From Takakia lepidozioides (Eukaryota; Plantae; Bryophyta), in NCBI GenBank assembly GCA_030704615.1, contig CM060731.1, forward strand, positions 81,096,001 to 81,160,000: a stretch of 64,000 nucleotides of DNA, given 5' to 3'. A program made the translations under genes and the position numbers. The notes below the pieces were generated by a model. The model did not search any database and was not told the DNA's origin. It saw nothing but the letters and a program-made list of their open reading frames with translations. This document shows, in pieces, positions 1-64,000 of this stretch (position 1 is its first letter; every line of letters begins with the position of its first letter).

Positions 1-454
1 AGGCCCTCCAGCGGACTGGCAGGCGGCGGATCTTCCAGCGGACTCGGTAGGTGGAGGTGAACTCCAATTCGTTGGAGAGAGCTGGTTGGATACATGCCAT
101 CATGAGAAAGCTGATATCAATGAGGAGAAGGGGATATGTGGTATATCTTGAGAATAAATAAAAATATACTATGGCGAAACGAAAATGATGTGCGAGTAAG
201 TTATTTTGTGTTAGTTATTGTAGAAACTCTCAACTAATTCTATCAATTACTTGAAACTCTATTGGGGCAAATTTTTTTATCATGTTGTCATGGAGTTTAT
301 GTGGGGTTATGTCACGTTGCTACTAAATGGTTTGAGAGAGATGATACTCAGCCTAGGCGTCGCTGAGCGTGGGCTGAGTTGGGTCGACCTGTCGCTCTGA
401 ATATGTATCTATATATGTTTGTTTTAAATGATAATGCCTCCCCAAGGAAGTGTG

Positions 455-480
455 ATATATATATATATATATATATATAT
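455..480. repeat. (AT)n microsatellite
   Basis: Run of AT dinucleotides read directly. Confidence 0.95.
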
Positions 481-989
481 GATACCTCCCAAAGAAAGCA
501 TAAATTATGGCATCTCTTGATCCCGAAGGGATAATGCCTTTTAAAGAGAAGGTGGACATCTTTGTGACACCAATCAATGGAGTGAACCCACAACCACTTC
601 CCAACTGGTGTGCCTATTACAACTTGGCTAATAGTAATATATGATATATAAAGAAGCATAAATTATGGTGTATCTTGACCCCAAAGGGCTACTGCCTTCC
701 AGCAAGAACGTGGACACCTTTGTGACACCAATTAGTGGATTGATGTCAAAGGGGTATGTGCCCATTACCATTGGGCTACAACTTGGTTGACAAGTCTACA
801 GACAATAAATGGTAAGGGGGAGGTCTTTAATACCAAACATTGTTCACACCAAGTGTTCTTGTAGCACACCCACCTTCAACCTAGCTATAAATCCCAACTC
901 TAAAGTCAAATTTATCTTCCAATCCGGAGAACATTTTTTACTGCAAATGTTTCATTTTAACTCATGGTAAATCACCATTCAATTTTTGA

Positions 990-1099
990 ACTGGACCTGA
1001 AGCCACCGTTTTTCTTACGGATAATCATCATGGGTGATACCCAGGTTGATGTTTCGACTGGAAAAGTGAACTCCGCGGCTAGCAACTTTTCGACTTCTG
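990..1099 (-). pseudogene. Old Ty3/Gypsy RT fragment, left half of the target site
   Basis: Minus strand reads EVEKLLAAEFTFPVETSTWVSPMMIIRKKNGGFR, a typical Gypsy RT N-terminus. It joins in frame to 13460-13620 when 1100-13459 and one TSD copy are removed. Confidence 0.85.
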
Positions 1100-1450
1100 T
1101 GTCAAGTTAAATAAGCACAGTGTGAAAACAGCTAGAATAAAACTAGTTATTTGTATTTAACACTTGGATTTAGGTCAAGTGTTAAATCAGGTGTCAAGTT
1201 TAGTTTGACACCTGGTCTGTCTTATCTTCACGAGAGCGGCAGTCGCGCAGCTCATCTCTCTCGAGTTGAGCCTGCGCGACCGAGCTCCTGCATGCGTTTA
1301 GATCTGAGTGTACTCATGATGGGAGTGTAGGTTGTTGTGGGGTGGAGTCCCCATAGCTTGGGGTGCCCCTGGCTCGACTTCTATTATAAAGAGTGATAGC
1401 GATGGATTTCATATGTTTTGTGTCAACAGTGTCTCTATGCTTGTTTATCA
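1100..1450 (+). repeat. Terminal repeat A1 (351 bp)
   Basis: Identical by eye to 13023-13373 (TGTCAAG...TTTATCA). Confidence 0.95.
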
Positions 1451-1467
1451 CTCGAGAGAGATGAGCT
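1450..1467 (+). promoter_or_regulatory. Putative self-priming primer-binding site
   Basis: ACTCGAGAGAGATGAGCT is the exact reverse complement of 1249-1266 inside A1. It overlaps the last base of the terminal CA. No TGG-starting tRNA PBS is present. Confidence 0.75.
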
Positions 1468-4071
1468 CTTACCTGTGAGTGCAAGGTAGGAGTTGAGGGT
1501 TAGCACTTGTACGATTACCTGTGTGTAAGTAGTGCTTGGTTTTAGAAGCTTAGAAAAAAAAAAAAAAACAAAATATGCAGGTTTCGATCAGCGTTGGTTC
1601 TGGCATGAGGCCGCCGGGCATGATGGAGCTACACTGCATGGAAGCAGCCTTCGTTTTGGTCGGTGAGGAGACATCGTGAGGCAGTACGCAGGCTGGTGGA
1701 GTGCATGGGTAAAGGATGCCAGAGCTGCGTAGTGGAGTGCGCCAACCCCGCTCTCCACCACAGGTGCCAGCAGTAGCTGCTGCATACCCTGAGGCCGCTC
1801 CCACCAGATGAGCCACTCCCCGGTGGCGCACAGTTGGTGCAACAGAGGAGGTTGCTCCAGTGCGAGATCATGTCAGAACGCGCGCTGCGAAGAGGCAGTG
1901 GTTGTTGTGACTAGGGTTGGGAGTTGAGGTAAGGGTACTGGGAGTGGGCGTGCCGCAAAGCAGACTCGGAATACAAAGGCTGTTGCTCAACCCAGGGCAG
2001 CCCCTGCACCAAAGCAGAGGGACTTAGGGAGGGCCAAGCAGGTTTCGTCCAAATCTCACTCCTCGGAGCAGCGGCGGTCTCAAGATCATTGTATTGCTGA
2101 AGACGACGTTGAAGCAGACTTAGATCTAGAGGAGAATAGAGCAGAGGAGTAGCAGGGGAGAAGTGTGACGCAGGCTTTCAACGCTGTCGGTGCCCATCAG
2201 CTTGTGAATTGCTGCTTCGGCCTCTGCTTGTGGAAGCAGTGCTGGTGTGAATGGGGGCTGCTAAGTGCTTTTACTGCAGGAATCTGAAGCATTTCATGCC
2301 TATGGTGAGGCCTTACGAAGATTTTGCAGCCTGATTCCAGGCCTAATTGCCATGTGCATTGGCGGCTATGTCTTCACACTGGAAATGTGGCTGGAATTGA
2401 ATGAATCCAGGGTGTTTTGATGCTTCTGGACCTGCACATTGAGGGCTATGCAGCCTGGCATCTGAAATTTAGGCCTGATTACCAGGCTTTTCATGCGCAA
2501 GTGCGGCTGGTTTCCCTTACCTTTGGACTGGATCCCCAGATGTAAGGGGGCTGGTGATGAAGCCATTCCAGCTCCTCCTGATGCTGAGTCGACTGATGAA
2601 GAAGAGGCTGTGGGCAGCCCTGCTCCTTCCACTTGCTTCCTAGTTCTCTGCAGCTCCATTCGGTGGTTCCAATCTCCCACACCGAACCAAGGGCTAGCGA
2701 AATAGAGGCAGCGACTGGGAAGGCTGAGCAGAACCAGGAGCTGGTAGGAGCTGACGGGCATCTCTGCTGCATGGTTTTGGAGATTGACGAGCATGCAAGC
2801 TGCTCATGTGCAACCCTTTGATCAGGTATTGGACCAAAACTTGCGATGGACTGAGTGCCCACCCTGGATGGCCTGTTTGGCATCCATAATTGTTTCCCCT
2901 GCGAGATATGAAGCCAATGTTGTAGGGGCTTACTGGCATGACCAAATCGTGGATCGACAAAAGGGCTCGGAAATCAGCTGCATGAACTAAGAATTCACCG
3001 CTACTTGACTACGTTTTCTGTTCACGATACCAGTGCCTTATGCGATGAGATCCGGTTTACTGGAGGACGAGGGGATTGCTACTGTCTGTCCTACACAGTA
3101 AGCAGCCATTGTGTTTGTAAGAGCATGACACTAGAAAATGGCTATGGATGAAAGATGTTTGGTATTCACCTCCAATCTGAGGTGAGTCCTTCCACAAATT
3201 CATGACCTGAATGGGAGCAGCGAATGGGGCAGTAGTGAATGGGAGTTCAAGTAGAGCCAGCGGCTGGAGAGCATGAGAGTGGGAGACTGTGGACCCACCA
3301 GGTGACACTTGGTGTATGAGCGGGATATGAGCTGAAGGGGCCCAGCTCACTACACGACCTGCTCGGTCTATGTTTACAATCCAAAACTTGAGGGCAGCCT
3401 GTGCCAACTCCATGTAAAGGCTTACACAATCAGTGATAGCAGATCTGTTGTTGCCACCTTGAAAAATCAACACGCTTGAAGGGCTGTAAGCGTTCTTGAT
3501 CAAGCTAGTTAGCTCTGGTGCTTTCCGGGGTTGCATTGTAAGTGCTCCTGCTTTTGTTGGGAATATTGGTGCAAAGGATTAAGGCTCGGCATAGCTACGG
3601 ATCTCGACTGGAGGAGAGCAGGTCACTGGTAACCAAGAGCTGTGGGGGGTGCATTTGTAAACACAACTGAAATCCTGATAGGGCACGTGGCCAGGGAACC
3701 TAGGATGCCATATAGAACTTAGGGAACCGGGAACCAGTTACCAGACATTTTGGGTGTAACTTTAAATTGTTAAACTTGAAAACCTTTTAAAAAAAAAAAA
3801 AAAAAAAAAAAAACCCTTTTTGATCTAATTTAAATGATTTAAAGCCAAAGTGGTCATATCTTTGTCAAATGGACTCTGTTTGACTCTGTTTTTGGGGGGA
3901 TGGCTGCAGAAAGGGGAAATCTACCTACCTAGACCTGGTTTCTGTTTTTGGGACTCTGCTAAAAATCTATGGAATTTTTAGAGTGTGAGTGTGCCATAAA
4001 ATATCCACAATCCTGTTTCTAGAACCTGTGCTGGCCTATATGAGAGACAAACCTGTGGATGTACTCCCTGT

Positions 4072-4821
4072 ATGGCTGGGGGAAATGAGGACGTAATTGA
4101 AGGGCAGGTCTCTTCTCTTAGCCTGTGCACACAAGGGGACAGGATTTATGTTTCCCAAGGAACTCAGACTGATTTGAGTGGAGAACAGTTGGACGAGTTG
4201 ATTGCATACTGGGAGTCAGGCATTAGCAGTAGACAACAGACTGCTGTAGTTGGCATTGAGGGCCTCAATATCGCCTTGGACAGTCAGAACTCTGTTGGAG
4301 CCAGCAGTTCTGCAGCTGTAGGTGAAATACCAAAGTGGGTGAAAGCTAGGCTTGGAACACAGCCAAAGACAGCCCCGGGGACCAAGGTGTTCAGCCACAA
4401 GGCCGTGGTGTACTGGAGCAGAGGAGCAGGAGCTGCACAAGTTTGTGCAATTAGACAGTGTTGCAGACGGACACGCTCTGCACAAGGCAACCACGAGCGG
4501 GGGTTCATTAGCGAGGACAAGTTTGTTCTGTTTGAAGGCGATGCAGTCATCCGCAATGAAGACACCCGCAACCGTCTCAAAGCTTTCGAGTTGAGAGACT
4601 ATCAGACCCTACCTTTGTTTTCTTTAGTGTTCAGTGAGCGGGAGATAGGGGAGTACTGCTTTGTCTCTACCTGGCAGAAAGAGGAGGAGGGTTGGTTAGA
4701 GCGAGCTACTGTAGCTTGGGACAAGGTTAGTGGCAGGTTTCTGGACATAGATATACCTCCTACACCTTACCATCAAGCAGAGCGAGGTACTTTGAGAGAA
4801 GTCTGGAAGTTGATAGCATAG
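4072..4821 (+). CDS. Accessory ORF of unknown function (249 aa) upstream of gag
   Basis: ATG-initiated open frame inside the element's 3.9 kb leader; no recognisable motif. Confidence 0.45.
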   Translation: MAGGNEDVIEGQVSSLSLCTQGDRIYVSQGTQTDLSGEQLDELIAYWESGISSRQQTAVVGIEGLNIALDSQNSVGASSSAAVGEIPKWVKARLGTQPKTAPGTKVFSHKAVVYWSRGAGAAQVCAIRQCCRRTRSAQGNHERGFISEDKFVLFEGDAVIRNEDTRNRLKAFELRDYQTLPLFSLVFSEREIGEYCFVSTWQKEEEGWLERATVAWDKVSGRFLDIDIPPTPYHQAERGTLREVWKLIA

Positions 4822-5339
4822 ATCAGGGTTAGATCTTGCTTGGGCGGGCTTCTATTCTTCCCCTCCATCTCTGTACTATTTTCATTACCTTGTACTTGTA
4901 GTTGCCAAAGCCTCTCTTGGTGGAGGCCAGTCAGTCCGGGGTTTTGGGCTGGGATATTCTGCAGGATCAGCGTTGCTGCTGGATTTTGGTGTGGGGGTGT
5001 TGATGTTTTGATTTCTTGTGTTTGGATCCCCCCAACACCTGCATGCTTGACTGTGCGCCATGTTGGTTTTGTGTGGGCGCTTGCTTTCATAGGGATTAGG
5101 CCGGATTTGATCACCGGTCAATCCTAGAGTATGCTGTCGGTGGTGAGGCTGGAGTGATGACCAGCAAGACCACCAGTGTTTCTTCTATGGTGAGGCTGGG
5201 TTGATGACCAGCCAACCATAGGAGTTCTTGCGGTGGATGCAGGTGCAGGTGCCCTGAGCCATTGGGATATGACCCTTAGACTGCAACAGGTGCCCACCCG
5301 TGTCACTATTAGATTAGTACTAGAGCCTTATAGTGTCAC

Positions 5340-8300
5340 GTGGAGGAGGTGCACATTGTGAGTGTCATTACGGAGTTACCCAAGGGTTTTGAGGGGAGTA
5401 CGGCTACAAGCAGTGACAGTGAGAGTGGGTTCACAAGACGAGGTATTCGGTTCAGACCACCTTCACCGCCACCCTCAACTACTGTAGCGTCAGACACAGA
5501 CTCGGAGGCTTCATCAACAGGTGTGCACTTTCATTCGCCATTGTTGTGGGACGACATGGAGGTGATGTATGGAGCTACCAAGGGGCCTCGTAGGTACTCT
5601 GGAGCTGTGGGCACAATCGAGTTGGATGACTTTATCCAGGAGTTCGACAGCTGGTGTGATTTGCAGCAGATGCGCAATCCACAGCTATTCACCCCATTCA
5701 TGGCGTGGAAGGGACTGTTCCAGCATTTGGAAGGCCCGCCTATGGACGATTACCACGAGTTCAGGCGAGGACATGAAGCAGAGATTGAGGAGTGGAGGAT
5801 GTATTGGTCACCTGACTACGTCTCCATTACTCGAGGCACGACGCGACCAGTAGCTGCATCAGTACCAATAGCTCCCACTGCCAGCACTAGTAGTGGAGCA
5901 AGTAGTGCTGGTACTTCTGAAGGTAGTACCAGTTCAAAAGGTGCTACTACTTCTCCTGCCACGACTACAACACATTTGCCAAGATTCAACCCGGTGGTGG
6001 AGTTCTTCCAGGAGTTGCGGAGGAACTACCAAGGTGTACGGACAGAGAAGCTGCGAAGTTTGCAAGACTTCCAGCGCAAACCCAATGAGAGCCTGCGAGA
6101 GGCGTACACTCGTATGAGGCGCTTGATAAGTGTGACCCAAGGGGTTACTGAAGCTCAGGCAATCCAGTTTTGGTATGGAATTCTGGACAAGGAGCTCAAG
6201 AGAAGGGTGCGAGATGCAACCCTGTTACAAGCAGCCCAACCCACATTAGCAGATGTGTTTCTGCTGGCTGAGCGGATTGAGCTCAACATGGTGGAGGAGC
6301 GAGTTATTACAATTGGATTTGGTAAGGACATGCCTGTACGGGGCACAGCTGTCAGCCCACAAACACAAGGGACTGCCCAACAGCGTGGTCAGGGGGGCAA
6401 GGTTGCCCAGCCCAAGTTCCATGGAGCTTACAGGGGACCTCAGGTGCAGAGGCCCGTGGCATCTTTTGCAGGCCAACAGCAACCAGGGGTGATATGTTGG
6501 ACATGTGGAGGACCCCATGTCAAGAGAGATTGCCCAGAGAGTGGCAGAAGGCCGGCACAAGCACAGCCTGCACAGTTGCAGTGTGGGCATTGTGGCAAGT
6601 ATGGGCATGGAGATGCCCAGTGTTATGACTTGCATCCTGAGTTGCGCCCAGGCCAGTTCCAAGGGAACAATGGTGGCCGGGGGCGAGGTGGACCAGCCCA
6701 GAGAGGACAAGGTGGTCGGGCACGAGGTGCAGGCCAAGGGCAAGCTCAACATGGCCAAGGACGCGGAGGTCAGGGCGTTGATCAAGGCATGGCCAACCGG
6801 CTTCAGCAGCTAGAGCAGAGGCTCGCTGCCATGGCTATAGCTCAGGCGGTACCGGCTCCCAGGCGGGATGGTCCACCTCCTGCTCCTGAGGGAGGAGATA
6901 TGGGAGGCATGGGATTTATGTGCGGAGCAGCACTACCACTAGAGCAGGTGGAGTCTGCTGCAGCCGTGACTCGAAAAGCAGCACGAGTTCTTGAGCCACG
7001 AGGTGCAGAGGTGGAATTGGATCCACAGCGTGGGGAGGCAAGCCGTCAGGTGAGGCTTCCCCAGTCATTCACATTGGCGGAGACAGCGTCAACGCCATCC
7101 ATGGCACCTAGTTCTCGCCCGACTGTTACCGAGGCGGAGGTTACTATGCCATTGGGGAGAGCTACACGTGCAGCACTGACACCTGCTACCAAGGCTAGTG
7201 CAGCCGGTGTGTTATTGGGAGCAGCCACCTCTGTGTGTCAAGCCCCATTGTTCTCGGCAACCATGATTGCGATGCCGCAGGTGAGGCCAGCTGCAGTGTT
7301 CAGACTAGCAGCAACACTCTGTGAGAGTGGGGAGGTCACTTTATCTTCTGCGGAGTTAGTGGAAGGTGTAGTGGCAGAGGGATCCTCGGATTTGAGGGTC
7401 AAGACTGCCACGGCTGCGCCCTGGCAAGCTGCAGCTGCCAGGTTGACGGAGCTGCCAGCTAGGCCAGCCATTGAGCGCGCCATGGTGACATCTGGAGTTG
7501 TCTTGTTAGACAACCAGGGAGGCATTTTCACTTTGAGTGGACCGGCAGGCAAGAAGTACCGGCCACTGCGGGTCTTGTTGGACTCAGGAGCTCAGCCACT
7601 GATGTTGGGCAGAGCTGCTATTGCAGGTTTGGGCCTCATGGAGGCGGATATGGAGCCTTGTCCTTTCCAGATACAGACATCTCTGGGAGGATCAGAGCAG
7701 GCTCGCGGCATGACACGGCATCAGTTGGCTATTAGACTGCAGCCGGATCATCCTGTAGATGGCTCAGTGATGCGAGCCAAGGCCATTGTGACAGACGCGG
7801 TCTCTTACGATGTCCTCGTTGGTGGGGCAGTGTTATACCCCATGGGCTTCACCCTGGATTTCTGGGAGGAGTCAGCATCCTACAGGCCTGGATGGCAGTC
7901 AGGGGATGGTCGCCGTGCACAGCTCCCTGTGACATTCATTGGGGGTATTGCAGCTGCTCAGCGGGGCAAGATGCCAACACTAGCCGCCTTCACAGCTGCA
8001 GTCAGCTGGCCTGGAGAGTTGCTGGAAGGCAATGCCCATGCAGAGGATGTGCCACCTCCAGCAGAGCAGGATGACATGCATGGTACGGCGGAGTTGCCCG
8101 CCATGGTTGCTCACACTCCGTTGTGGGGTACGAGCAAGGATTTGCAGCACGCTGCTGATGGACGGCTGCAACAAGCTTGGTTAGAAGCTTTTGTACCGTC
8201 AGGAGAGGAGGAGAGTGTGGTGATTGTACCAGGGCCACCTCAGTTGTCGCCATTGGACACCACACCTCTTGTGTGGCAGCGACCGGATGAAGGCATATGT

Positions 8301-9542
8301 CTTCTGGACTTATTTGGCGGGATCAGCACTGGATTGGCTGCAGTGCTGCAGGCAGGTGTACGAGTTCGACGTTACCTGTATGTGGAGAGGGATGAGACTG
8401 CACGACGCGTCTCACTGCGCCATGTTGCTCAGATGGTGCAGCAGCATCCTGAGTTGTTGCCGGTGTCTGCAGTTCGTGGATATCAGCAGGCCTTGCCAGC
8501 AGACATTGCGTTGCTGGGGGCGCAGGATTTGGAGCGGGTTGGCTCCATTGATCTGGTAGTGGCAGGTTGGCCCTGCCAAGGGCATTCATCAGCCGGGCAT
8601 GGCAATGGATTGCGAGACTCGAGGACGGGTCTGTTTTGGGAGATGGTGCGGATTTTGCGCCACTTGCAGCTTCATCAGGCTGTATCTCCGGCATACATCT
8701 TGGAGAATGTGCCACTGATGGGTGATTCTCGGGCCAGGGTGATGGCCAGTGTGCATCAAGTCCGGTCGTGGCTTGGGTCAGCAGTATTGCTGGATGCAGC
8801 TGCACTGGGGTCACGGGCTCATCGTCCACGACTATGGTGGACTAACTTGATGCCACCCGCACTGCTCAAGCGTGCATTTGATGGGGTGCATCGGCCAGCA
8901 CACCTCACCGTGGATGGCATTTTGGACACAGGAAGGCAGTCTCAACGTGTGAGACACGATGACCGTTCGCCTTTGGCAGTGGTCAACAGAGTGGGTCAAC
9001 CACGAGCAGCATTACCTACACTGCTCAGCTTCCCAGGATCCCATGCTTTTCGGGATGGTGGACCTGGCCTCCTGTGGGATGCTCAGTTGCAACAGTTAGT
9101 GGAGCCTAATGCCGACGAGCGAGAGCGGGCTATGGGGTTTTCCACTGGGACCACGGCGGTGCCTTCCCTTTCTGAGGCATCACGTCGTCAGGTGTTGGGG
9201 CAAGCAATGGATCTCAATTGCTTGACCTGGATTGTCAGCTTGGCTATGGCTGAGCAACGTAGAGTGCGGAGTGCACTTCCCTTGATGGTCTCTCTGCCTA
9301 CCGAGACGGTACAGGCAGCGAGTGGGGGCGAGCCGGTGAGGACCACGAGGTGTAGACATCCATGGCACATGTGGGAGGTGCTCGAGGTTCAGAGGGAGTT
9401 GGCAGCGAAGGCAGCTGTGATGGATGAGGTTGGGGATTCTTCTCGGGATGAGGAGGTTCTCAATGATGAGATGATGGGGCAGGATGAGGCCTTGTCATTG
9501 ACTGAGCAGGAAGGGGGTACTGCTCAAGAGGTTGCAGCATAG
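5340..9542 (+). CDS. Gag - aspartic protease - C5 cytosine DNA methyltransferase polyprotein (start uncertain; first ATG 5556)
   Basis: Zn knuckles CWTCGGPHVKRDC (~6495) and CGHCGKYGHGDAQC (~6582). Protease LLDSGA (~7581). DNMT motifs DLFGG, YVERD, GWPCQG (PCQ 8571-8579), ILENV, RPRLWWTNL, ERERAMGF, RQVLGQAM. Confidence 0.93.
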   Translation: MEEVHIVSVITELPKGFEGSTATSSDSESGFTRRGIRFRPPSPPPSTTVASDTDSEASSTGVHFHSPLLWDDMEVMYGATKGPRRYSGAVGTIELDDFIQEFDSWCDLQQMRNPQLFTPFMAWKGLFQHLEGPPMDDYHEFRRGHEAEIEEWRMYWSPDYVSITRGTTRPVAASVPIAPTASTSSGASSAGTSEGSTSSKGATTSPATTTTHLPRFNPVVEFFQELRRNYQGVRTEKLRSLQDFQRKPNESLREAYTRMRRLISVTQGVTEAQAIQFWYGILDKELKRRVRDATLLQAAQPTLADVFLLAERIELNMVEERVITIGFGKDMPVRGTAVSPQTQGTAQQRGQGGKVAQPKFHGAYRGPQVQRPVASFAGQQQPGVICWTCGGPHVKRDCPESGRRPAQAQPAQLQCGHCGKYGHGDAQCYDLHPELRPGQFQGNNGGRGRGGPAQRGQGGRARGAGQGQAQHGQGRGGQGVDQGMANRLQQLEQRLAAMAIAQAVPAPRRDGPPPAPEGGDMGGMGFMCGAALPLEQVESAAAVTRKAARVLEPRGAEVELDPQRGEASRQVRLPQSFTLAETASTPSMAPSSRPTVTEAEVTMPLGRATRAALTPATKASAAGVLLGAATSVCQAPLFSATMIAMPQVRPAAVFRLAATLCESGEVTLSSAELVEGVVAEGSSDLRVKTATAAPWQAAAARLTELPARPAIERAMVTSGVVLLDNQGGIFTLSGPAGKKYRPLRVLLDSGAQPLMLGRAAIAGLGLMEADMEPCPFQIQTSLGGSEQARGMTRHQLAIRLQPDHPVDGSVMRAKAIVTDAVSYDVLVGGAVLYPMGFTLDFWEESASYRPGWQSGDGRRAQLPVTFIGGIAAAQRGKMPTLAAFTAAVSWPGELLEGNAHAEDVPPPAEQDDMHGTAELPAMVAHTPLWGTSKDLQHAADGRLQQAWLEAFVPSGEEESVVIVPGPPQLSPLDTTPLVWQRPDEGICLLDLFGGISTGLAAVLQAGVRVRRYLYVERDETARRVSLRHVAQMVQQHPELLPVSAVRGYQQALPADIALLGAQDLERVGSIDLVVAGWPCQGHSSAGHGNGLRDSRTGLFWEMVRILRHLQLHQAVSPAYILENVPLMGDSRARVMASVHQVRSWLGSAVLLDAAALGSRAHRPRLWWTNLMPPALLKRAFDGVHRPAHLTVDGILDTGRQSQRVRHDDRSPLAVVNRVGQPRAALPTLLSFPGSHAFRDGGPGLLWDAQLQQLVEPNADERERAMGFSTGTTAVPSLSEASRRQVLGQAMDLNCLTWIVSLAMAEQRRVRSALPLMVSLPTETVQAASGGEPVRTTRCRHPWHMWEVLEVQRELAAKAAVMDEVGDSSRDEEVLNDEMMGQDEALSLTEQEGGTAQEVAA

Positions 9543-12500
9543 CAACCACGGGACGCGTCCTCTATCTCTAAGCCCACTGGACTTAAGGTTGCAGTTACGG
9601 AGGACAATTGGGAGCCTGATATTGGACCCATTGTCACCGGAGGAGAGAGACAACGTATACGGCGGTTCCTGAGGGCTTACAGGAATTGCTTTGCCTTCAG
9701 TTTGAAGGACTTGGGAGCACTGAAGGGTCAAGAGATCCGTATTGAGTTGGCCACTGACACGCCAATCTTTCGGAGACCCTATAGATACAGTGACATGGAG
9801 AGGTCTTTGATTCAGATGAGGACTCAAGATCTCTGGGAGGCAGGTTTGGTGGAGCTCTCTGGTGGAGAGTATGCTTCAGCCACAGTGATGCCAGCTAAGA
9901 AGGATGTCTATGGCAATTGGACGGAGAGACGTATGTGCGGTGATTACCGGCCTGTAAATCGTCAGACCAAGTCCGATAGGTATGCCATGCCAACACCAGA
10001 GGAGATCTTTGATGCCATTGGGCATTCCAAGGTCTTTAGCACGTTGGATTTACGATCCGGATATCACCAGTTGCCGATCAAGGAGGCGGATAAGCAAAAG
10101 ACGGCATTCTGGGGGATCAATGAGCACGGGAAGGATTGCCTATACCAGTGGCGGTTCTTACCATTTGGGCTTAAAAACGCTCCCGCTGAGTTTCAAAGAG
10201 TCATGGACAGGATTCTAGCAGGGGTGGAGTTTGCTCGGTGCTACATAGATGACATCATCATCTTTAGTGCTACGGTGGAGGAGCATGAGAGACACCTTCA
10301 GGGGGTATTTGAGCGCTTGAGGACGCACGGATTGAAGTTACATCCGGGCAAGTGCAAGTTTTTCCACAACCAGATTGAGTATCTGGGTCACATGATATAT
10401 CCTGGAGGATTGGGGGTACAGCAGACTAAGGTAGAGTCCATTGCACAGGTTCCACGCCCCACGGATGTGAGCCGAGTTCGAGCTTTCATGGGGTTAGCAA
10501 ACTATTACAGACGGTTTGTTAAGGGATTTAGTGCCATTGCAAAGGCTCTAACCAAGCTGACCAAGGTGGACCAGGAGTGGCAGTGGGAAGATGAGCAAGA
10601 ACAAGCTTTTCAAGAGCTCAAGGCGAGGTTGACCTCGGCGCCCATCTTGAGACGACCTATCAGGGGGCGTCCTTTTCAGCTGCATACAGATTGGAGCATG
10701 CTGGGGCTTGGAGCGGTGCTCACACAGGTGGATGATGAGGGAAGAGAGTTCGTAGTGGCTTATGCTAGCCGCTCGAACAATGCTGCAGAGTCTAAGTATA
10801 GCTCATATGAGGGAGAATGCTTAGCTGCAGTGTGGGCCGTGGCACACTTCAGGTGCTATTTATACGGCAATCTCTTCACCCTTGTCACGGATCACCAACC
10901 ACTCAAGTGGTTGATGGAGTCAGACAAGCTTACGGGGAAGCTTGCACGGTGGGCACTCATCCTTCAAGAGTATGACTTTCAGGTGGTGCATCGACCGGGT
11001 TTGGTCAATCGAAATGCAGATGGGTTGAGTCGCAATCCATGCACGAGCCAGCAGGATGACACTGGAGCTCGGTGGCATGGTGAGACGGACGAGGAGATGG
11101 TGCCCGGATGGCATGCATCTGCATTTCTGTGTATCTTGGCAGCGGAAGGCCAGGTTGGACCTACAACAGGGATGACTGTAGATCAAGTGTCTGAGGACCC
11201 TGAGGCCAGCAATGAGCAGGGTGGCGCCAAAGATATACATGAGGATTCAGTTGTGTTGGACTACCTCCGCAGTGGAGACACGGCAGCCAATATGACTGCC
11301 AAGGAGAGGGATGGATCCTACAACGAGCCAAGAGGTTCAGGTGGGAGGGGACACACCTGCTCCGAGTGTGGGAGGATGGTCGAGTGAGGATTGTGCCTCA
11401 CCCAACACAGCGGGCACGGTTAGTGCGGCATGCCCATGAGGAGTTGGGGCATTTTGGGGTGCGACGCACTCATAGTCTACTGCAGGGGCAGTATTGGTGG
11501 CGTGGTATGCACACAGAGGTACAACACTTTGTGGCTAGGTGCATGGTGTGTGACAGGGTGCGTGCTTCATTCAACGCCCCTACTCCACAATTGCACCCTC
11601 TTCCGATCATGGGATTGGGCTACAGGTGGAGTCTTGACTTCGCAGGGCCGTTGCCACTGACCATGCGCCACAACAAGTACGTGTTGGTGATGGTGGAGCA
11701 CTTCTCCAAGTGGATTGAATTGGTTCCATTGCCTGATAAGGCTAGTGAGGGAGCTGCGTATGCATTCATGGATTGTGTGCTTAGCCGATTCGGTGCTCCA
11801 GCTGAGGTACTCACGGACCAAGGGAGAGAGTTCTTGGGGGAGTTTCAGGCTTTGTGTGACAAGCCTTGATAGACCACTGCACCACTTCTCGGGATCATCC
11901 TGAAGCCGATGGCTTGGCAGAGAGAGTTGTTCAGACAGTAAAGAGGGGTTTGCGCAAGTATGGCTTGCAGAAGGGACACCTAGGAGATTGGGACCTTCAG
12001 TTACCCTGGTTAGCCATGGGCTACAGGTTCAGCAAGCAAGCATCACTTGCCTCTTTCTCACCATACTTTCTTCTCTTTGGCCGAGAGCCGGATTTGCCTA
12101 CATCCATTCGCAGAGAAGCTGCTACAGTTCTTAACCTTGACGATCCGGACGTGTGGGCACGTGCATGTGAGCAGCGTGCAGAGTTGTTCAAGAGAGTCAT
12201 GCCCATGGCTTTCGAGAACCTTGCCATTGCACAACACCGTGATACGTTGAGGTATGCTACCATACGTGGTGGGGGCTATCGTCCTGGGGTTCGGAGATTC
12301 AACCCTGGTGACTATGTCTATCTGCAGCAGACTGCTCCTACGACCCTGGATGTGACTGCAGGACGTGTTATTTTGAGGGTTCGAGAGGTCTTGCCCTCAG
12401 GCGTCTTGGTCTTGGAGGGTCGGGATGGCATCACTTGGAAGGACCATGTGCGTAATTGTGCGCCATGTCACCTTCTGAATGTCGATGGCAGGATTGACCC

Positions 12501-12675
12501 AAACCTGGCAGTGGTCTCTGCAGGTTTGAGGTGCATGTTGTGTGGGTCTGCTAAAGGGGCAGCCACCATGCTGGTATGTGATCGGTGCTCTAGAGGTTGG
12601 CATATGGGATGCTTGACTCCACCTCTTGAGATGGTTTCGGATGGGGATTGGTTATGTCCACATTGCATTGGATAG
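9543..12675 (+). CDS. Pol: RT - RNase H - DDE integrase - PHD finger (in frame after TAG; two 1-bp deletions near 11313 and 11862)
   Basis: LPFGLKNAP and YIDD (10242-10253). RNase H LHTDWS..YEGECLA..VTDHQPL. Integrase HEELGH..CMVC, SLDFAG, LTDQG, GLAER. C-terminal C4HC3 CMLC..CDRC..WHMGC..WLCPHC. Confidence 0.93.
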
Positions 12676-12924
12676 TGGGAGTGGATACAACCATGGGAGG
12701 TTAACAAGAAACGCAAGACCCAGCTACTAGGAGACCTTGAACACACGAGATCTTGGCTCAAGTTCATAGATTGCAAGACGGCGACTAACGATGGGGCTAC
12801 TCTTGTACCCGGCCTCTTGGTTGATAGAGTTTGAGCACGATAAAGACAGTGATAGAGGACTTAGTACGGCTGTGGCTATTACATCTTGTAGCTATCTGGA
12901 GGTAGAGGGACCTATCCACCAGCT

Positions 12925-12934
12925 AGGGGGGCGA
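12925..12934 (+). promoter_or_regulatory. Polypurine tract
   Basis: AGGGGGGCGA immediately before B1; conserved in copy 2 at ~41818-41827. Confidence 0.7.
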
Positions 12935-13020
12935 TTGTGCTAGACTACTTTATTGTGCATATATGTGTGGTGTGGTTTGGACAGCGATGTAGTTGTGTAG
13001 CGATATGGATGCGCACGACA
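12935..13020 (+). repeat. Repeat B1 (86 bp)
   Basis: TTGTGCTAGAC...CGCACGACA, identical to 13374-13459. Confidence 0.95.
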
Positions 13021-13022
13021 GC

Positions 13023-13373
13023 TGTCAAGTTAAATAAGCACAGTGTGAAAACAGCTAGAATAAAACTAGTTATTTGTATTTAACACTTGGATTTAGGTCA
13101 AGTGTTAAATCAGGTGTCAAGTTTAGTTTGACACCTGGTCTGTCTTATCTTCACGAGAGCGGCAGTCGCGCAGCTCATCTCTCTCGAGTTGAGCCTGCGC
13201 GACCGAGCTCCTGCATGCGTTTAGATCTGAGTGTACTCATGATGGGAGTGTAGGTTGTTGTGGGGTGGAGTCCCCATAGCTTGGGGTGCCCCTGGCTCGA
13301 CTTCTATTATAAAGAGTGATAGCGATGGATTTCATATGTTTTGTGTCAACAGTGTCTCTATGCTTGTTTATCA
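13023..13373 (+). repeat. Repeat A2 (351 bp)
   Basis: Identical to 1100-1450; separated from B1 by GC. Confidence 0.95.
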
Positions 13374-13459
13374 TTGTGCTAGACTACTTTATTGTGCATA
13401 TATGTGTGGTGTGGTTTGGACAGCGATGTAGTTGTGTAGCGATATGGATGCGCACGACA
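13374..13459 (+). repeat. Terminal repeat B2 (86 bp)
   Basis: Identical to B1 and followed by the TSD TCTG. Confidence 0.95.
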
Positions 13460-13620
13460 TCTGTTTTGATGAGCAATGCCAAATTTGGGTTCACCCTCAT
13501 CTCTCGTCGTGGTGGTGGTGTAGCTCCCGGAATCAAGGGAATAAAGTGCATAGCCACATACGATGGCACCCCTTTTAATTCGGTGTAGGACCATGCGAAG
13601 ATGTCTTGAAATTCTTTGAA
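13460..13620 (-). pseudogene. Old Ty3/Gypsy RT fragment, right half of the target site
   Basis: Minus strand FKEFQDIFAWSYTELKGVPSYVAMHFIPLIPGATPPPRREMRVNPNLALLIKT continues into EVEKLL at 1099. Confidence 0.85.
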
Positions 13621-15785
13621 CAGTGGTACTACAGCGCCTGCTCAGATGTCAAGTGGGATCCAACCTTTACCATTTTGGGCGATTATCCTCCGACCGCCAT
13701 GTTGACCAATTGAGTCGTTGGTTCTGAACTAATTCCGGACTTTCAAGAAGTCCAGATTTAATGAAAATACTAAGATATATACTAAATGTATTCTAAATTT
13801 TAATACATATACATCTATACATACATATATTATATGATTTTAATATAATCTGGTTTGGTATCATAGACATCCTCTTTTTGAGGATGCAAAGTTCTTAGGA
13901 CACTTAATACGGTGTGTGTGCCTTATGGTGTAATCAGGGGGTTTTTAATTTTTTTCCCAAATAATTATTAATAAGATTTATCAGGGCTAAAATCCCCCTG
14001 TTCTGTATATATATATATATATACAAAAAATACAAAAAATATATTAAAACCTTTCTTATATTATTTTTTTACTTCGAATATGAATCCGAATTTATTCGTA
14101 TCCATCTTTTGTGAAAAGACGTTATCATATATTTAATCTTCAAATATTTTGAGTAGTAAAAGATAGTGTCATCAATGCATTGTCATGATGTACATGGATA
14201 ATGATGATGATAATGGAGTCGTTTAGTCCACTGCACATATACTAACATCCTGAGTTCGCTCAAGTCTCCAAAATTCAAATAAATGCTTTTGTTTTCTTGT
14301 CCAACCAATCCTCGTCAATGAATCTGGCATACTATGTCCGAGGAGGGAAGGGCATGAAGAGCTATCTCATTGTTCAGGGTGTTTACTTTCCGGGAGATAA
14401 AGAAAGCCATTTCAAGAGTTGCTCAGTTGGATTATCTCGTCCTAGTGTGGACTACGTCTTCCCTGTCAATATGACAAAATTTGAACATCCCCATGAGCAT
14501 ATGCATACTATTGCAATATCATATTTAAGCAATAATTTGTGAAGTCTGTGTGACGATGATGCAATCATAGTTAGATAAATGCTCCATTGAAATGATAACA
14601 TTATTTACATGGAGGTTGAAACATAGGAATATTGGATCAGAGTGATGGCTTGAAGGTTTTCCTTCGTCCTCATACAAGTTGAACAAGTCTAGCTGCAGAG
14701 TGGAAAGCAAGAGCACCACAACACGATGGCGTTTCCGCATAAAGTCGTAGAGTGTACTAGGATATCATACAAATAAAGAGTAGGCGTGCCGCAAATATGA
14801 TGGTGTTTCCCATGGTTCGCATAGTGTAGGCAGTTATACAAGTGGAGAGTAGGTGCACCGTGAACATGATGGTGTCCCACATATAGTCGCAGGGTGTAGG
14901 TTGTTATACGAGCATCGAGGAAAGACCCAAAAACTTTCACCACAAAAATGTTGTAGAAATTGTTTGGTGGATTGTAAGATTTTTCTATATGTCCTCAAGT
15001 GTAGTAATAATTAGTCGCTAAATCTTCGCTTTCTATTTTTGATGATTTCTCATACATTTGCGTCTTATGAATTCCGCCCTTTGCAATTGAATTCAGAAGT
15101 TTCTGCAAACAGCCCAAACCATTTATGAGATGTTAAGTGTTTAAAATGAAACAATGGTGTTGGTCTTTCGTTATGAAGACATTTTGGTGTGGTGGGAATA
15201 AGTGTTTAAAGGTTGGGAATTTGATAAAACTAGTTGATGCGTATGGAAAAGTGCAAGACATAATAGGTGTATCTTATAAGATCATTAGTTAAAAAGCGAC
15301 AATATTACAAAGATGTCTTTGCAACAATGTTTGATGACAATGTTATTAAATTTAGTTGAAGTCTGTTTAATTGTCATGTTTGTTTCATCAAAATTTGTTG
15401 CAAAGAAATCTTTGTAAATCAGCTTGCAGCTTACAGTATTTTAATGGAGGATCTTTGCAATATTTACAAACATTGTGATCACTGTCATAAGACATTGTAA
15501 AAAAATCTTTGTATTGAGAAATGAGAAATCTTTGTAATCATTGTCATCATTGTCATCAAATGTAGCAAGGAATCTTTGTAATATTTGTAAATGTTACAAA
15601 GATTTCTCATTGTACTACAAAATTTCAAGATTGAAATTTTTAGTACTTCAATTTTATTCTCGAAGTGAAATGATTAAATTAGTTATTTTTTGTAGTAATA
15701 TATATATAATCAGATTAAATTAAATTAAGTAAATTCTAATGTATATTGAGTTTGGTCCAGAATTAATGAAAAAGTCCGGAATTAG

Positions 15786-16074
15786 TTAAAATTCAGTTAG
15801 ATTCCGCAACCAACTTATAGCTGATGAGCCAATCCACAATTTGTCAATTTGACCATCCATTCGAGTTCTTGATGCATACAACCTTGCCTTTAGGATACCA
15901 TGGTAGGTCTCTATGGAGCCATTGACCTGACTTGGCCTGCATGTGGGATATATCGATATCCAAGAACCCATATATGGGTCTTAAACACCCAATATGTATG
16001 CATACAATTAAAATAGTTGTTCGATTAGAAATATCTGATTTAATTTCACTAGAAGCATTCGTGTCATTTACCAT
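15786..16074 (-). pseudogene. Possible degenerate MULE-type transposase fragment
   Basis: NGSIETYHGILKARL resembles the N..ES.H..LK catalytic-E region of Mutator transposases; short and broken. Confidence 0.3.
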
Positions 16075-16899
16075 TGGGGTAACGACTCATTATGAGTCGT
16101 AAAAGTCAAAAAACCAGGATCGACTGGAAGTTACAAATGACTAGTTACAACAGACGTGGAAGTTGGGTCGGACATCCAATGATTGGAGTGGTAAAAGACG
16201 TAGACGCGCGAACTACTGCTCAGCGATTATTGCGATTAATGCTGAAGAACCACGTGGCCAGGCAGGCCGCCCATGTGTCTGATCTTTTGGGCTGACTTTG
16301 ACTTTTCCCTCCGGATGAGTGGACTGACTCACCGGAGCACGGTGACACATGGAAGTGGACGTGGACGACGATGTGGACGCGGACGTGGCGACGCCACGAC
16401 AAGCAGCACTGCTACCACGTGGCCACGGGCCCGAGGCGCCACGTGATAGTCGACCACATAACTTGTAGTGCTACATGCCCAGTGGCAACTGCGATTGTGG
16501 AAGTCGATGCAACCAATGCTTTACTACTTAAAATGAAGTGCTCGAAATTACTTGAACAATCACTCATAGTGCTTTGAAGTTTTGGTATTTGTACTGAGCC
16601 AACTAGTACATACGCATATAATGCCATACAAGAGAACTAATCATGTCATTAGAAATGCGAAAACAATGAAAGACATGCCATGAAACAAAACGAAATGAAA
16701 ATGAAATGAAATGAAACAAATGGTACTTTATTATATCTGCGGAAAGCTCAAAGAGCTTATGATACAAAATGAAAAAACCAAAGTAAAAAAACAGCCCAAA
16801 GCTACTACTGCTCTGGGGATTGCCTAAGGGTCAAGGCCTCGTGCAGGTAAGCTGCCAAGCAATTGTGATCATCATAATGCAAGACTCAGTGACAGCTTG

Positions 16900-18495
16900 A
16901 GTCCCAGGGACCATCTACCCATGTAGGTTTCTTGTAGCTATTGATCCACAGGGAATCATATGTAATCTTGTGCTTGAAATCTGGCTCTCTTGGATGAATC
17001 TGGACCCACATTCTCTTTGCTCCTTCAGCTACACATGCCTATGCACAAATCATGCATTCATCCTTGCCTTGCTGCTAGTAGCTGACAATGACAGCCTAGA
17101 TTTATTCTAGGAAACATCCAACTCAGCTTCTGACACTAGTTCATATGCTGAATGCGTCTGCTAGGCTATGAAATGTAACAGGCATTCACCTTTTTGCCTC
17201 GGTTGTCCCATCGTTGACTAGGGCAGAACAATATTCATTCCACAACTTCTCCTCATCTCTGTTACTTATTTTTTGATACTTTCTTGTTGTCACATTGGTA
17301 GTATTATGTCAAAGTCACTCCAAACTAGATTCACTCAACCAATTAACTTGCAGAATTCAACATGGAAATTTAGGGCCGATTCTGATAAGAGGGAAAAACA
17401 AGGTGAAATGTGTTGAAGAAGATGCCTTCATTAGCAGTGTCTGATTTTATAAATTGTGCCACTGCTGCCAGTTGACCATCTACCCATGCATGTTTGTTGT
17501 AGCTATAGAGTCAATCGGGAGCTTGAAGCCCGGCCCTCGTGGGTGAATCTGCACCCACATTATATCCCTGCTCCTTCAACTATCCATGCCTCTGCACAAA
17601 TCATGCATATATCATTGCCTTGCTGCTAGCAGTTGATGATGACAGCCTAGATTTGTTCTTACACCCCAACCCTATTTGGAAAAACAGGCTGAAATATGTT
17701 GAGGAAGGTGCCTTCATTAACAGCACCTCATTCTATCAATTGTGTTGCCACTACTGTTTCCACTTGTAACAATTGACCATCTATCCCAGCTGATTTCTTG
17801 TAGCTATTGATCCCTCAGCCTGAACCTGAACATGAATCTGGACCTCTATCCCTGGCCCCTCAACTATCCCTGCCCGTGTATAGATCATGAATACATCCCT
17901 CAGCCTTGCTACTAGCAGCTGACAGTGACGGCGTGAAGTTCTTCCAGAAAACACCCCAACCTAGGACTTAACAGTAGTTCCAATTCTGAATTGCAACTGC
18001 TTCTCTCTGTAGTCGAACAAGCACTCACCTTTTTGTCTCCATTGTCCCCCCACTGACTGGGGTCGGAAAGTGTTCATCCCAAAGCTTCTCTTCATCTTGT
18101 TATCTGTTTTTGGGTACTTTCCTGCTGCCATATCAGCAGTAACTTGTCAAAGTCACTCCAAACCACCCCACATCCACCCAACGAGCTAACTTACATCATT
18201 CAATATATAAATTCAGGGCTGGGTCTGAAGAGAGGGCAAAATAGGCTGAAATAGATCGAAGAATAAGGTGCCCTCACCACATTGTCCTCGACCTTGTGTC
18301 ATGACCCATGGAGGATTTGACTGACCATGTACCCAAGAGGACTTGTGTGTGCGAGGTGTGTGCTGCTTCCACAGGGAATTGTAGGCAATCTGGGAGCTTG
18401 AAATCTGGCCCTCTTGGATGAATCTGGACCCACACTACTCCTTGCTCCTTCAGCTATCCATGCCTCTGCACAAATCATGCATACATCCTTGCCTT
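16900..18495 (-). repeat. Degenerate tandem copies of a module belonging to the PPR pseudogene 5' region
   Basis: ATGAATCTGGACCCAC...CACAAATCATGCA...CCTTGCTGCTAGCAGCTGACA recurs at ~16995, 17545, 17835 and 18420. It resumes at 29827 after the MULE and recurs at ~31080. Confidence 0.7.
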
Positions 18496-19135
18496 CAACG
18501 ACGCAATGGCGTGAGCGTTGCACGTGAGCGCGCGAGCGTACGCTCACGCAGGAGTGACGTGGCGTGAGCGTACGCTCACGCCAGCTGACGTGGCGTGAGC
18601 CTGCACACATGCTGACGTGGCGTGAGCGTCATGTCAGCATGCTGATGTGGCGGTAAATGCACTGTCCGTCAACTGCCACGTCAGCATTAACATGCGCCGC
18701 CTATAACCGTGGATGGTCCTATGACCGTGGAATTAATGCATGGAATCTTGCCTAAATAGAATCAAGACGAGCGTTGAGGCCTACAATTGCAGCATCCAAC
18801 ATTGTGCAATTACAAATGTTTGTTTCACTTTTACAATTACGAAGACGACAAAATATCCTCACAAAGTGTGCGCCATAAAGGCTGCCACGAGAAGACTTCC
18901 TCCCTCCTCAAATAACAATGAGAGTTATGATCATCTTCAAAAGATGATTGTAGTGCATAGCGACAGCAAGACATGTAGACTTCGAACGGTGCAATGACAA
19001 ATGTGCACTACCTAAAAGTTGTCACTCAGACCTCACTCCTATAGTTGGAGGCCATATCATTGCACAGCCGACGAATTGATGTGAATTACACATTTCAAAT
19101 CATGGTCATCCACATACCACATTACATAGTTCATG

Positions 19136-22100
19136 CTACCCATGTGTTGTATCCCGCTGCAAAAGAGTATCGACCTCGTTGAAACTCATAGTGGCCTGGT
19201 GAATGAAGTTGTCACGTTTGGGATCGCAAACCATCCTCCTCAAAAATATGAAATACAAATGTTTGCAGGGTATGAATTTACCTCTCTTGCCCAAACTGGT
19301 TGATAGCATATTCACAAAATCAGGACATGTGCAATTGGGGAAATTGGAAACCGTGATGTCGTAGGTCCTGTCATGAACAGCAGATGTGGAAGTGATGATT
19401 GTGAATACCCGACCATATCCTGGATCGGGTACTTCCGTGGTGCTTCCAACACGAGCTTGGAGCATTCTTGCGGACTCCACTTTGCCAAAGTGTTCAGCGG
19501 TTGGAGGGAAACGCCGAACGAGCTTTCCATCTCGTTTGGTTGGCCACAAGTCAGGATTTGCCGGGGGGACCCGGGAGGACGCAGGAGTAGTAGCACATGC
19601 ATGGAGTTGGGGTTGTCTCGCAAGGGAAAAACCTGCCTCCTCCAGCATTTCAATCTCCTGAAAGCTGAGATGTGTTCCCACCTTCACGGGCCAAACGGTT
19701 GGAGGAGATGGCTTCATCACTACGGAAGGACGCACAGTTCCATGCACACATCTGGCACAATCATCTGCGCAGAACCAGAACTTGTGGTTCTTGGCTTCTG
19801 GTTGACCGTATGGACGCATCAAGCCCGTGAAAGTCGGAGCAGGAGTTCGGGCACCACCTCTGGATATAGATGAAGTGCACTTCTCGAAATTAGTTGCCCT
19901 GATCGCTGTACATTTCACACGAGACCCGACACTTGTGCGTTCTATGTGCCAAACGTGGTCGGGGCATGCGGACTCAAGCACATCAAGGGGGTTGTTTCTC
20001 TCCTGCACCATTTCAGTGGCACGGTTTGATGCTGGAGCTTGCCGTCGTGTTGGAGGTTCCTCCACAATGGAGGTTCCGGACACGGAGCTGTCATGCAGGG
20101 GAACACGAGGCTTCGAGAAGTTATCACGGTCTGCCCTGTGGGAATCTGAATCCGAACCAGGTGGAGTGTTCAATTTCCTCTTACAGGAGCCGAATCTCTC
20201 CTCCCCTTCAAGATGTGGAACTCTAGAAACAAGTGGCGTTCCCTGGGCATACATGCTCACCGCCCGTGCTATCTTGATTGGATCCCCAGATCTGTTTGCA
20301 GCACGCAACATCAACTCCGATTTGTCCGGACCCTTGCCACCAACCCCACCTCGTAAGAAATCACGGTATCGGGTTTGTTGTTGCAAGGCACGTATCAAAT
20401 CATCTGTTGTTGCCACATACAAATCCCGACCTCTTTTCCCAGACTGCTGCAACCATGCATTGTGCACAGTTTCTGCCAAATTGCAAGATGGCATGTCTGC
20501 CATTTCCTCAATGGACATGTTCTGCAAAGAGGATAACCACACTTCAGAATAGTGCACAGGAAACAACATAAAGAAAGCAACAAAAATATGGAAAGCAAAT
20601 GTATGAATAAAGCATGAAATAGAAGCCTCGTACCATTGTCATGGCTGCTCCCCACTGTCTATACCGGAAGTGCCAAAACGCCAGCCAATCTTCCAATGCT
20701 CTCATACTCTCAAGTGATGCAGCTCCAGAAGAGAACCACCAGGCACGAATTGTCTGGAACAAAGTGTCCGCCTCCTTCATTGTTCTAGCATCTTTGTACT
20801 CTTTGCACAATTTACGGTGCTGAGTCTGCATCTCTGGTTTGATGTCCGACTTTGTATGTTTTTCCAGAGATTGTGTCCAATGGAATAGACATGTACGCTC
20901 TCTTCCTGGCATAGGCACTTTTGGGTCGCCCGATCCGAAGACAATACGAATAGCATTGAAATTTGCTTGAGCACTATCCGCCATGAAACCTGCGAAATTT
21001 GGAGATGGCAGCCCATGGCAGCCCATGACACGTATCAGGGAATTCCACATGAGCTTCTGGGATTCCGTATCCTCGGATTGCATGTCACAAACTGCAATTG
21101 TCATAACTCGTTGGTACACTGGATCGTAGACATGACAAGCCATTGTCGTCCAATCCTTCACTCGTTTCACATGATCAAACATAAGAAAACAGTTCTGCAA
21201 GTCCCCAGTCTTCTGCATCCGCTTCACGAGGCTAACCCCACTGCCCTCCCCAACAGTCGACATTTTGAAAAGAAAAACTTTGATGGCACCTTGACCTGGG
21301 AATACATTGTCCTGGATGTAATCGTACTTGCTCAGTCGTTTCAATTCCAAAATATTGTCTATGTAGCCTCTGATCCCAGAGCCCATTCTCAATGCATTGA
21401 TCTGATGCCGAATGTTAGGTGAACTTAAAGTGGAGAAATGATCCATGACCAGGTCCAATGCTGCACCGTCAAGTTTAGTCCCCACAGAATCTCCTTCACT
21501 CAAAATATGGCTTTCCAAGAAGGACTTGCTTGCGCCAAGAGCAATTGCAGATGTTGTTGCGGATGGGTTTCTCCCGAACTCCTGTTTGATCAACCTCGAT
21601 ACTGTCTCAACACTCTCCCTGTAATCCCCCTTCGAGACAGGATGGTTATGGAATCCAAAATGCACACAAGCTCTCGTCATTGTATTCAAACGGTGGACAA
21701 CATAGTACATTCTTGCTCCGCAGAGCGCCAAGCAGGATGGCACAAGTTTGCAGAATTTGCAGACGAAAGTGTTTGCCGGTGGAGGGGCAGTCCCAGGCTG
21801 AAATGGATTCTCCGCCAGACCCTCCCATTCGCTTTGATTATGAACTCCAGACTGAAGAAAGTGTCTGCAATTCAAATTATCACACCTAAGGTGTCCATTG
21901 CAAACTGTCCTCCTGAAAACAAGCTTGTCATCATTCTGAATATTGGATGTTTTTGTTCTGCACCACGGGTGCCCGTCGTGTTTCTTGTCCATTCCATGCA
22001 TCATGATTGTTACACCTCCAACTCGCGGAGGAGGAGGCAGCTCGAATAGGATATCGCCATCAAAAGTCTCCGGCAAGAACTTCACAGGCACCTGCTTCAA

Positions 22101-22646
22101 AGATTCCCAATCAATTCCCCGCAACTCGCTTTTGAATCCAGCCATTCCTCCCATCGCCCGCAATTTTGGAATGACACTACAAATCTCTTCTTCATCAGCT
22201 TCTGCAACCACAGTAGGAAGGACTGGATTTGGAATTTCACTTATGTCATCATCGGAAGAATCCGAAAGCTCAACGATTGGAGTGGAGGACGTCTGTTCTT
22301 TTTTCACCACCACCTCCCTCTTGTCTTCAACGACCGAAGCAGCAGTCCCGGGCGTCACATATGACCCAAGGGACTTTCGCCGAGGCTCTCCAAGTACTCT
22401 GTATCGACCAGGACGCACTCTCCACTGGCTGATATGAGCCGTCTCATCACGGTTTTGGAAAGAATATTTCACCAACTTCCCTTTCAGATCGTAAACCTCT
22501 TTCTCCAAAAAGATGGAGCCATTCTGCAGCTGAAAACGGGTAGCCAAGACATGTTCCAGAACAATTGCAAATCCATTGTCAAGGACTTCCTGGGAGAACG
22601 GCACTGGTTTGTCGTCTGAGAAGAACTCCGCTTCAGAGGAAGCCAT
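19136..22646 (-). CDS. MULE transposase with GCM-like DNA-binding domain, DDE core and SWIM finger; 2 exons (22646-20634, 20521-19136), ~1132 aa
   Basis: DGHPW..C.GHL.C..C..CKFC..HFGFHNHP (GCM/WRKY-like). FDHVK, FMADSA, CLFHW, NLAETVH (D,D,CxxH,E). CTCPDF..CKH (SWIM). A phase-0 GT-AG intron joins the two ORFs. Confidence 0.9.
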
Positions 22647-23501
22647 CTTCCTTCCTCGAGTATGTTTGTACCTTGCTATCGCAGATCTAGTGTAAATCGG
22701 TTTACTGCTGTCTCCAGAACACAGTTGAAGAATGAGCAGAGCATATGGCGGAGGAAGCTCAGATAACGACTGTGCATATTCTGTTATTCATTCCAGATAT
22801 GCAGCCGTCCATTTTAATTACTTTTCTTGTGGGCCCAGTGGTCAGAGAATCCATAGGGGCAGTGTCGGCAACTGTTAAACCGTTAATCAGAACCTCATCA
22901 ATAAACCCAATAACAAAGCCGACTTCCTGGAAGCATGCCACAGGATCCGAGAATGGGATTGCAGATTAAGTAAATGTATCTATATACTACTACCAATGAT
23001 CATGCGCACCTGGAAAGTTCCAAATGTGCAACGAATGTGGGGTTTGGATAACAAGGATGACCGTGTATGATATTCCAAAATTTGTCATCAAACTCTCGTT
23101 CATTTATATTTATTTGTTTAAGACTGCGCATCAATTTCTGGGATTCGCTGTTCTTTTTAAATATTGAACCAGTTATAATTTAGAACACGCCGTTTTGTTT
23201 TGGGCGGCACACGTCAGACATCCATAACTGAATACGAACAGCTGTACACCAATTGCTGGCATGTGCACTAATATCGAAACGACTATGTGTAACGGTCACG
23301 CGGGAGGGAATCCGATGCTTCTAGAGACACGCAAGAACACAGGCAATCCCGCAAGAAATCGGGAGTCACTGCGTTTTTCTACTTTTCGCGCTTAGAGGGA
23401 GAGTGGTAGTCAAGCTGGAGAGGGTTCCTTCTAGAATACGAAAGAGAAGAAAGTCTCTTTATTTTACTTCCCTTAGAGAGAGACGCAGAGCAAGAGAGAA
23501 A

Positions 23502-26500
23502 ATGACGAGGCGTCGTTTGTTGGAGAACACAGGGCCAAGGCAGCAGGTGAACGCGGAGACTGATTCACAAGAGCAGACGGAGACTGAGGCAGCGGCTGCG
23601 ACACAGTCGGCGATAAGAGTGCGCCAGCCTGTGGAGGCAGAGATGAATCGCAGGGACACTGAAGAAGGTGGAAGCACGCGGAACGCCGAACCTGAAGAAG
23701 GTCAAGAAACCCTTGCGCAGACAGAAACTCCAGCAGATGTGAGAGGGAAGAGGAAAGCTGCAGAAGGGGATCAAAGTTCAAAACCTAAGAAGGTGCCAGT
23801 AAGTTTTATCATATAGTCTATGTGATTGCCTTTCAAGGAGTCCTTCCTCTTCCATTCTTTAGCAGGAACTACTGAATCGCGAGCGTCGTTAACGCCATTC
23901 GATTCTGCTCATGAGATTTATGTACCTATGTGTTTGAAGAGAGAGTCTGCACTTACTATTCTCCCTAAACTACACTGAATGTCGTTGCCGCCAATCAGTT
24001 GCACATATATGTCATTACACAACACCGATCCGGCAGGTTGTTATCTTTTGTGATTGTCGTTAACGCCGTTCGCTATCGCTCTCACTTTTGTTTTGAATAC
24101 GGCAGTCTCGGCTTTGCATGTGTAGATTGTGCTGAATTCTTTCACACCATTCATGGTGAGTTTCCTTGATACAGAGTGATTGTCGTTACCGCCATTCACT
24201 ATTTGCAAATCACTTAGTCAGAACTGAATGGCATCGTGCAGAAAACTGTGAGGTCGAAGCCTACAGGATCAGAGGGGAAAGGATCTGGAGATGGGGACGA
24301 GTCCGCAAAAAGCTCAGAGAATACAGATGAAGCAGATGAATCCGAAGTGCACTACCTTGACAAGGTGAAAGAACTCATGTCATTCCAGAAGGTAAACTCT
24401 CAGGAGGTTATAAGGGACATGCTCGTATCTGGAGGGCGTCTGGACATACCTCTGTGCCGGATGATATCAATGCCTGTTGTGCGTCCACCTCTTTCCCATG
24501 ACATAACAAAATTGGAGAGTGATTTTGTGCATGGATATAGACTTGGTGCACAAGTTTTTTATGTGTCACTGACGGATATAAATGGGAAAAGCACATTAGT
24601 TTCTCCAGAGATCAGTGATAACTGGGATGAGTGCTGGAAAGATGCCAATGAGGAGTTCGAGCTGGGCCTCATGATGGGAAAGAACACCCAGCAATTTTGC
24701 AACCACATGTTCTACGTCTGGGACGGCAACCACCGATTGCTGGCATGGATGGGATACATTCAGAAACACCATTCGAAAGACAAAGACAAGCATGTTGCTG
24801 TGGAGGCAATGGTTTTGGATCCAGGAAACGACATCGCTAGGCTTCTTACAGCTATGCACGACGTGAACAAGTAAGTCATCCAGGAGATTTGATTCCCTCT
24901 GTAGTGTCTTGTTGATCCTCAAAAAACAGTGTTAAGGAATGCAATGTTTTCAATGTTTTTGCAGATCGACAGAGAAATCGCATGTGACAACAAGCTTGGT
25001 TCACACACTATTCCGAATTCAGAGGATTGGTCTGATGAAGCTGGATGATTTTCGGACAGTACTACCACCCAATATCATCAAGAAGTGCGAAACAGGAAGA
25101 GCTGCAGGCACTTGGTATTCTTTGACACGAGAGGCGTTTCTGGAGTACATGTATGCGGTAAGCCCGAGTCTGTAATCTGTTTACTTTTCGAATACATGTT
25201 TAGAGTCCCTTCGGAGCTAATCACTACTTGAATGAATGCAGCAAGAACTGGCAGAGGCAGCTGAGAAGGGAAAATCCGAATATTACCGCACTACACCAGA
25301 GGAACTAAGGACATCAAAGGGTGTGGAAGCTGCAATAAAGAAGGAGTTTGAGATGCGAAGAACCAAATTGATGTCAGCCTTCGGAAAGCAGCTTAGAATA
25401 GTAGATCCTGGACTTGGTCCTGAGTTCCTTCAGCAGATCAAAACACACTATGACAAGCATGTGCATCCGGAGATGCAGCAGGAGAAATTGCACCGGCTGG
25501 CCATATCGATGGTCGACCCACAAACAAAAATAAGGTGGCTGGAGATATGGAACTCAGATCAAACAGTAAAGGACTTGAATCAGTTCCCAAAGAGCACCAT
25601 ACAGCCTGGCACAAAGGTGGAAGGAATCAGTGATTTGGTGTTTGATAACTGGCTCCACAAGGCTACATTTTGGAGTCAGGTGTGTATTCGAACATGCTGT
25701 TTCTTCTCTTCAAGTATGTGATGTGTTTCTTTTTTGCAATTCTGACAAATATACTATTTGCAGCTCGAAAAGCGCGCCGTCATTGTGCTGGATCAGACTT
25801 TGAAGGACCTGAACATTGCGATTGTTTCCCCTCCCCAAATGTCATTGGAGGCATACATAAGGAAGTGGAGAGGTCTCACCTGGAGATACTGTTTTTTCCG
25901 GGAGTTCTCCAAAGATGGTAACATTTTACGGTCCAACGACTTTGACAGTCAGGTTGGAGGAGAGTGGGCCATGATGCGAGTTGTGTACAGGTGAAATGTC
26001 ATACTTGAAACTCTACTGTTTTTTTGGGAAAAATTGTGGCTTCATATGGATTGCAATCTTAGATCCAGATTGAATGTCGTTGACGACATTCACTTCTTTG
26101 TCTGAGTCATTCTTAAGCGAGTATATGAATTCACCTGGTTAGGATCTAAGGGTGCAATTATATTGTCCCTGATTAGAATTGATAATGTCCTTGAATGGCG
26201 TTGACGACATTCACATACGGAGTTGTTGTGCGGTCCTCAAGGTTATTTAAATTTTTGTAATGTCCATAGAGGATACAATGAGGGTTGATCACTTCATTTT
26301 GCTGAATGTCAATGCAGACATTCAGTTGTTCTGCATTGTTTTTTCCTCTTGCGATGAATATGGAGGCTTCATAAGCTCTGTTTTAAGAAATCCAAAGTGA
26401 ATGTCGTTGACGACATTCACAGCTGTGTCTGTATTATTAAAAAACGACAAATTCAATTTCATGGATTGGGGAGCTAAGTAATTGGTTTCTTTTTTGTATT

Positions 26501-29138
26501 TTTGTGAATGGCGTTGACGCCATTCACATACAGTGATGTTGTGAGGTCCTCAGTGATAGGTTCGTTATGAATGTGCATTGAGTTTTCCTGGATGGTTCCT
26601 TACTCAATTTTTTTATTTCCATCCTGTGATTTTGCTTCATTTCAGTAATAATTTGGCTTCATTCTTGAATGTCGTTGACGACATTCACTTCTATGTCTGT
26701 GTCATTTCTAATCGCTTATTTGCATTCACCTGGATTAGGATGTATTTACAGTGTCATGGAATGGAATGTTCTGAATGGCGTTGACGACATTCATATCTGG
26801 AGCAGTAGTGTGGTCCTGAAAGGTCCTTGGAGCAGTTGTCAGAGCCATTTCAATCCATGTTTTATTCTTTCTGTTCTACTTGCATCTTACTCACTGAGCG
26901 CTTTTGTGGGTTGGGATTCATCTCCTTTTTTCAGGTACACGAAATATGTGCTTATGGAAGGAAATCACCTGAGCGGAATTCCCGACTATCTTGACATGTG
27001 GTCGGACCCTGCAAACGATCCAACCATGTATACTGCAGGGATATTGAAGGACTGGAGTCCTTCTCACTTCAGAGACTGTGGGTGGTACCTTGACTGCCCA
27101 CCTGAGCACACGACCTTTCAAGAACAGCATATGAAATACTTGAACAATAACGCTGAGATGCTGGCGCCTTTGACTGACGAAGAGTATCAACGAAACATAG
27201 CAACCTTGGCTGCCAAGGAGCCTGATGCTCAGGGAACGCCGCAGAAGGGAAAGAAGGCGGGCCGCAAACCAAAAGACAAGGCTGTTGATGTCATAGCCAT
27301 CTCACCAGCAAAGCCAAAGGACAAAGACAAGTCCAAAGAGAAGGAAAAGGACAAGGGGAAGGAGAATGAAAAGGAGATGGAGAGTGGGCAGGACTTTACT
27401 GCTGGAAGATATACCCGCACTCTTCAGTGCGTGTTCGATGCCAAGCCACACCCTTCCCGTTCTGATTCAGCAGGAGAGATGAAAATTGTTAATGAGGGTT
27501 GGCTTTCGATGATGCAGAGTCGAAAGAGAGGATACACTGGGGTGCCATCCCCTACCTGGGACAATATAATCTCATTCCTCAATCTGGTGAGAATTCCATT
27601 TTCTTTCCTTTTTCTCTGAATGTTTCGTTGGCAGTATTTCAGTCTCGTTCTTTGAAAACATTCTTGCCATCGTTCTTATAAAAAACATGTCTGTTGCAGG
27701 TGAGCACAGGTCCCACCTTCGTGTGCGGTGTGCAGAAAACTTATGCGGCCGACATTGTCATTCTCGACATCCCGGATGGCCAGGCTGTGCCAGAAGTTCT
27801 TCCAAAGGGCAAGACGCCAGGGTGGAACAAATTCGAGGACAACTACTGGAGTTGGGTATTCGGGTTCTGTAACAATTTCCTCTCTGATGCAGGGACACTT
27901 CTGCTTTTTCAGTCATGTGACAATGATAGTCGTCGGGCATTGGCATCATACCTCAAGTCTTCAGGGTTTGAAGTTTTGCGCACATGGAATTGTGTGAACA
28001 GCCTCTACCTTGTGAAAGGGGGTTTCCCTGGTCAGCTGGTATGCCGTCTGCCTTCTGCTTATGCTTTGATCATGAGTTTCAATTTTCTCTGCAGCTCCAC
28101 TCTAGTAGAATGTTTTATGATCGACACCGATCATCAACGATTCATGGTTTTTTGGTGTCAGAGTTCTGAATAGCCGATGTACACACTTCCACTTTAGATT
28201 GTGTTTACCACACTAACCTGCTATCTTTGGCAGACGAGGATGTTCGAGGCGATCTGCCTGCGGAGGATTCGCACATCAAAGACACCATCCTCCATCCGCA
28301 GCTTTGAGATTTCTGACCAGGGTTGTTTCGTCAACCCCCCCTATGAGCCCCATGTCGATGACATTTTGTACAACTTCATGCAGTCCAGTCAGACTCTGAA
28401 GAGACCAGATGGCACTCCCTGGAGAGGTGCAAAGGAAAAGTCACCAGCATTCATGCAAATACTGCTGGAGTCATGCAGCCACCGCTCTGCACGGGTGGTC
28501 GATCTTTCTGTGTCCACAGGTTCGTTTTCTCCCTTCCGAATTGGTTTCCTTTCAACAGTTTCATCTGCTTAAATCCCCTCCTCCAAACTGTTTATGTTCT
28601 CCTGTCTGGTGCAGGAGCAACTTACCACGCATGCAAGGCAGGCGGAAGAAGCCTTTTTGGTATGGAGGGTGATTCTGACCTCTACAACACAGTGCTCCTC
28701 CCCCTTTTGTCTGGCTCCACTTCAGGCACACAGACTGATCGGATTCATATTCGAAATGATGACGATCCCGAAGATAAGCAGGTCGACAACGACTTTTCAT
28801 GTGAGTAAGTGCTAAACCCTCTTTGGGAGTCATACTCAATTTCTCGATAACATCAAAGTTACAGTAATAACTTTTTCAGGCTGTCTTTCAGGAAAGCCAG
28901 CGGTGGATCTTCAGGAGATACAGTCATTTCTGGCGAGTCTGTTTTCGACAGCCCCCTTTCCAATTTTCTGCTCCCTGTTTATGCCGAAGCAATGGCACTT
29001 CACGCGTCCGAGTCCCTATCCCCTGACTTTTTAGTGGCCAGCCGTAGGTGTATCCAGCGTGGATCCGGTGTTCTAAAATACTTAGACTTAGATGCAGAGG
29101 AAGAGGGGATACATTGTACTGACTCTGAGTCAGACTGA
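23502..29138 (+). CDS. ParB-like domain + N4C/N6A (beta-class) DNA methyltransferase-like protein. Predicted exons 23502-23798, 24242-24870, 24965-25157, 25242-25679, 25764-25990, 26935-27586, 27700-28038, 28234-28519, 28615-28804, ~28880/28892-29138
   Basis: GT-AG introns keep the frame. VWDGNHRLLAW (DGNHR 24722-24736). DIVILDIPD at the motif IV position, then KEKSPAFMQILLESCS..RVVDLSVSTGATYHACK..GRSLFGMEGD (motifs X, I, II). Confidence 0.78.
23880..24198. repeat. Four degenerate copies of the 22-bp palindrome in intron 1
   Basis: Copies at ~23880, 23976, 24051 and 24177 (e.g. TGATTGTCGTTACCGCCATTCA). Confidence 0.75.
26071..26793. repeat. Array of seven 22-bp palindromes TGAATGTCGTTGACGACATTCA in intron 5
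   Basis: Copies start at 26071, 26192, 26303, 26398, 26505, 26666 and 26772. Confidence 0.92.
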
Positions 29139-29269
29139 ACTGTATTCTTTTAATATTCATTTTCATATTATCTGGAAACGTTGAATCCCCTTACTCTACC
29201 GTAGTTGTTCCTTTAGAACAAATAATAATCACAGAATCAACTTTCGTTTAAATTGCTATATGTATGAAT

Positions 29270-29620
29270 CCATCTCACAAACCTTCCTGACTCTTCTCAT
29301 ATCCATTGTGCATTCATCTACACTGTATTCATGCGTGCTCCATTCATGAAAGCTTCCTTTGTACAACATCCATTGTACATTCATCCTCTGTACTCTTTAA
29401 TCCACCCCACAAACCTTCCACACTCATTTCATATACTTTGTGCATTCGTCAAAAGATTTGGTCATGCATCTTCCTGTCATGAATTTTTGTCATTGCTCAA
29501 CATCCATTATACATTCATCCATTTTACTCTTATCCATCCGTCATTCATCCATCTACATAGATTTTTCAAACTCATCCATCTGTTTATCATCCAACTGTAC
29601 ATTCATCCATCATTTATTCA
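29270..29620. repeat. CATCCAT/CATTCAT-rich degenerate repeat near the MULE right end
   Basis: Many CATCCA and CATTCATC units read directly. Confidence 0.6.
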
Positions 29621-29826
29621 ATGCCTTTTATTATGTCGTCCAGCTTGTTTCCGCGGTAAAGGGTGCCAATCCGCGGGAATACACTCCACTTCTTTCTGGG
29701 TGCGTGGTGACTCGGCCTCCACGTGTGATGACGTGGACTGAGCCCCGTGACGTGGCATTTGCGCAAGGTGACGTGGCGTGAGCGCAGTCGCGCTCACGTG
29801 ACCAGGCTCACGCCGAGGCATCCCTG

Positions 29827-32800
29827 CCTTGCCTTGATGCTAGCCGCTGACAATAACACCCTAGAATTGTTCCAGCAAAACACCCAGCCCTACTTATCAC
29901 ACTAGTTCATGACTTGCGTCTGCTTCCAACAGGCATTCACCTTTTGCCTGGATTGTTCCACCATTGACTGGGGTCGGAACCGTATTCATTCCAGAGCTTC
30001 TCCACATCTCTATTATCTATTTTTCGATACTTTCCTGTTGACCACATTGGCAGTAACATGTCAAAATCACTCCAACACCACCATAGATCCACCAACGAGC
30101 TAACTTGTAGAATTCAACATGAAAATTTAGGGACAATTCTGATATCAGGGGAAAACATGGTGAAATATGTTGAAGAAGGTACCTTCATTAGCAGTGGGCC
30201 TTGTTCTATCAATTGTGCTGCTACCATGCTGTTTCCAGTTGACCATCTACCCACTTAGAATTGCAAGAAAAGAACCTAAAGTTGGAAAAGTTGAAGTTCG
30301 ATTATCAGGTGCTTACTGAGAAAGCTAAAAACGCGGATCAGCTGTTGAAAGAGGCTGAAAAGCGTGAAATGAAAGAAATTAAGGCTCGTAATCAACTGTT
30401 GGTTGAGTGAAAAAATAAAAATAAGTACTGATAAACAGCCACGTCTAGATGACGCTGATGAGCGTGTAGCGCATAATCCGCGAGTCTGGCTTGGATTTAA
30501 GGCTGAATTCGAGCAAGGCCGCAGGGCGTAGCTTTTCGCGGGCCGCGATGAAAAAAAATAATTTTTTTCGCAGGTATTTTATTTGGCCTTTGCTAAGAAC
30601 AGGGAAAGCACTGTGCCTCCAATGACTCTCCGTACCGTTTCATTCCTCCATCCTCCCGGTTCCAAGCCCCCATCATTTGTTATGCGGATAATGTGGGCGC
30701 AGCACCGGTTTCACCGCGCTCGCGGGGCAATGACCCCCGCAGCGCGAAGAAGGATGGGTGCACCTGCGCCCTGGATCATGACAAATGATTCATCTCCCCG
30801 CCGTGTACCTGATTCCAGCTTCCAGACCTAGAGCCCAGTCAGTCTGCCTGCCTCACCTCACAAAGTATCTTCACATGGCCCGCAGAAAAGACATTGTGGA
30901 TTCCCTCTCTTGATCCTCTTTCAGAAGTTGCGGTCATGGTTGAGGATGTGCCTGATTTTATCAACTGTGCCGCTGCAGCTGTTGTCTATATTTGACCATC
31001 TACCCATTTAGGTTTCTTGTAGCTATTGATCCACATGGAATCACAGGTAATCTGGAGCTTGAAGTCCGGCCCTCTTGGATGAATCTGGACCCACACTCTA
31101 TCCCTTCTCCTCCAACTATCCATGCCTCTGCACAAATCATGCATTCATCTTTGTCCTTGCTGCTAGCAGCTGACAATGACAACCTAGGAAACACCCAATC
31201 ACACTAGTTCATATGCTGAATTGGGTCTGCTACTCTCTGTCATCTACTAGGCATTCAACTTTTTGCCTCGGTTGTTCCACCATTCACTGGGGTCAACAAG
31301 ATATTCCCAAGGTGAATGCATGTCAGATTACCATATGCAAAGAGGTGCATGGTTGCATCGCCAAAGACAGCAGCTGCAGCGGCACAGTTGATAAAGTCAG
31401 GCACCTCAACCATGACCACAGCTTCTGGAAGAGGATCAAGAGAGGGAGTCCACAATGCCTCTTCTGGCACTTATGGGCATGTGAACATGCTTTGTGAGTT
31501 GAAAGAGGCTCTACTGACTTTAAACCAAGGAGTCATTTCAGCAGATTCAGATACGTATGTCTGTCTCTTAAGTGCATCAAGATGAAAGGCCTTGAAGTTA
31601 GAAAGCAGGTGCACACTCACATTATCCAAAGTGCACGCCAAATTTTTTTGTACTCAACACCCTTGTCAACATGTATGTTATGTGCGGGGCATCATGGATG
31701 CTCACCAAGTGTTCAACAGAATGCCTCAACGATCTTCCATCACGTGGAACACGATGCTTGCAGGGCACACAGCAGGGGCGTGGTATGGAGGCCTTGGAGA
31801 ATTTGGTGAGGGCACCTTCTTCTTCGACCTATTTCAGCCTGTTTTTCCCTCTCATCAGACTCGGCCCTGAATTTACATTTTGAATTGTCAAGGACAATGT
31901 GGTGAGGGCACCTTCTTCTTCGACCTATTTCAGCTTGTTTTGCCCTTTCATCAGACTCGGCCTTGAGATGCATATTGAATTCTGTAAGTTAGCTCATTGG
32001 GTGGATCTGTGGTGGTTTGGAATGACTATGACAAGTAACTGCCGATGTGGCAGCAGGAAAGTATCCAAAACAGATAACAGAGATGATGAGAAGGTGTGGA
32101 AGTCCATGGTGACATCGTCAAAGCTGGAATTGTACCAGATGTCATCCTGAACACTCCCCTGGTTGGACGTCTATGCCAAATGTGGGTGCATTAAGGATGC
32201 GAAGGGAGTTTTCAACACTATGGCTGAACCAAATATGGTGTCATGGAACGCGATGCTTGCAGGGTATGCACAGCAGGGACATGGTATGGAGGCTTTGGAG
32301 ACCTATGATCAAATGATGGGGGAAGGGGGGGCAGCTTCTGCAATAGCACAACAGCTACAATACAAGTCCAACTCTGAAGATGTCGCCATGTGGATCTCTT
32401 TCCCCTTTTCCAAAGCTGCCAGGGCAATGCTCAGATTGATATTTGGTACAATTCCAGCTTTGATGATATCCCCATGCACCTCTTTGCCCTTCTCCAGGCC
32501 AGCTGCCCGGCTTGTACAAGCATTGCGAATGCACACAAACATGATGTGTTTCCCCCATCATTTGCTCATAGGTTCCAAAGCCTCCATTCCACATCCATGC
32601 TGTTCATTTCCTGCAAGCACATCATATCGCACTCCACGACACCACATGTCGTCATAGTGTCAAACACTCCCTTTGCATCCTAGATGCACCCAAATTTTGC
32701 AAACATGTCCACCAGGGTATTGTTCAGAATGTCATCTGGTACAATTCCAGCTCTGAAGATGCCGCCATGGACCTCTTTCCCCTTTTCCAAAGCTGACAGG

Positions 32801-33294
32801 GCAGTGTTCAGATTGACATTTGGCACATTTCCAGCTTTGATGTCCCCATGCACCTATTGCCCTTCTCCAGGGCTACCAGGCTTGCACAAACATTGCAAAT
32901 GCACACAAACATGATGTGTTTCCCCCATCTTTTGCTCATAGCTCTCCAAAGCCTCCATCCCACGTCCCTCGTGCATACCCTGCAAAGCATCGCACTCCAC
33001 GACACACATCTCGTTCAGCCATGTGTCGAACTCTCCCTTTGCATCCTAGATGCACCACATTTTGCATACATGTCCACCAGGGTAGGTTCAGAATGAACAT
33101 TTGGTATAATTCCAGCTCTAAAGATGTCGCCATGGACCTCTTTCCCCTTTTCCAGAGCTGCCAGGGCAGTTGTTCATAAGACATTTGGTACAATTCCAGC
33201 TTTGATGATTACCCCATGCACCTCTTTGCCCTTGTCCAGGCTCGATGCACCCACATTTCGCATACATGTCCACCAGGGTATGGTTCAGAATGAC
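29827..33294. pseudogene. Scrambled PLS-class PPR pseudogene (fragments on both strands)
   Basis: DVYAKCGCIKDAKGVFNTMAEPNMVSWNAMLAGYAQQGHGMEALETYDQM (+). FVCIRNACTS..LEKGKEVHGDIIKAGIVPN (-). Many frameshifts. Confidence 0.88.
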
Positions 33295-33890
33295 TGTGAT
33301 GGGCTGTGATGGCTGTGTATAGGCTGTGCCCCTGTCCTGTGGGGCTTTTGTTGTGACGGGCTGTGTCAGGCTGTGACAGGCTGTGCCCAGTGGCCTTGGG
33401 GGCTGTGACAGGGCTGTGTGTGCCCTGAGGCCTGGTTGCTGGGGTTCTGTGACGGGCTGTGACAGGCTGTGCCCATGGCCTTTGGGGCTGTGATGGGCTG
33501 TGTGACAGGTCCGTTGCCTGGGCCTTGATGGGTGTGAGGTGTGAGGGGCGTGTGAGGGGCTTGTGACAGGCCGTGCCCATGGCCTTTGGGGCTGTGACGG
33601 GCTGTGTGAGGGGCTGTGACAGGCCGTGCCTGAGGCCTTTGGGGCTGGGTGAAGGTGGAGGGGCTGTGGGGGCTGTGACAGGCCGTGCCTGAGGCCTTTG
33701 AGAGGCTGTGACGGGCTGTGTGTGAGGGGCTGTGACAGGCGTGCCTGAGGCCTTTGGGGCTGTGTGACGGGCTGTGAGGGGCTGTGTGACAGGCCGTGCC
33801 TGAGGCCTTTGAGGCTGTGTGACGGGCTGCTGTGGGGCTGTGACAGGCTGTGCCCAGTGGCCTGTGGGACTGTGACGGCTGTGACCAGTG
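33295..33890 (+). repeat. GGGCTGTGAC(AGG)-based tandem array at the left end of copy 2
   Basis: Dozens of GGCTGTG(AC) units with a higher-order GGCCGTGCCTGAGGCCTTTGGGG unit. Confidence 0.9.
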
Positions 33891-36800
33891 AGCTGTGTGG
33901 GCCTGTGCTGGTCTGTGGTGGCCCGTGTTGACTGTGGATGGCCTGTGCTGACTTGTGGAGGCAATGGTGGACTAAGGACTGGCATGTGGTCTGGAAGGCC
34001 GAATTTTGAAGCTCGTGGAGGGCGGTTGAGGAGTATCTTCATGATATTCCCATGGTCATGCAAGTTCAGGTGTAGGCTATGTTAGGAACTTAGTATTCCA
34101 AACCATAAGCCGCAAAAGGTTCTCTACCCGGTTACCTTGTGGAGAGGGGGTTAGGGACATGTTCATGACCGGTTGAGTGTCACACGGAGGTGCCACTAGT
34201 TGCTGGGGACAGTGCCGGTTCGAGCACTAGCGATACTAGTGGGTACACGAGACGAGGTGTGCGGTTTAGGCCACCTTCACCTCCTGTGTCTTCCACGGAG
34301 GTTCTGATTGGCTTGTGAATCAGGAGGGGCTCATACCGGCGGTGCAAGTTGTTTCTTTGCCATTGTTGTGGGACACAATGGAGGAGATGTATGGAGCTAC
34401 CAAGGGGCCACGAAGTACTCTGGGCGGTGGGCACCATTGAGTTGGATGATTTTATCCAAGAGTTTGATAGTTGGTGTGATTTGCAGCAAATGCGCAATCC
34501 ACAACTATTTACGCCGTTCAATGGCATGGAAAGGCTGTTTCAGCAACCTTGAGGGGCCGCCTATGGATGATTACCATGAGTTCAGGCGGGGGCATGAGGT
34601 TGAGATCGAGGAGTGGAGGATGTACTGGTCACCCGACTATGTCTCCATCACTAGGGGCACTAGAGCACGAGGGCAGTGGCTACACCTGCCGCTGCAACCA
34701 CCGGCAGCTTCTTTCGCAAGTAGCGTGGACTGGTGGTACAGTAGCTACGACCATCCACCCAAGCCACTACAGCACCAGCACTAGCACCCGTGCCTGCCTC
34801 AACCCTGTTGTGGAGTTTCTTCGAAGAGTTGAGAGGGAAACTACCAAGGGGTGAGGACAGAGAAGTTGCGGAGCTTGCAAGAGTTTCCAACGGAAGCCGA
34901 CCGAGAGCTTGAGGGAGGCTTTCACTCGCATGAGGCGCTTGATAAATGTACCCAAGGGGGTTACGGAAGCTCAGGCAGTCCAATTCTGGTATGGGATATT
35001 GACAAGGAGGAGCTGAGGAGAAGGGGTGCGGGATGCACTCTCCTACAATCGGCCCAACCCACCTTAGCAAATGTGTTTTTGCTGGCAGAGCGGATAGAGC
35101 TCAACATGGTGGAGGAACGAGTGATGGGGGCATTGGATGCTAAGGAGACACCACGGGGTAGTGGTGCTCCTAGCCAACCACTACCTCAACGTGCTCAAGG
35201 CAACAAGGGGGCTCAGGTGAAGCTCAGGAGGGCAAGAGAGGGAGAGAGAACTCAGATGCAGGGGTCTCTCCCTTCATTTGCTGGCCAACAACGGGCGGAT
35301 GTGGTGTGCTGGACATGTGGAGGACCCCATGTCAAGAAGGATTGCCCAGAGGGAGGCAAAGGGCCGGCACATGCACAGCCTGCACAGTTGCAGTGTGGGC
35401 ATGGTGGCAAAGCACGGGCATGGAGAGGCCCCAGTGTTATGGTTTGCATCCTGGTGTGCGCCCAGGCCAGTTCAAGGGAACAATGGTGGCCGGGGGCGGG
35501 AGGGGAGCAGCCCAGAGAGGACGGGTGGGGTGGCCAGCCACGAGGTGCAGGCCAAGGGCAAGCTCAACGTGGCCAAGGACGCGGAGGTCAGGGTGTTGAC
35601 CAAGGCATGGCCAAACGGCTTCAGCAGCTAGAGCAGAGGCTCGCTGCCATGGCTACAGCTCAGGTGGTACCGGCTCTAAGGCCGGATGGTCCACCTCCTG
35701 CTCCTGAGGGAGGAGATATGGAGGCATGGGATTCATGTGTGGAGCAGCACTACCACTAGTGCAGGTGGAGTCTGCTGCAGCCGTGACTCGAGGAGCAGCA
35801 CGAGTTCCTGAGCACGAGGTGCAGAGGTGGAGTTGGATCCATAGCGTGGGGAGGCAAAGCCGTCAGGCTAGGCTTCTCAGTCATTCACATTGGCGGAGAC
35901 AGTGTCGACGCCATCCATGGCACCTAGTTCTCGCCCGACTATTACCGAGGCGGAGGTTACTATGCCATTGGGGAGAGCTACACGGGCAGCCCCACTACCT
36001 AGTGTTGCCAAGGCTACGAAGCTAGTGTGTTGTTAGGAGCGGCCACCTCTGTGTGCCAGGCTCCATTGGTTCTCGGCTACATGATTGCGACGCCGGGATA
36101 AGACGACAGCTGAGGTGTTCAGGCTGGCGCTACACTCTGTGAGAGTGGGGAGGTTACTTCCTCTTCTGCGGAGATAGTGGGAGGTGTTAGTGCCGGAGGG
36201 ATCCTCGGATTTGAGGGTCAAGACTGCCACGGCGGCGCCATGGCAAGCTGCGCTGCAGGTTGATGGAGGCTGCCAGCTAGGCCAGCCATTGAGCGCGCCA
36301 TGGTGACACCTGGAGTTGTCATGTGAGACAAACCAGGATGGCATTTCTGTTTGAGTGGACCGGCAGGCAAGAGTGGTACCGGCCACTGCGAGTCTTGTTG
36401 GACTCGGGAGCTCAGCCACTGATGCTGGGCAGAGCTTGCTATTGCAGGTTGGGCCTCACGGAGGCGGATATGGAGCCTTGTCCTTTCCAGATACAGACGT
36501 CTCTGGGAGGATCGGAGCAGGCTCGGGCATCATGACACGGCATAAGTTGGCTATCAGACTACGGCCGGATCACCTACAGATGGCTCAGTGATGCGAGCCA
36601 AGGCCATTGTGACAGATGCAGTCTCATACGATGTCCTGGTTGGTGGGAAGTGTTGTACCCCATGGGCTTCACCTGGATTTTTGGGAGGAGTCAGCTCCTA
36701 TAGGCCTGCATGGCAGTCAGGGGAGGGCCGGCGTGTGCAGCTCCTGTGACGTTCATAGGAGGAGTGCGGTTGCCCAGCGAGGCAAGATGCCGACACTAGC

Positions 36801-39800
36801 AGCATTCACAGCGGCAGTGAGTTGGCCTAGAGAGTTGCTTGAGGGCAATGCTCATTCAGAGGATGTACCACCTCCGGGAGAGCAGGATGACATGTATGGT
36901 ATGGCGGAGTTGCCTACCATGGTTGCTCAGACTCCATTGTGGGGGGCACGAGCAAGGATTGCAGCGGGATGCTGATCGGCGGGGTGCAACCAAGCCTGGG
37001 TGGAGGCTTTTGTACCGTCAGGAGAGGAGGAGAGTGTGGGGATTGCACCAGGACCACCTCAATTGTCTCCATTGGACACCACACCTATTGGGGGCAGTCT
37101 CCGGATGAAGGCATTTGTCTTCTGGACTTGTTTGGCGGGATCAGCACCGGATGGCTGATGTGTTACAGGCAGGTGTACGAGTTCGGCGTTACCTGTATGT
37201 GGAGAGGGATGAGACTGCACGACGCGTTTCACTTCGCCATGTTGCTCAGTTGGTGCCGCGGTACCCTGAGGTGTTGTCGGTGTCTGCAATTCGTGGATAT
37301 CAGCAGGCCTTGCCAGCAGACATTTCGTTGCTGGGGGCGCAGGATTTGGAGCGGGTTGGCTCCATTGATCTGGTAGTGGCAGGTTGGCCCTGCCAAGGGC
37401 ATTCATCAGCCGGGCATGGCAATGGATTGCGAGACTCGAGGTCGGTCGGGTCTGTTTTGGGAGATGGTGCGGGTTTTGCGCCACTTGCAGCTTCATCAAG
37501 CTGTATCTCCAGCATACATCTTGGAGAATGTGCCACTGATGGGCGATTCTCGGGTCGGGCCAGGTGATGGCCAGTGTGCATCAAGTCCGGTCGTGGCTTG
37601 GGTCAGCAGTGTTGCTAGATGCCGCTATAGTGGGGTCACGGGCTCATCGTCCACGGCTATGGTGGACTAACATGATGCCACCCGCCACTGCTCAAGCGTG
37701 CATTTGATGGGGTGCAGCGGCCAGCACATCTCACAGTGGATAACATTCTGGACACAGGGAGGCAGTCTCAACGTGTGAGAGACACGATGACCGTTCGCCT
37801 TTGGCAGTGGTCAACAAGGTGGGGTCAACCACGAGCAGCATTTACCTACACTGCTCAGCTTCCCAGGATCGCATGCTTTCCGGGATAGTGGACCTGGCCT
37901 CCTGTGGGAGCTCAGTTGCAGCAGTTAGTGGAGCCTAATGCTGACGTGCGTGAGCGGGCAATGGGTTTTACACCTGGTGACCACGGCGGTGTCGTCTCTT
38001 TCTGAGGCATCACGTCGTCAAGTGTTGGGGCAAGCAATGGATCTCAATTGCTTGACCGGATTATCAGCTTGGCTCTAGCTGAGCAACGCAGAGTGCGGAA
38101 TACACTTCCCTCAATGGTCTCTCTGCCTACCGAGACGGTCCAGGCAGGGAGTGGGGGGCGAGCATATGAGGACCACGGGGTGCATGCATCCATGGACACA
38201 CGTGGGAGGTGCTCGAGGTTCAGAGGGAGTTGGCAAGCCAAGGCGGCTGCTGTGATGGATGAGGTTGGGATTCTTCTCGGGTTGAGGAGGTTCTCAATGA
38301 TGATGATGAGGGGCAGGATGAGGCCTTGTCATTGACTGAGCAGGTAGGAGTACTGCTCAAGAGGTTGCAGCATAGCACCACGGGGACGCGTCCTACCTCT
38401 CTAAGCCCACTGGACTTAGGTTGTAGTACGGAGGACAATTGGGAGCCTGACATTGGACCCATTGTCACCGGGAGGAGAGAGACGACGTATACGGCGGTTC
38501 CTGAGGGCTTACAGGAATTGCTTTGCCTTCAGTTTGAAGGACTTGGGAGCACTGAAGGGTCAGGAGATCCGTATTGAGTTGGCCACTGACACACCAATCT
38601 TTTCGGAGACCCTATAGATACAGTGACATGGAGAGGTCTTTGATTCAGATGAGGACTCAAAGATCTCTGGGAGGCAGGCTTTGGTGGAGCTCTCGGTGGA
38701 GAGTATGCTTCAGCCACAGTGATGCCAGCCAAGAAGGATTGTCTATGGCCATTGACGGAGAGACGTATGTGCGGTGATTACCGGCCTGTTAAATTGTCAG
38801 ACCAAGTCCGATAAGTATGCCATGCCAACACTAGAGAATCTTTGATGCCATCGGGCATGCTAAGGCCTTTAGCACTTTGGATTTACGATCCGGATATCAC
38901 CAGTTGCCAATCAAGGAGGCGGACAAGCAAAGACGGCATTCTGGGGGATCAATGAGCACGGCAAGGATTGCCTATATCAGTGGCGGTTCTTACCATTTGG
39001 GCTTCTAAGAATGCTCCTGCAGAGTTTCAGAGAGTCATGGATAGGATTCTAGCAGGGTGGACTTTGCTCGGTGCTACATAGATGACATCATCATCTTTAG
39101 TGTTACGATGGAGGAGCATGAGAGAGAACCTTCAGGTGGTATTGGAGCGCTTGAGAGCGCACGGATTGAAGTTGCATCCGGGGAAGTGCAAGTTTTTCAC
39201 AACCAGATTGAGTATCTGGGTCACATGATATATCCTGGAGGATTGGGGGTACACAGACTAAGGTAGAGGCCATTGCACAAATTTCCACGCCACCACGGAT
39301 GTGAGCCGAGGTTCGAGCTTCAGGGGTTGGCAAACTATTATAGACGGTTTGTCAAGGGATTTAGTACCATGCAAAGGCTCTAACCAAGCTGACCAAGGTG
39401 GACCAGGAGAGAGTGGCAGTTGGAAGATGAGCAGGAACGAGCTTTTCAAGAGCTCAAGGCGAGGTTGACCTCGGCGCCTATCTTGAGACGCCTATCAGGG
39501 GGCGTCCCTTTCAGCTGCATACGGATTGGAGCATGCTGAGGCTTGGAGCGGTGCTCACACAGGTGGATGATGAGAAGAGAGTTCGTAGTGGCTTACGCTA
39601 GCCGCTCTCTCGAACAACGAGCAGAGGCTAAGTACAGCTCATATGAGGGGAGTGCGAAGCTGGCAGTGGGGCCGTGGCACACTTCAGGTGCTATCTATAC
39701 GGCAATCTTTTCACCCTTGTCACGGATCACAGCCACTCAAGTGGTTGATGAGTCAGACAAGCTTACGGGGAAAGCTTGCATGGTGGGCACTTATACTCCA

Positions 39801-40020
39801 GGAGTATGACTTTCAGTTGTGCATCGACCCGGGTGGTCAATCGGGATGCGGATGGATTGAGTCGCAATCCATGCATGAGCCAGCAGGATGACACTGGAGC
39901 TCGGGGCATGGTGAGACGGACGAGGAGATGGTGCCGGGATGGCACGCATCTGCATTTTTGTGTATCTTGGCATCGGGAGGTCAGATTGGACCTACAACAG
40001 GGATGACTGTAGACGGAGTG

Positions 40021-40063
40021 TAAACCCTAAATCCTAAACCCTAAACCCTAAACCCTAAACCCT
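40021..40063 (+). repeat. Interstitial plant telomeric repeat, (TAAACCC) x ~6
   Basis: TAAACCCTAAATCCTAAACCCTAAACCCTAAACCCTAAACCCT; absent from copy 1 at ~11190. Confidence 0.92.
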
Positions 40064-41833
40064 GAGGTAGTGATGAGCTAGGTGGTGCCAGAGATATACA
40101 TGAGGAGGATTCGGCTGTGTTGGACTACCTCCGCACGGGAGACATGGCAGCATTGTGACTGCCAAGGAGAGGGATCGGATCCTGCAACGAGCCAAGAGGT
40201 TCAAGTGGGAGGGGGATACACCTACTTCGAGTGTGGGAGGGGTGGGTCGGTCGGTGGTAAGGATTGTGCCTCACCCCACACAGCGTGCACGGTTAGTGCG
40301 GCATGCCCATGAGGAGTTGGGGCATTTTGGAGTGCGACGCACTCACAGTTTACTGCAGGGGCAGTATTGGTGGGTGGTATTGTATGCATACAGAGGTGCA
40401 ACAGTTTGTGGCTAGGTGCATGGTGTGTGACAGGATGCGTGCTTTTCATTCAACGCCCCTACCCCACAGTTGCATCCTTTACCTATCATGGGATTGGGCT
40501 ACAGATGGAGTCTTGACTTCGCAGGACCGTTGCCACTGACTATGCGCCACCACAGATATGTGTTGGTGATGGTGGTGGAGCACTTCTCCAAGGGATTGAG
40601 TTGGTTCCATTGCCTGACAAGGCTAGTGAGGGGCTGCGGCATTCTTCTTGTGGATCGTTGCTTAGCCGATTTGGTGCTCCAGTTGAGGTACTCACGGACC
40701 AAGGGAGAGAGTTCTTGGGGAGTTTGGGAGTTTCAGGCTTTGTGTGATAAAGCCTTGATAGACCACCGCACCACTTCTCGGGATCATCCTGAGGCCGATG
40801 GCTTAGCAGAGAGAGTTGTTCAGACGGTGAAGAGGGGTTTGCGGCAAGTATGGCTTGCAGAAGGGACACCTAGGAGATTGGGATCTTCAGGTTTCCTTGG
40901 TTAGCCAGGGGCTACAGGTCAGCAAACAAGCATCACTTGCCTCCTTCTCACCATATTTTCCTTCTCTTTGGCCGAGAGCCGGATTTGCCCTGCAGCCATT
41001 CGTAGGGACACTGCTCAAGTCCGTAACCTTGACGATCCGGACGTGTGGGTACGTGCATGTGATCAGCGTGAGAGTTGTTCAAGAAAGTCATGCCCATGGC
41101 TTTTTGAGAACCTTGCCATTGCAAACACCCGTGATACGTTGAGGTATGCCATAACGTGGTGGAGGATATCGTCCTGGGGGTTCGGGTGGTTTAAGCCCTG
41201 GTGACTATGTTTATTTGCAGCAGACTGCTCCTACGACTCTGGATGTTACTGTAGGGCGTGTTATTCTGAGATTCGAGAGGTGTGCCCTCAGGGGTCCTGA
41301 TCTTAGAGGGTCGGGATGGCCATGACTTGAAAGACCATGTGCGTAATTGTGCGCCATGTCACCTTCCCAATGTCGATGGCAGAGTTGACCCAAACTTGGC
41401 AGTGGTACCTGCAGGTTTGAGGTGCATGCTCTGTGGGTCTGCCAAAGGGGCAGCCACCATGCTGGTGTGTGATCGGTGCTCAAGGGGTTGGCATATGGGA
41501 TGCTTGAATACCACCTCTTGAGAAGGTTCCTGACGGAGAGATGGTTGTGTCCACACTGGTGGGATAGTGGCAGTGGACATGACTGGAAGGCAGCTAACAA
41601 GACATGGGAGGCCAAGCTCATAGGAGTCAATACATGAGATCCCAAGCTCAAGTTCACAGGTTTGCAAGACGGCGACTAACGATGGGGCAACTCTTGCACC
41701 CGGCCTCTTGATCTATCGAGTTTGAGTGTGTAGGGATAGTGGTGGAGGACTTAGTGAGGCTATGGTCACTATCACATCTTGTGGCTACCTGGACTTAGAG
41801 GGACCTAAGCACCAGCTGGGGGGGCGATTGTGT

Positions 41834-41945
41834 AGACTAGTGACTGCCATAGTGGGCAGCGTAGTGGCAGCCTAGTGACTGACTAGTTGTAGCCTAGTGG
41901 TTGGACTAGTGGCTGGACTAGTGGTAGACTAGTGGTATACTAGTG
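41834..41945 (+). repeat. (GA)CTAGTGG tandem expansion inside B of copy 2
   Basis: Repeated CTAGTG units replace the single CTAGAC region of copy 1 B. Confidence 0.75.
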
Positions 41946-42021
41946 TGTGGTGTGCACATGTGTTGTGTGGTTTTGGAACAACGATTTGTAGTTGTTGTAG
42001 CGATATGTAATGCGCCCGACA

Positions 42022-42260
42022 TGGACATTTGGTACAATTCCAGCTCTGAAGAATGTCGCCAAGGACCTCTTTCCTTTTTCCATAGCTGCAGGGCAGAGAG
42101 TGGTCAGAATGACATTTGGTACAATTCCAGATTCTTTGATGATATCCCCATGCACCTCTTTGCCCTGTCTAGGGCTGCCAGGCTTGCACAAGCATTGCAA
42201 ATGCACACCAAAGTGGGCCGGGCTCACCCCTCCCCCATCATTTGATCATAGGTCTCCAGG
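42022..42260 (-). pseudogene. Continuation of the PPR pseudogene after copy 2
   Basis: GKEVHGDIIKESGIVPN motif; matches the 32380-33290 repeats. Confidence 0.8.
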
Positions 42261-42674
42261 ACAAAGAAAACAAAAAATATGTTCATCTTGAGAATTATCA
42301 AAAATAATATTGTTTCGATACCCTTACAAAGGTATCATGTTGAAGTGGGGATGTTGTGTTCCATATAAGTTTAATATATCAAACTCTTACACGTTGATTG
42401 GTATATGTACATAGCCTATATTGGCACCAAACATCCACAAAGAGACAATCCCGCTTTTTACAGCGATTCATGACCTTTCCTCTCTCTCTCCCCTCTATCA
42501 CTCTCCCTTAGGCTTATCTTGGGCTCAACCTTACCACGGGCAAAGATTGACAGAGGACAGCAAAATAGACGGGCAACATGTATTTTTAGCTACCTTTGGA
42601 TGCATATATGTATAATTTGGATATGTACATATATATAATATATACAAGAAATAAGTTAAAAATTATAGATTACA

Positions 42675-43174
42675 NNNNNNNNNNNNNNNNNNNNNNNNNN
42701 NNNNNNNNNNNNNNNNNNNNNNNNNNNNNNNNNNNNNNNNNNNNNNNNNNNNNNNNNNNNNNNNNNNNNNNNNNNNNNNNNNNNNNNNNNNNNNNNNNNN
42801 NNNNNNNNNNNNNNNNNNNNNNNNNNNNNNNNNNNNNNNNNNNNNNNNNNNNNNNNNNNNNNNNNNNNNNNNNNNNNNNNNNNNNNNNNNNNNNNNNNNN
42901 NNNNNNNNNNNNNNNNNNNNNNNNNNNNNNNNNNNNNNNNNNNNNNNNNNNNNNNNNNNNNNNNNNNNNNNNNNNNNNNNNNNNNNNNNNNNNNNNNNNN
43001 NNNNNNNNNNNNNNNNNNNNNNNNNNNNNNNNNNNNNNNNNNNNNNNNNNNNNNNNNNNNNNNNNNNNNNNNNNNNNNNNNNNNNNNNNNNNNNNNNNNN
43101 NNNNNNNNNNNNNNNNNNNNNNNNNNNNNNNNNNNNNNNNNNNNNNNNNNNNNNNNNNNNNNNNNNNNNNNNNN
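42675..43174. other. Assembly gap (500 N)
   Basis: N run. Confidence 1.
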
Positions 43175-44007
43175 AAAAACAGAGAAATGGCAGGGAATCC
43201 AACTTGATTGTCTGTCGATAGAACCCAACTTGATTTTGCAGCTGTCGCATGGACTGCGCCCTCGCCTCGCGCAACAAATTCTTGGAATGCCGGCCAAAAC
43301 CCCTTCTCATTGACATTCGGAAATGGGAACTGAGGAATAAGGCCATGCGGTAGCAGAAGGATTGAGCCTGGAGTTCTCTTTCGCAAGATGAACCTTGAGC
43401 TCCGGTTTCCCCGGTTTGCAATGTTGATTTTCTTTGCAATAGGGACAGGTAGAGGCGGGCTCAATCGCCGCTTGTCTCTCTCGTTAGAAACCTGCCGAAT
43501 AGAAGGACCAGGGACAGAAAACAGCAGGAGCACTAGAAGATGGAACCTCTGTAGCAGAAATAGCCGAAGAAGGTACAACAGCAGGCACTTCAATAGGATC
43601 TGCAATCTCACCCAAGCCACCCTATTTTGCAGAATCCATGCATGATATGCATCAACAGAAGAAGCTGGAACAGAATTCATCACATTTTCAACAGCCATGG
43701 CATGCTTGAGCTCCGCATCAGGAAACGGTTTTGTTCCTTTCGGTCTGGCCATACATGCGGCCGTTCCATCGACAATATGCCGATTCAATCTGCTCTTATC
43801 TACCTTTACTGCCCCACAATAAGGACATTTGAACTTAGGCCGGCCCTTTGCTCCCTCCACCTTGGCCTCTCTACACCTGGTGTGGCAGTACGCGATCATT
43901 GTAGCATGCTCATGCTCAGTGTACCAAAAGCGAACTCGTTCGCCATCCCTTTTCAAGTGATCAAATGGAATAGTAGCCTCTCCAGGGAACAAATAACAAT
44001 CAGCCAT
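43175..44007 (-). CDS. Unknown protein with putative Zn finger, running into the gap
   Basis: Open from ATG 44007; FKCPYCGAVKVDKSRLNRHIVDGTAAC (C2HC-like spacing). Confidence 0.4.
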
Positions 44008-45327
44008 GACAAAAGAAAAAGCTGACAGAAGAGAAGAGAAGAGCAAGAGCAAGAAAAGACAAGACAAGAAAAGACCAAGACCAAGAGAATTCCGAAGAAT
44101 GCACAACAGGGAGCACGCACAACAAGGAGTGCAGGAAGAATATGAATGGCTGCGAGAAGGGGAAAACTGAACAATGATCAAAGAACGAAGAACGAAGCTA
44201 GCTAGATGTCACCCGTAAGGCACGTCGGTTAAGCGAAAGACGGCGGTTCATTAAAATCTGGCGGCTTGCAATCAATTATATCCGCACTGACTCACACGTG
44301 TATGAGTTTGCAATCCCGGTGTCACCCGGAATAGCGGAGTGTAACCCGTAACCCTACACTTGTGAGCGCGACAAACCGGCCATTACTCGAATGCCAGGCA
44401 CGTCGAGTGTAACCCTCCGTCAGGTACCCAGATATGATGTAACCCTTCGTCACAACCTCATGTACCCCTAGTCTATGTGACTCCCGAACACAACATCGAT
44501 GTAACCCTGTCATATCAAACCATTAGTATGCAACCTCCAGGTAAACATGGTCAATGTAATGCCCACCCATGTAACCCTAGCCTATGTGGCTCCGCGAGCG
44601 CAACATCCACGTAACCCATCAAACATGTCAACCCATCTAAACCTCCATTACTAAACCGTCTACCAAGCTAGCATGTATTGAGAAAGAAAACACCGTGTAA
44701 CCCCCTGTGTGTAACCATACCACACGTGAGGTAGTCATATAAACCATCAGACATGTAACCGGTTGACAGTGCTTGCAAAACACGCATGATTCGATACGTA
44801 TTGCATCCATAATAGCGATGAGTAGGCTGCCCCGGCTGGTGTGTGAACAAAAGATACACGAGAGGAGAGTGAATGGGCACCCCGTCAAATGAGCGGCTGC
44901 TTGCATGGCTAGACCGAAAGAAACAAAACCCTTTCCTAATGCGGATCTTAGGAATACCATAGCCATCGGGACGGTGACAAAACAACAAGAATGACATTGA
45001 GAAAGAAAAAGAATAGAGACAACCGTATCAATCGTAGAGAAAACCGTGGTAATAAATTTGACGGATCGTTGCACGGAAAGAGTTGTCTTGTATGTTGCTG
45101 GGATGACGATACTGAACTGAATGAACTACAAATCTTTCGCATTGATGTGTGAAGCCGATTGGGCACCATGGGAATTGCAGAAAGCTGATGCCCCAAAGCA
45201 AAAAAACGAGTGAGCTAAGAATCTGGAAACGGATGGAGAGAGCAAATTAGGGTTTCGGCCTCTATTTAAACCTCCATTCGGCCGTCGGATAGTTTACACG
45301 TGTATGATGTACACGAGGCGGTGATAC

Positions 45328-47007
45328 TGAGGGTTACATGGTGGTGAGGGTTACAGAGGGTCAGAGAGGGTTACATGGAGTGAGGGTTACAGAGGGTCAG
45401 AGAGGGTTACATGGAGTGAGGGTTACATAGGGGTGAGGGTGACACTCTGCGGTGTTACAGAGGGTTACATGGTGGTGAGGGTTACAAAGGGTCACAGAGG
45501 GTTACATGGGTTACAGAGGGTTACATAAGGGGTGAGGACGACACTCTACGGTGTTACAGAGGGTTACATAGGTTACAGAGCCACAGAGGGTTTGTGAGGG
45601 TTACATGGAGTGAGGGTTACATGGTGGCGAGGGTGACACTCTGCGGTGTTACAGAGGGTTACATGGAGGTAAGGGTTACACCTGGTGAGGGATATAGAGG
45701 GTCACAGAGGGTTACACGGAGTGAGGGTTACATGGTGGTGAGGGTTACAGAGGGTCAAAGAGGGTTACATGGAATGAGGGTTACATACGGGTGAGGGTGA
45801 CACTCTGCGGTGTTAGAGAGGGTTACATGGTGGTGAGGGTTACAAAGGGTCACAGAGGGTTACATGGGTTACAGAGGGTTACATGGAGTGAGGGTTACAT
45901 AAGGGGTGAGGGTGACACTCTACGGTGTTACAGAGGATTACATGGGTTACAGAGCCACGGAGGGTCACAGAGGGTTACATGGAGTGAGGGTTACATGGGG
46001 ATGAGGGTGACACTCTGCGGTGTCACAGAGGGTTTGTGTGGGTTACGGAGGGTTACATGGTGGCGAGGGTGACACTCTGCGGTGTTACAGAGGGTTACAT
46101 GGTGGTAAGGGTTACACCTGGTGAGGGATATAGAGGGTCACATGGGTTACAGAGGGTTACATGGTGGTGAGGGTTATAGAGGGTCAGAGAGGGTTACATG
46201 GAGTGAGGGTTACATACGGGTGAGGGTGACACTCTGCGGTGTTATAGAGGGTTACATGGTGGTGAGGGTTACAAAGGGTCACAGAGGGTTACATGGGTTA
46301 CAGAGGATTACATAAGGGGTGAGGACGACACTCTACGGTGTTACAGAGGGTTACATAGGTTACAGAGCCACAGAGGGTTTGTGAGGGTTACATGGAGTGA
46401 GGGTTACATGGTGGCGAGGGTGACACTCTGCGGTGTTACAGAGGGTTACATGGAGGTAAGGGTTACACCTGGTGAGGGATATAGAGGTCACAGAGGGTTA
46501 CATGGAGTGAGGGTTACAGAGGGTCAGAGAGGGTTACATGGAATGAGGGTTACATACGGGTGAGGGTGACACTCTGCGGTGTTACAGAGGGTTACATGGT
46601 GGTGAGGGTTACAAAGGGTCACAGAGGGTTACATGGGTTACAGAGGGTTACATGGAGTGAGGGTTACATAAGGGGTGAGGGCGACACTCTGCGGTGTTAC
46701 AGAGGGTTACATAGGGTTACATGGGTTGCAAAGTGTTACAGAGGGTTACATGTAGTGAGGGTTACATAGGGGTGGGGGTGACACTCTGCGGTGTTATAAG
46801 GGTTACATGGGTTACAGAGGGTTACATGTAGTGAGGGTTACATAGGGGTGGGGGTGACACTCTGCGGTGTTATAGAGGGTTACATGGGTTACAGAGGGTC
46901 ATGGGGTTATATGGGTTACAAAGGGTTACATGGTAATGTGGGTTACACTCGGCGGAGTTACAGAGGGTTACATGGGGGTGATGGTTGAACCCGGGGCGGG
47001 GGTTACA
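45328..47007 (+). repeat. GAGGGTTACA-based satellite with higher-order structure
   Basis: Continuous GGGTTAC units with GGGTGACACTCTGCGGTGTTAC spacers. A long block at ~45577 recurs at ~46365. Confidence 0.95.
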
Positions 47008-48443
47008 GGGAACTGGCGGACTGCTGGAAGCGGCGGACTGGTGTCGCAGAACGACGACGCAGGGGCGACGACGCCGATGGGATGAGGGCGGGGTGGGGAG
47101 GGATTGACCGAGCCCAGCCGGCTGCCTTTCGATGTCTGCCGGAGGCGAAGAACCGGCGGTACGGGTGTCAGGGCCGGGTGTCAGGGCTGGACCGTCCTGA
47201 CGCGCTTGCATTAAGTTCTTACATTATTCCTATTATCTTCCGGACAAAATGGAAAGAAAAACATGAGAGAAAATAGGAAACCAGTGAGAAAGGATTGGCT
47301 GGAGGCAGTTCGAGTACTCAGATTTGTCCCTTAATTATGTCGACATGCGGCTGGGGGCTCGATGTCAAAGAAGAAAAGCAGAAGAGAAGAGTCGAAGATG
47401 GCAATTGTGTGGGTGAAACGTACATTGTTCAGGTCATGTATAAGTATTCGCTTTGAACTTCGAATCTACCCATGAGCCTAAATCGCCGGTGTGATTAGTG
47501 GCCGCGCAGTGGCGGTTAATTGTGCACATGCACTAGGCTCAAATACCCGTCCATTTACCGCAGCCACAGTTCGAATTTGATCTGCCAAATTTTGTGAGAT
47601 TCGAAGGCTTTGCATCAGGCTCTCGGTCATGGATATGCTGTTGTGTGTTGGATTCGGGCAGATAATGTGGCAAGTTGAAGAGCCGAAATTAGTAATTGTG
47701 CAGCTTGGCCACAATTCGTCTGGACATCTATTAGGCAGAGAACTGTTAATTTTTATTGCGGGTCACGAGCGGGTCGAGATTCGAGAGGTCCTTCATACCC
47801 CCAACTCAAGGGCAATCCTCCATGCAAAGCAAATAAAGAACCAAGAGTGACTCCATGACGCTGGCAAATTACAGCTGGTATTGGTTTGAAAGCACACATA
47901 TGGAAAGAGACCACTGTTGAGAAAAAAGTTGGACAAAAATCCAAGGAGAGAGTGACCAAAACTTGAAATTACGCAGTGGCAGCATGGGCTTTATACTACT
48001 TGAGATGAGCAGCCTACTCACAGTATGATGCTCTCTGTACATGTTGGATAAGAGTCTAGTAATCTTCCGTATTGCCCATCATCTAATCTACCACTAGCCT
48101 AGGGAGTTGCTACCCTGAATATGTGTGCTGTGTCCATTTTCTGACTTGAACAAAGACTCATTGACAAACTGAGGTAATCTAAATGCTCAAGTATGGCTCT
48201 TTCAGTGATAGACCTCCAAGCATCTCAATGCTACCAACAAAGGACCAAGCTTGCCAGAAAGGTTCCAGACCGTTCACACATGTGGCGCTGGTTCACACCA
48301 ACACCTACTCTTCGGACAGACTTGACCTCCAGTGAGCTCGCAAAATGTTCACTGTAGACCTGTCTGTTTTGAACGCAGGGTGGTCAGAGAACCTCATTGT
48401 GTCGAAGTATTACACAAACCCGCTGACGGATAGAAGCAAAAAG

Positions 48444-50027
48444 TTATGAGATGATTGAAGAGTCCGGTGCGTACTTCAAATCCTCACAGAGAATATCATC
48501 AAGTAGTGGTTCATCAAGAGACATGTGAGGCAAGTCGAGAACCGGGCCCGGAGGGGGAAGGTTTGAAACGATCGCCCATGCACTCATCTCCGTCGCCAAC
48601 CCCGACCCCGTGCTCGGCATGTCAACCCACGAATTCGTCGGAGGTGCATGGCGCTGGCATTCACTCATATGGGTGCTGGTGGTATGACGCCAAAAAGACG
48701 TGGGAGACCCAGGATCTGTACCGCAGACACCACCCGATGTCAGAGCCGATGAAGTTGTTGAAGAAGTGACCGAAGGAGGCGAGGACGCAAGTTGCTTCAT
48801 CTGACTGGTCACAGTCGCCAAGTCTCTTGAATGACTCGAAGAGGTTACCACTGCCTGCAGCTCATCGAAGACATTAAACTGTATGTCGCTTGTCTCCTCC
48901 AGTGTCAGACAAGTTTCCGATTTGATGGGCCTACCCATGTTTGCCATCCTTTCCGAGCTCGAAAATTCGCCGTAATTTTCAAGTGTACTCGCAGAGGGAG
49001 GGCATGCACTGGCAAACAGCTCTGGATGCGTCACCGTTGTCGAGAAACCAGAATTGCTGGAAACCAAAAGGCTGAGACCGTTACGGTGCTGAATCCCACC
49101 GTTCAACCCACTGGTTGCACAGCCGTTGGCAAGAATTGATGGGTGCATAAAAACCCCCTGACTTTCCAAATGCAACTTAGACGACTCAGCAGCACCTCGG
49201 TGATCATCGTTACTGAACACAGGAAAGTGTCCCACCATTCTCTGAGCAGGGCTCGAGTTTGTCCGCTGAAGCTTAGACATTGCTGGGCCGGAGAATCCTC
49301 GCCGATTAGGAGAAATGGAGTCATGATGAGCTGAGCTGAAGTCACATGACATCGACCTCTGAAGGTAACTTGAAGGATTGTTTGATGCGGCTGCAAGATC
49401 GGAGCCAATATTGCAAGAAACGGGCTGAAGCAGCTGAGGCGGGTCGTCCTTTCCCAGGGGCAGCGCCTTAGCGGAGATGGATGGCAGCGGCAGTTCAGCA
49501 GAATCCTTGAGCTCTGGTTCGCCGAAAGCAATTGAGTGGGCCTGATGAGGGAGATTCAGGTGTGCCCCAGGCCCGTGGTATGTGAGGGCAGCCTCGTCAT
49601 AAGCTCGGGCGGCCTCCATAGCCGTGGAAAAAGTGCCAAGCCACATGCGAGTCCGCAAGCGGGGTTCGCGAATCTCTGCCACCCAGCGGCCCCATTGGCG
49701 CTGTCGCACCCCCTTGAATGCATGCAAACCATTCTCTGGTCCGCCCCTCCTTCGTCTGGTTCGTTCTTGGACGACTGGACCAGCTTGGAAATCTGCATCA
49801 GCTGATTCTCGGACCCTCTTCTTCTCTGGTGTTAGCGTGAAGGGTTCTCTGATATTTGCATCTTTGGAATCCTCTCCGCTATTTTTGACCTCAATGCTGT
49901 TAACAAGGACTTCCTTCGGACGTAGTTGTGCTACATCGGTGGCTGACCTACCTGTCTCTCGCTCTGATATGCGACAGCTGTCTTTCAATGTGTCTGTCCT
50001 CATCTCGTTTTCACTTTGTTTATGCAT
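48444..50027 (-). CDS. AP2/ERF transcription factor, DREB2 (A-2)-like, 527 aa
   Basis: GGPEN motif preceding [57 protein letters not shown]; V14/E19 DREB signature; acidic C-terminus. Confidence 0.92.
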
Positions 50028-53000
50028 GTTTCTAGCAGGGCAAGCCTTCTCTCACATAACTAAGATGATCTATGCCTACCTTCCTTGTGTTTCGTGATGT
50101 ACGCGGTCAGTGCCCATTGCAATCTTGCAGTAAAACTAGTTTATCATTCAAACTGGCGGCCAAATCTGCAACATCTCAGACCTGCTGAAGTCCACTCACC
50201 TTAGGAATTTTCTTTCAAACTCTGCCTCATCCAATTCGATCGTTGTTGAGCTTGAGCTGTTCCAGTTGGCTAACCCATAATCCAGGACATGTGAATGTAG
50301 TTCAAGGCATTGCTAATCCACGACGTAGGGTCTCCATGATCTACAGTACTGCGGCCTCGGCGTCATTTCTCCAGGTGCTTAAATGTCTGCGTGCTGCACA
50401 TGTCAATCTTCGCCATTGCAATGAAGAATGTCTAGGATCTCCATCATTTTGTCATCCCTTTCACCACATGAGCACCTGAAGATGGGATCCACTACTGGAC
50501 ATCCCTACTTGCAAGAGCTCCAAAATACTAGGCACTCCCTCTCACCACCTTTTTCATCAAGTTCACAGCTCTCGTCCGCTGGAGTACTGCTGCGAATGGT
50601 CAGCTATGGAGGAGGATAACCTTGTTGGAATGCCAAAAGATTTCCAAAGGCTGTACCTTTCGTGGGCCCCACCATATCAGCTCGGATCTCCCACCGCAAG
50701 TTTCTTGGACTGAAGCTACCTTTTCTAGAAAACAGTTGTGTGCAACGTAGGGATACGAGAAGGATGGACCTACCTTCTTCAGGTGTGGAGTCCTCCAAGC
50801 CACTAACTTAATGGCTGATCTCCCTTGTAATTTCTTCCTTATCCTCGAGCTCGCTAAAGGATGGGCCGCATGCATTAACTGCAGGAAACCAATTTACGTC
50901 GAACCTGCAGAAGTTGCATGGCGTAGGACCCACAAAATCCATACCATCTTGAATTTGCACAACTCTCTCATTCTCCCCATCTCTGGAGTCTGCAGTCCCG
51001 CTCTCTCGAATCGCAAGTCTCACGGCCTTAACGCCTCAGAGACAATATAACATTGGTAGCTCAGATGGTAGCTAAGATTGGGTAGGTGTTGTAGGAGTCC
51101 TGTCTGTGGGGTCCACTGCCACAGATTCAACATATACACGCTCTGTCTCTCCGGGATCGCGAAGAGATGGAATCAAACTTTTAAATAGGAGACTTGGGTA
51201 GCTGAAGTACGTCTACTCTGTCTGGGACCCACGAGTTGATATTCCTTGTGTCATGTGCCAGTGTCTTTCACACAGGGATTTCTCTAGCTAGACTTGGCAA
51301 GCTAAACTTTACACCTACCTATCAGTGTGGACAACCTTGGAGGCCAGATGTTCTTACTTACAGTGGGCTCCACAGCCAAATTGTCTCTCAGCCCCTTGCA
51401 AGTACCAGCAGAGCTAGATTGCCAGAGAAAGCAGGCTCAAGATGTATACAAAAGGTAGCATTTAGTGATGATGGCATGGCAGGAGGGTGTCCAGTGGAAG
51501 ATGGTCCACTTGCGGCCCAAGAAATTTTCAATCCACCAGCGGTGTGGCCCCTAGTCCACAGTAAGAGCTGCGTACACGTGGGTGGATTGCCCCAGCCATG
51601 TGTCACCGCCACCCCTTTTGTCTCTTCCCAATTTGGAACTGATCTCTCTCCTGAATTCGGGCTACGCCTGCACATGGAAATGTATGGCCGCACAGAAAGC
51701 ATCCATCTAAATACTGCTCAACTCGCTCACACATTGCCACATGGACATGGAAAGATGCTGTTCCTCTCTCGTATGTACTTTCGGAGCTTGTCTCCTTGCT
51801 CTTGTACACATACCAAGACAATCTGTCTCTGAGGATCACCCTCCTCCACACAATCTCCTTTTATCCCAGACAAGAAGCAAAACTGCAGGTTGCAGCTCGC
51901 CCGGATTTTCAGTGCCTCAGAAAGAGCTGGATATGAATCATGATGGAGGCTTGTGCATCGGGCACAAGTTGGCAGGCGCAAATGATGATGATCGGGTACA
52001 AGTGTTGGGCCCCATGCGAAGCTCTTGGCAGCACCTTCCCGGCCACTGCCTATGCGGCCACAGCGCCCAGGATTGGCCGCGAACTACCTTGCAAATCTGG
52101 AGTGTCATGTGACTCACCTCTGCTCATGTGACGCAATTTCCCAGTAATTCTTCCTCTTCATTGCCTCGTTCATTGAATACCCATATAACCAAATCCCGCA
52201 TGTGCACCAGATCTACTCTCATGAACTGCCTAGTAATTGCGCCGGTGACTCTGTGCCTCAATCGAAACAAGCTCAACAGTTATTATCATGCGTGTCTCTG
52301 CACTGGACCCCCTCACCCTCCCCTCCGCTCCAGGTGGGTTTTCGTGTGGACATGTTGGCGGCGCAGTTGAGGAAGGAATCAATCCAAATTCCAATCCTTC
52401 CTGCACAGTCCACCTCCTTCCACGCCCGCTTGACTCAATGCAACTGTAATAAGTAGGCTATCGTGAAGGTCAAGTAAGGAATATCTTTGTACGCACGACG
52501 CTGGCATGCCCCTGTAGCTCTACAGTCTAACTTACATTTACTTACGTGCCTGCCACGATCCATCGTCTTCCTCCCCGTCTTTTGTCGAGCTTTCCTCTCC
52601 AACAGCCGCCAAAACCTAATTCTCCAAAATCAGCTGTTCGGATGATTTTGGGCTCAAATCCTTCTGCCTTGTTGGGTGAGTGGTCTTGTCCACTTGGGTC
52701 TTTTTATAAAGCTATGCGACATTTTATTATTTTTTAAATTTGGGCTTTGCTTGTCCTCATGAGGAATTTACATTATTCGACAGGAATCCCGCAAATTTGA
52801 CTTTGCCATTCTAAGGTGACCAACTAGTGGAGATTTATGTTGTCCTAGACCTATTAGAGGTTACATAAACATACCAGCTGAAAGATGTATCGGCTCTTAG
52901 TTACGCCGGTCTCTCTATAGGTGTAACATACCCTTTCTCATCACCGGGCAGGTGCCATGCCATGCCTGTGGCGGAGCTTCTATGCCAAGGACTGGGCAAA

Positions 53001-54291
53001 TAGCGAGTCAAGACTGGGCATGGTCCGGCTACATGAAAAGTGTGCTCTAGACACCATAATCGGATGCATTGAGCTGGGGAATATTGAAAAGTGTAAAATA
53101 TGAGTTATGTACTATGGAACGGTCGGGCCGGGCCTCTACCCCCATCGTGTTATGGTCAGAGGTGGTTTTTCTGCCGGAAACTGCTTGAAACATGGAGGAC
53201 CCGAGCATTCTGCCAAGTACTCGTGCATTTTGCGACCAACTCGAGCATTCTGCTATCTACTCGAATATTCTGCCATTTAACAGAGGGGCAAAAATGGTGA
53301 CCTTAAAGGAAAAAAAATCAACCGGTTTTTATGTATTGAAAAAAAATCATGACAAGATAGTTACTTGCCTATCTACAGAGCAGCCCCTGACCTTGCAAAC
53401 TTCGTCAGAGTTAGGCTGCCAAGCCGAAAGGGGAAAATTATTCTACTACCAAAAATAAGGGTCCCAAATTCTGGCAGGGGCTATTCCTGAAGGTCATAAA
53501 ACAGGAGAGGATCGGAGCAGCCAATGAGGAGGGAGGGCATCTCTAGTGGAATGGGTGAAATGTGAGGTCACTGTGTTACACAGGCTAACTTAGCCCAGAA
53601 ATAGAAGGGTGGCCCTCCTTCTAGTTCTAGAGCTTTCCAGTGAGGTGGTGGCCCCTTCTAAGAGGCCCCACACAGCCTTCAGACAGTATATAAAGAGTGT
53701 AAAGGCTATATTTTACAAGGTTTCTTCGTTTTTTTTTGCCTCCACCTCACTTTGGTGGGCAAGCAGGGCCCTTGGGCCCGGCCGCACCTGGCTGCTAAGC
53801 GGCTTGCTAAGCTAGGTACCAGCCGTTAACGGCGTGGTGACGGCCGCACTTGCCCGTTACAACCCCCGCTAGTTAGCGGGCTCCTAGCTGCTGTTAAAGC
53901 TGACGTAGGGGTTCCTCCGAAATTTAGCACGTCCTCCCCCAAGGTGGTAAATCGCGGTCACCGACTAAAAATCGGGCAGTCGATCTTGCGCGCAACAGAG
54001 GTATGCAGCGACTCCCCTTCCCTGCGATCTCTTCCCTGCGATCTCTCCCTTTCTCCCTCCCTGCCCCTCTTCCCTCTCTCTCTGCCTCCCTCTCTGCCTC
54101 CCTCTCTTTCATCATCTCTCTCAATCCATCTCCTTCTATTCTTGTTCTTTCTTGTTTTTTGTTTTTGTTTTGGTTGTTTGTGTATTCATGGGGTGGGTGA
54201 CTGCACAGCAAGGAGCGCGGGGCGGGCGCGAGCAAGTCACCGGCGACCGCAGCTCAGTCAATGCAACCGTTCGCAATTCAGTGAGTGCCAT

Positions 54292-55804
54292 TTACATAGT
54301 GCTTTGTGCTTTCCACATGGAGTGCTTTGTGGCTGGTGCAATGGGTTTAGGGGGTACAGGCACAATTCCCTTGATAGAATTGAAGAGAGTGTCTCTTTGG
54401 TGAGAGAACCCTGGACAGTGTATCAGAAAATGAATACTGTCTTCAGATTGCCCACACAACGGACAATTGCATTCTCCCTTTCCTCTCTGCTTCTGTTTGC
54501 TGTTCAAAGATAGGCTTCCTGCCCTGAGTTTAAATTTCAGTCTAGTGCCGAGAGTGGGTAGACCCTTGAGGTCATCCAAGATGCCCACCCCCATGTCACT
54601 GACTGGAAACAAGTTCAGGGAAGTTCTCTGCCTAACTTCATTTTCATCAGACAATCTCATGGCAACAGACATGGCTTCGGACACTACAGCCTCTAAGTCA
54701 GATTTATCCAGCAGGGTCAAGGCTTGCGGATCCAGGTCCAGGTCCTTGAGAATCTCTTCTACTCTCTTCTGCCAGGACTTAGCCTGTTTGACAGGGCGGT
54801 CCTGTTTCCAAGATATGGAGTCGATTAACTTAGGATATCTGGTGTTGGGCATATGCTGCAGCTGACCCCACCATCTGACCTTGAATTCATCTGGTCGGGA
54901 GCTTAAGAGGTGCAAGCATTATGAGCTCCCTCATCAATGTAGAGGGCTAGTTACCACAGATGTGATACGCAGTGATGTGGTCCTTTTCTGCAGTGCAGGG
55001 CCACAAATTGCCAGAAGATTTGAGCTGGGAAAAGACACATGTATTCATTGATCATCCCCTACAAGTTTTGGCATAGTCCCCACAGGGTGTCAACCCCATT
55101 GGAGCCAGTTTGTAGCTACCAGGATCTGGAATTGCAGCCCGCCAAAGATATGGTGCTCGCACATCCAACAATGATCGGGATCCAGGGATTTAGAACTAAG
55201 GTGAAAGGCCAATAGACATTATGTTGATTCCAGACATTGCTCTGGGCCCAATCCAACACAGATGCCACACGTGTGGCTGTGATTGCACTGCCTGACACAC
55301 ACTGCTTGAGAAAGGGCAGGGAAGAGCAGAGAGAGATAGCTCAACTGTAGACTTGATGGGAGGATACAACCCAACATCCAGACCCAGGAGGGCCACAGCT
55401 TTCAGCATTGTCTCCAGCTTATATTAGTGAAGAAGTGTGTCGATGTTTGATTCTTTCAAAGACCTCTCTTTGAGCAGAGAACCAATTCCAATACCTCAGA
55501 GCATATTTACCTCCCAAAGACCAGACCTGAGGCTCTTTTTCCAGATATCCTCTAGAAAACCCTTCACACAAGCATCAATCTGCTGTGTGTGATTTGCCCA
55601 AAAACTAGGCCTCAGGAGGGCCTGGGCCTTTGGCTCAGCCTCGAGATTTTCAAAGTTGGTAAACAGGGGTACAGGCACAATTCCCTTGATAGAATTGAAG
55701 AGAGCGTCTCTTTGGTGAGAGAACCCCGGACAGTGTATCAGAAAATGAATATTGTCTTCAGATTGCCCACACAGCGGACAATTGCACTCTCCATTTCCTC
55801 TCTG
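54292..55804 (-). pseudogene. Non-LTR retrotransposon (LINE) ORF2 C-terminal remnants, two copies of the Zn-finger region
   Basis: FKLRAGSLSLN..CPLCGQSEDSIHFLIHCP at ~54350-54560, duplicated at ~55665-55804. Confidence 0.75.
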
Positions 55805-56512
55805 TGTCGCGCACCTCACTTCGGTAAGCTCCCCTTCAAGTCATAGTTACTCGCTTTGATGCGCGCGCCTAACTCCCAACCTGGCCGCCCGGGCCAACTT
55901 GGAGCTTCGGCTGCTCACCGGGACATAACAGTCCCCCCCTTCGCTTCCCTCTAAACCCTCCACCTAATTGAGAGATGGCAGTCCGGAACAGCTCCCCACT
56001 CTTTGGTCGCTTTCCGGCTCGCTCGCTTACTCACTAGTTTTTGGTCACCAACGGGCTTGCACCGTTCTCGGGGTTACTACTCCCTATATATACTTCTGTA
56101 GCTGTCCGCGGGGGTTCCACAACCAGCCATGCCATTTTATGGCGAACCACCACGAAAACCCTCGACTCCCGGTGATGAGTCGCGGTGAGTCTTGGCCCGC
56201 TCACCACGGCCCCTATGGACCGTGATGAGTCCCAAAACTCCCCACGACTCCCACCACGAGGTCTCCGCCCCCATGGTGAGTCCTATGCCACCCCCACTAA
56301 GTCCCGCTAAGCTACCACCACCCCTTGTGGAGCTACCCCCACCGCAACCCGGTGTGCGGGGCTTCCACCTAGTGAGCGCCTCCGCTTCCCTGAGTGCCTT
56401 GGGCACTCAAGGGTGCTTCAGCCCCCCATACCTATCGCTGCCGCTGCCCCCACCACAGGGGCAGCCCCTCATGTGTCCCGACCCCCTGCCCTCAAGGCAA
56501 AGGGCCGCGACA
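55805..56512 (-). repeat. 3' LTR (TGTCGCG...CGCGACA)
   Basis: Inverted, slightly diverged homologue of 59626-60350; 7-bp terminal inverted repeat. Confidence 0.85.
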
Positions 56513-57225
56513 TGGTGGAGCCTCTCCAGCTCCTCCCAATGCACTCTTCTTGGCCTACTTCAAGGCCAAGGAACGATCCTCCCCGAGGATCGAATCGCCT
56601 TACTGCAACAACATTGCTTGCGATCGCTCATGATGCCGCTTTTGGCATCACCTTGAGCAAGGGTTCACCTGGAACCCTCTTTGACTAGGAAGATAACCTT
56701 GAACCAACCATGCGCCCCAATCACTACAATTGGGTCCGCCTTGGGATGCTGGCCTGAGGTACGGGAACACGCCGAAGCCGCACTACGACTTCGTCCCGAG
56801 GCTACACGATTATAGTACGTGAACGGAAGCACGTAGCTTCCGCGTTAGCCCGCACTACAAGGCAACCCCCTCGGTAGCGCACTTATAGTACGCGCACGCG
56901 CCAGGTGCGCACTAGCACGTGAACTCCCAAAGAAGTCGCAAGTTTCCTTGCCCCTTGGATGGGGGTCACCCGATTTCGGCACTACGCAAACACACGATTA
57001 ACCCAATTTACCTCTCCCACTTTTATAAGCTAGCATGCATTCTACACACTAGCCAACCATACCATGCATCACCATTCCAAACAAAATAGGACGCACAACA
57101 TTTGGAACCCATTTCCTTTATAACAAATTTTTGTACAATACAAGTTTTTGTAATCAGATTCCTAAGCTAGCTAAGCCGGGCTAAGCATGCATTTCCTCCC
57201 CCACGCTCCAAGGTTGATGTCCCCA

Positions 57226-59625
57226 TCAACGTTTCTTCCGCTTTTGAGGTCGCCCTTCGAAAGCTGCAACCGCCTCGGATGCGTTTCCCATTTCTGAGGC
57301 ACGCACCCAAGATGCCTCCACATGATGATAGCCCTTCCATTTGACGAGATACTCTGTTTCTCGGTTCTTGAACCTCCTCGACTTAAGTATTGCCTCCACC
57401 TCGTACTCAGGTTCATTTTCATGATCCAACAGCATAGGTGGCGGCGGACGCAACACTTGATGTCGATTCGGACGCGCTTCATCTTTGAAGTAAGGCTTCA
57501 AAAGGGAGACATGGAATACTGGGTGCACCTTGCTGTTTGCCGGCAGCTCCAATTCATACACATCCTCATTCATAACCTTCCGAATGCGAAAGGGTCCCGC
57601 ATACGGAGGTACGAACTTCGGACTCACTTCCGGAGGTAGTCGGAAATTCTTGACGTTCAACCAGACCTCTGTGCCTGCCTCAAACTTCACTTCCCTCCGC
57701 TTTCGATTCGCCTGCCTTTCATACCGTTTCCTAGCTTTGGCAATGTTGTACTTTGCGAGCTTCAACAAACGCTCGTGTTCTTCCAGTACCGCCGCTACTA
57801 CCGGTTCCTCAAAGTCCTGGGCGGCCCAACTTGTCGGCACCAGAGGTGCTTTTCCATAGACCAATACGAAAGGGGAAACTCCTGTTGTGGAGTGTTCTGT
57901 GTTATTATAACAGAACTCTGCCGCGTCTAAGTGTTCCATCCAGTCTGATTGGTCTGCCGACACGTAATTCCGCAAGAATTGCTTCACTACGGAATTCACT
58001 CTTTCCGTTTGGCCGTCCGTCGTAGGTCGGAAGGCGGTGCTCATCTTCAGCCTCGTCCCCATCTTCTTCCAAAGTGTCCTCCAAAATTTACTCGTAAACT
58101 TTGGATCACGATCCGAGACAATATCCTTCGGGACTCCATGATGCTTTAAGACGTGAGCGAAGTAAAGTCACCCTGTCTCCTGCGCCGTTGCCGTCTCCTT
58201 GGTGGGGATGAAATGGCCCATTTTACTGAACCTATCCACCACCACCATGATTGCATCGAATCCTTTTGACAGCGGCATAGCAGTCATGAAATCCATCGAG
58301 ACGCTTTCCCAAGTCCCCTCTGGAATCGGCAAGGGTTGTAACAGCCCCGCTTGCTTTTTGTACTCGCTCCGGTTTTGTTGGCATGTGGTGCATGTCTTGA
58401 CATACTCCTCTGCCTCCTCCCTCAGTTTGGGCCAGAAATACTCTTTCTTCAAGAGTGCCGCAGTGCGCTTGGCTCCGCCGTGGCCCGCAAGCGGGCTATC
58501 ATGGCATTCTCTCAAGAGGCTATCCCTGATCCCTCCCTTCGGCACGTAGAGACGTTTTTGCTTATACCGGAGCAGTCCATTTTGCAAGTGGAACTGCGAT
58601 TTAACCCCCGTCCTCAAGTCCTGCATCACGGACTTTGCCAGCTCATCCTTCCGGCAAGCCTTCCGGATCTTCCTTTGGAGCGCCGTCTCGCCCTTGTACA
58701 CCAACAAGAGCTGTTGCTTTCTACTTAAAGCATCGGCCACCACATTGTCCCGTCCCGGTTTGTACTGGATATCCGCGTCGAACACTGCCAAAGTATCTTG
58801 CCACCTAAGTTGTTTTGGGGACAACTTGGGCTGCGTGGCAAAATACTTCACCGTGACATTGTCCGTGAACACCTTCACTGGGTTGGAACCAACATAGTGG
58901 CGCCAGAGCTCAAGGCAATGCACCACCGCCTTCATCTCTTTTTCGTGCTTCGGCCACCGTCGCTCCACTTCATTCAGTTTCTTACTTTCGTAAGCCACCG
59001 GACGTCCATCTTGCATAAGTACACCCCCAATCGCGAAGTCCGATGCATCTGTATGAATCTCAAACGGACGATCGAACTCCGGGATTTTCAAGACTGGAGC
59101 TTCCGTCATCCGCTGCTTCAATTCAGCAAAAGCTTGGCCACAAAATGTGTTCCATACCCAGACTTTGGATTTACACAGAAGGTCCGACAGCGGCCCCGCG
59201 ATCTTGGCGAAATTTCTCACATACTTTCGGTAATAGGAGGCGAGTCCTAGGAAGGATCGCACTCCCGGGACCGAAGTTGGAGGCTCCCAGTCCAAGATCG
59301 CCCTCACCTTTCTGTCATCCATTTTGATCCCATCCTGTGTAATCACGTGCCCCAGGAACTCCACTTTTGTGACCCCGAATTCGCACTTTGAAGCTTTGGC
59401 ATACAGCTTCCCTTCCCGCAATTTTTGGAATACCCTTTTGAGGTGCTCCAGGTGCTCCTCCTTTGTTTTCGAGTACACCAAGATGTCGTCGATGTACACG
59501 ATCACAAAGTCATCCAACCACTCCTGGAAAAGGCTGTTCATCAGCGTGCTAAATGTCGCTGGTGCATTGGTGAGCCCAAAAGGCATCACCAAAAACTCAT
59601 ATGAACCATACCTTGTCCTGCACGC
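57226..59625 (-). pseudogene. pol: RT-RNaseH-integrase-chromodomain with one in-frame TGA at 58168-58170
   Basis: [47 protein letters not shown], and YEVEAIL..YLVKWKGY..SW. Confidence 0.9.
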
Positions 59626-60352
59626 TGTCGCGGCCCTTTGCCTTGAGGGCAGGGAGGTCGGGACACAAGAGGGGCTGCCTCTGTGGTGGGGGCAGTAGCA
59701 GCGATAGGTACGGGGGCTGAAGCACCCTTGAGTGCCCAAGGCACTCAAGGAGGCGGAGGCGCTCACTAGGTGGAGCCCCGCACACCGGGTTGCGGTGGGG
59801 TGGCTCCACAAGGGGTGGTGGTAGCTTAGTGGGACTTAGTGGGGGTGGCATAGGACTCACCATGGGGGTGGAGACCTCGTGATGGGAGTCGTGGGGAGTC
59901 TTGGGACTCATCACGGTCCATAGGGGCCGTGGTGAGCGGGCCAAGACTCACCGCGACTCACCACCGGGAATCGAGGGTCTTCGTGGTGGTTCGCCATAAA
60001 ATGGCATGGCTGGTTGTGAAACCCCTGCGGACAGCTACAGAAGTATATATAGGGAGTAGTAACCCCGAGAACGGTGCAAGCCCGTTGGTGACCAAAAACT
60101 AGTGAGTAAGCGAGCGAGCCGGAAAGCGACCAAAGAGTGGGGAGCTGTTCCGGACTGCCATCTACCAAAGGGAATTCTCCTAGTCCCAAATAGGTGGAGG
60201 GTCGAGAGGGTAGTGAAGGGGGACCGTTATGTCCCGGTGAGCAGCCGAAGCTCCAAGTCGGCCCGGGCGGCCGGGTTGGGAGTCAGGCGCGCGCATCAAA
60301 GCGAGTAACTATGACTTGAAGGGGAGCTTACCGAAGTGAGGTGCGCAACATT

Positions 60353-60364
60353 TGGTATCAGAGC
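60353..60364 (+). promoter_or_regulatory. tRNA-iMet primer-binding site
   Basis: TGGTATCAGAGC, 2 nt after the LTR CA. Confidence 0.92.
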
Positions 60365-60405
60365 TTAGAGTTCAGTACGCGATCGTCCTTGGGATTGGCC
60401 TCATC

Positions 60406-61580
60406 ATGGGGTCGGGCAAGCCGAAGCGAAAGCGGAACGGCCCAAAAGATGATGATCCCGGTGAGCCCGATGGGGGCGGCGTGTCACCGAGGCGGCCGTT
60501 TGAGGAAGCGATGCATGTTTCCAAAAACGAGGCCGCCCAAGAGCAGGAGGAATCCGAGGAGTCGGAGCCCAAGGAATCCTTGAGAGCTCCGACAAACCAA
60601 GAGATGCCTCCCATGCCGGCAGCCTTTTGGGAAGGGTTATTGGCGCAGTTTGGCGGGACGTTGAAAGACGTGTTGAAGGCGGCTAATGCCACTTCCACTA
60701 AGGCAAAGTTTAAGGTGAAGCCTAAGGAACCCGGCACCTTCGAGGGCGTCCGAAATCGGAAGGCACTCAACACCTGGCTCTTGGAGCTGGAGCAGTACTT
60801 CCGGGCGGCCAAGTTGAGTGACGAGGATCGCGTGGAAGTGGCTCCCACCTATTTGAGGGGCTATGCTCAACAATGGTGGCAGAAACGCCTTCACGACCAA
60901 GGTCCAAGTCCGGAAACCTTGAACTGGAGTGGGTTCAAGGAATTGTTGAAGAGACAATTTGTGCCCCTCAACGCGTCCTGGCTTGCCCGGGACAAGATGA
61001 GGAATTTGAAGCAAACAGATGACATTCGGGGGTACGTCCAGGCTTTCAATGTGTTGTTGCTCGAAGTCGCGGACATGGCAGAACCAGAAATGGTCTTCAA
61101 CTTTGTGGCGGGACTGGCCCCATGGGCCAGGCGGAAGTTGGAAGAGAAGCCACCCAAGACTTTGAACGAGGCAATTGAGAGGGCTGAATGTTTCTCGGAT
61201 ATCCCTAGGGGTGAAAGACAAGGCCGTACGGAGCTGAACCACAAGAAGATTCGGCGGGAAGGTGACTCCTTCCGACCGGAAAAGAAGTGGGATAGGCCAC
61301 GCGGCGATAATGGCACGTGGAAATCGAAGGGAGGGCCTTCACACGTCAAGGCGGCACCCGGTGCTCCGAAAGGAAAAGCGGGTGGAGCGGCTTATGGCGG
61401 ACAGAAGGTGACCTTTGATGGAGTGTGTTTCAATTGCGGGGAGCCCGGGCACATGGCCAAGAAGTGCACGAAGCCCCGGCAATTGAACATGACTCGGGCG
61501 ACCACAGAGCTGTCGGAAGATACCATCAGTCGCTTGGTGGAAGCGGTGGTCGCCAGGACTTGCAAGGTAGGCAAATTTTC
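60406..61580 (+). CDS. Gag (truncated by MULE insertion)
   Basis: PGTFEG..WLLELEQYF..YLRGYAQQWW..LKQT..Y capsid motifs; CFNCGEPGHMAKKC knuckle. Confidence 0.88.
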
Positions 61581-64000
61581 GGGGGGTGCTATTCCGTGAG
61601 CCTGGAGGCGTGAGCCTGTGAGCCCAGGAAAGCGTGAGCCCAGCACAGGCTCACGCCACGTCAGCATGCAAACAGTGCCTATTTCCGCGGATGTCACCTA
61701 TTTCCGAGTGGTGTCACCTATTTCCGCGGGTTGATGTGGGGAGAATTGAGAATTGAGAACAAAGTGGTTTGTTTGTTTTTGCAATGTACTCAAGTCTGTG
61801 AGGTCCACAAAACAACAAATATATTGAAGGAACAATCCGGGCAGTCCATGCAACCCCCATCTCCAACAATAGTTTGGAACCATGAATGTGAATTCCACGC
61901 ACACATTGCAAAGAGGACAATAAGGACACACAACCATCCCATTTCAAATTTGTCCCAGAATTAAACCAAAAGAATACTTCATATCAAGTGTCGCAGTCAT
62001 CACAATCAGTGTCCACCTCCTGTGCTATGTCATCTACAAAGATTCTGGCCCCAACACCACGTGTTCTACGAAGGCCATCGCAAGGTGGACTCTGAGTGCC
62101 ATGAACGGACATGCTTGCTGCGAGTGCCTCCGCATAGACAGGTAGCACACAAGACCGAGGAGGACTGAAAACAAGTCCAAATAGGTGTGATAGCCCAGGA
62201 GGGCAAGTGGAAGCACGCGGACTCCTACACATGTCCACAAAATCCCATTTTTAACACAATGATGCAATGCACAAGTCCAACGAAGAGGATGTCTCCCATG
62301 TGCACTTTGCCTCAAGAACAGCGATTCTTGATATTGAAACAACAATGCAAGCATGCACAGGTTCAACTTACTCACAGGCAAAGTCGGAGTCCAGCTCCTT
62401 GTCAGAAGTCTCCTCTGTACCAGTATCAGCGGGACGGGGCTTCGGAAGGACCTGAGAAGTGTGTCCACCCAAACCCATCAGGAGGTTCTTGTAAATCTCA
62501 GCATCCCCTTCAATCCCAAAGACATGTCGCGCACTGGCCTTGCAAGCGTGGTACGAAGCACCTGCAGTGGAATAGAATGAAGTAAGCAGACATTGAAGAC
62601 ACATTCGGAACGGTGGAAAGTGCTGAAAGTGCAAGCTCAATCAAACCTCATGAAATGTGAATGTTGAAGAGACGAACCTGTGCCCATCGACAAATCCAGA
62701 ACTCTGGCGTCTGTGTAGGTGCAGCACTCCACAATCGTTTGAATGAAAGCCGGGCTCCTCTCCCTCGCCCCTCTCCAAGGAACCCCATTCCCCCTTCGCA
62801 AGCACACGTTGCTGTCGACGTAGTTGTGATGCATGTCATCCGTGGGAGGATCTGTCCTGTCATCTATGAACTTGCCCCCGTGAGTGATGGCAAACTCCGT
62901 AATGCCGGCCGGAGTCGTTGGTGGATGCACCCGGACGAGACAAACAGCTTCAAACAGACGAGTCTGCGAACATGACATCCACAAGGAACTAAGAACCAAA
63001 ATAAAATCGGGCCCCTACATATGAGTTCGAGCGACCTATACAACACAATCCCAGAACAAAAAAGAAGAGGAAGAAGAAGGGAAACTCACCATCTCTCCCG
63101 GACGATCCCCCTTCGTAAGGTACATGCTGTTCACACAATTCCATGTCTTCACGACTCTCATGCCCGAGGCTTTCAAATAGCTGGCAAGGGCACGGCGACA
63201 CCGAACATCGATGGACTGGATGAGAACCAAAACACCTGCATCGGAAAGGAAGAAGTTGCAAAAGGAAAAAACCCACCGCCAGTAGCGCTCATCAAATGCA
63301 TTCCAACCCGGACAAGCACCCGATGGAGGGATATCCGGGACTGCCAACCCATCAGGGATGTCCAAGATGATGAGTTCCGCTGCATATGGCTTCTCCTTCC
63401 CGTTCACCCACGATTTGGTCATTTTAGCCTGCAAACAAAAATACAATGGAATTCTGACAAGTTTATAAACGATCCATGCCCACAGCAGACAAAGAGAGCA
63501 GAAGCCACAGAACCCAAAGAGAACACGCACCGTGCTGAGGAACTCGACAATCCTCTCCCACACTGGTGATGGCTCGCCCTTGTAATCAGATTTCTTCGAC
63601 TCCATCATGGCAAGGAACCCGACGTTGGCAATCTCCAACCTGGTTGGACGAATGACCCTCGTGGGATGTTCCACTGCACGGTACGGGTCCTTGGGATCAA
63701 CCACCCCCTTGTTTTTTCTCCCGGATCCCCTACCATGCGGTGGAGTCTGCTGGACATGCTCCACAGGGCCAATAGCTGCAACACTTCCCTGCCCTTGTGC
63801 CACCTTCCCTCTACCCCTTCCCTTCCCCACAACACCAGCAACATCTTTTCCCTTTGCCTTTCTTCCTCTACCCGGGGTATCCTGAGCGGGAGGCTCCTTC
63901 TCTGCAAGAGTCCTCAGATTACGCTCATGAATGTCGAGGTCCGCTGCTGCGGCAGTGGCTGCAATACGGTCATTCTCTCTCCTCAAAGACAACTCTACAG
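61581..64000 (-). mobile_element. Second MULE of the MTase-carrying family (partial, opposite orientation)
   Basis: End GGGGGGTGCTATTCCGTGAGC resembles the first element's right TIR. GCGTGAGC subterminal repeats. Carries the paralogous gene. Confidence 0.75.
61984..64000 (-). CDS. Paralogous methyltransferase-like gene, 3' exons (>64000-63531, 63428-63090, 62963-62678, 62561-~62372, last exon to 61984)
   Basis: ELIILDIPDG, PWRGARERSPAFIQTIVECCT..RVLDLSMGTGASYHACK..FGIEGD, LPVYAEA. Intron positions match those of 23502-29138. Confidence 0.8.

Follow-up and report, generated by a model that had tools for sequence, protein, structure and literature searches.

The question raised by this locus is whether an intact cytosine methyltransferase belongs to a Gypsy retrotransposon of a land plant and, if so, what it could do for the element. 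The window, i.e. the whole analysed stretch of 64,000 nt from Takakia lepidozioides (Bryophyta), contains two copies of the element (Table 1). The preliminary description had proposed a C5 cytosine methyltransferase (DNMT) of DNMT3 type with motifs I to X in order between protease and reverse transcriptase (RT), and had named a missing DNA_methylase hit as a reason to abandon it. The proposal was confirmed. All seven catalytic motifs follow each other from I to X in a single frame of the first copy, the SAM motif FxG, the catalytic PC, ENV, RxR and motifs IX-X being present, and the domain matches PF00145 with 47.4 bits and an E-value of 2.3e-12 (Pfam cut-off 22). A profile built from 35 homologues of the domain ranked DNMT3A first (6e-23), followed by DNMT3B (6e-21), DRM2 (3e-9), DNMT2 (3e-7) and HhaI (1e-6). 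For the predicted structure (pLDDT 89) DNMT3A was the top fold match as well (E 5e-19, TM 0.71/0.83). The domain is a full-length, non-permuted C5 methyltransferase, DNMT3-like by sequence and predicted fold. The catalytic domain of mammalian DNMT3A has motifs I-X in the same order, but identity is about 22% and the DNMT of the element is about 40 aa longer. No PWWP or ADD domain was detected in ORF1 with Pfam.

Other origins of the domain were considered. A plant DRM was rejected because the circular permutation (VI-X before I-V) is absent. A bacterial or phage origin, or contamination, was rejected as well: 13 viral and four Streptomyces loci match weakly, and the top phage and true prokaryote matches reach 30-49% over short stretches only. 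The one strong 'prokaryote' match, L094 from a cyanobacterial bin, proved to be a Gypsy element in complete form; its DNA within this bin is likely eukaryotic.

Table 1 Features of the element in the window
Feature	Position	Strand	Remark
Left 4-bp target site duplication TCTG	1096..1099	.	Same bases at 13460-13463
Repeat A1, TG...CA; putative distal U3 + R + U5	1100..1450	+	351/351 identical to A2
17-nt segment complementary to primer site; putative RNA 5' end and self-primer	1249..1265	+
Primer-binding site, self-priming type	1451..1467	+	Directly after A1; not starting TGG as tRNA-primed sites
Long 5' region	1468..5333	+	About 1500-3780 thinly covered in family contigs
Orphan 273-aa frame	4000-4821	+	Inside 5' region
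ORF1: gag, Cys/His knuckles, protease, DNMT3-like domain	5334..9542	+	1402 aa between stops; first ATG 5556
Aspartic protease region, LLDSGAQP	7551..7880	+	DSG motif 7581; Asp_protease_2 matches in homologues
DNMT3-like C5 cytosine methyltransferase domain	8292..9254	+	Catalytic Cys codon 8574
Motif I DLFGG	8307
Motif II YVE	8379
Motif IV GWPCQG	8565
Motif VI ENV	8703
Motif VIII HRPRLWW	8820
Motif IX ERERAMGF	9117
Motif X VLGQA	9192
Stop TAG CAA CCA, readthrough-type context	9540..9548	+	In frame with RT; ORF1 TAG = 9540-9542
ORF2	9543..12675	+	RT, RNase H, integrase, PHD
RT	9756-10400	+	YIDD 10242
RNase H	10581-10985	+
HHCC + DDE integrase	from about 11400	+
PHD finger	12532-12666	+
Polypurine tract	12925..12933	+	Directly before B1; related loci also have it before B
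Repeat B1, putative proximal U3, ends CA	12934..13020	+
Inner junction CA-gc-TG, B1/A2; predicted integrase attachment site	13019..13024	+
Repeat A2	13023..13373	+
Repeat B2, ends CA = element end	13373..13459	+	87/87 identical to B1
Right 4-bp target site duplication TCTG	13460..13463	.
Copy 2: 5'-truncated, single B end, many small indels	34238..42021	+	TAG kept before RT

The domain order of the element is gag-PR-DNMT-stop-RT-RH-IN-PHD. With the order PR-RT-RH-IN, HHCC and DDE core, TG..CA ends and 4-bp duplications it has the features of Ty3/Gypsy elements. The protease of the window copy itself gave no Pfam match, and the integrase region of copy 1 is interrupted by frame breaks near 11,310 and near 11,860. 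Assignment to the chromoviruses was rejected, since a PHD finger instead of a chromodomain follows the integrase. For the orphan frame no Pfam, Atlas or local homologue was found, and Rfam at gathering score gave 0 matches in window positions 1-15000.

The reading frames given in the preliminary description have to be corrected. It placed DNMT and RT in one polyprotein, but ORF1 ends with a TAG and this stop is conserved in the family. Of 57 testable loci, 53 have an in-frame TAR-CAR-YY between DNMT and RT, compared with a background of 0.8%. Two loci are fully open on both sides of it, L036 (1369 + 1047 aa) with the context TAG CAG TTA and L094 with TAG CAA TCA. In Marchantia, ORF1 models of full length stop 78 aa past the DNMT domain. 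The UAG CAA CCA of the window fits the TMV-type leaky stop consensus UAG CAR YYA; the same source also mentions candidate readthrough for rice gypsy elements (PMC2754532). In contrast to TMV, the stop of the element sits between DNMT and RT, and the commonest context in its relatives is CAA CCC. The hexamer CAACCC occurs in 44 of 53 stop contexts, most of these 44 belonging to one family from few samples. As it is one base from CAR-YYA and often followed by ATG, re-initiation or splicing may be used instead. It is likely that the conserved stop is read through by a minority of ribosomes. For TMV, readthrough is described to leave the upstream product in about tenfold excess (PMC2754532). With such a stop between DNMT and RT, the DNMT would be produced at Gag levels.

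The repeats have the layout A...B-A-B, and the canonical single complete identical LTR per end is not found. A recent insertion, earlier deduced from identical A and B repeats, agrees with 0 differences in 438 bases (95% upper bound 0.7%). Exact 4-bp target duplications flank five of six two-ended elements, and the remaining one agrees in 3 of 4 bases. At the inner junction ACA-(GC/GT/AC/AT)-TGTCA was detected in L006, L018, L036, L048, L065, L073, L094 and a second element in L031. Single-B ends, present in 11 of 16 distinct insertions, may stem not only from one-LTR circles but also from recombination of B1 with B2 or from assembly collapse. The primer site pairs perfectly with the segment in A1 over 17 nt, while the maximum at 20,000 random positions was 9 nt. 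Perfect pairs of 17, 16, 15 and 12 nt, each with a sequence of its own, were obtained; in 10 of 13 metagenome loci perfect pairing extends over 5-10 nt only. The self-complementary site is predicted to take the place of a tRNA primer site.

Split direct repeats with the layout A1...B1-A2-B2 are characteristic of Ngaro and PAT elements and are shared by the element of the window. In contrast to these, it has TG..CA ends and target duplications, and no recombinase was found. DIRS, Ngaro and PAT were rejected, because no frame of at least 100 aa in window positions 5300-13460 or in L036 encodes a tyrosine recombinase. Troyka, known from animals only, was rejected for its CG..CG termini and 3-bp duplication (PMC12440569), compared with TG..CA and 4 bp here. 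Phygy (REXdb), compared by description, was rejected because NCGN targets were found in 0 of 6 cases and a 5' region of 3.9 kb stands against a short internal region (PMC6317226). The chromoviruses Tf1 and Tcn1 likewise lack a tRNA primer site and are predicted to self-prime, but they have chromodomains and ordinary LTRs (PMC6317226).

We infer that A...B-A-B represents a two-LTR element in circularly permuted form, with the opening at the inner CA-gc-TG. This circle route is supported by the purine tract before B, the primer site after A, the conserved inner junction, the 4-bp duplications and the lack of a recombinase in the frames searched. Permuted repeats, inner site and 4-bp duplications together predict integration from a circle, opened at the inner site by the DDE integrase. 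The integrase of foamy virus is reported to cleave the palindromic junction of 2-LTR circles to processed ends (PMC1180852); it acts at the junction between the LTRs, whereas a fixed site within the LTR is predicted for the element. With an attachment site inside the LTR the integrated form would be permuted. For retrotransposons, the literature searched gave no account of circles being opened by a DDE integrase at an inner site.

Relatives of the element were found in Marchantia, Riccia, Calypogeia, Sphagnum, Coleochaete, Closterium and Scenedesmus, and the nearest named ones are liverwort proteins. Kinship with the Klebsormidium element, as earlier suggested, could be verified: in a quick RT-RH tree, which includes no Phygy sequence and in which the K. 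nitens models are assumed to be the copies of the 2018 paper, the K. nitens RTs fall into the same clade (35 of 46 rows, SH-aLRT 96). The chromovirus of the window falls outside this clade in the same quick tree. The K. nitens model KFL_009030040 has the order PR-DNMT-RT-RH-IN and a DNMT with 46% identity. Elements of the DIRS class, to which SymbioDIRS-Dnmt3 of dinoflagellates belongs, use a tyrosine recombinase, whereas the window element has a DDE integrase and 4-bp duplications. KnitGypsy-Dnmt3 of Klebsormidium nitens is described with a non-permuted DNMT3-like domain in the Gypsy pol region, purifying selection and repeats called 'DIRS-like' (PMC5890265). A DNMT3 before RT in a Gypsy element is also present in the window, and the split repeats found there may correspond to the 'DIRS-like' ones. 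On sequence grounds the window element is a land-plant branch of the KnitGypsy-Dnmt3 lineage. While KnitGypsy-Dnmt3 was described as an acquisition of the K. nitens lineage within the Pol ORF (PMC5890265), the window lineage is represented in bryophytes and in further green algae, and the conserved stop, which splits the DNMT from the RT frame, sets the window element apart as a variant. Readthrough, self-priming, PHD finger, target duplications and inner attachment site are absent from the description in the accessible part of PMC5890265.

The spread across bryophytes, streptophyte algae and chlorophytes suggests that the DNMT capture likely predates land plants. The capture thus shifts from one alga to a lineage spanning green plants, and the isolated case implied by the preliminary description was not confirmed. 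Its other statement, that it was aware of no characterised land-plant case, agrees with our search: no published land-plant retrotransposon carrying a DNMT was found in literature with thin coverage for Repbase Reports and for papers under subscription. DAM-LTRs and EpiLTRs have been reported as LTR elements equipped with chromatin readers and methyltransferases, but the latter are adenine methyltransferases and DNMT4-related DNMTs (bioRxiv 10.64898/2026.05.21.726589). 'Streptophytes (Gypsy-DNMT3)' are named there as distinct, and land plants, bryophytes and Marchantia are never mentioned in the main text as accessible.

Between copies 1 and 2 of the window dN/dS was 0.25 for the DNMT and 0.21 for the RT (nucleotide alignment). 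Six between-family pairs gave 0.08-0.21 for the DNMT, their synonymous sites being close to saturation, which was reached in a seventh pair. Among common variant sites in the DNMT 19 of 29 are synonymous (26% expected, P 1e-5). In the homologue alignment, with a median column identity of 0.32, the catalytic Cys is kept in 62/63, the Glu of motif VI in 62/62 and the Arg residues of motif VIII in 60/63 and 61/63 sequences, so the catalytic residues are nearly invariant across about 60% divergence. DNMT and RT tree distances correlate with r 0.885 for 17 pre-RT elements, in a DNMT tree of retroelement DNMTs only, none of them from Symbiodinium. Purifying selection acts on the DNMT domain as it does on the RT. 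Neutral decay across copies, named beforehand as a finding that would speak against the proposal, was not observed. A captured host gene fragment, either decaying neutrally or serving as a DNA-binding spacer, would agree with a dN/dS of 0.44-0.66 in recent copies of one family (RT 0.09-0.34) and with the frameshifts of copy 2. The near-invariant residues, dN/dS values of 0.08-0.25 and the correlated trees largely refute this reading, which we regard as highly improbable.

Methylation of the element's own cDNA is the likeliest role of the enzyme, an assignment that we hold with evenly balanced confidence. That the DNMT is packed into the particle and acts on new cDNA before insertion appears slightly more probable than the opposite. 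In such a cycle the RNA would start near 1249 in A1 and end in A2. At the UAG most ribosomes would terminate and a smaller share continue, by which Gag-PR-DNMT would exceed RT/IN, and the protease would free the DNMT within the particle. The RNA 5' end would prime the minus strand and the purine tract the plus strand at B, resulting in a cDNA of the form B-gc-A...B-gc-A. Its ends may join to a 2-LTR circle or by an end-to-end jump of the RT, and the DNMT would methylate the extrachromosomal DNA. At the inner CA-gc-TG the integrase would cleave each strand behind its CA and so produce 2-nt 5' overhangs like those of normally processed ends. Once inserted, the opened molecule would read A-internal-B-A-B, while a circle with one LTR would yield an A-internal-B copy without a 3' R. 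The PHD finger would keep insertions clear of active promoters. It is possible, though doubtful, that a lineage as old as green plants rebuilt a DIRS-like cycle from Gypsy parts in this way, with self-priming, DNMT3 excess from a leaky stop, joined methylated cDNA and PHD-guided integration at the inner CA-nn-TG. If true, a eukaryotic retroelement with a DDE integrase would normally integrate from a circle, and its new copies would carry methylation from the start.

Alternatively, the DNMT may act on element RNA or an RNA:DNA hybrid, or a particle co-factor may be needed. The Gag-side position would place the enzyme with the RNA, heterologous retrotransposon DAMs were also inactive (bioRxiv 2026.05.21.726589), and the KnitGypsy-Dnmt3 domain gave no methylation of DNA in yeast, a result called inconclusive by its authors (PMC5890265) because DNMT3B failed as well. 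The yeast result also weighs against methylation of the cDNA. However, sequence and fold are of DNMT3 type and far from DNMT2 (6e-23 compared with 3e-7), and the DNMT3-like domain of the related SymbioDIRS-Dnmt3 is reported to perform de novo CG methylation in yeast (PMC5890265). We consider this alternative quite unlikely.

The PHD finger matched best with CHD4, PHF12, KDM5B/A, BHC80, UHRF1 and AIRE, which we take to be readers of unmodified H3K4. In 149 of 149 PHD fingers, the residue two positions ahead of the zinc His is not a Trp. The finger is kept both with the DNMT before RT and with the DNMT between RNase H and integrase; the latter order, RT-RH-DNMT-IN-PHD, was found in 36 full proteins including Scenedesmus pol. 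Given this chlorophyte-type architecture, supply at Gag level is not universal. In animals, DNMT3A couples a reader of H3K4me0 to its catalytic domain. The DNMT could act in a similar manner at integration, on the new insertion and flanking host DNA, via an integrase-PHD complex. The fusion just upstream of IN-PHD in the 36 proteins and the retention of an H3K4-type PHD in both architectures are consistent with this. In land plants, however, the DNMT lies on the Gag side of the stop, apart from most of the integrase, and action at integration is unlikely compared with methylation of the cDNA.

Recurrence of the DNMT in copy 2 could be verified in part. The domain is present at 37110-38083 with 93.5% identity, five of six checked motifs are unchanged and motif IX differs in one residue, but with 10 indel events it is not intact as assembled. 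The indel pattern looks like read error. The CpG observed/expected ratio, proposed earlier as a check, does not stand out: copy 1 has 0.50 and copy 2 0.53, within the window background of 0.47-0.65; the chromovirus has 0.81. C-to-T differences between the copies are mildly raised in CG (0.084) and CHG (0.081) compared with CHH (0.055). Thus, no private methylation signature is visible. With the same substrate, the purpose could differ from shielding of the cDNA: pre-silenced new copies would lower the cost for the host and preserve the lineage. Such self-restraint was raised in the 2018 discussion (PMC5890265) and would agree with the long persistence across green plants. The family is, however, very abundant in host sequencing runs, with a summed contig depth, which is not a copy number, of about 1e6 compared with <1e3 for the unique right flank. 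We regard self-restraint as improbable.

Since 2018, work on the role of retrotransposon DNMTs has been held back because the hosts Symbiodinium and Klebsormidium are difficult genetically. Full-length ORF1 copies occur in Marchantia polymorpha (Mp4g09160, Mp5g06330, Mp5g06860, MpVg00370) with all 12 key residues checked kept, so the role can be tested in a model plant. Many possible de novo methyltransferase genes are added to bryophyte genomes. LTR finders and DNMT inventories likely overlook them, because no LTR pair is present at the ends. The Marchantia copies are annotated as 'hypothetical proteins'. In agreement with a land-plant host, PPR fragments and a streptophyte-type AP2/ERF ORF were identified in the window besides the element.

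For copy 1, a Gypsy element, the seven methyltransferase motifs named in the preliminary description were all present in the stated order, and the PF00145 profile matched the domain above its cut-off (see table). The resemblance to DNMT3 proposed there was also confirmed. DNMT3A was the top match among solved structures with the single sequence (E 1e-10), the first hit with a 35-sequence profile (DNMT3A 6e-23, DNMT3B 6e-21, DRM2 3e-9, DNMT2 3e-7, HhaI 1e-6) and the best fold match of the predicted domain model (pLDDT 89, E 5e-19). Among 63 elements bearing both DNMT and RT-RH, the catalytic cysteine was kept in 62, the glutamate of motif VI in 62/62 and the arginines of motif VIII in 60/63 and 61/63; the median column identity of the DNMT alignment was 0.32, compared with these near-invariant catalytic residues.

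Between the two copies of the window, dN/dS was 0.25 for DNMT and 0.21 for RT. Six between-family pairs gave DNMT values of 0.08-0.21 with synonymous sites near saturation; one further pair was saturated. Values of 0.44-0.66 were measured for three pairs of recent copies, where change after insertion is expected to dominate. A variant-site test listed 40 of 134 variant sites, 29 of them inside the domain; 19 of these 29 were synonymous (26% expected, P 1e-5). Judged from sequence, the domain is real, DNMT3-like and under selection. That it is carried as a neutral passenger is very improbable.

Features of copy 1, copy 2 and the remaining window
Feature	Position	Strand	Description
Copy 1	1100-13459		order A(351)...B(87)-gc-A-B, termini TG..CA
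5' segment of copy 1	1500-3780		poly(A) runs at borders
Contig match, run X5	1671-2149		3-kb contig
Orphan frame	4000-4821	+	273 aa, in well-covered part of family
ORF1	5334-9542	+	single open frame, 1402 codons
gag	in ORF1	+	weak PF03732 match
Cys/His knuckles	in ORF1	+	between gag and protease
Protease	in ORF1	+	DSG motif
C5 methyltransferase domain	8292-9254	+	PF00145, E 2.3e-12, 47.4 bits, cut-off 22
ORF1 stop	9540	+	TAG
Possible MuDR-type transposase	19136-22787	-	two long frames, weak SWIM match
Degenerate PPR fragments	31500-33300	both	interrupted by copy 2, resume near 42030-42260
GC-rich short tandem arrays	33290-33900, 41840-41950, 45263-47010		one inside B repeat of copy 2
Copy 2	34238-42021		5'-truncated relative of copy 1
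Long 'ORFs', rejected	42590-44208		artefacts of the 500-N gap
Assembly gap	42675-43174		500 N
AP2/ERF transcription factor ORF	48444-50051	-	single frame
Chromovirus-type Gypsy pol	55805-60350, 60340-61599	-	RT-RH-IN-SH3-chromo

The domain recurs in copy 2, as previously noted, with 93.5% identity to copy 1. Copy 2 contains 121 indel events, 58 of which are homopolymer-length changes, and no stop in 1010 compared codons; its dN/dS against copy 1 is 0.11-0.27 per domain. This pattern would be better accounted for by uncorrected read errors than by decay. In copy 1, RT and RNase H follow the TAG in the frame of ORF1; integrase and PHD finger come next, with the frame broken twice, at about 11,310 and at about 11,860. 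The contig depth of the 5' segment was lower than that of the remaining element by hundreds of times; it is possibly an insertion or a segment of a rare subfamily. For the orphan frame, no homologue was found in Pfam, Atlas or the local sequences.

The stop between DNMT and RT was surveyed in 98 loci, of which 57 span the end of DNMT and the start of RT. An in-frame TAG or TAA followed by CAR-YY was detected in 53 of these 57 (background 0.8%), which are non-independent, mostly from one family and few samples, and represent about four distinct families plus the window. Two of the others carried the CAR-YY stop in another frame and two had none. The hexamer after the stop was CAACCC in 44 loci and differed in 9; the window reads TAG CAA CCA. 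With two related loci, L036 (TAG CAG TTA) and L094 (TAG CAA TCA), the second frame is unbroken over 1047 aa. CAR YYA is described for TMV as the essential signal, with about 10% readthrough (PMC2754532). Since the first methionine downstream of the window stop falls within the RT region, candidate readthrough is favoured over re-initiation.

With roughly even confidence, we propose that Gag-PR-DNMT would be produced in excess, packaged and then cleaved, that DNMT would methylate the cDNA or circle of the element before insertion, and that the DDE integrase with its PHD finger would insert the methylated DNA. The closest solved relatives of this finger are those of CHD4, PHF12, KDM5B/A, BHC80, UHRF1 and AIRE, and all 149 PHD fingers of the family (149/149) are without tryptophan two residues before the zinc histidine; presumably it is a reader of H3K4me0. 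Action of DNMT at the target site is rather unlikely, and RNA or a hybrid as its substrate is doubtful to a higher degree. Methylation with self-restraint of the element as its purpose would be slightly more doubtful still. The CpG o/e of copy 1 is 0.50, within the window background of 0.47-0.65. In yeast, no methylation was obtained with the Klebsormidium domain, a result called inconclusive (PMC5890265). With CpG o/e at background, this outcome in yeast and no evidence found at the RNA level, no firm claim on mechanism is warranted.

TCTG flanks both ends of copy 1. The A pair and the B pair are each identical, which bears out the preliminary description. The same A...B-A-B layout was found in the related loci L048 and L065, where A and B are equally diverged (A/B identity 92.1/93.8% and 88.4/88.2%). 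An exact 4-bp duplication occurs in the window, L048, L035, L074 and L043, and 3/4 bases agree in L027; this count omits the 5'-truncated L065, and a chance match has a probability of about 0.005 each. A polypurine tract lies immediately before B1. A 17-nt segment that directly follows A1 is fully complementary to 1249-1265 in A (at most 9 nt in 20,000 null trials; fold z -4.3). Relatives showed pairs of differing sequence with 16, 15 and 12 nt (L045 and L047/L048, L036, L094); just 5-10 nt paired in 10 of the 13 loci examined.

As the polypurine tract precedes B1 and the primer site follows A1, the LTR would by ordinary LTR logic be B-gc-A, and the integrated form a circularly permuted version of it, with the opening at the inner junction. 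This junction, ACA-nn-TGTCA, is conserved in eight related elements; a cut after CA on both strands gives 2-nt 5' overhangs, like ordinary end processing. Eleven of 16 distinct insertions terminate in a single B and five run on into A; copy 2 terminates in a single B. Such ends could derive from one-LTR circles, from B1 x B2 recombination or from assembly collapse. A search of every frame of >=100 aa in window 5300-13460 and L036 found no tyrosine recombinase. Beside a DNMT-bearing copy, locus L031 (15684-17213) holds a second, divergent element with a polypurine tract-B-gt-A-B end.

Named homologues of the domain were identified in the liverworts Marchantia polymorpha, M. paleacea, Riccia sorocarpa and Calypogeia fissa, in three Sphagnum species and in Klebsormidium nitens, Closterium and Scenedesmus. 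The lineage occurs in a tractable model host, M. polymorpha. Among the matches listed (120-150 rows per list, a minority with organism names), none came from a named fern, lycophyte, hornwort or seed plant. A Coleochaete transcript encodes a stand-alone RT-RH-IN-PHD protein, and no DNMT was seen with it. DNMT lies upstream of RT in every named streptophyte case with a full model. It stands between RNase H and integrase in 36 full-order proteins among 445, a large group (P0167, P0172, P0203 and others) with Scenedesmus as only organism-named member; some of its proteins carry a G-patch. Full-length ORF1 copies (MpVg00370, MpVg00540) are present on the male sex chromosome of Marchantia.

In a quick IQ-TREE analysis of RT-RH (46 rows selected from 141, root weak), the window grouped with Marchantia, Calypogeia and metagenome loci (SH-aLRT 95), beside Coleochaete (90). 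Together with Closterium, Klebsormidium and Scenedesmus, this group formed a 35-row clade (96), and the post-RNase H group was a single clade (99). DNMT and RT distances correlated with r 0.63 (63 rows), with r 0.885 for 17 pre-RT and 0.40 for 46 post-RNase H rows. These clades and correlations fit a single old capture followed by long co-inheritance; given the weak root, transfer between hosts may be an alternative. Judged from this placement, the AP2/ERF ORF and the PPR fragments, the window itself probably stems from a land plant of bryophyte type. L094 (1-9285) is a complete element of this lineage on a circle-like contig (end overlap 127 bp), filed in a cyanobacterial genome bin and likely a eukaryotic contamination. 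P0423 is a Gypsy polyprotein in which protease and RT are separated by a Dam adenine methyltransferase and integrase is preceded by PHD. In the RT tree it does not belong to the DNMT clade; it resembles the DAM-LTRs described in bioRxiv 10.64898/2026.05.21.726589.

KnitGypsy-Dnmt3, the Klebsormidium nitens element, was described as acquired in that lineage and its repeats as DIRS-like (PMC5890265); 'Marchantia' and 'Sphagnum' are absent from three supplementary files of that paper. The host range is given merely as 'streptophytes' in the available text of PMC12344493 and of the bioRxiv work on DAM-LTRs. No report of the element was found in the accessible parts of PMC11244446, PMC11982613, PMC12885004 and bioRxiv 363937, the last of which describes derepression of many TEs in met1 mutants of Marchantia. 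Identity with Troyka was ruled out by comparison with the text of PMC12440569. In line with the preliminary description, no characterised land-plant case was found in the literature searched. Elements of this kind have been described once, in an alga; the present one is a variant from land plants. Its stop between DNMT and RT, predicted self-priming site and putative circular permutation of the repeats were not found in the searched portions of the literature, where an NCGN preference is reported for Phygy and self-priming for Tcn1 (PMC6317226), and circle cleavage has a precedent (PMC1180852).

Elsewhere in the window, the chromovirus-type pol is flanked by a pair of inverted repeats, each about 730 bp long (92%). 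A gag ORF lies immediately beyond them in the reverse orientation to pol, and the layout looks rearranged.
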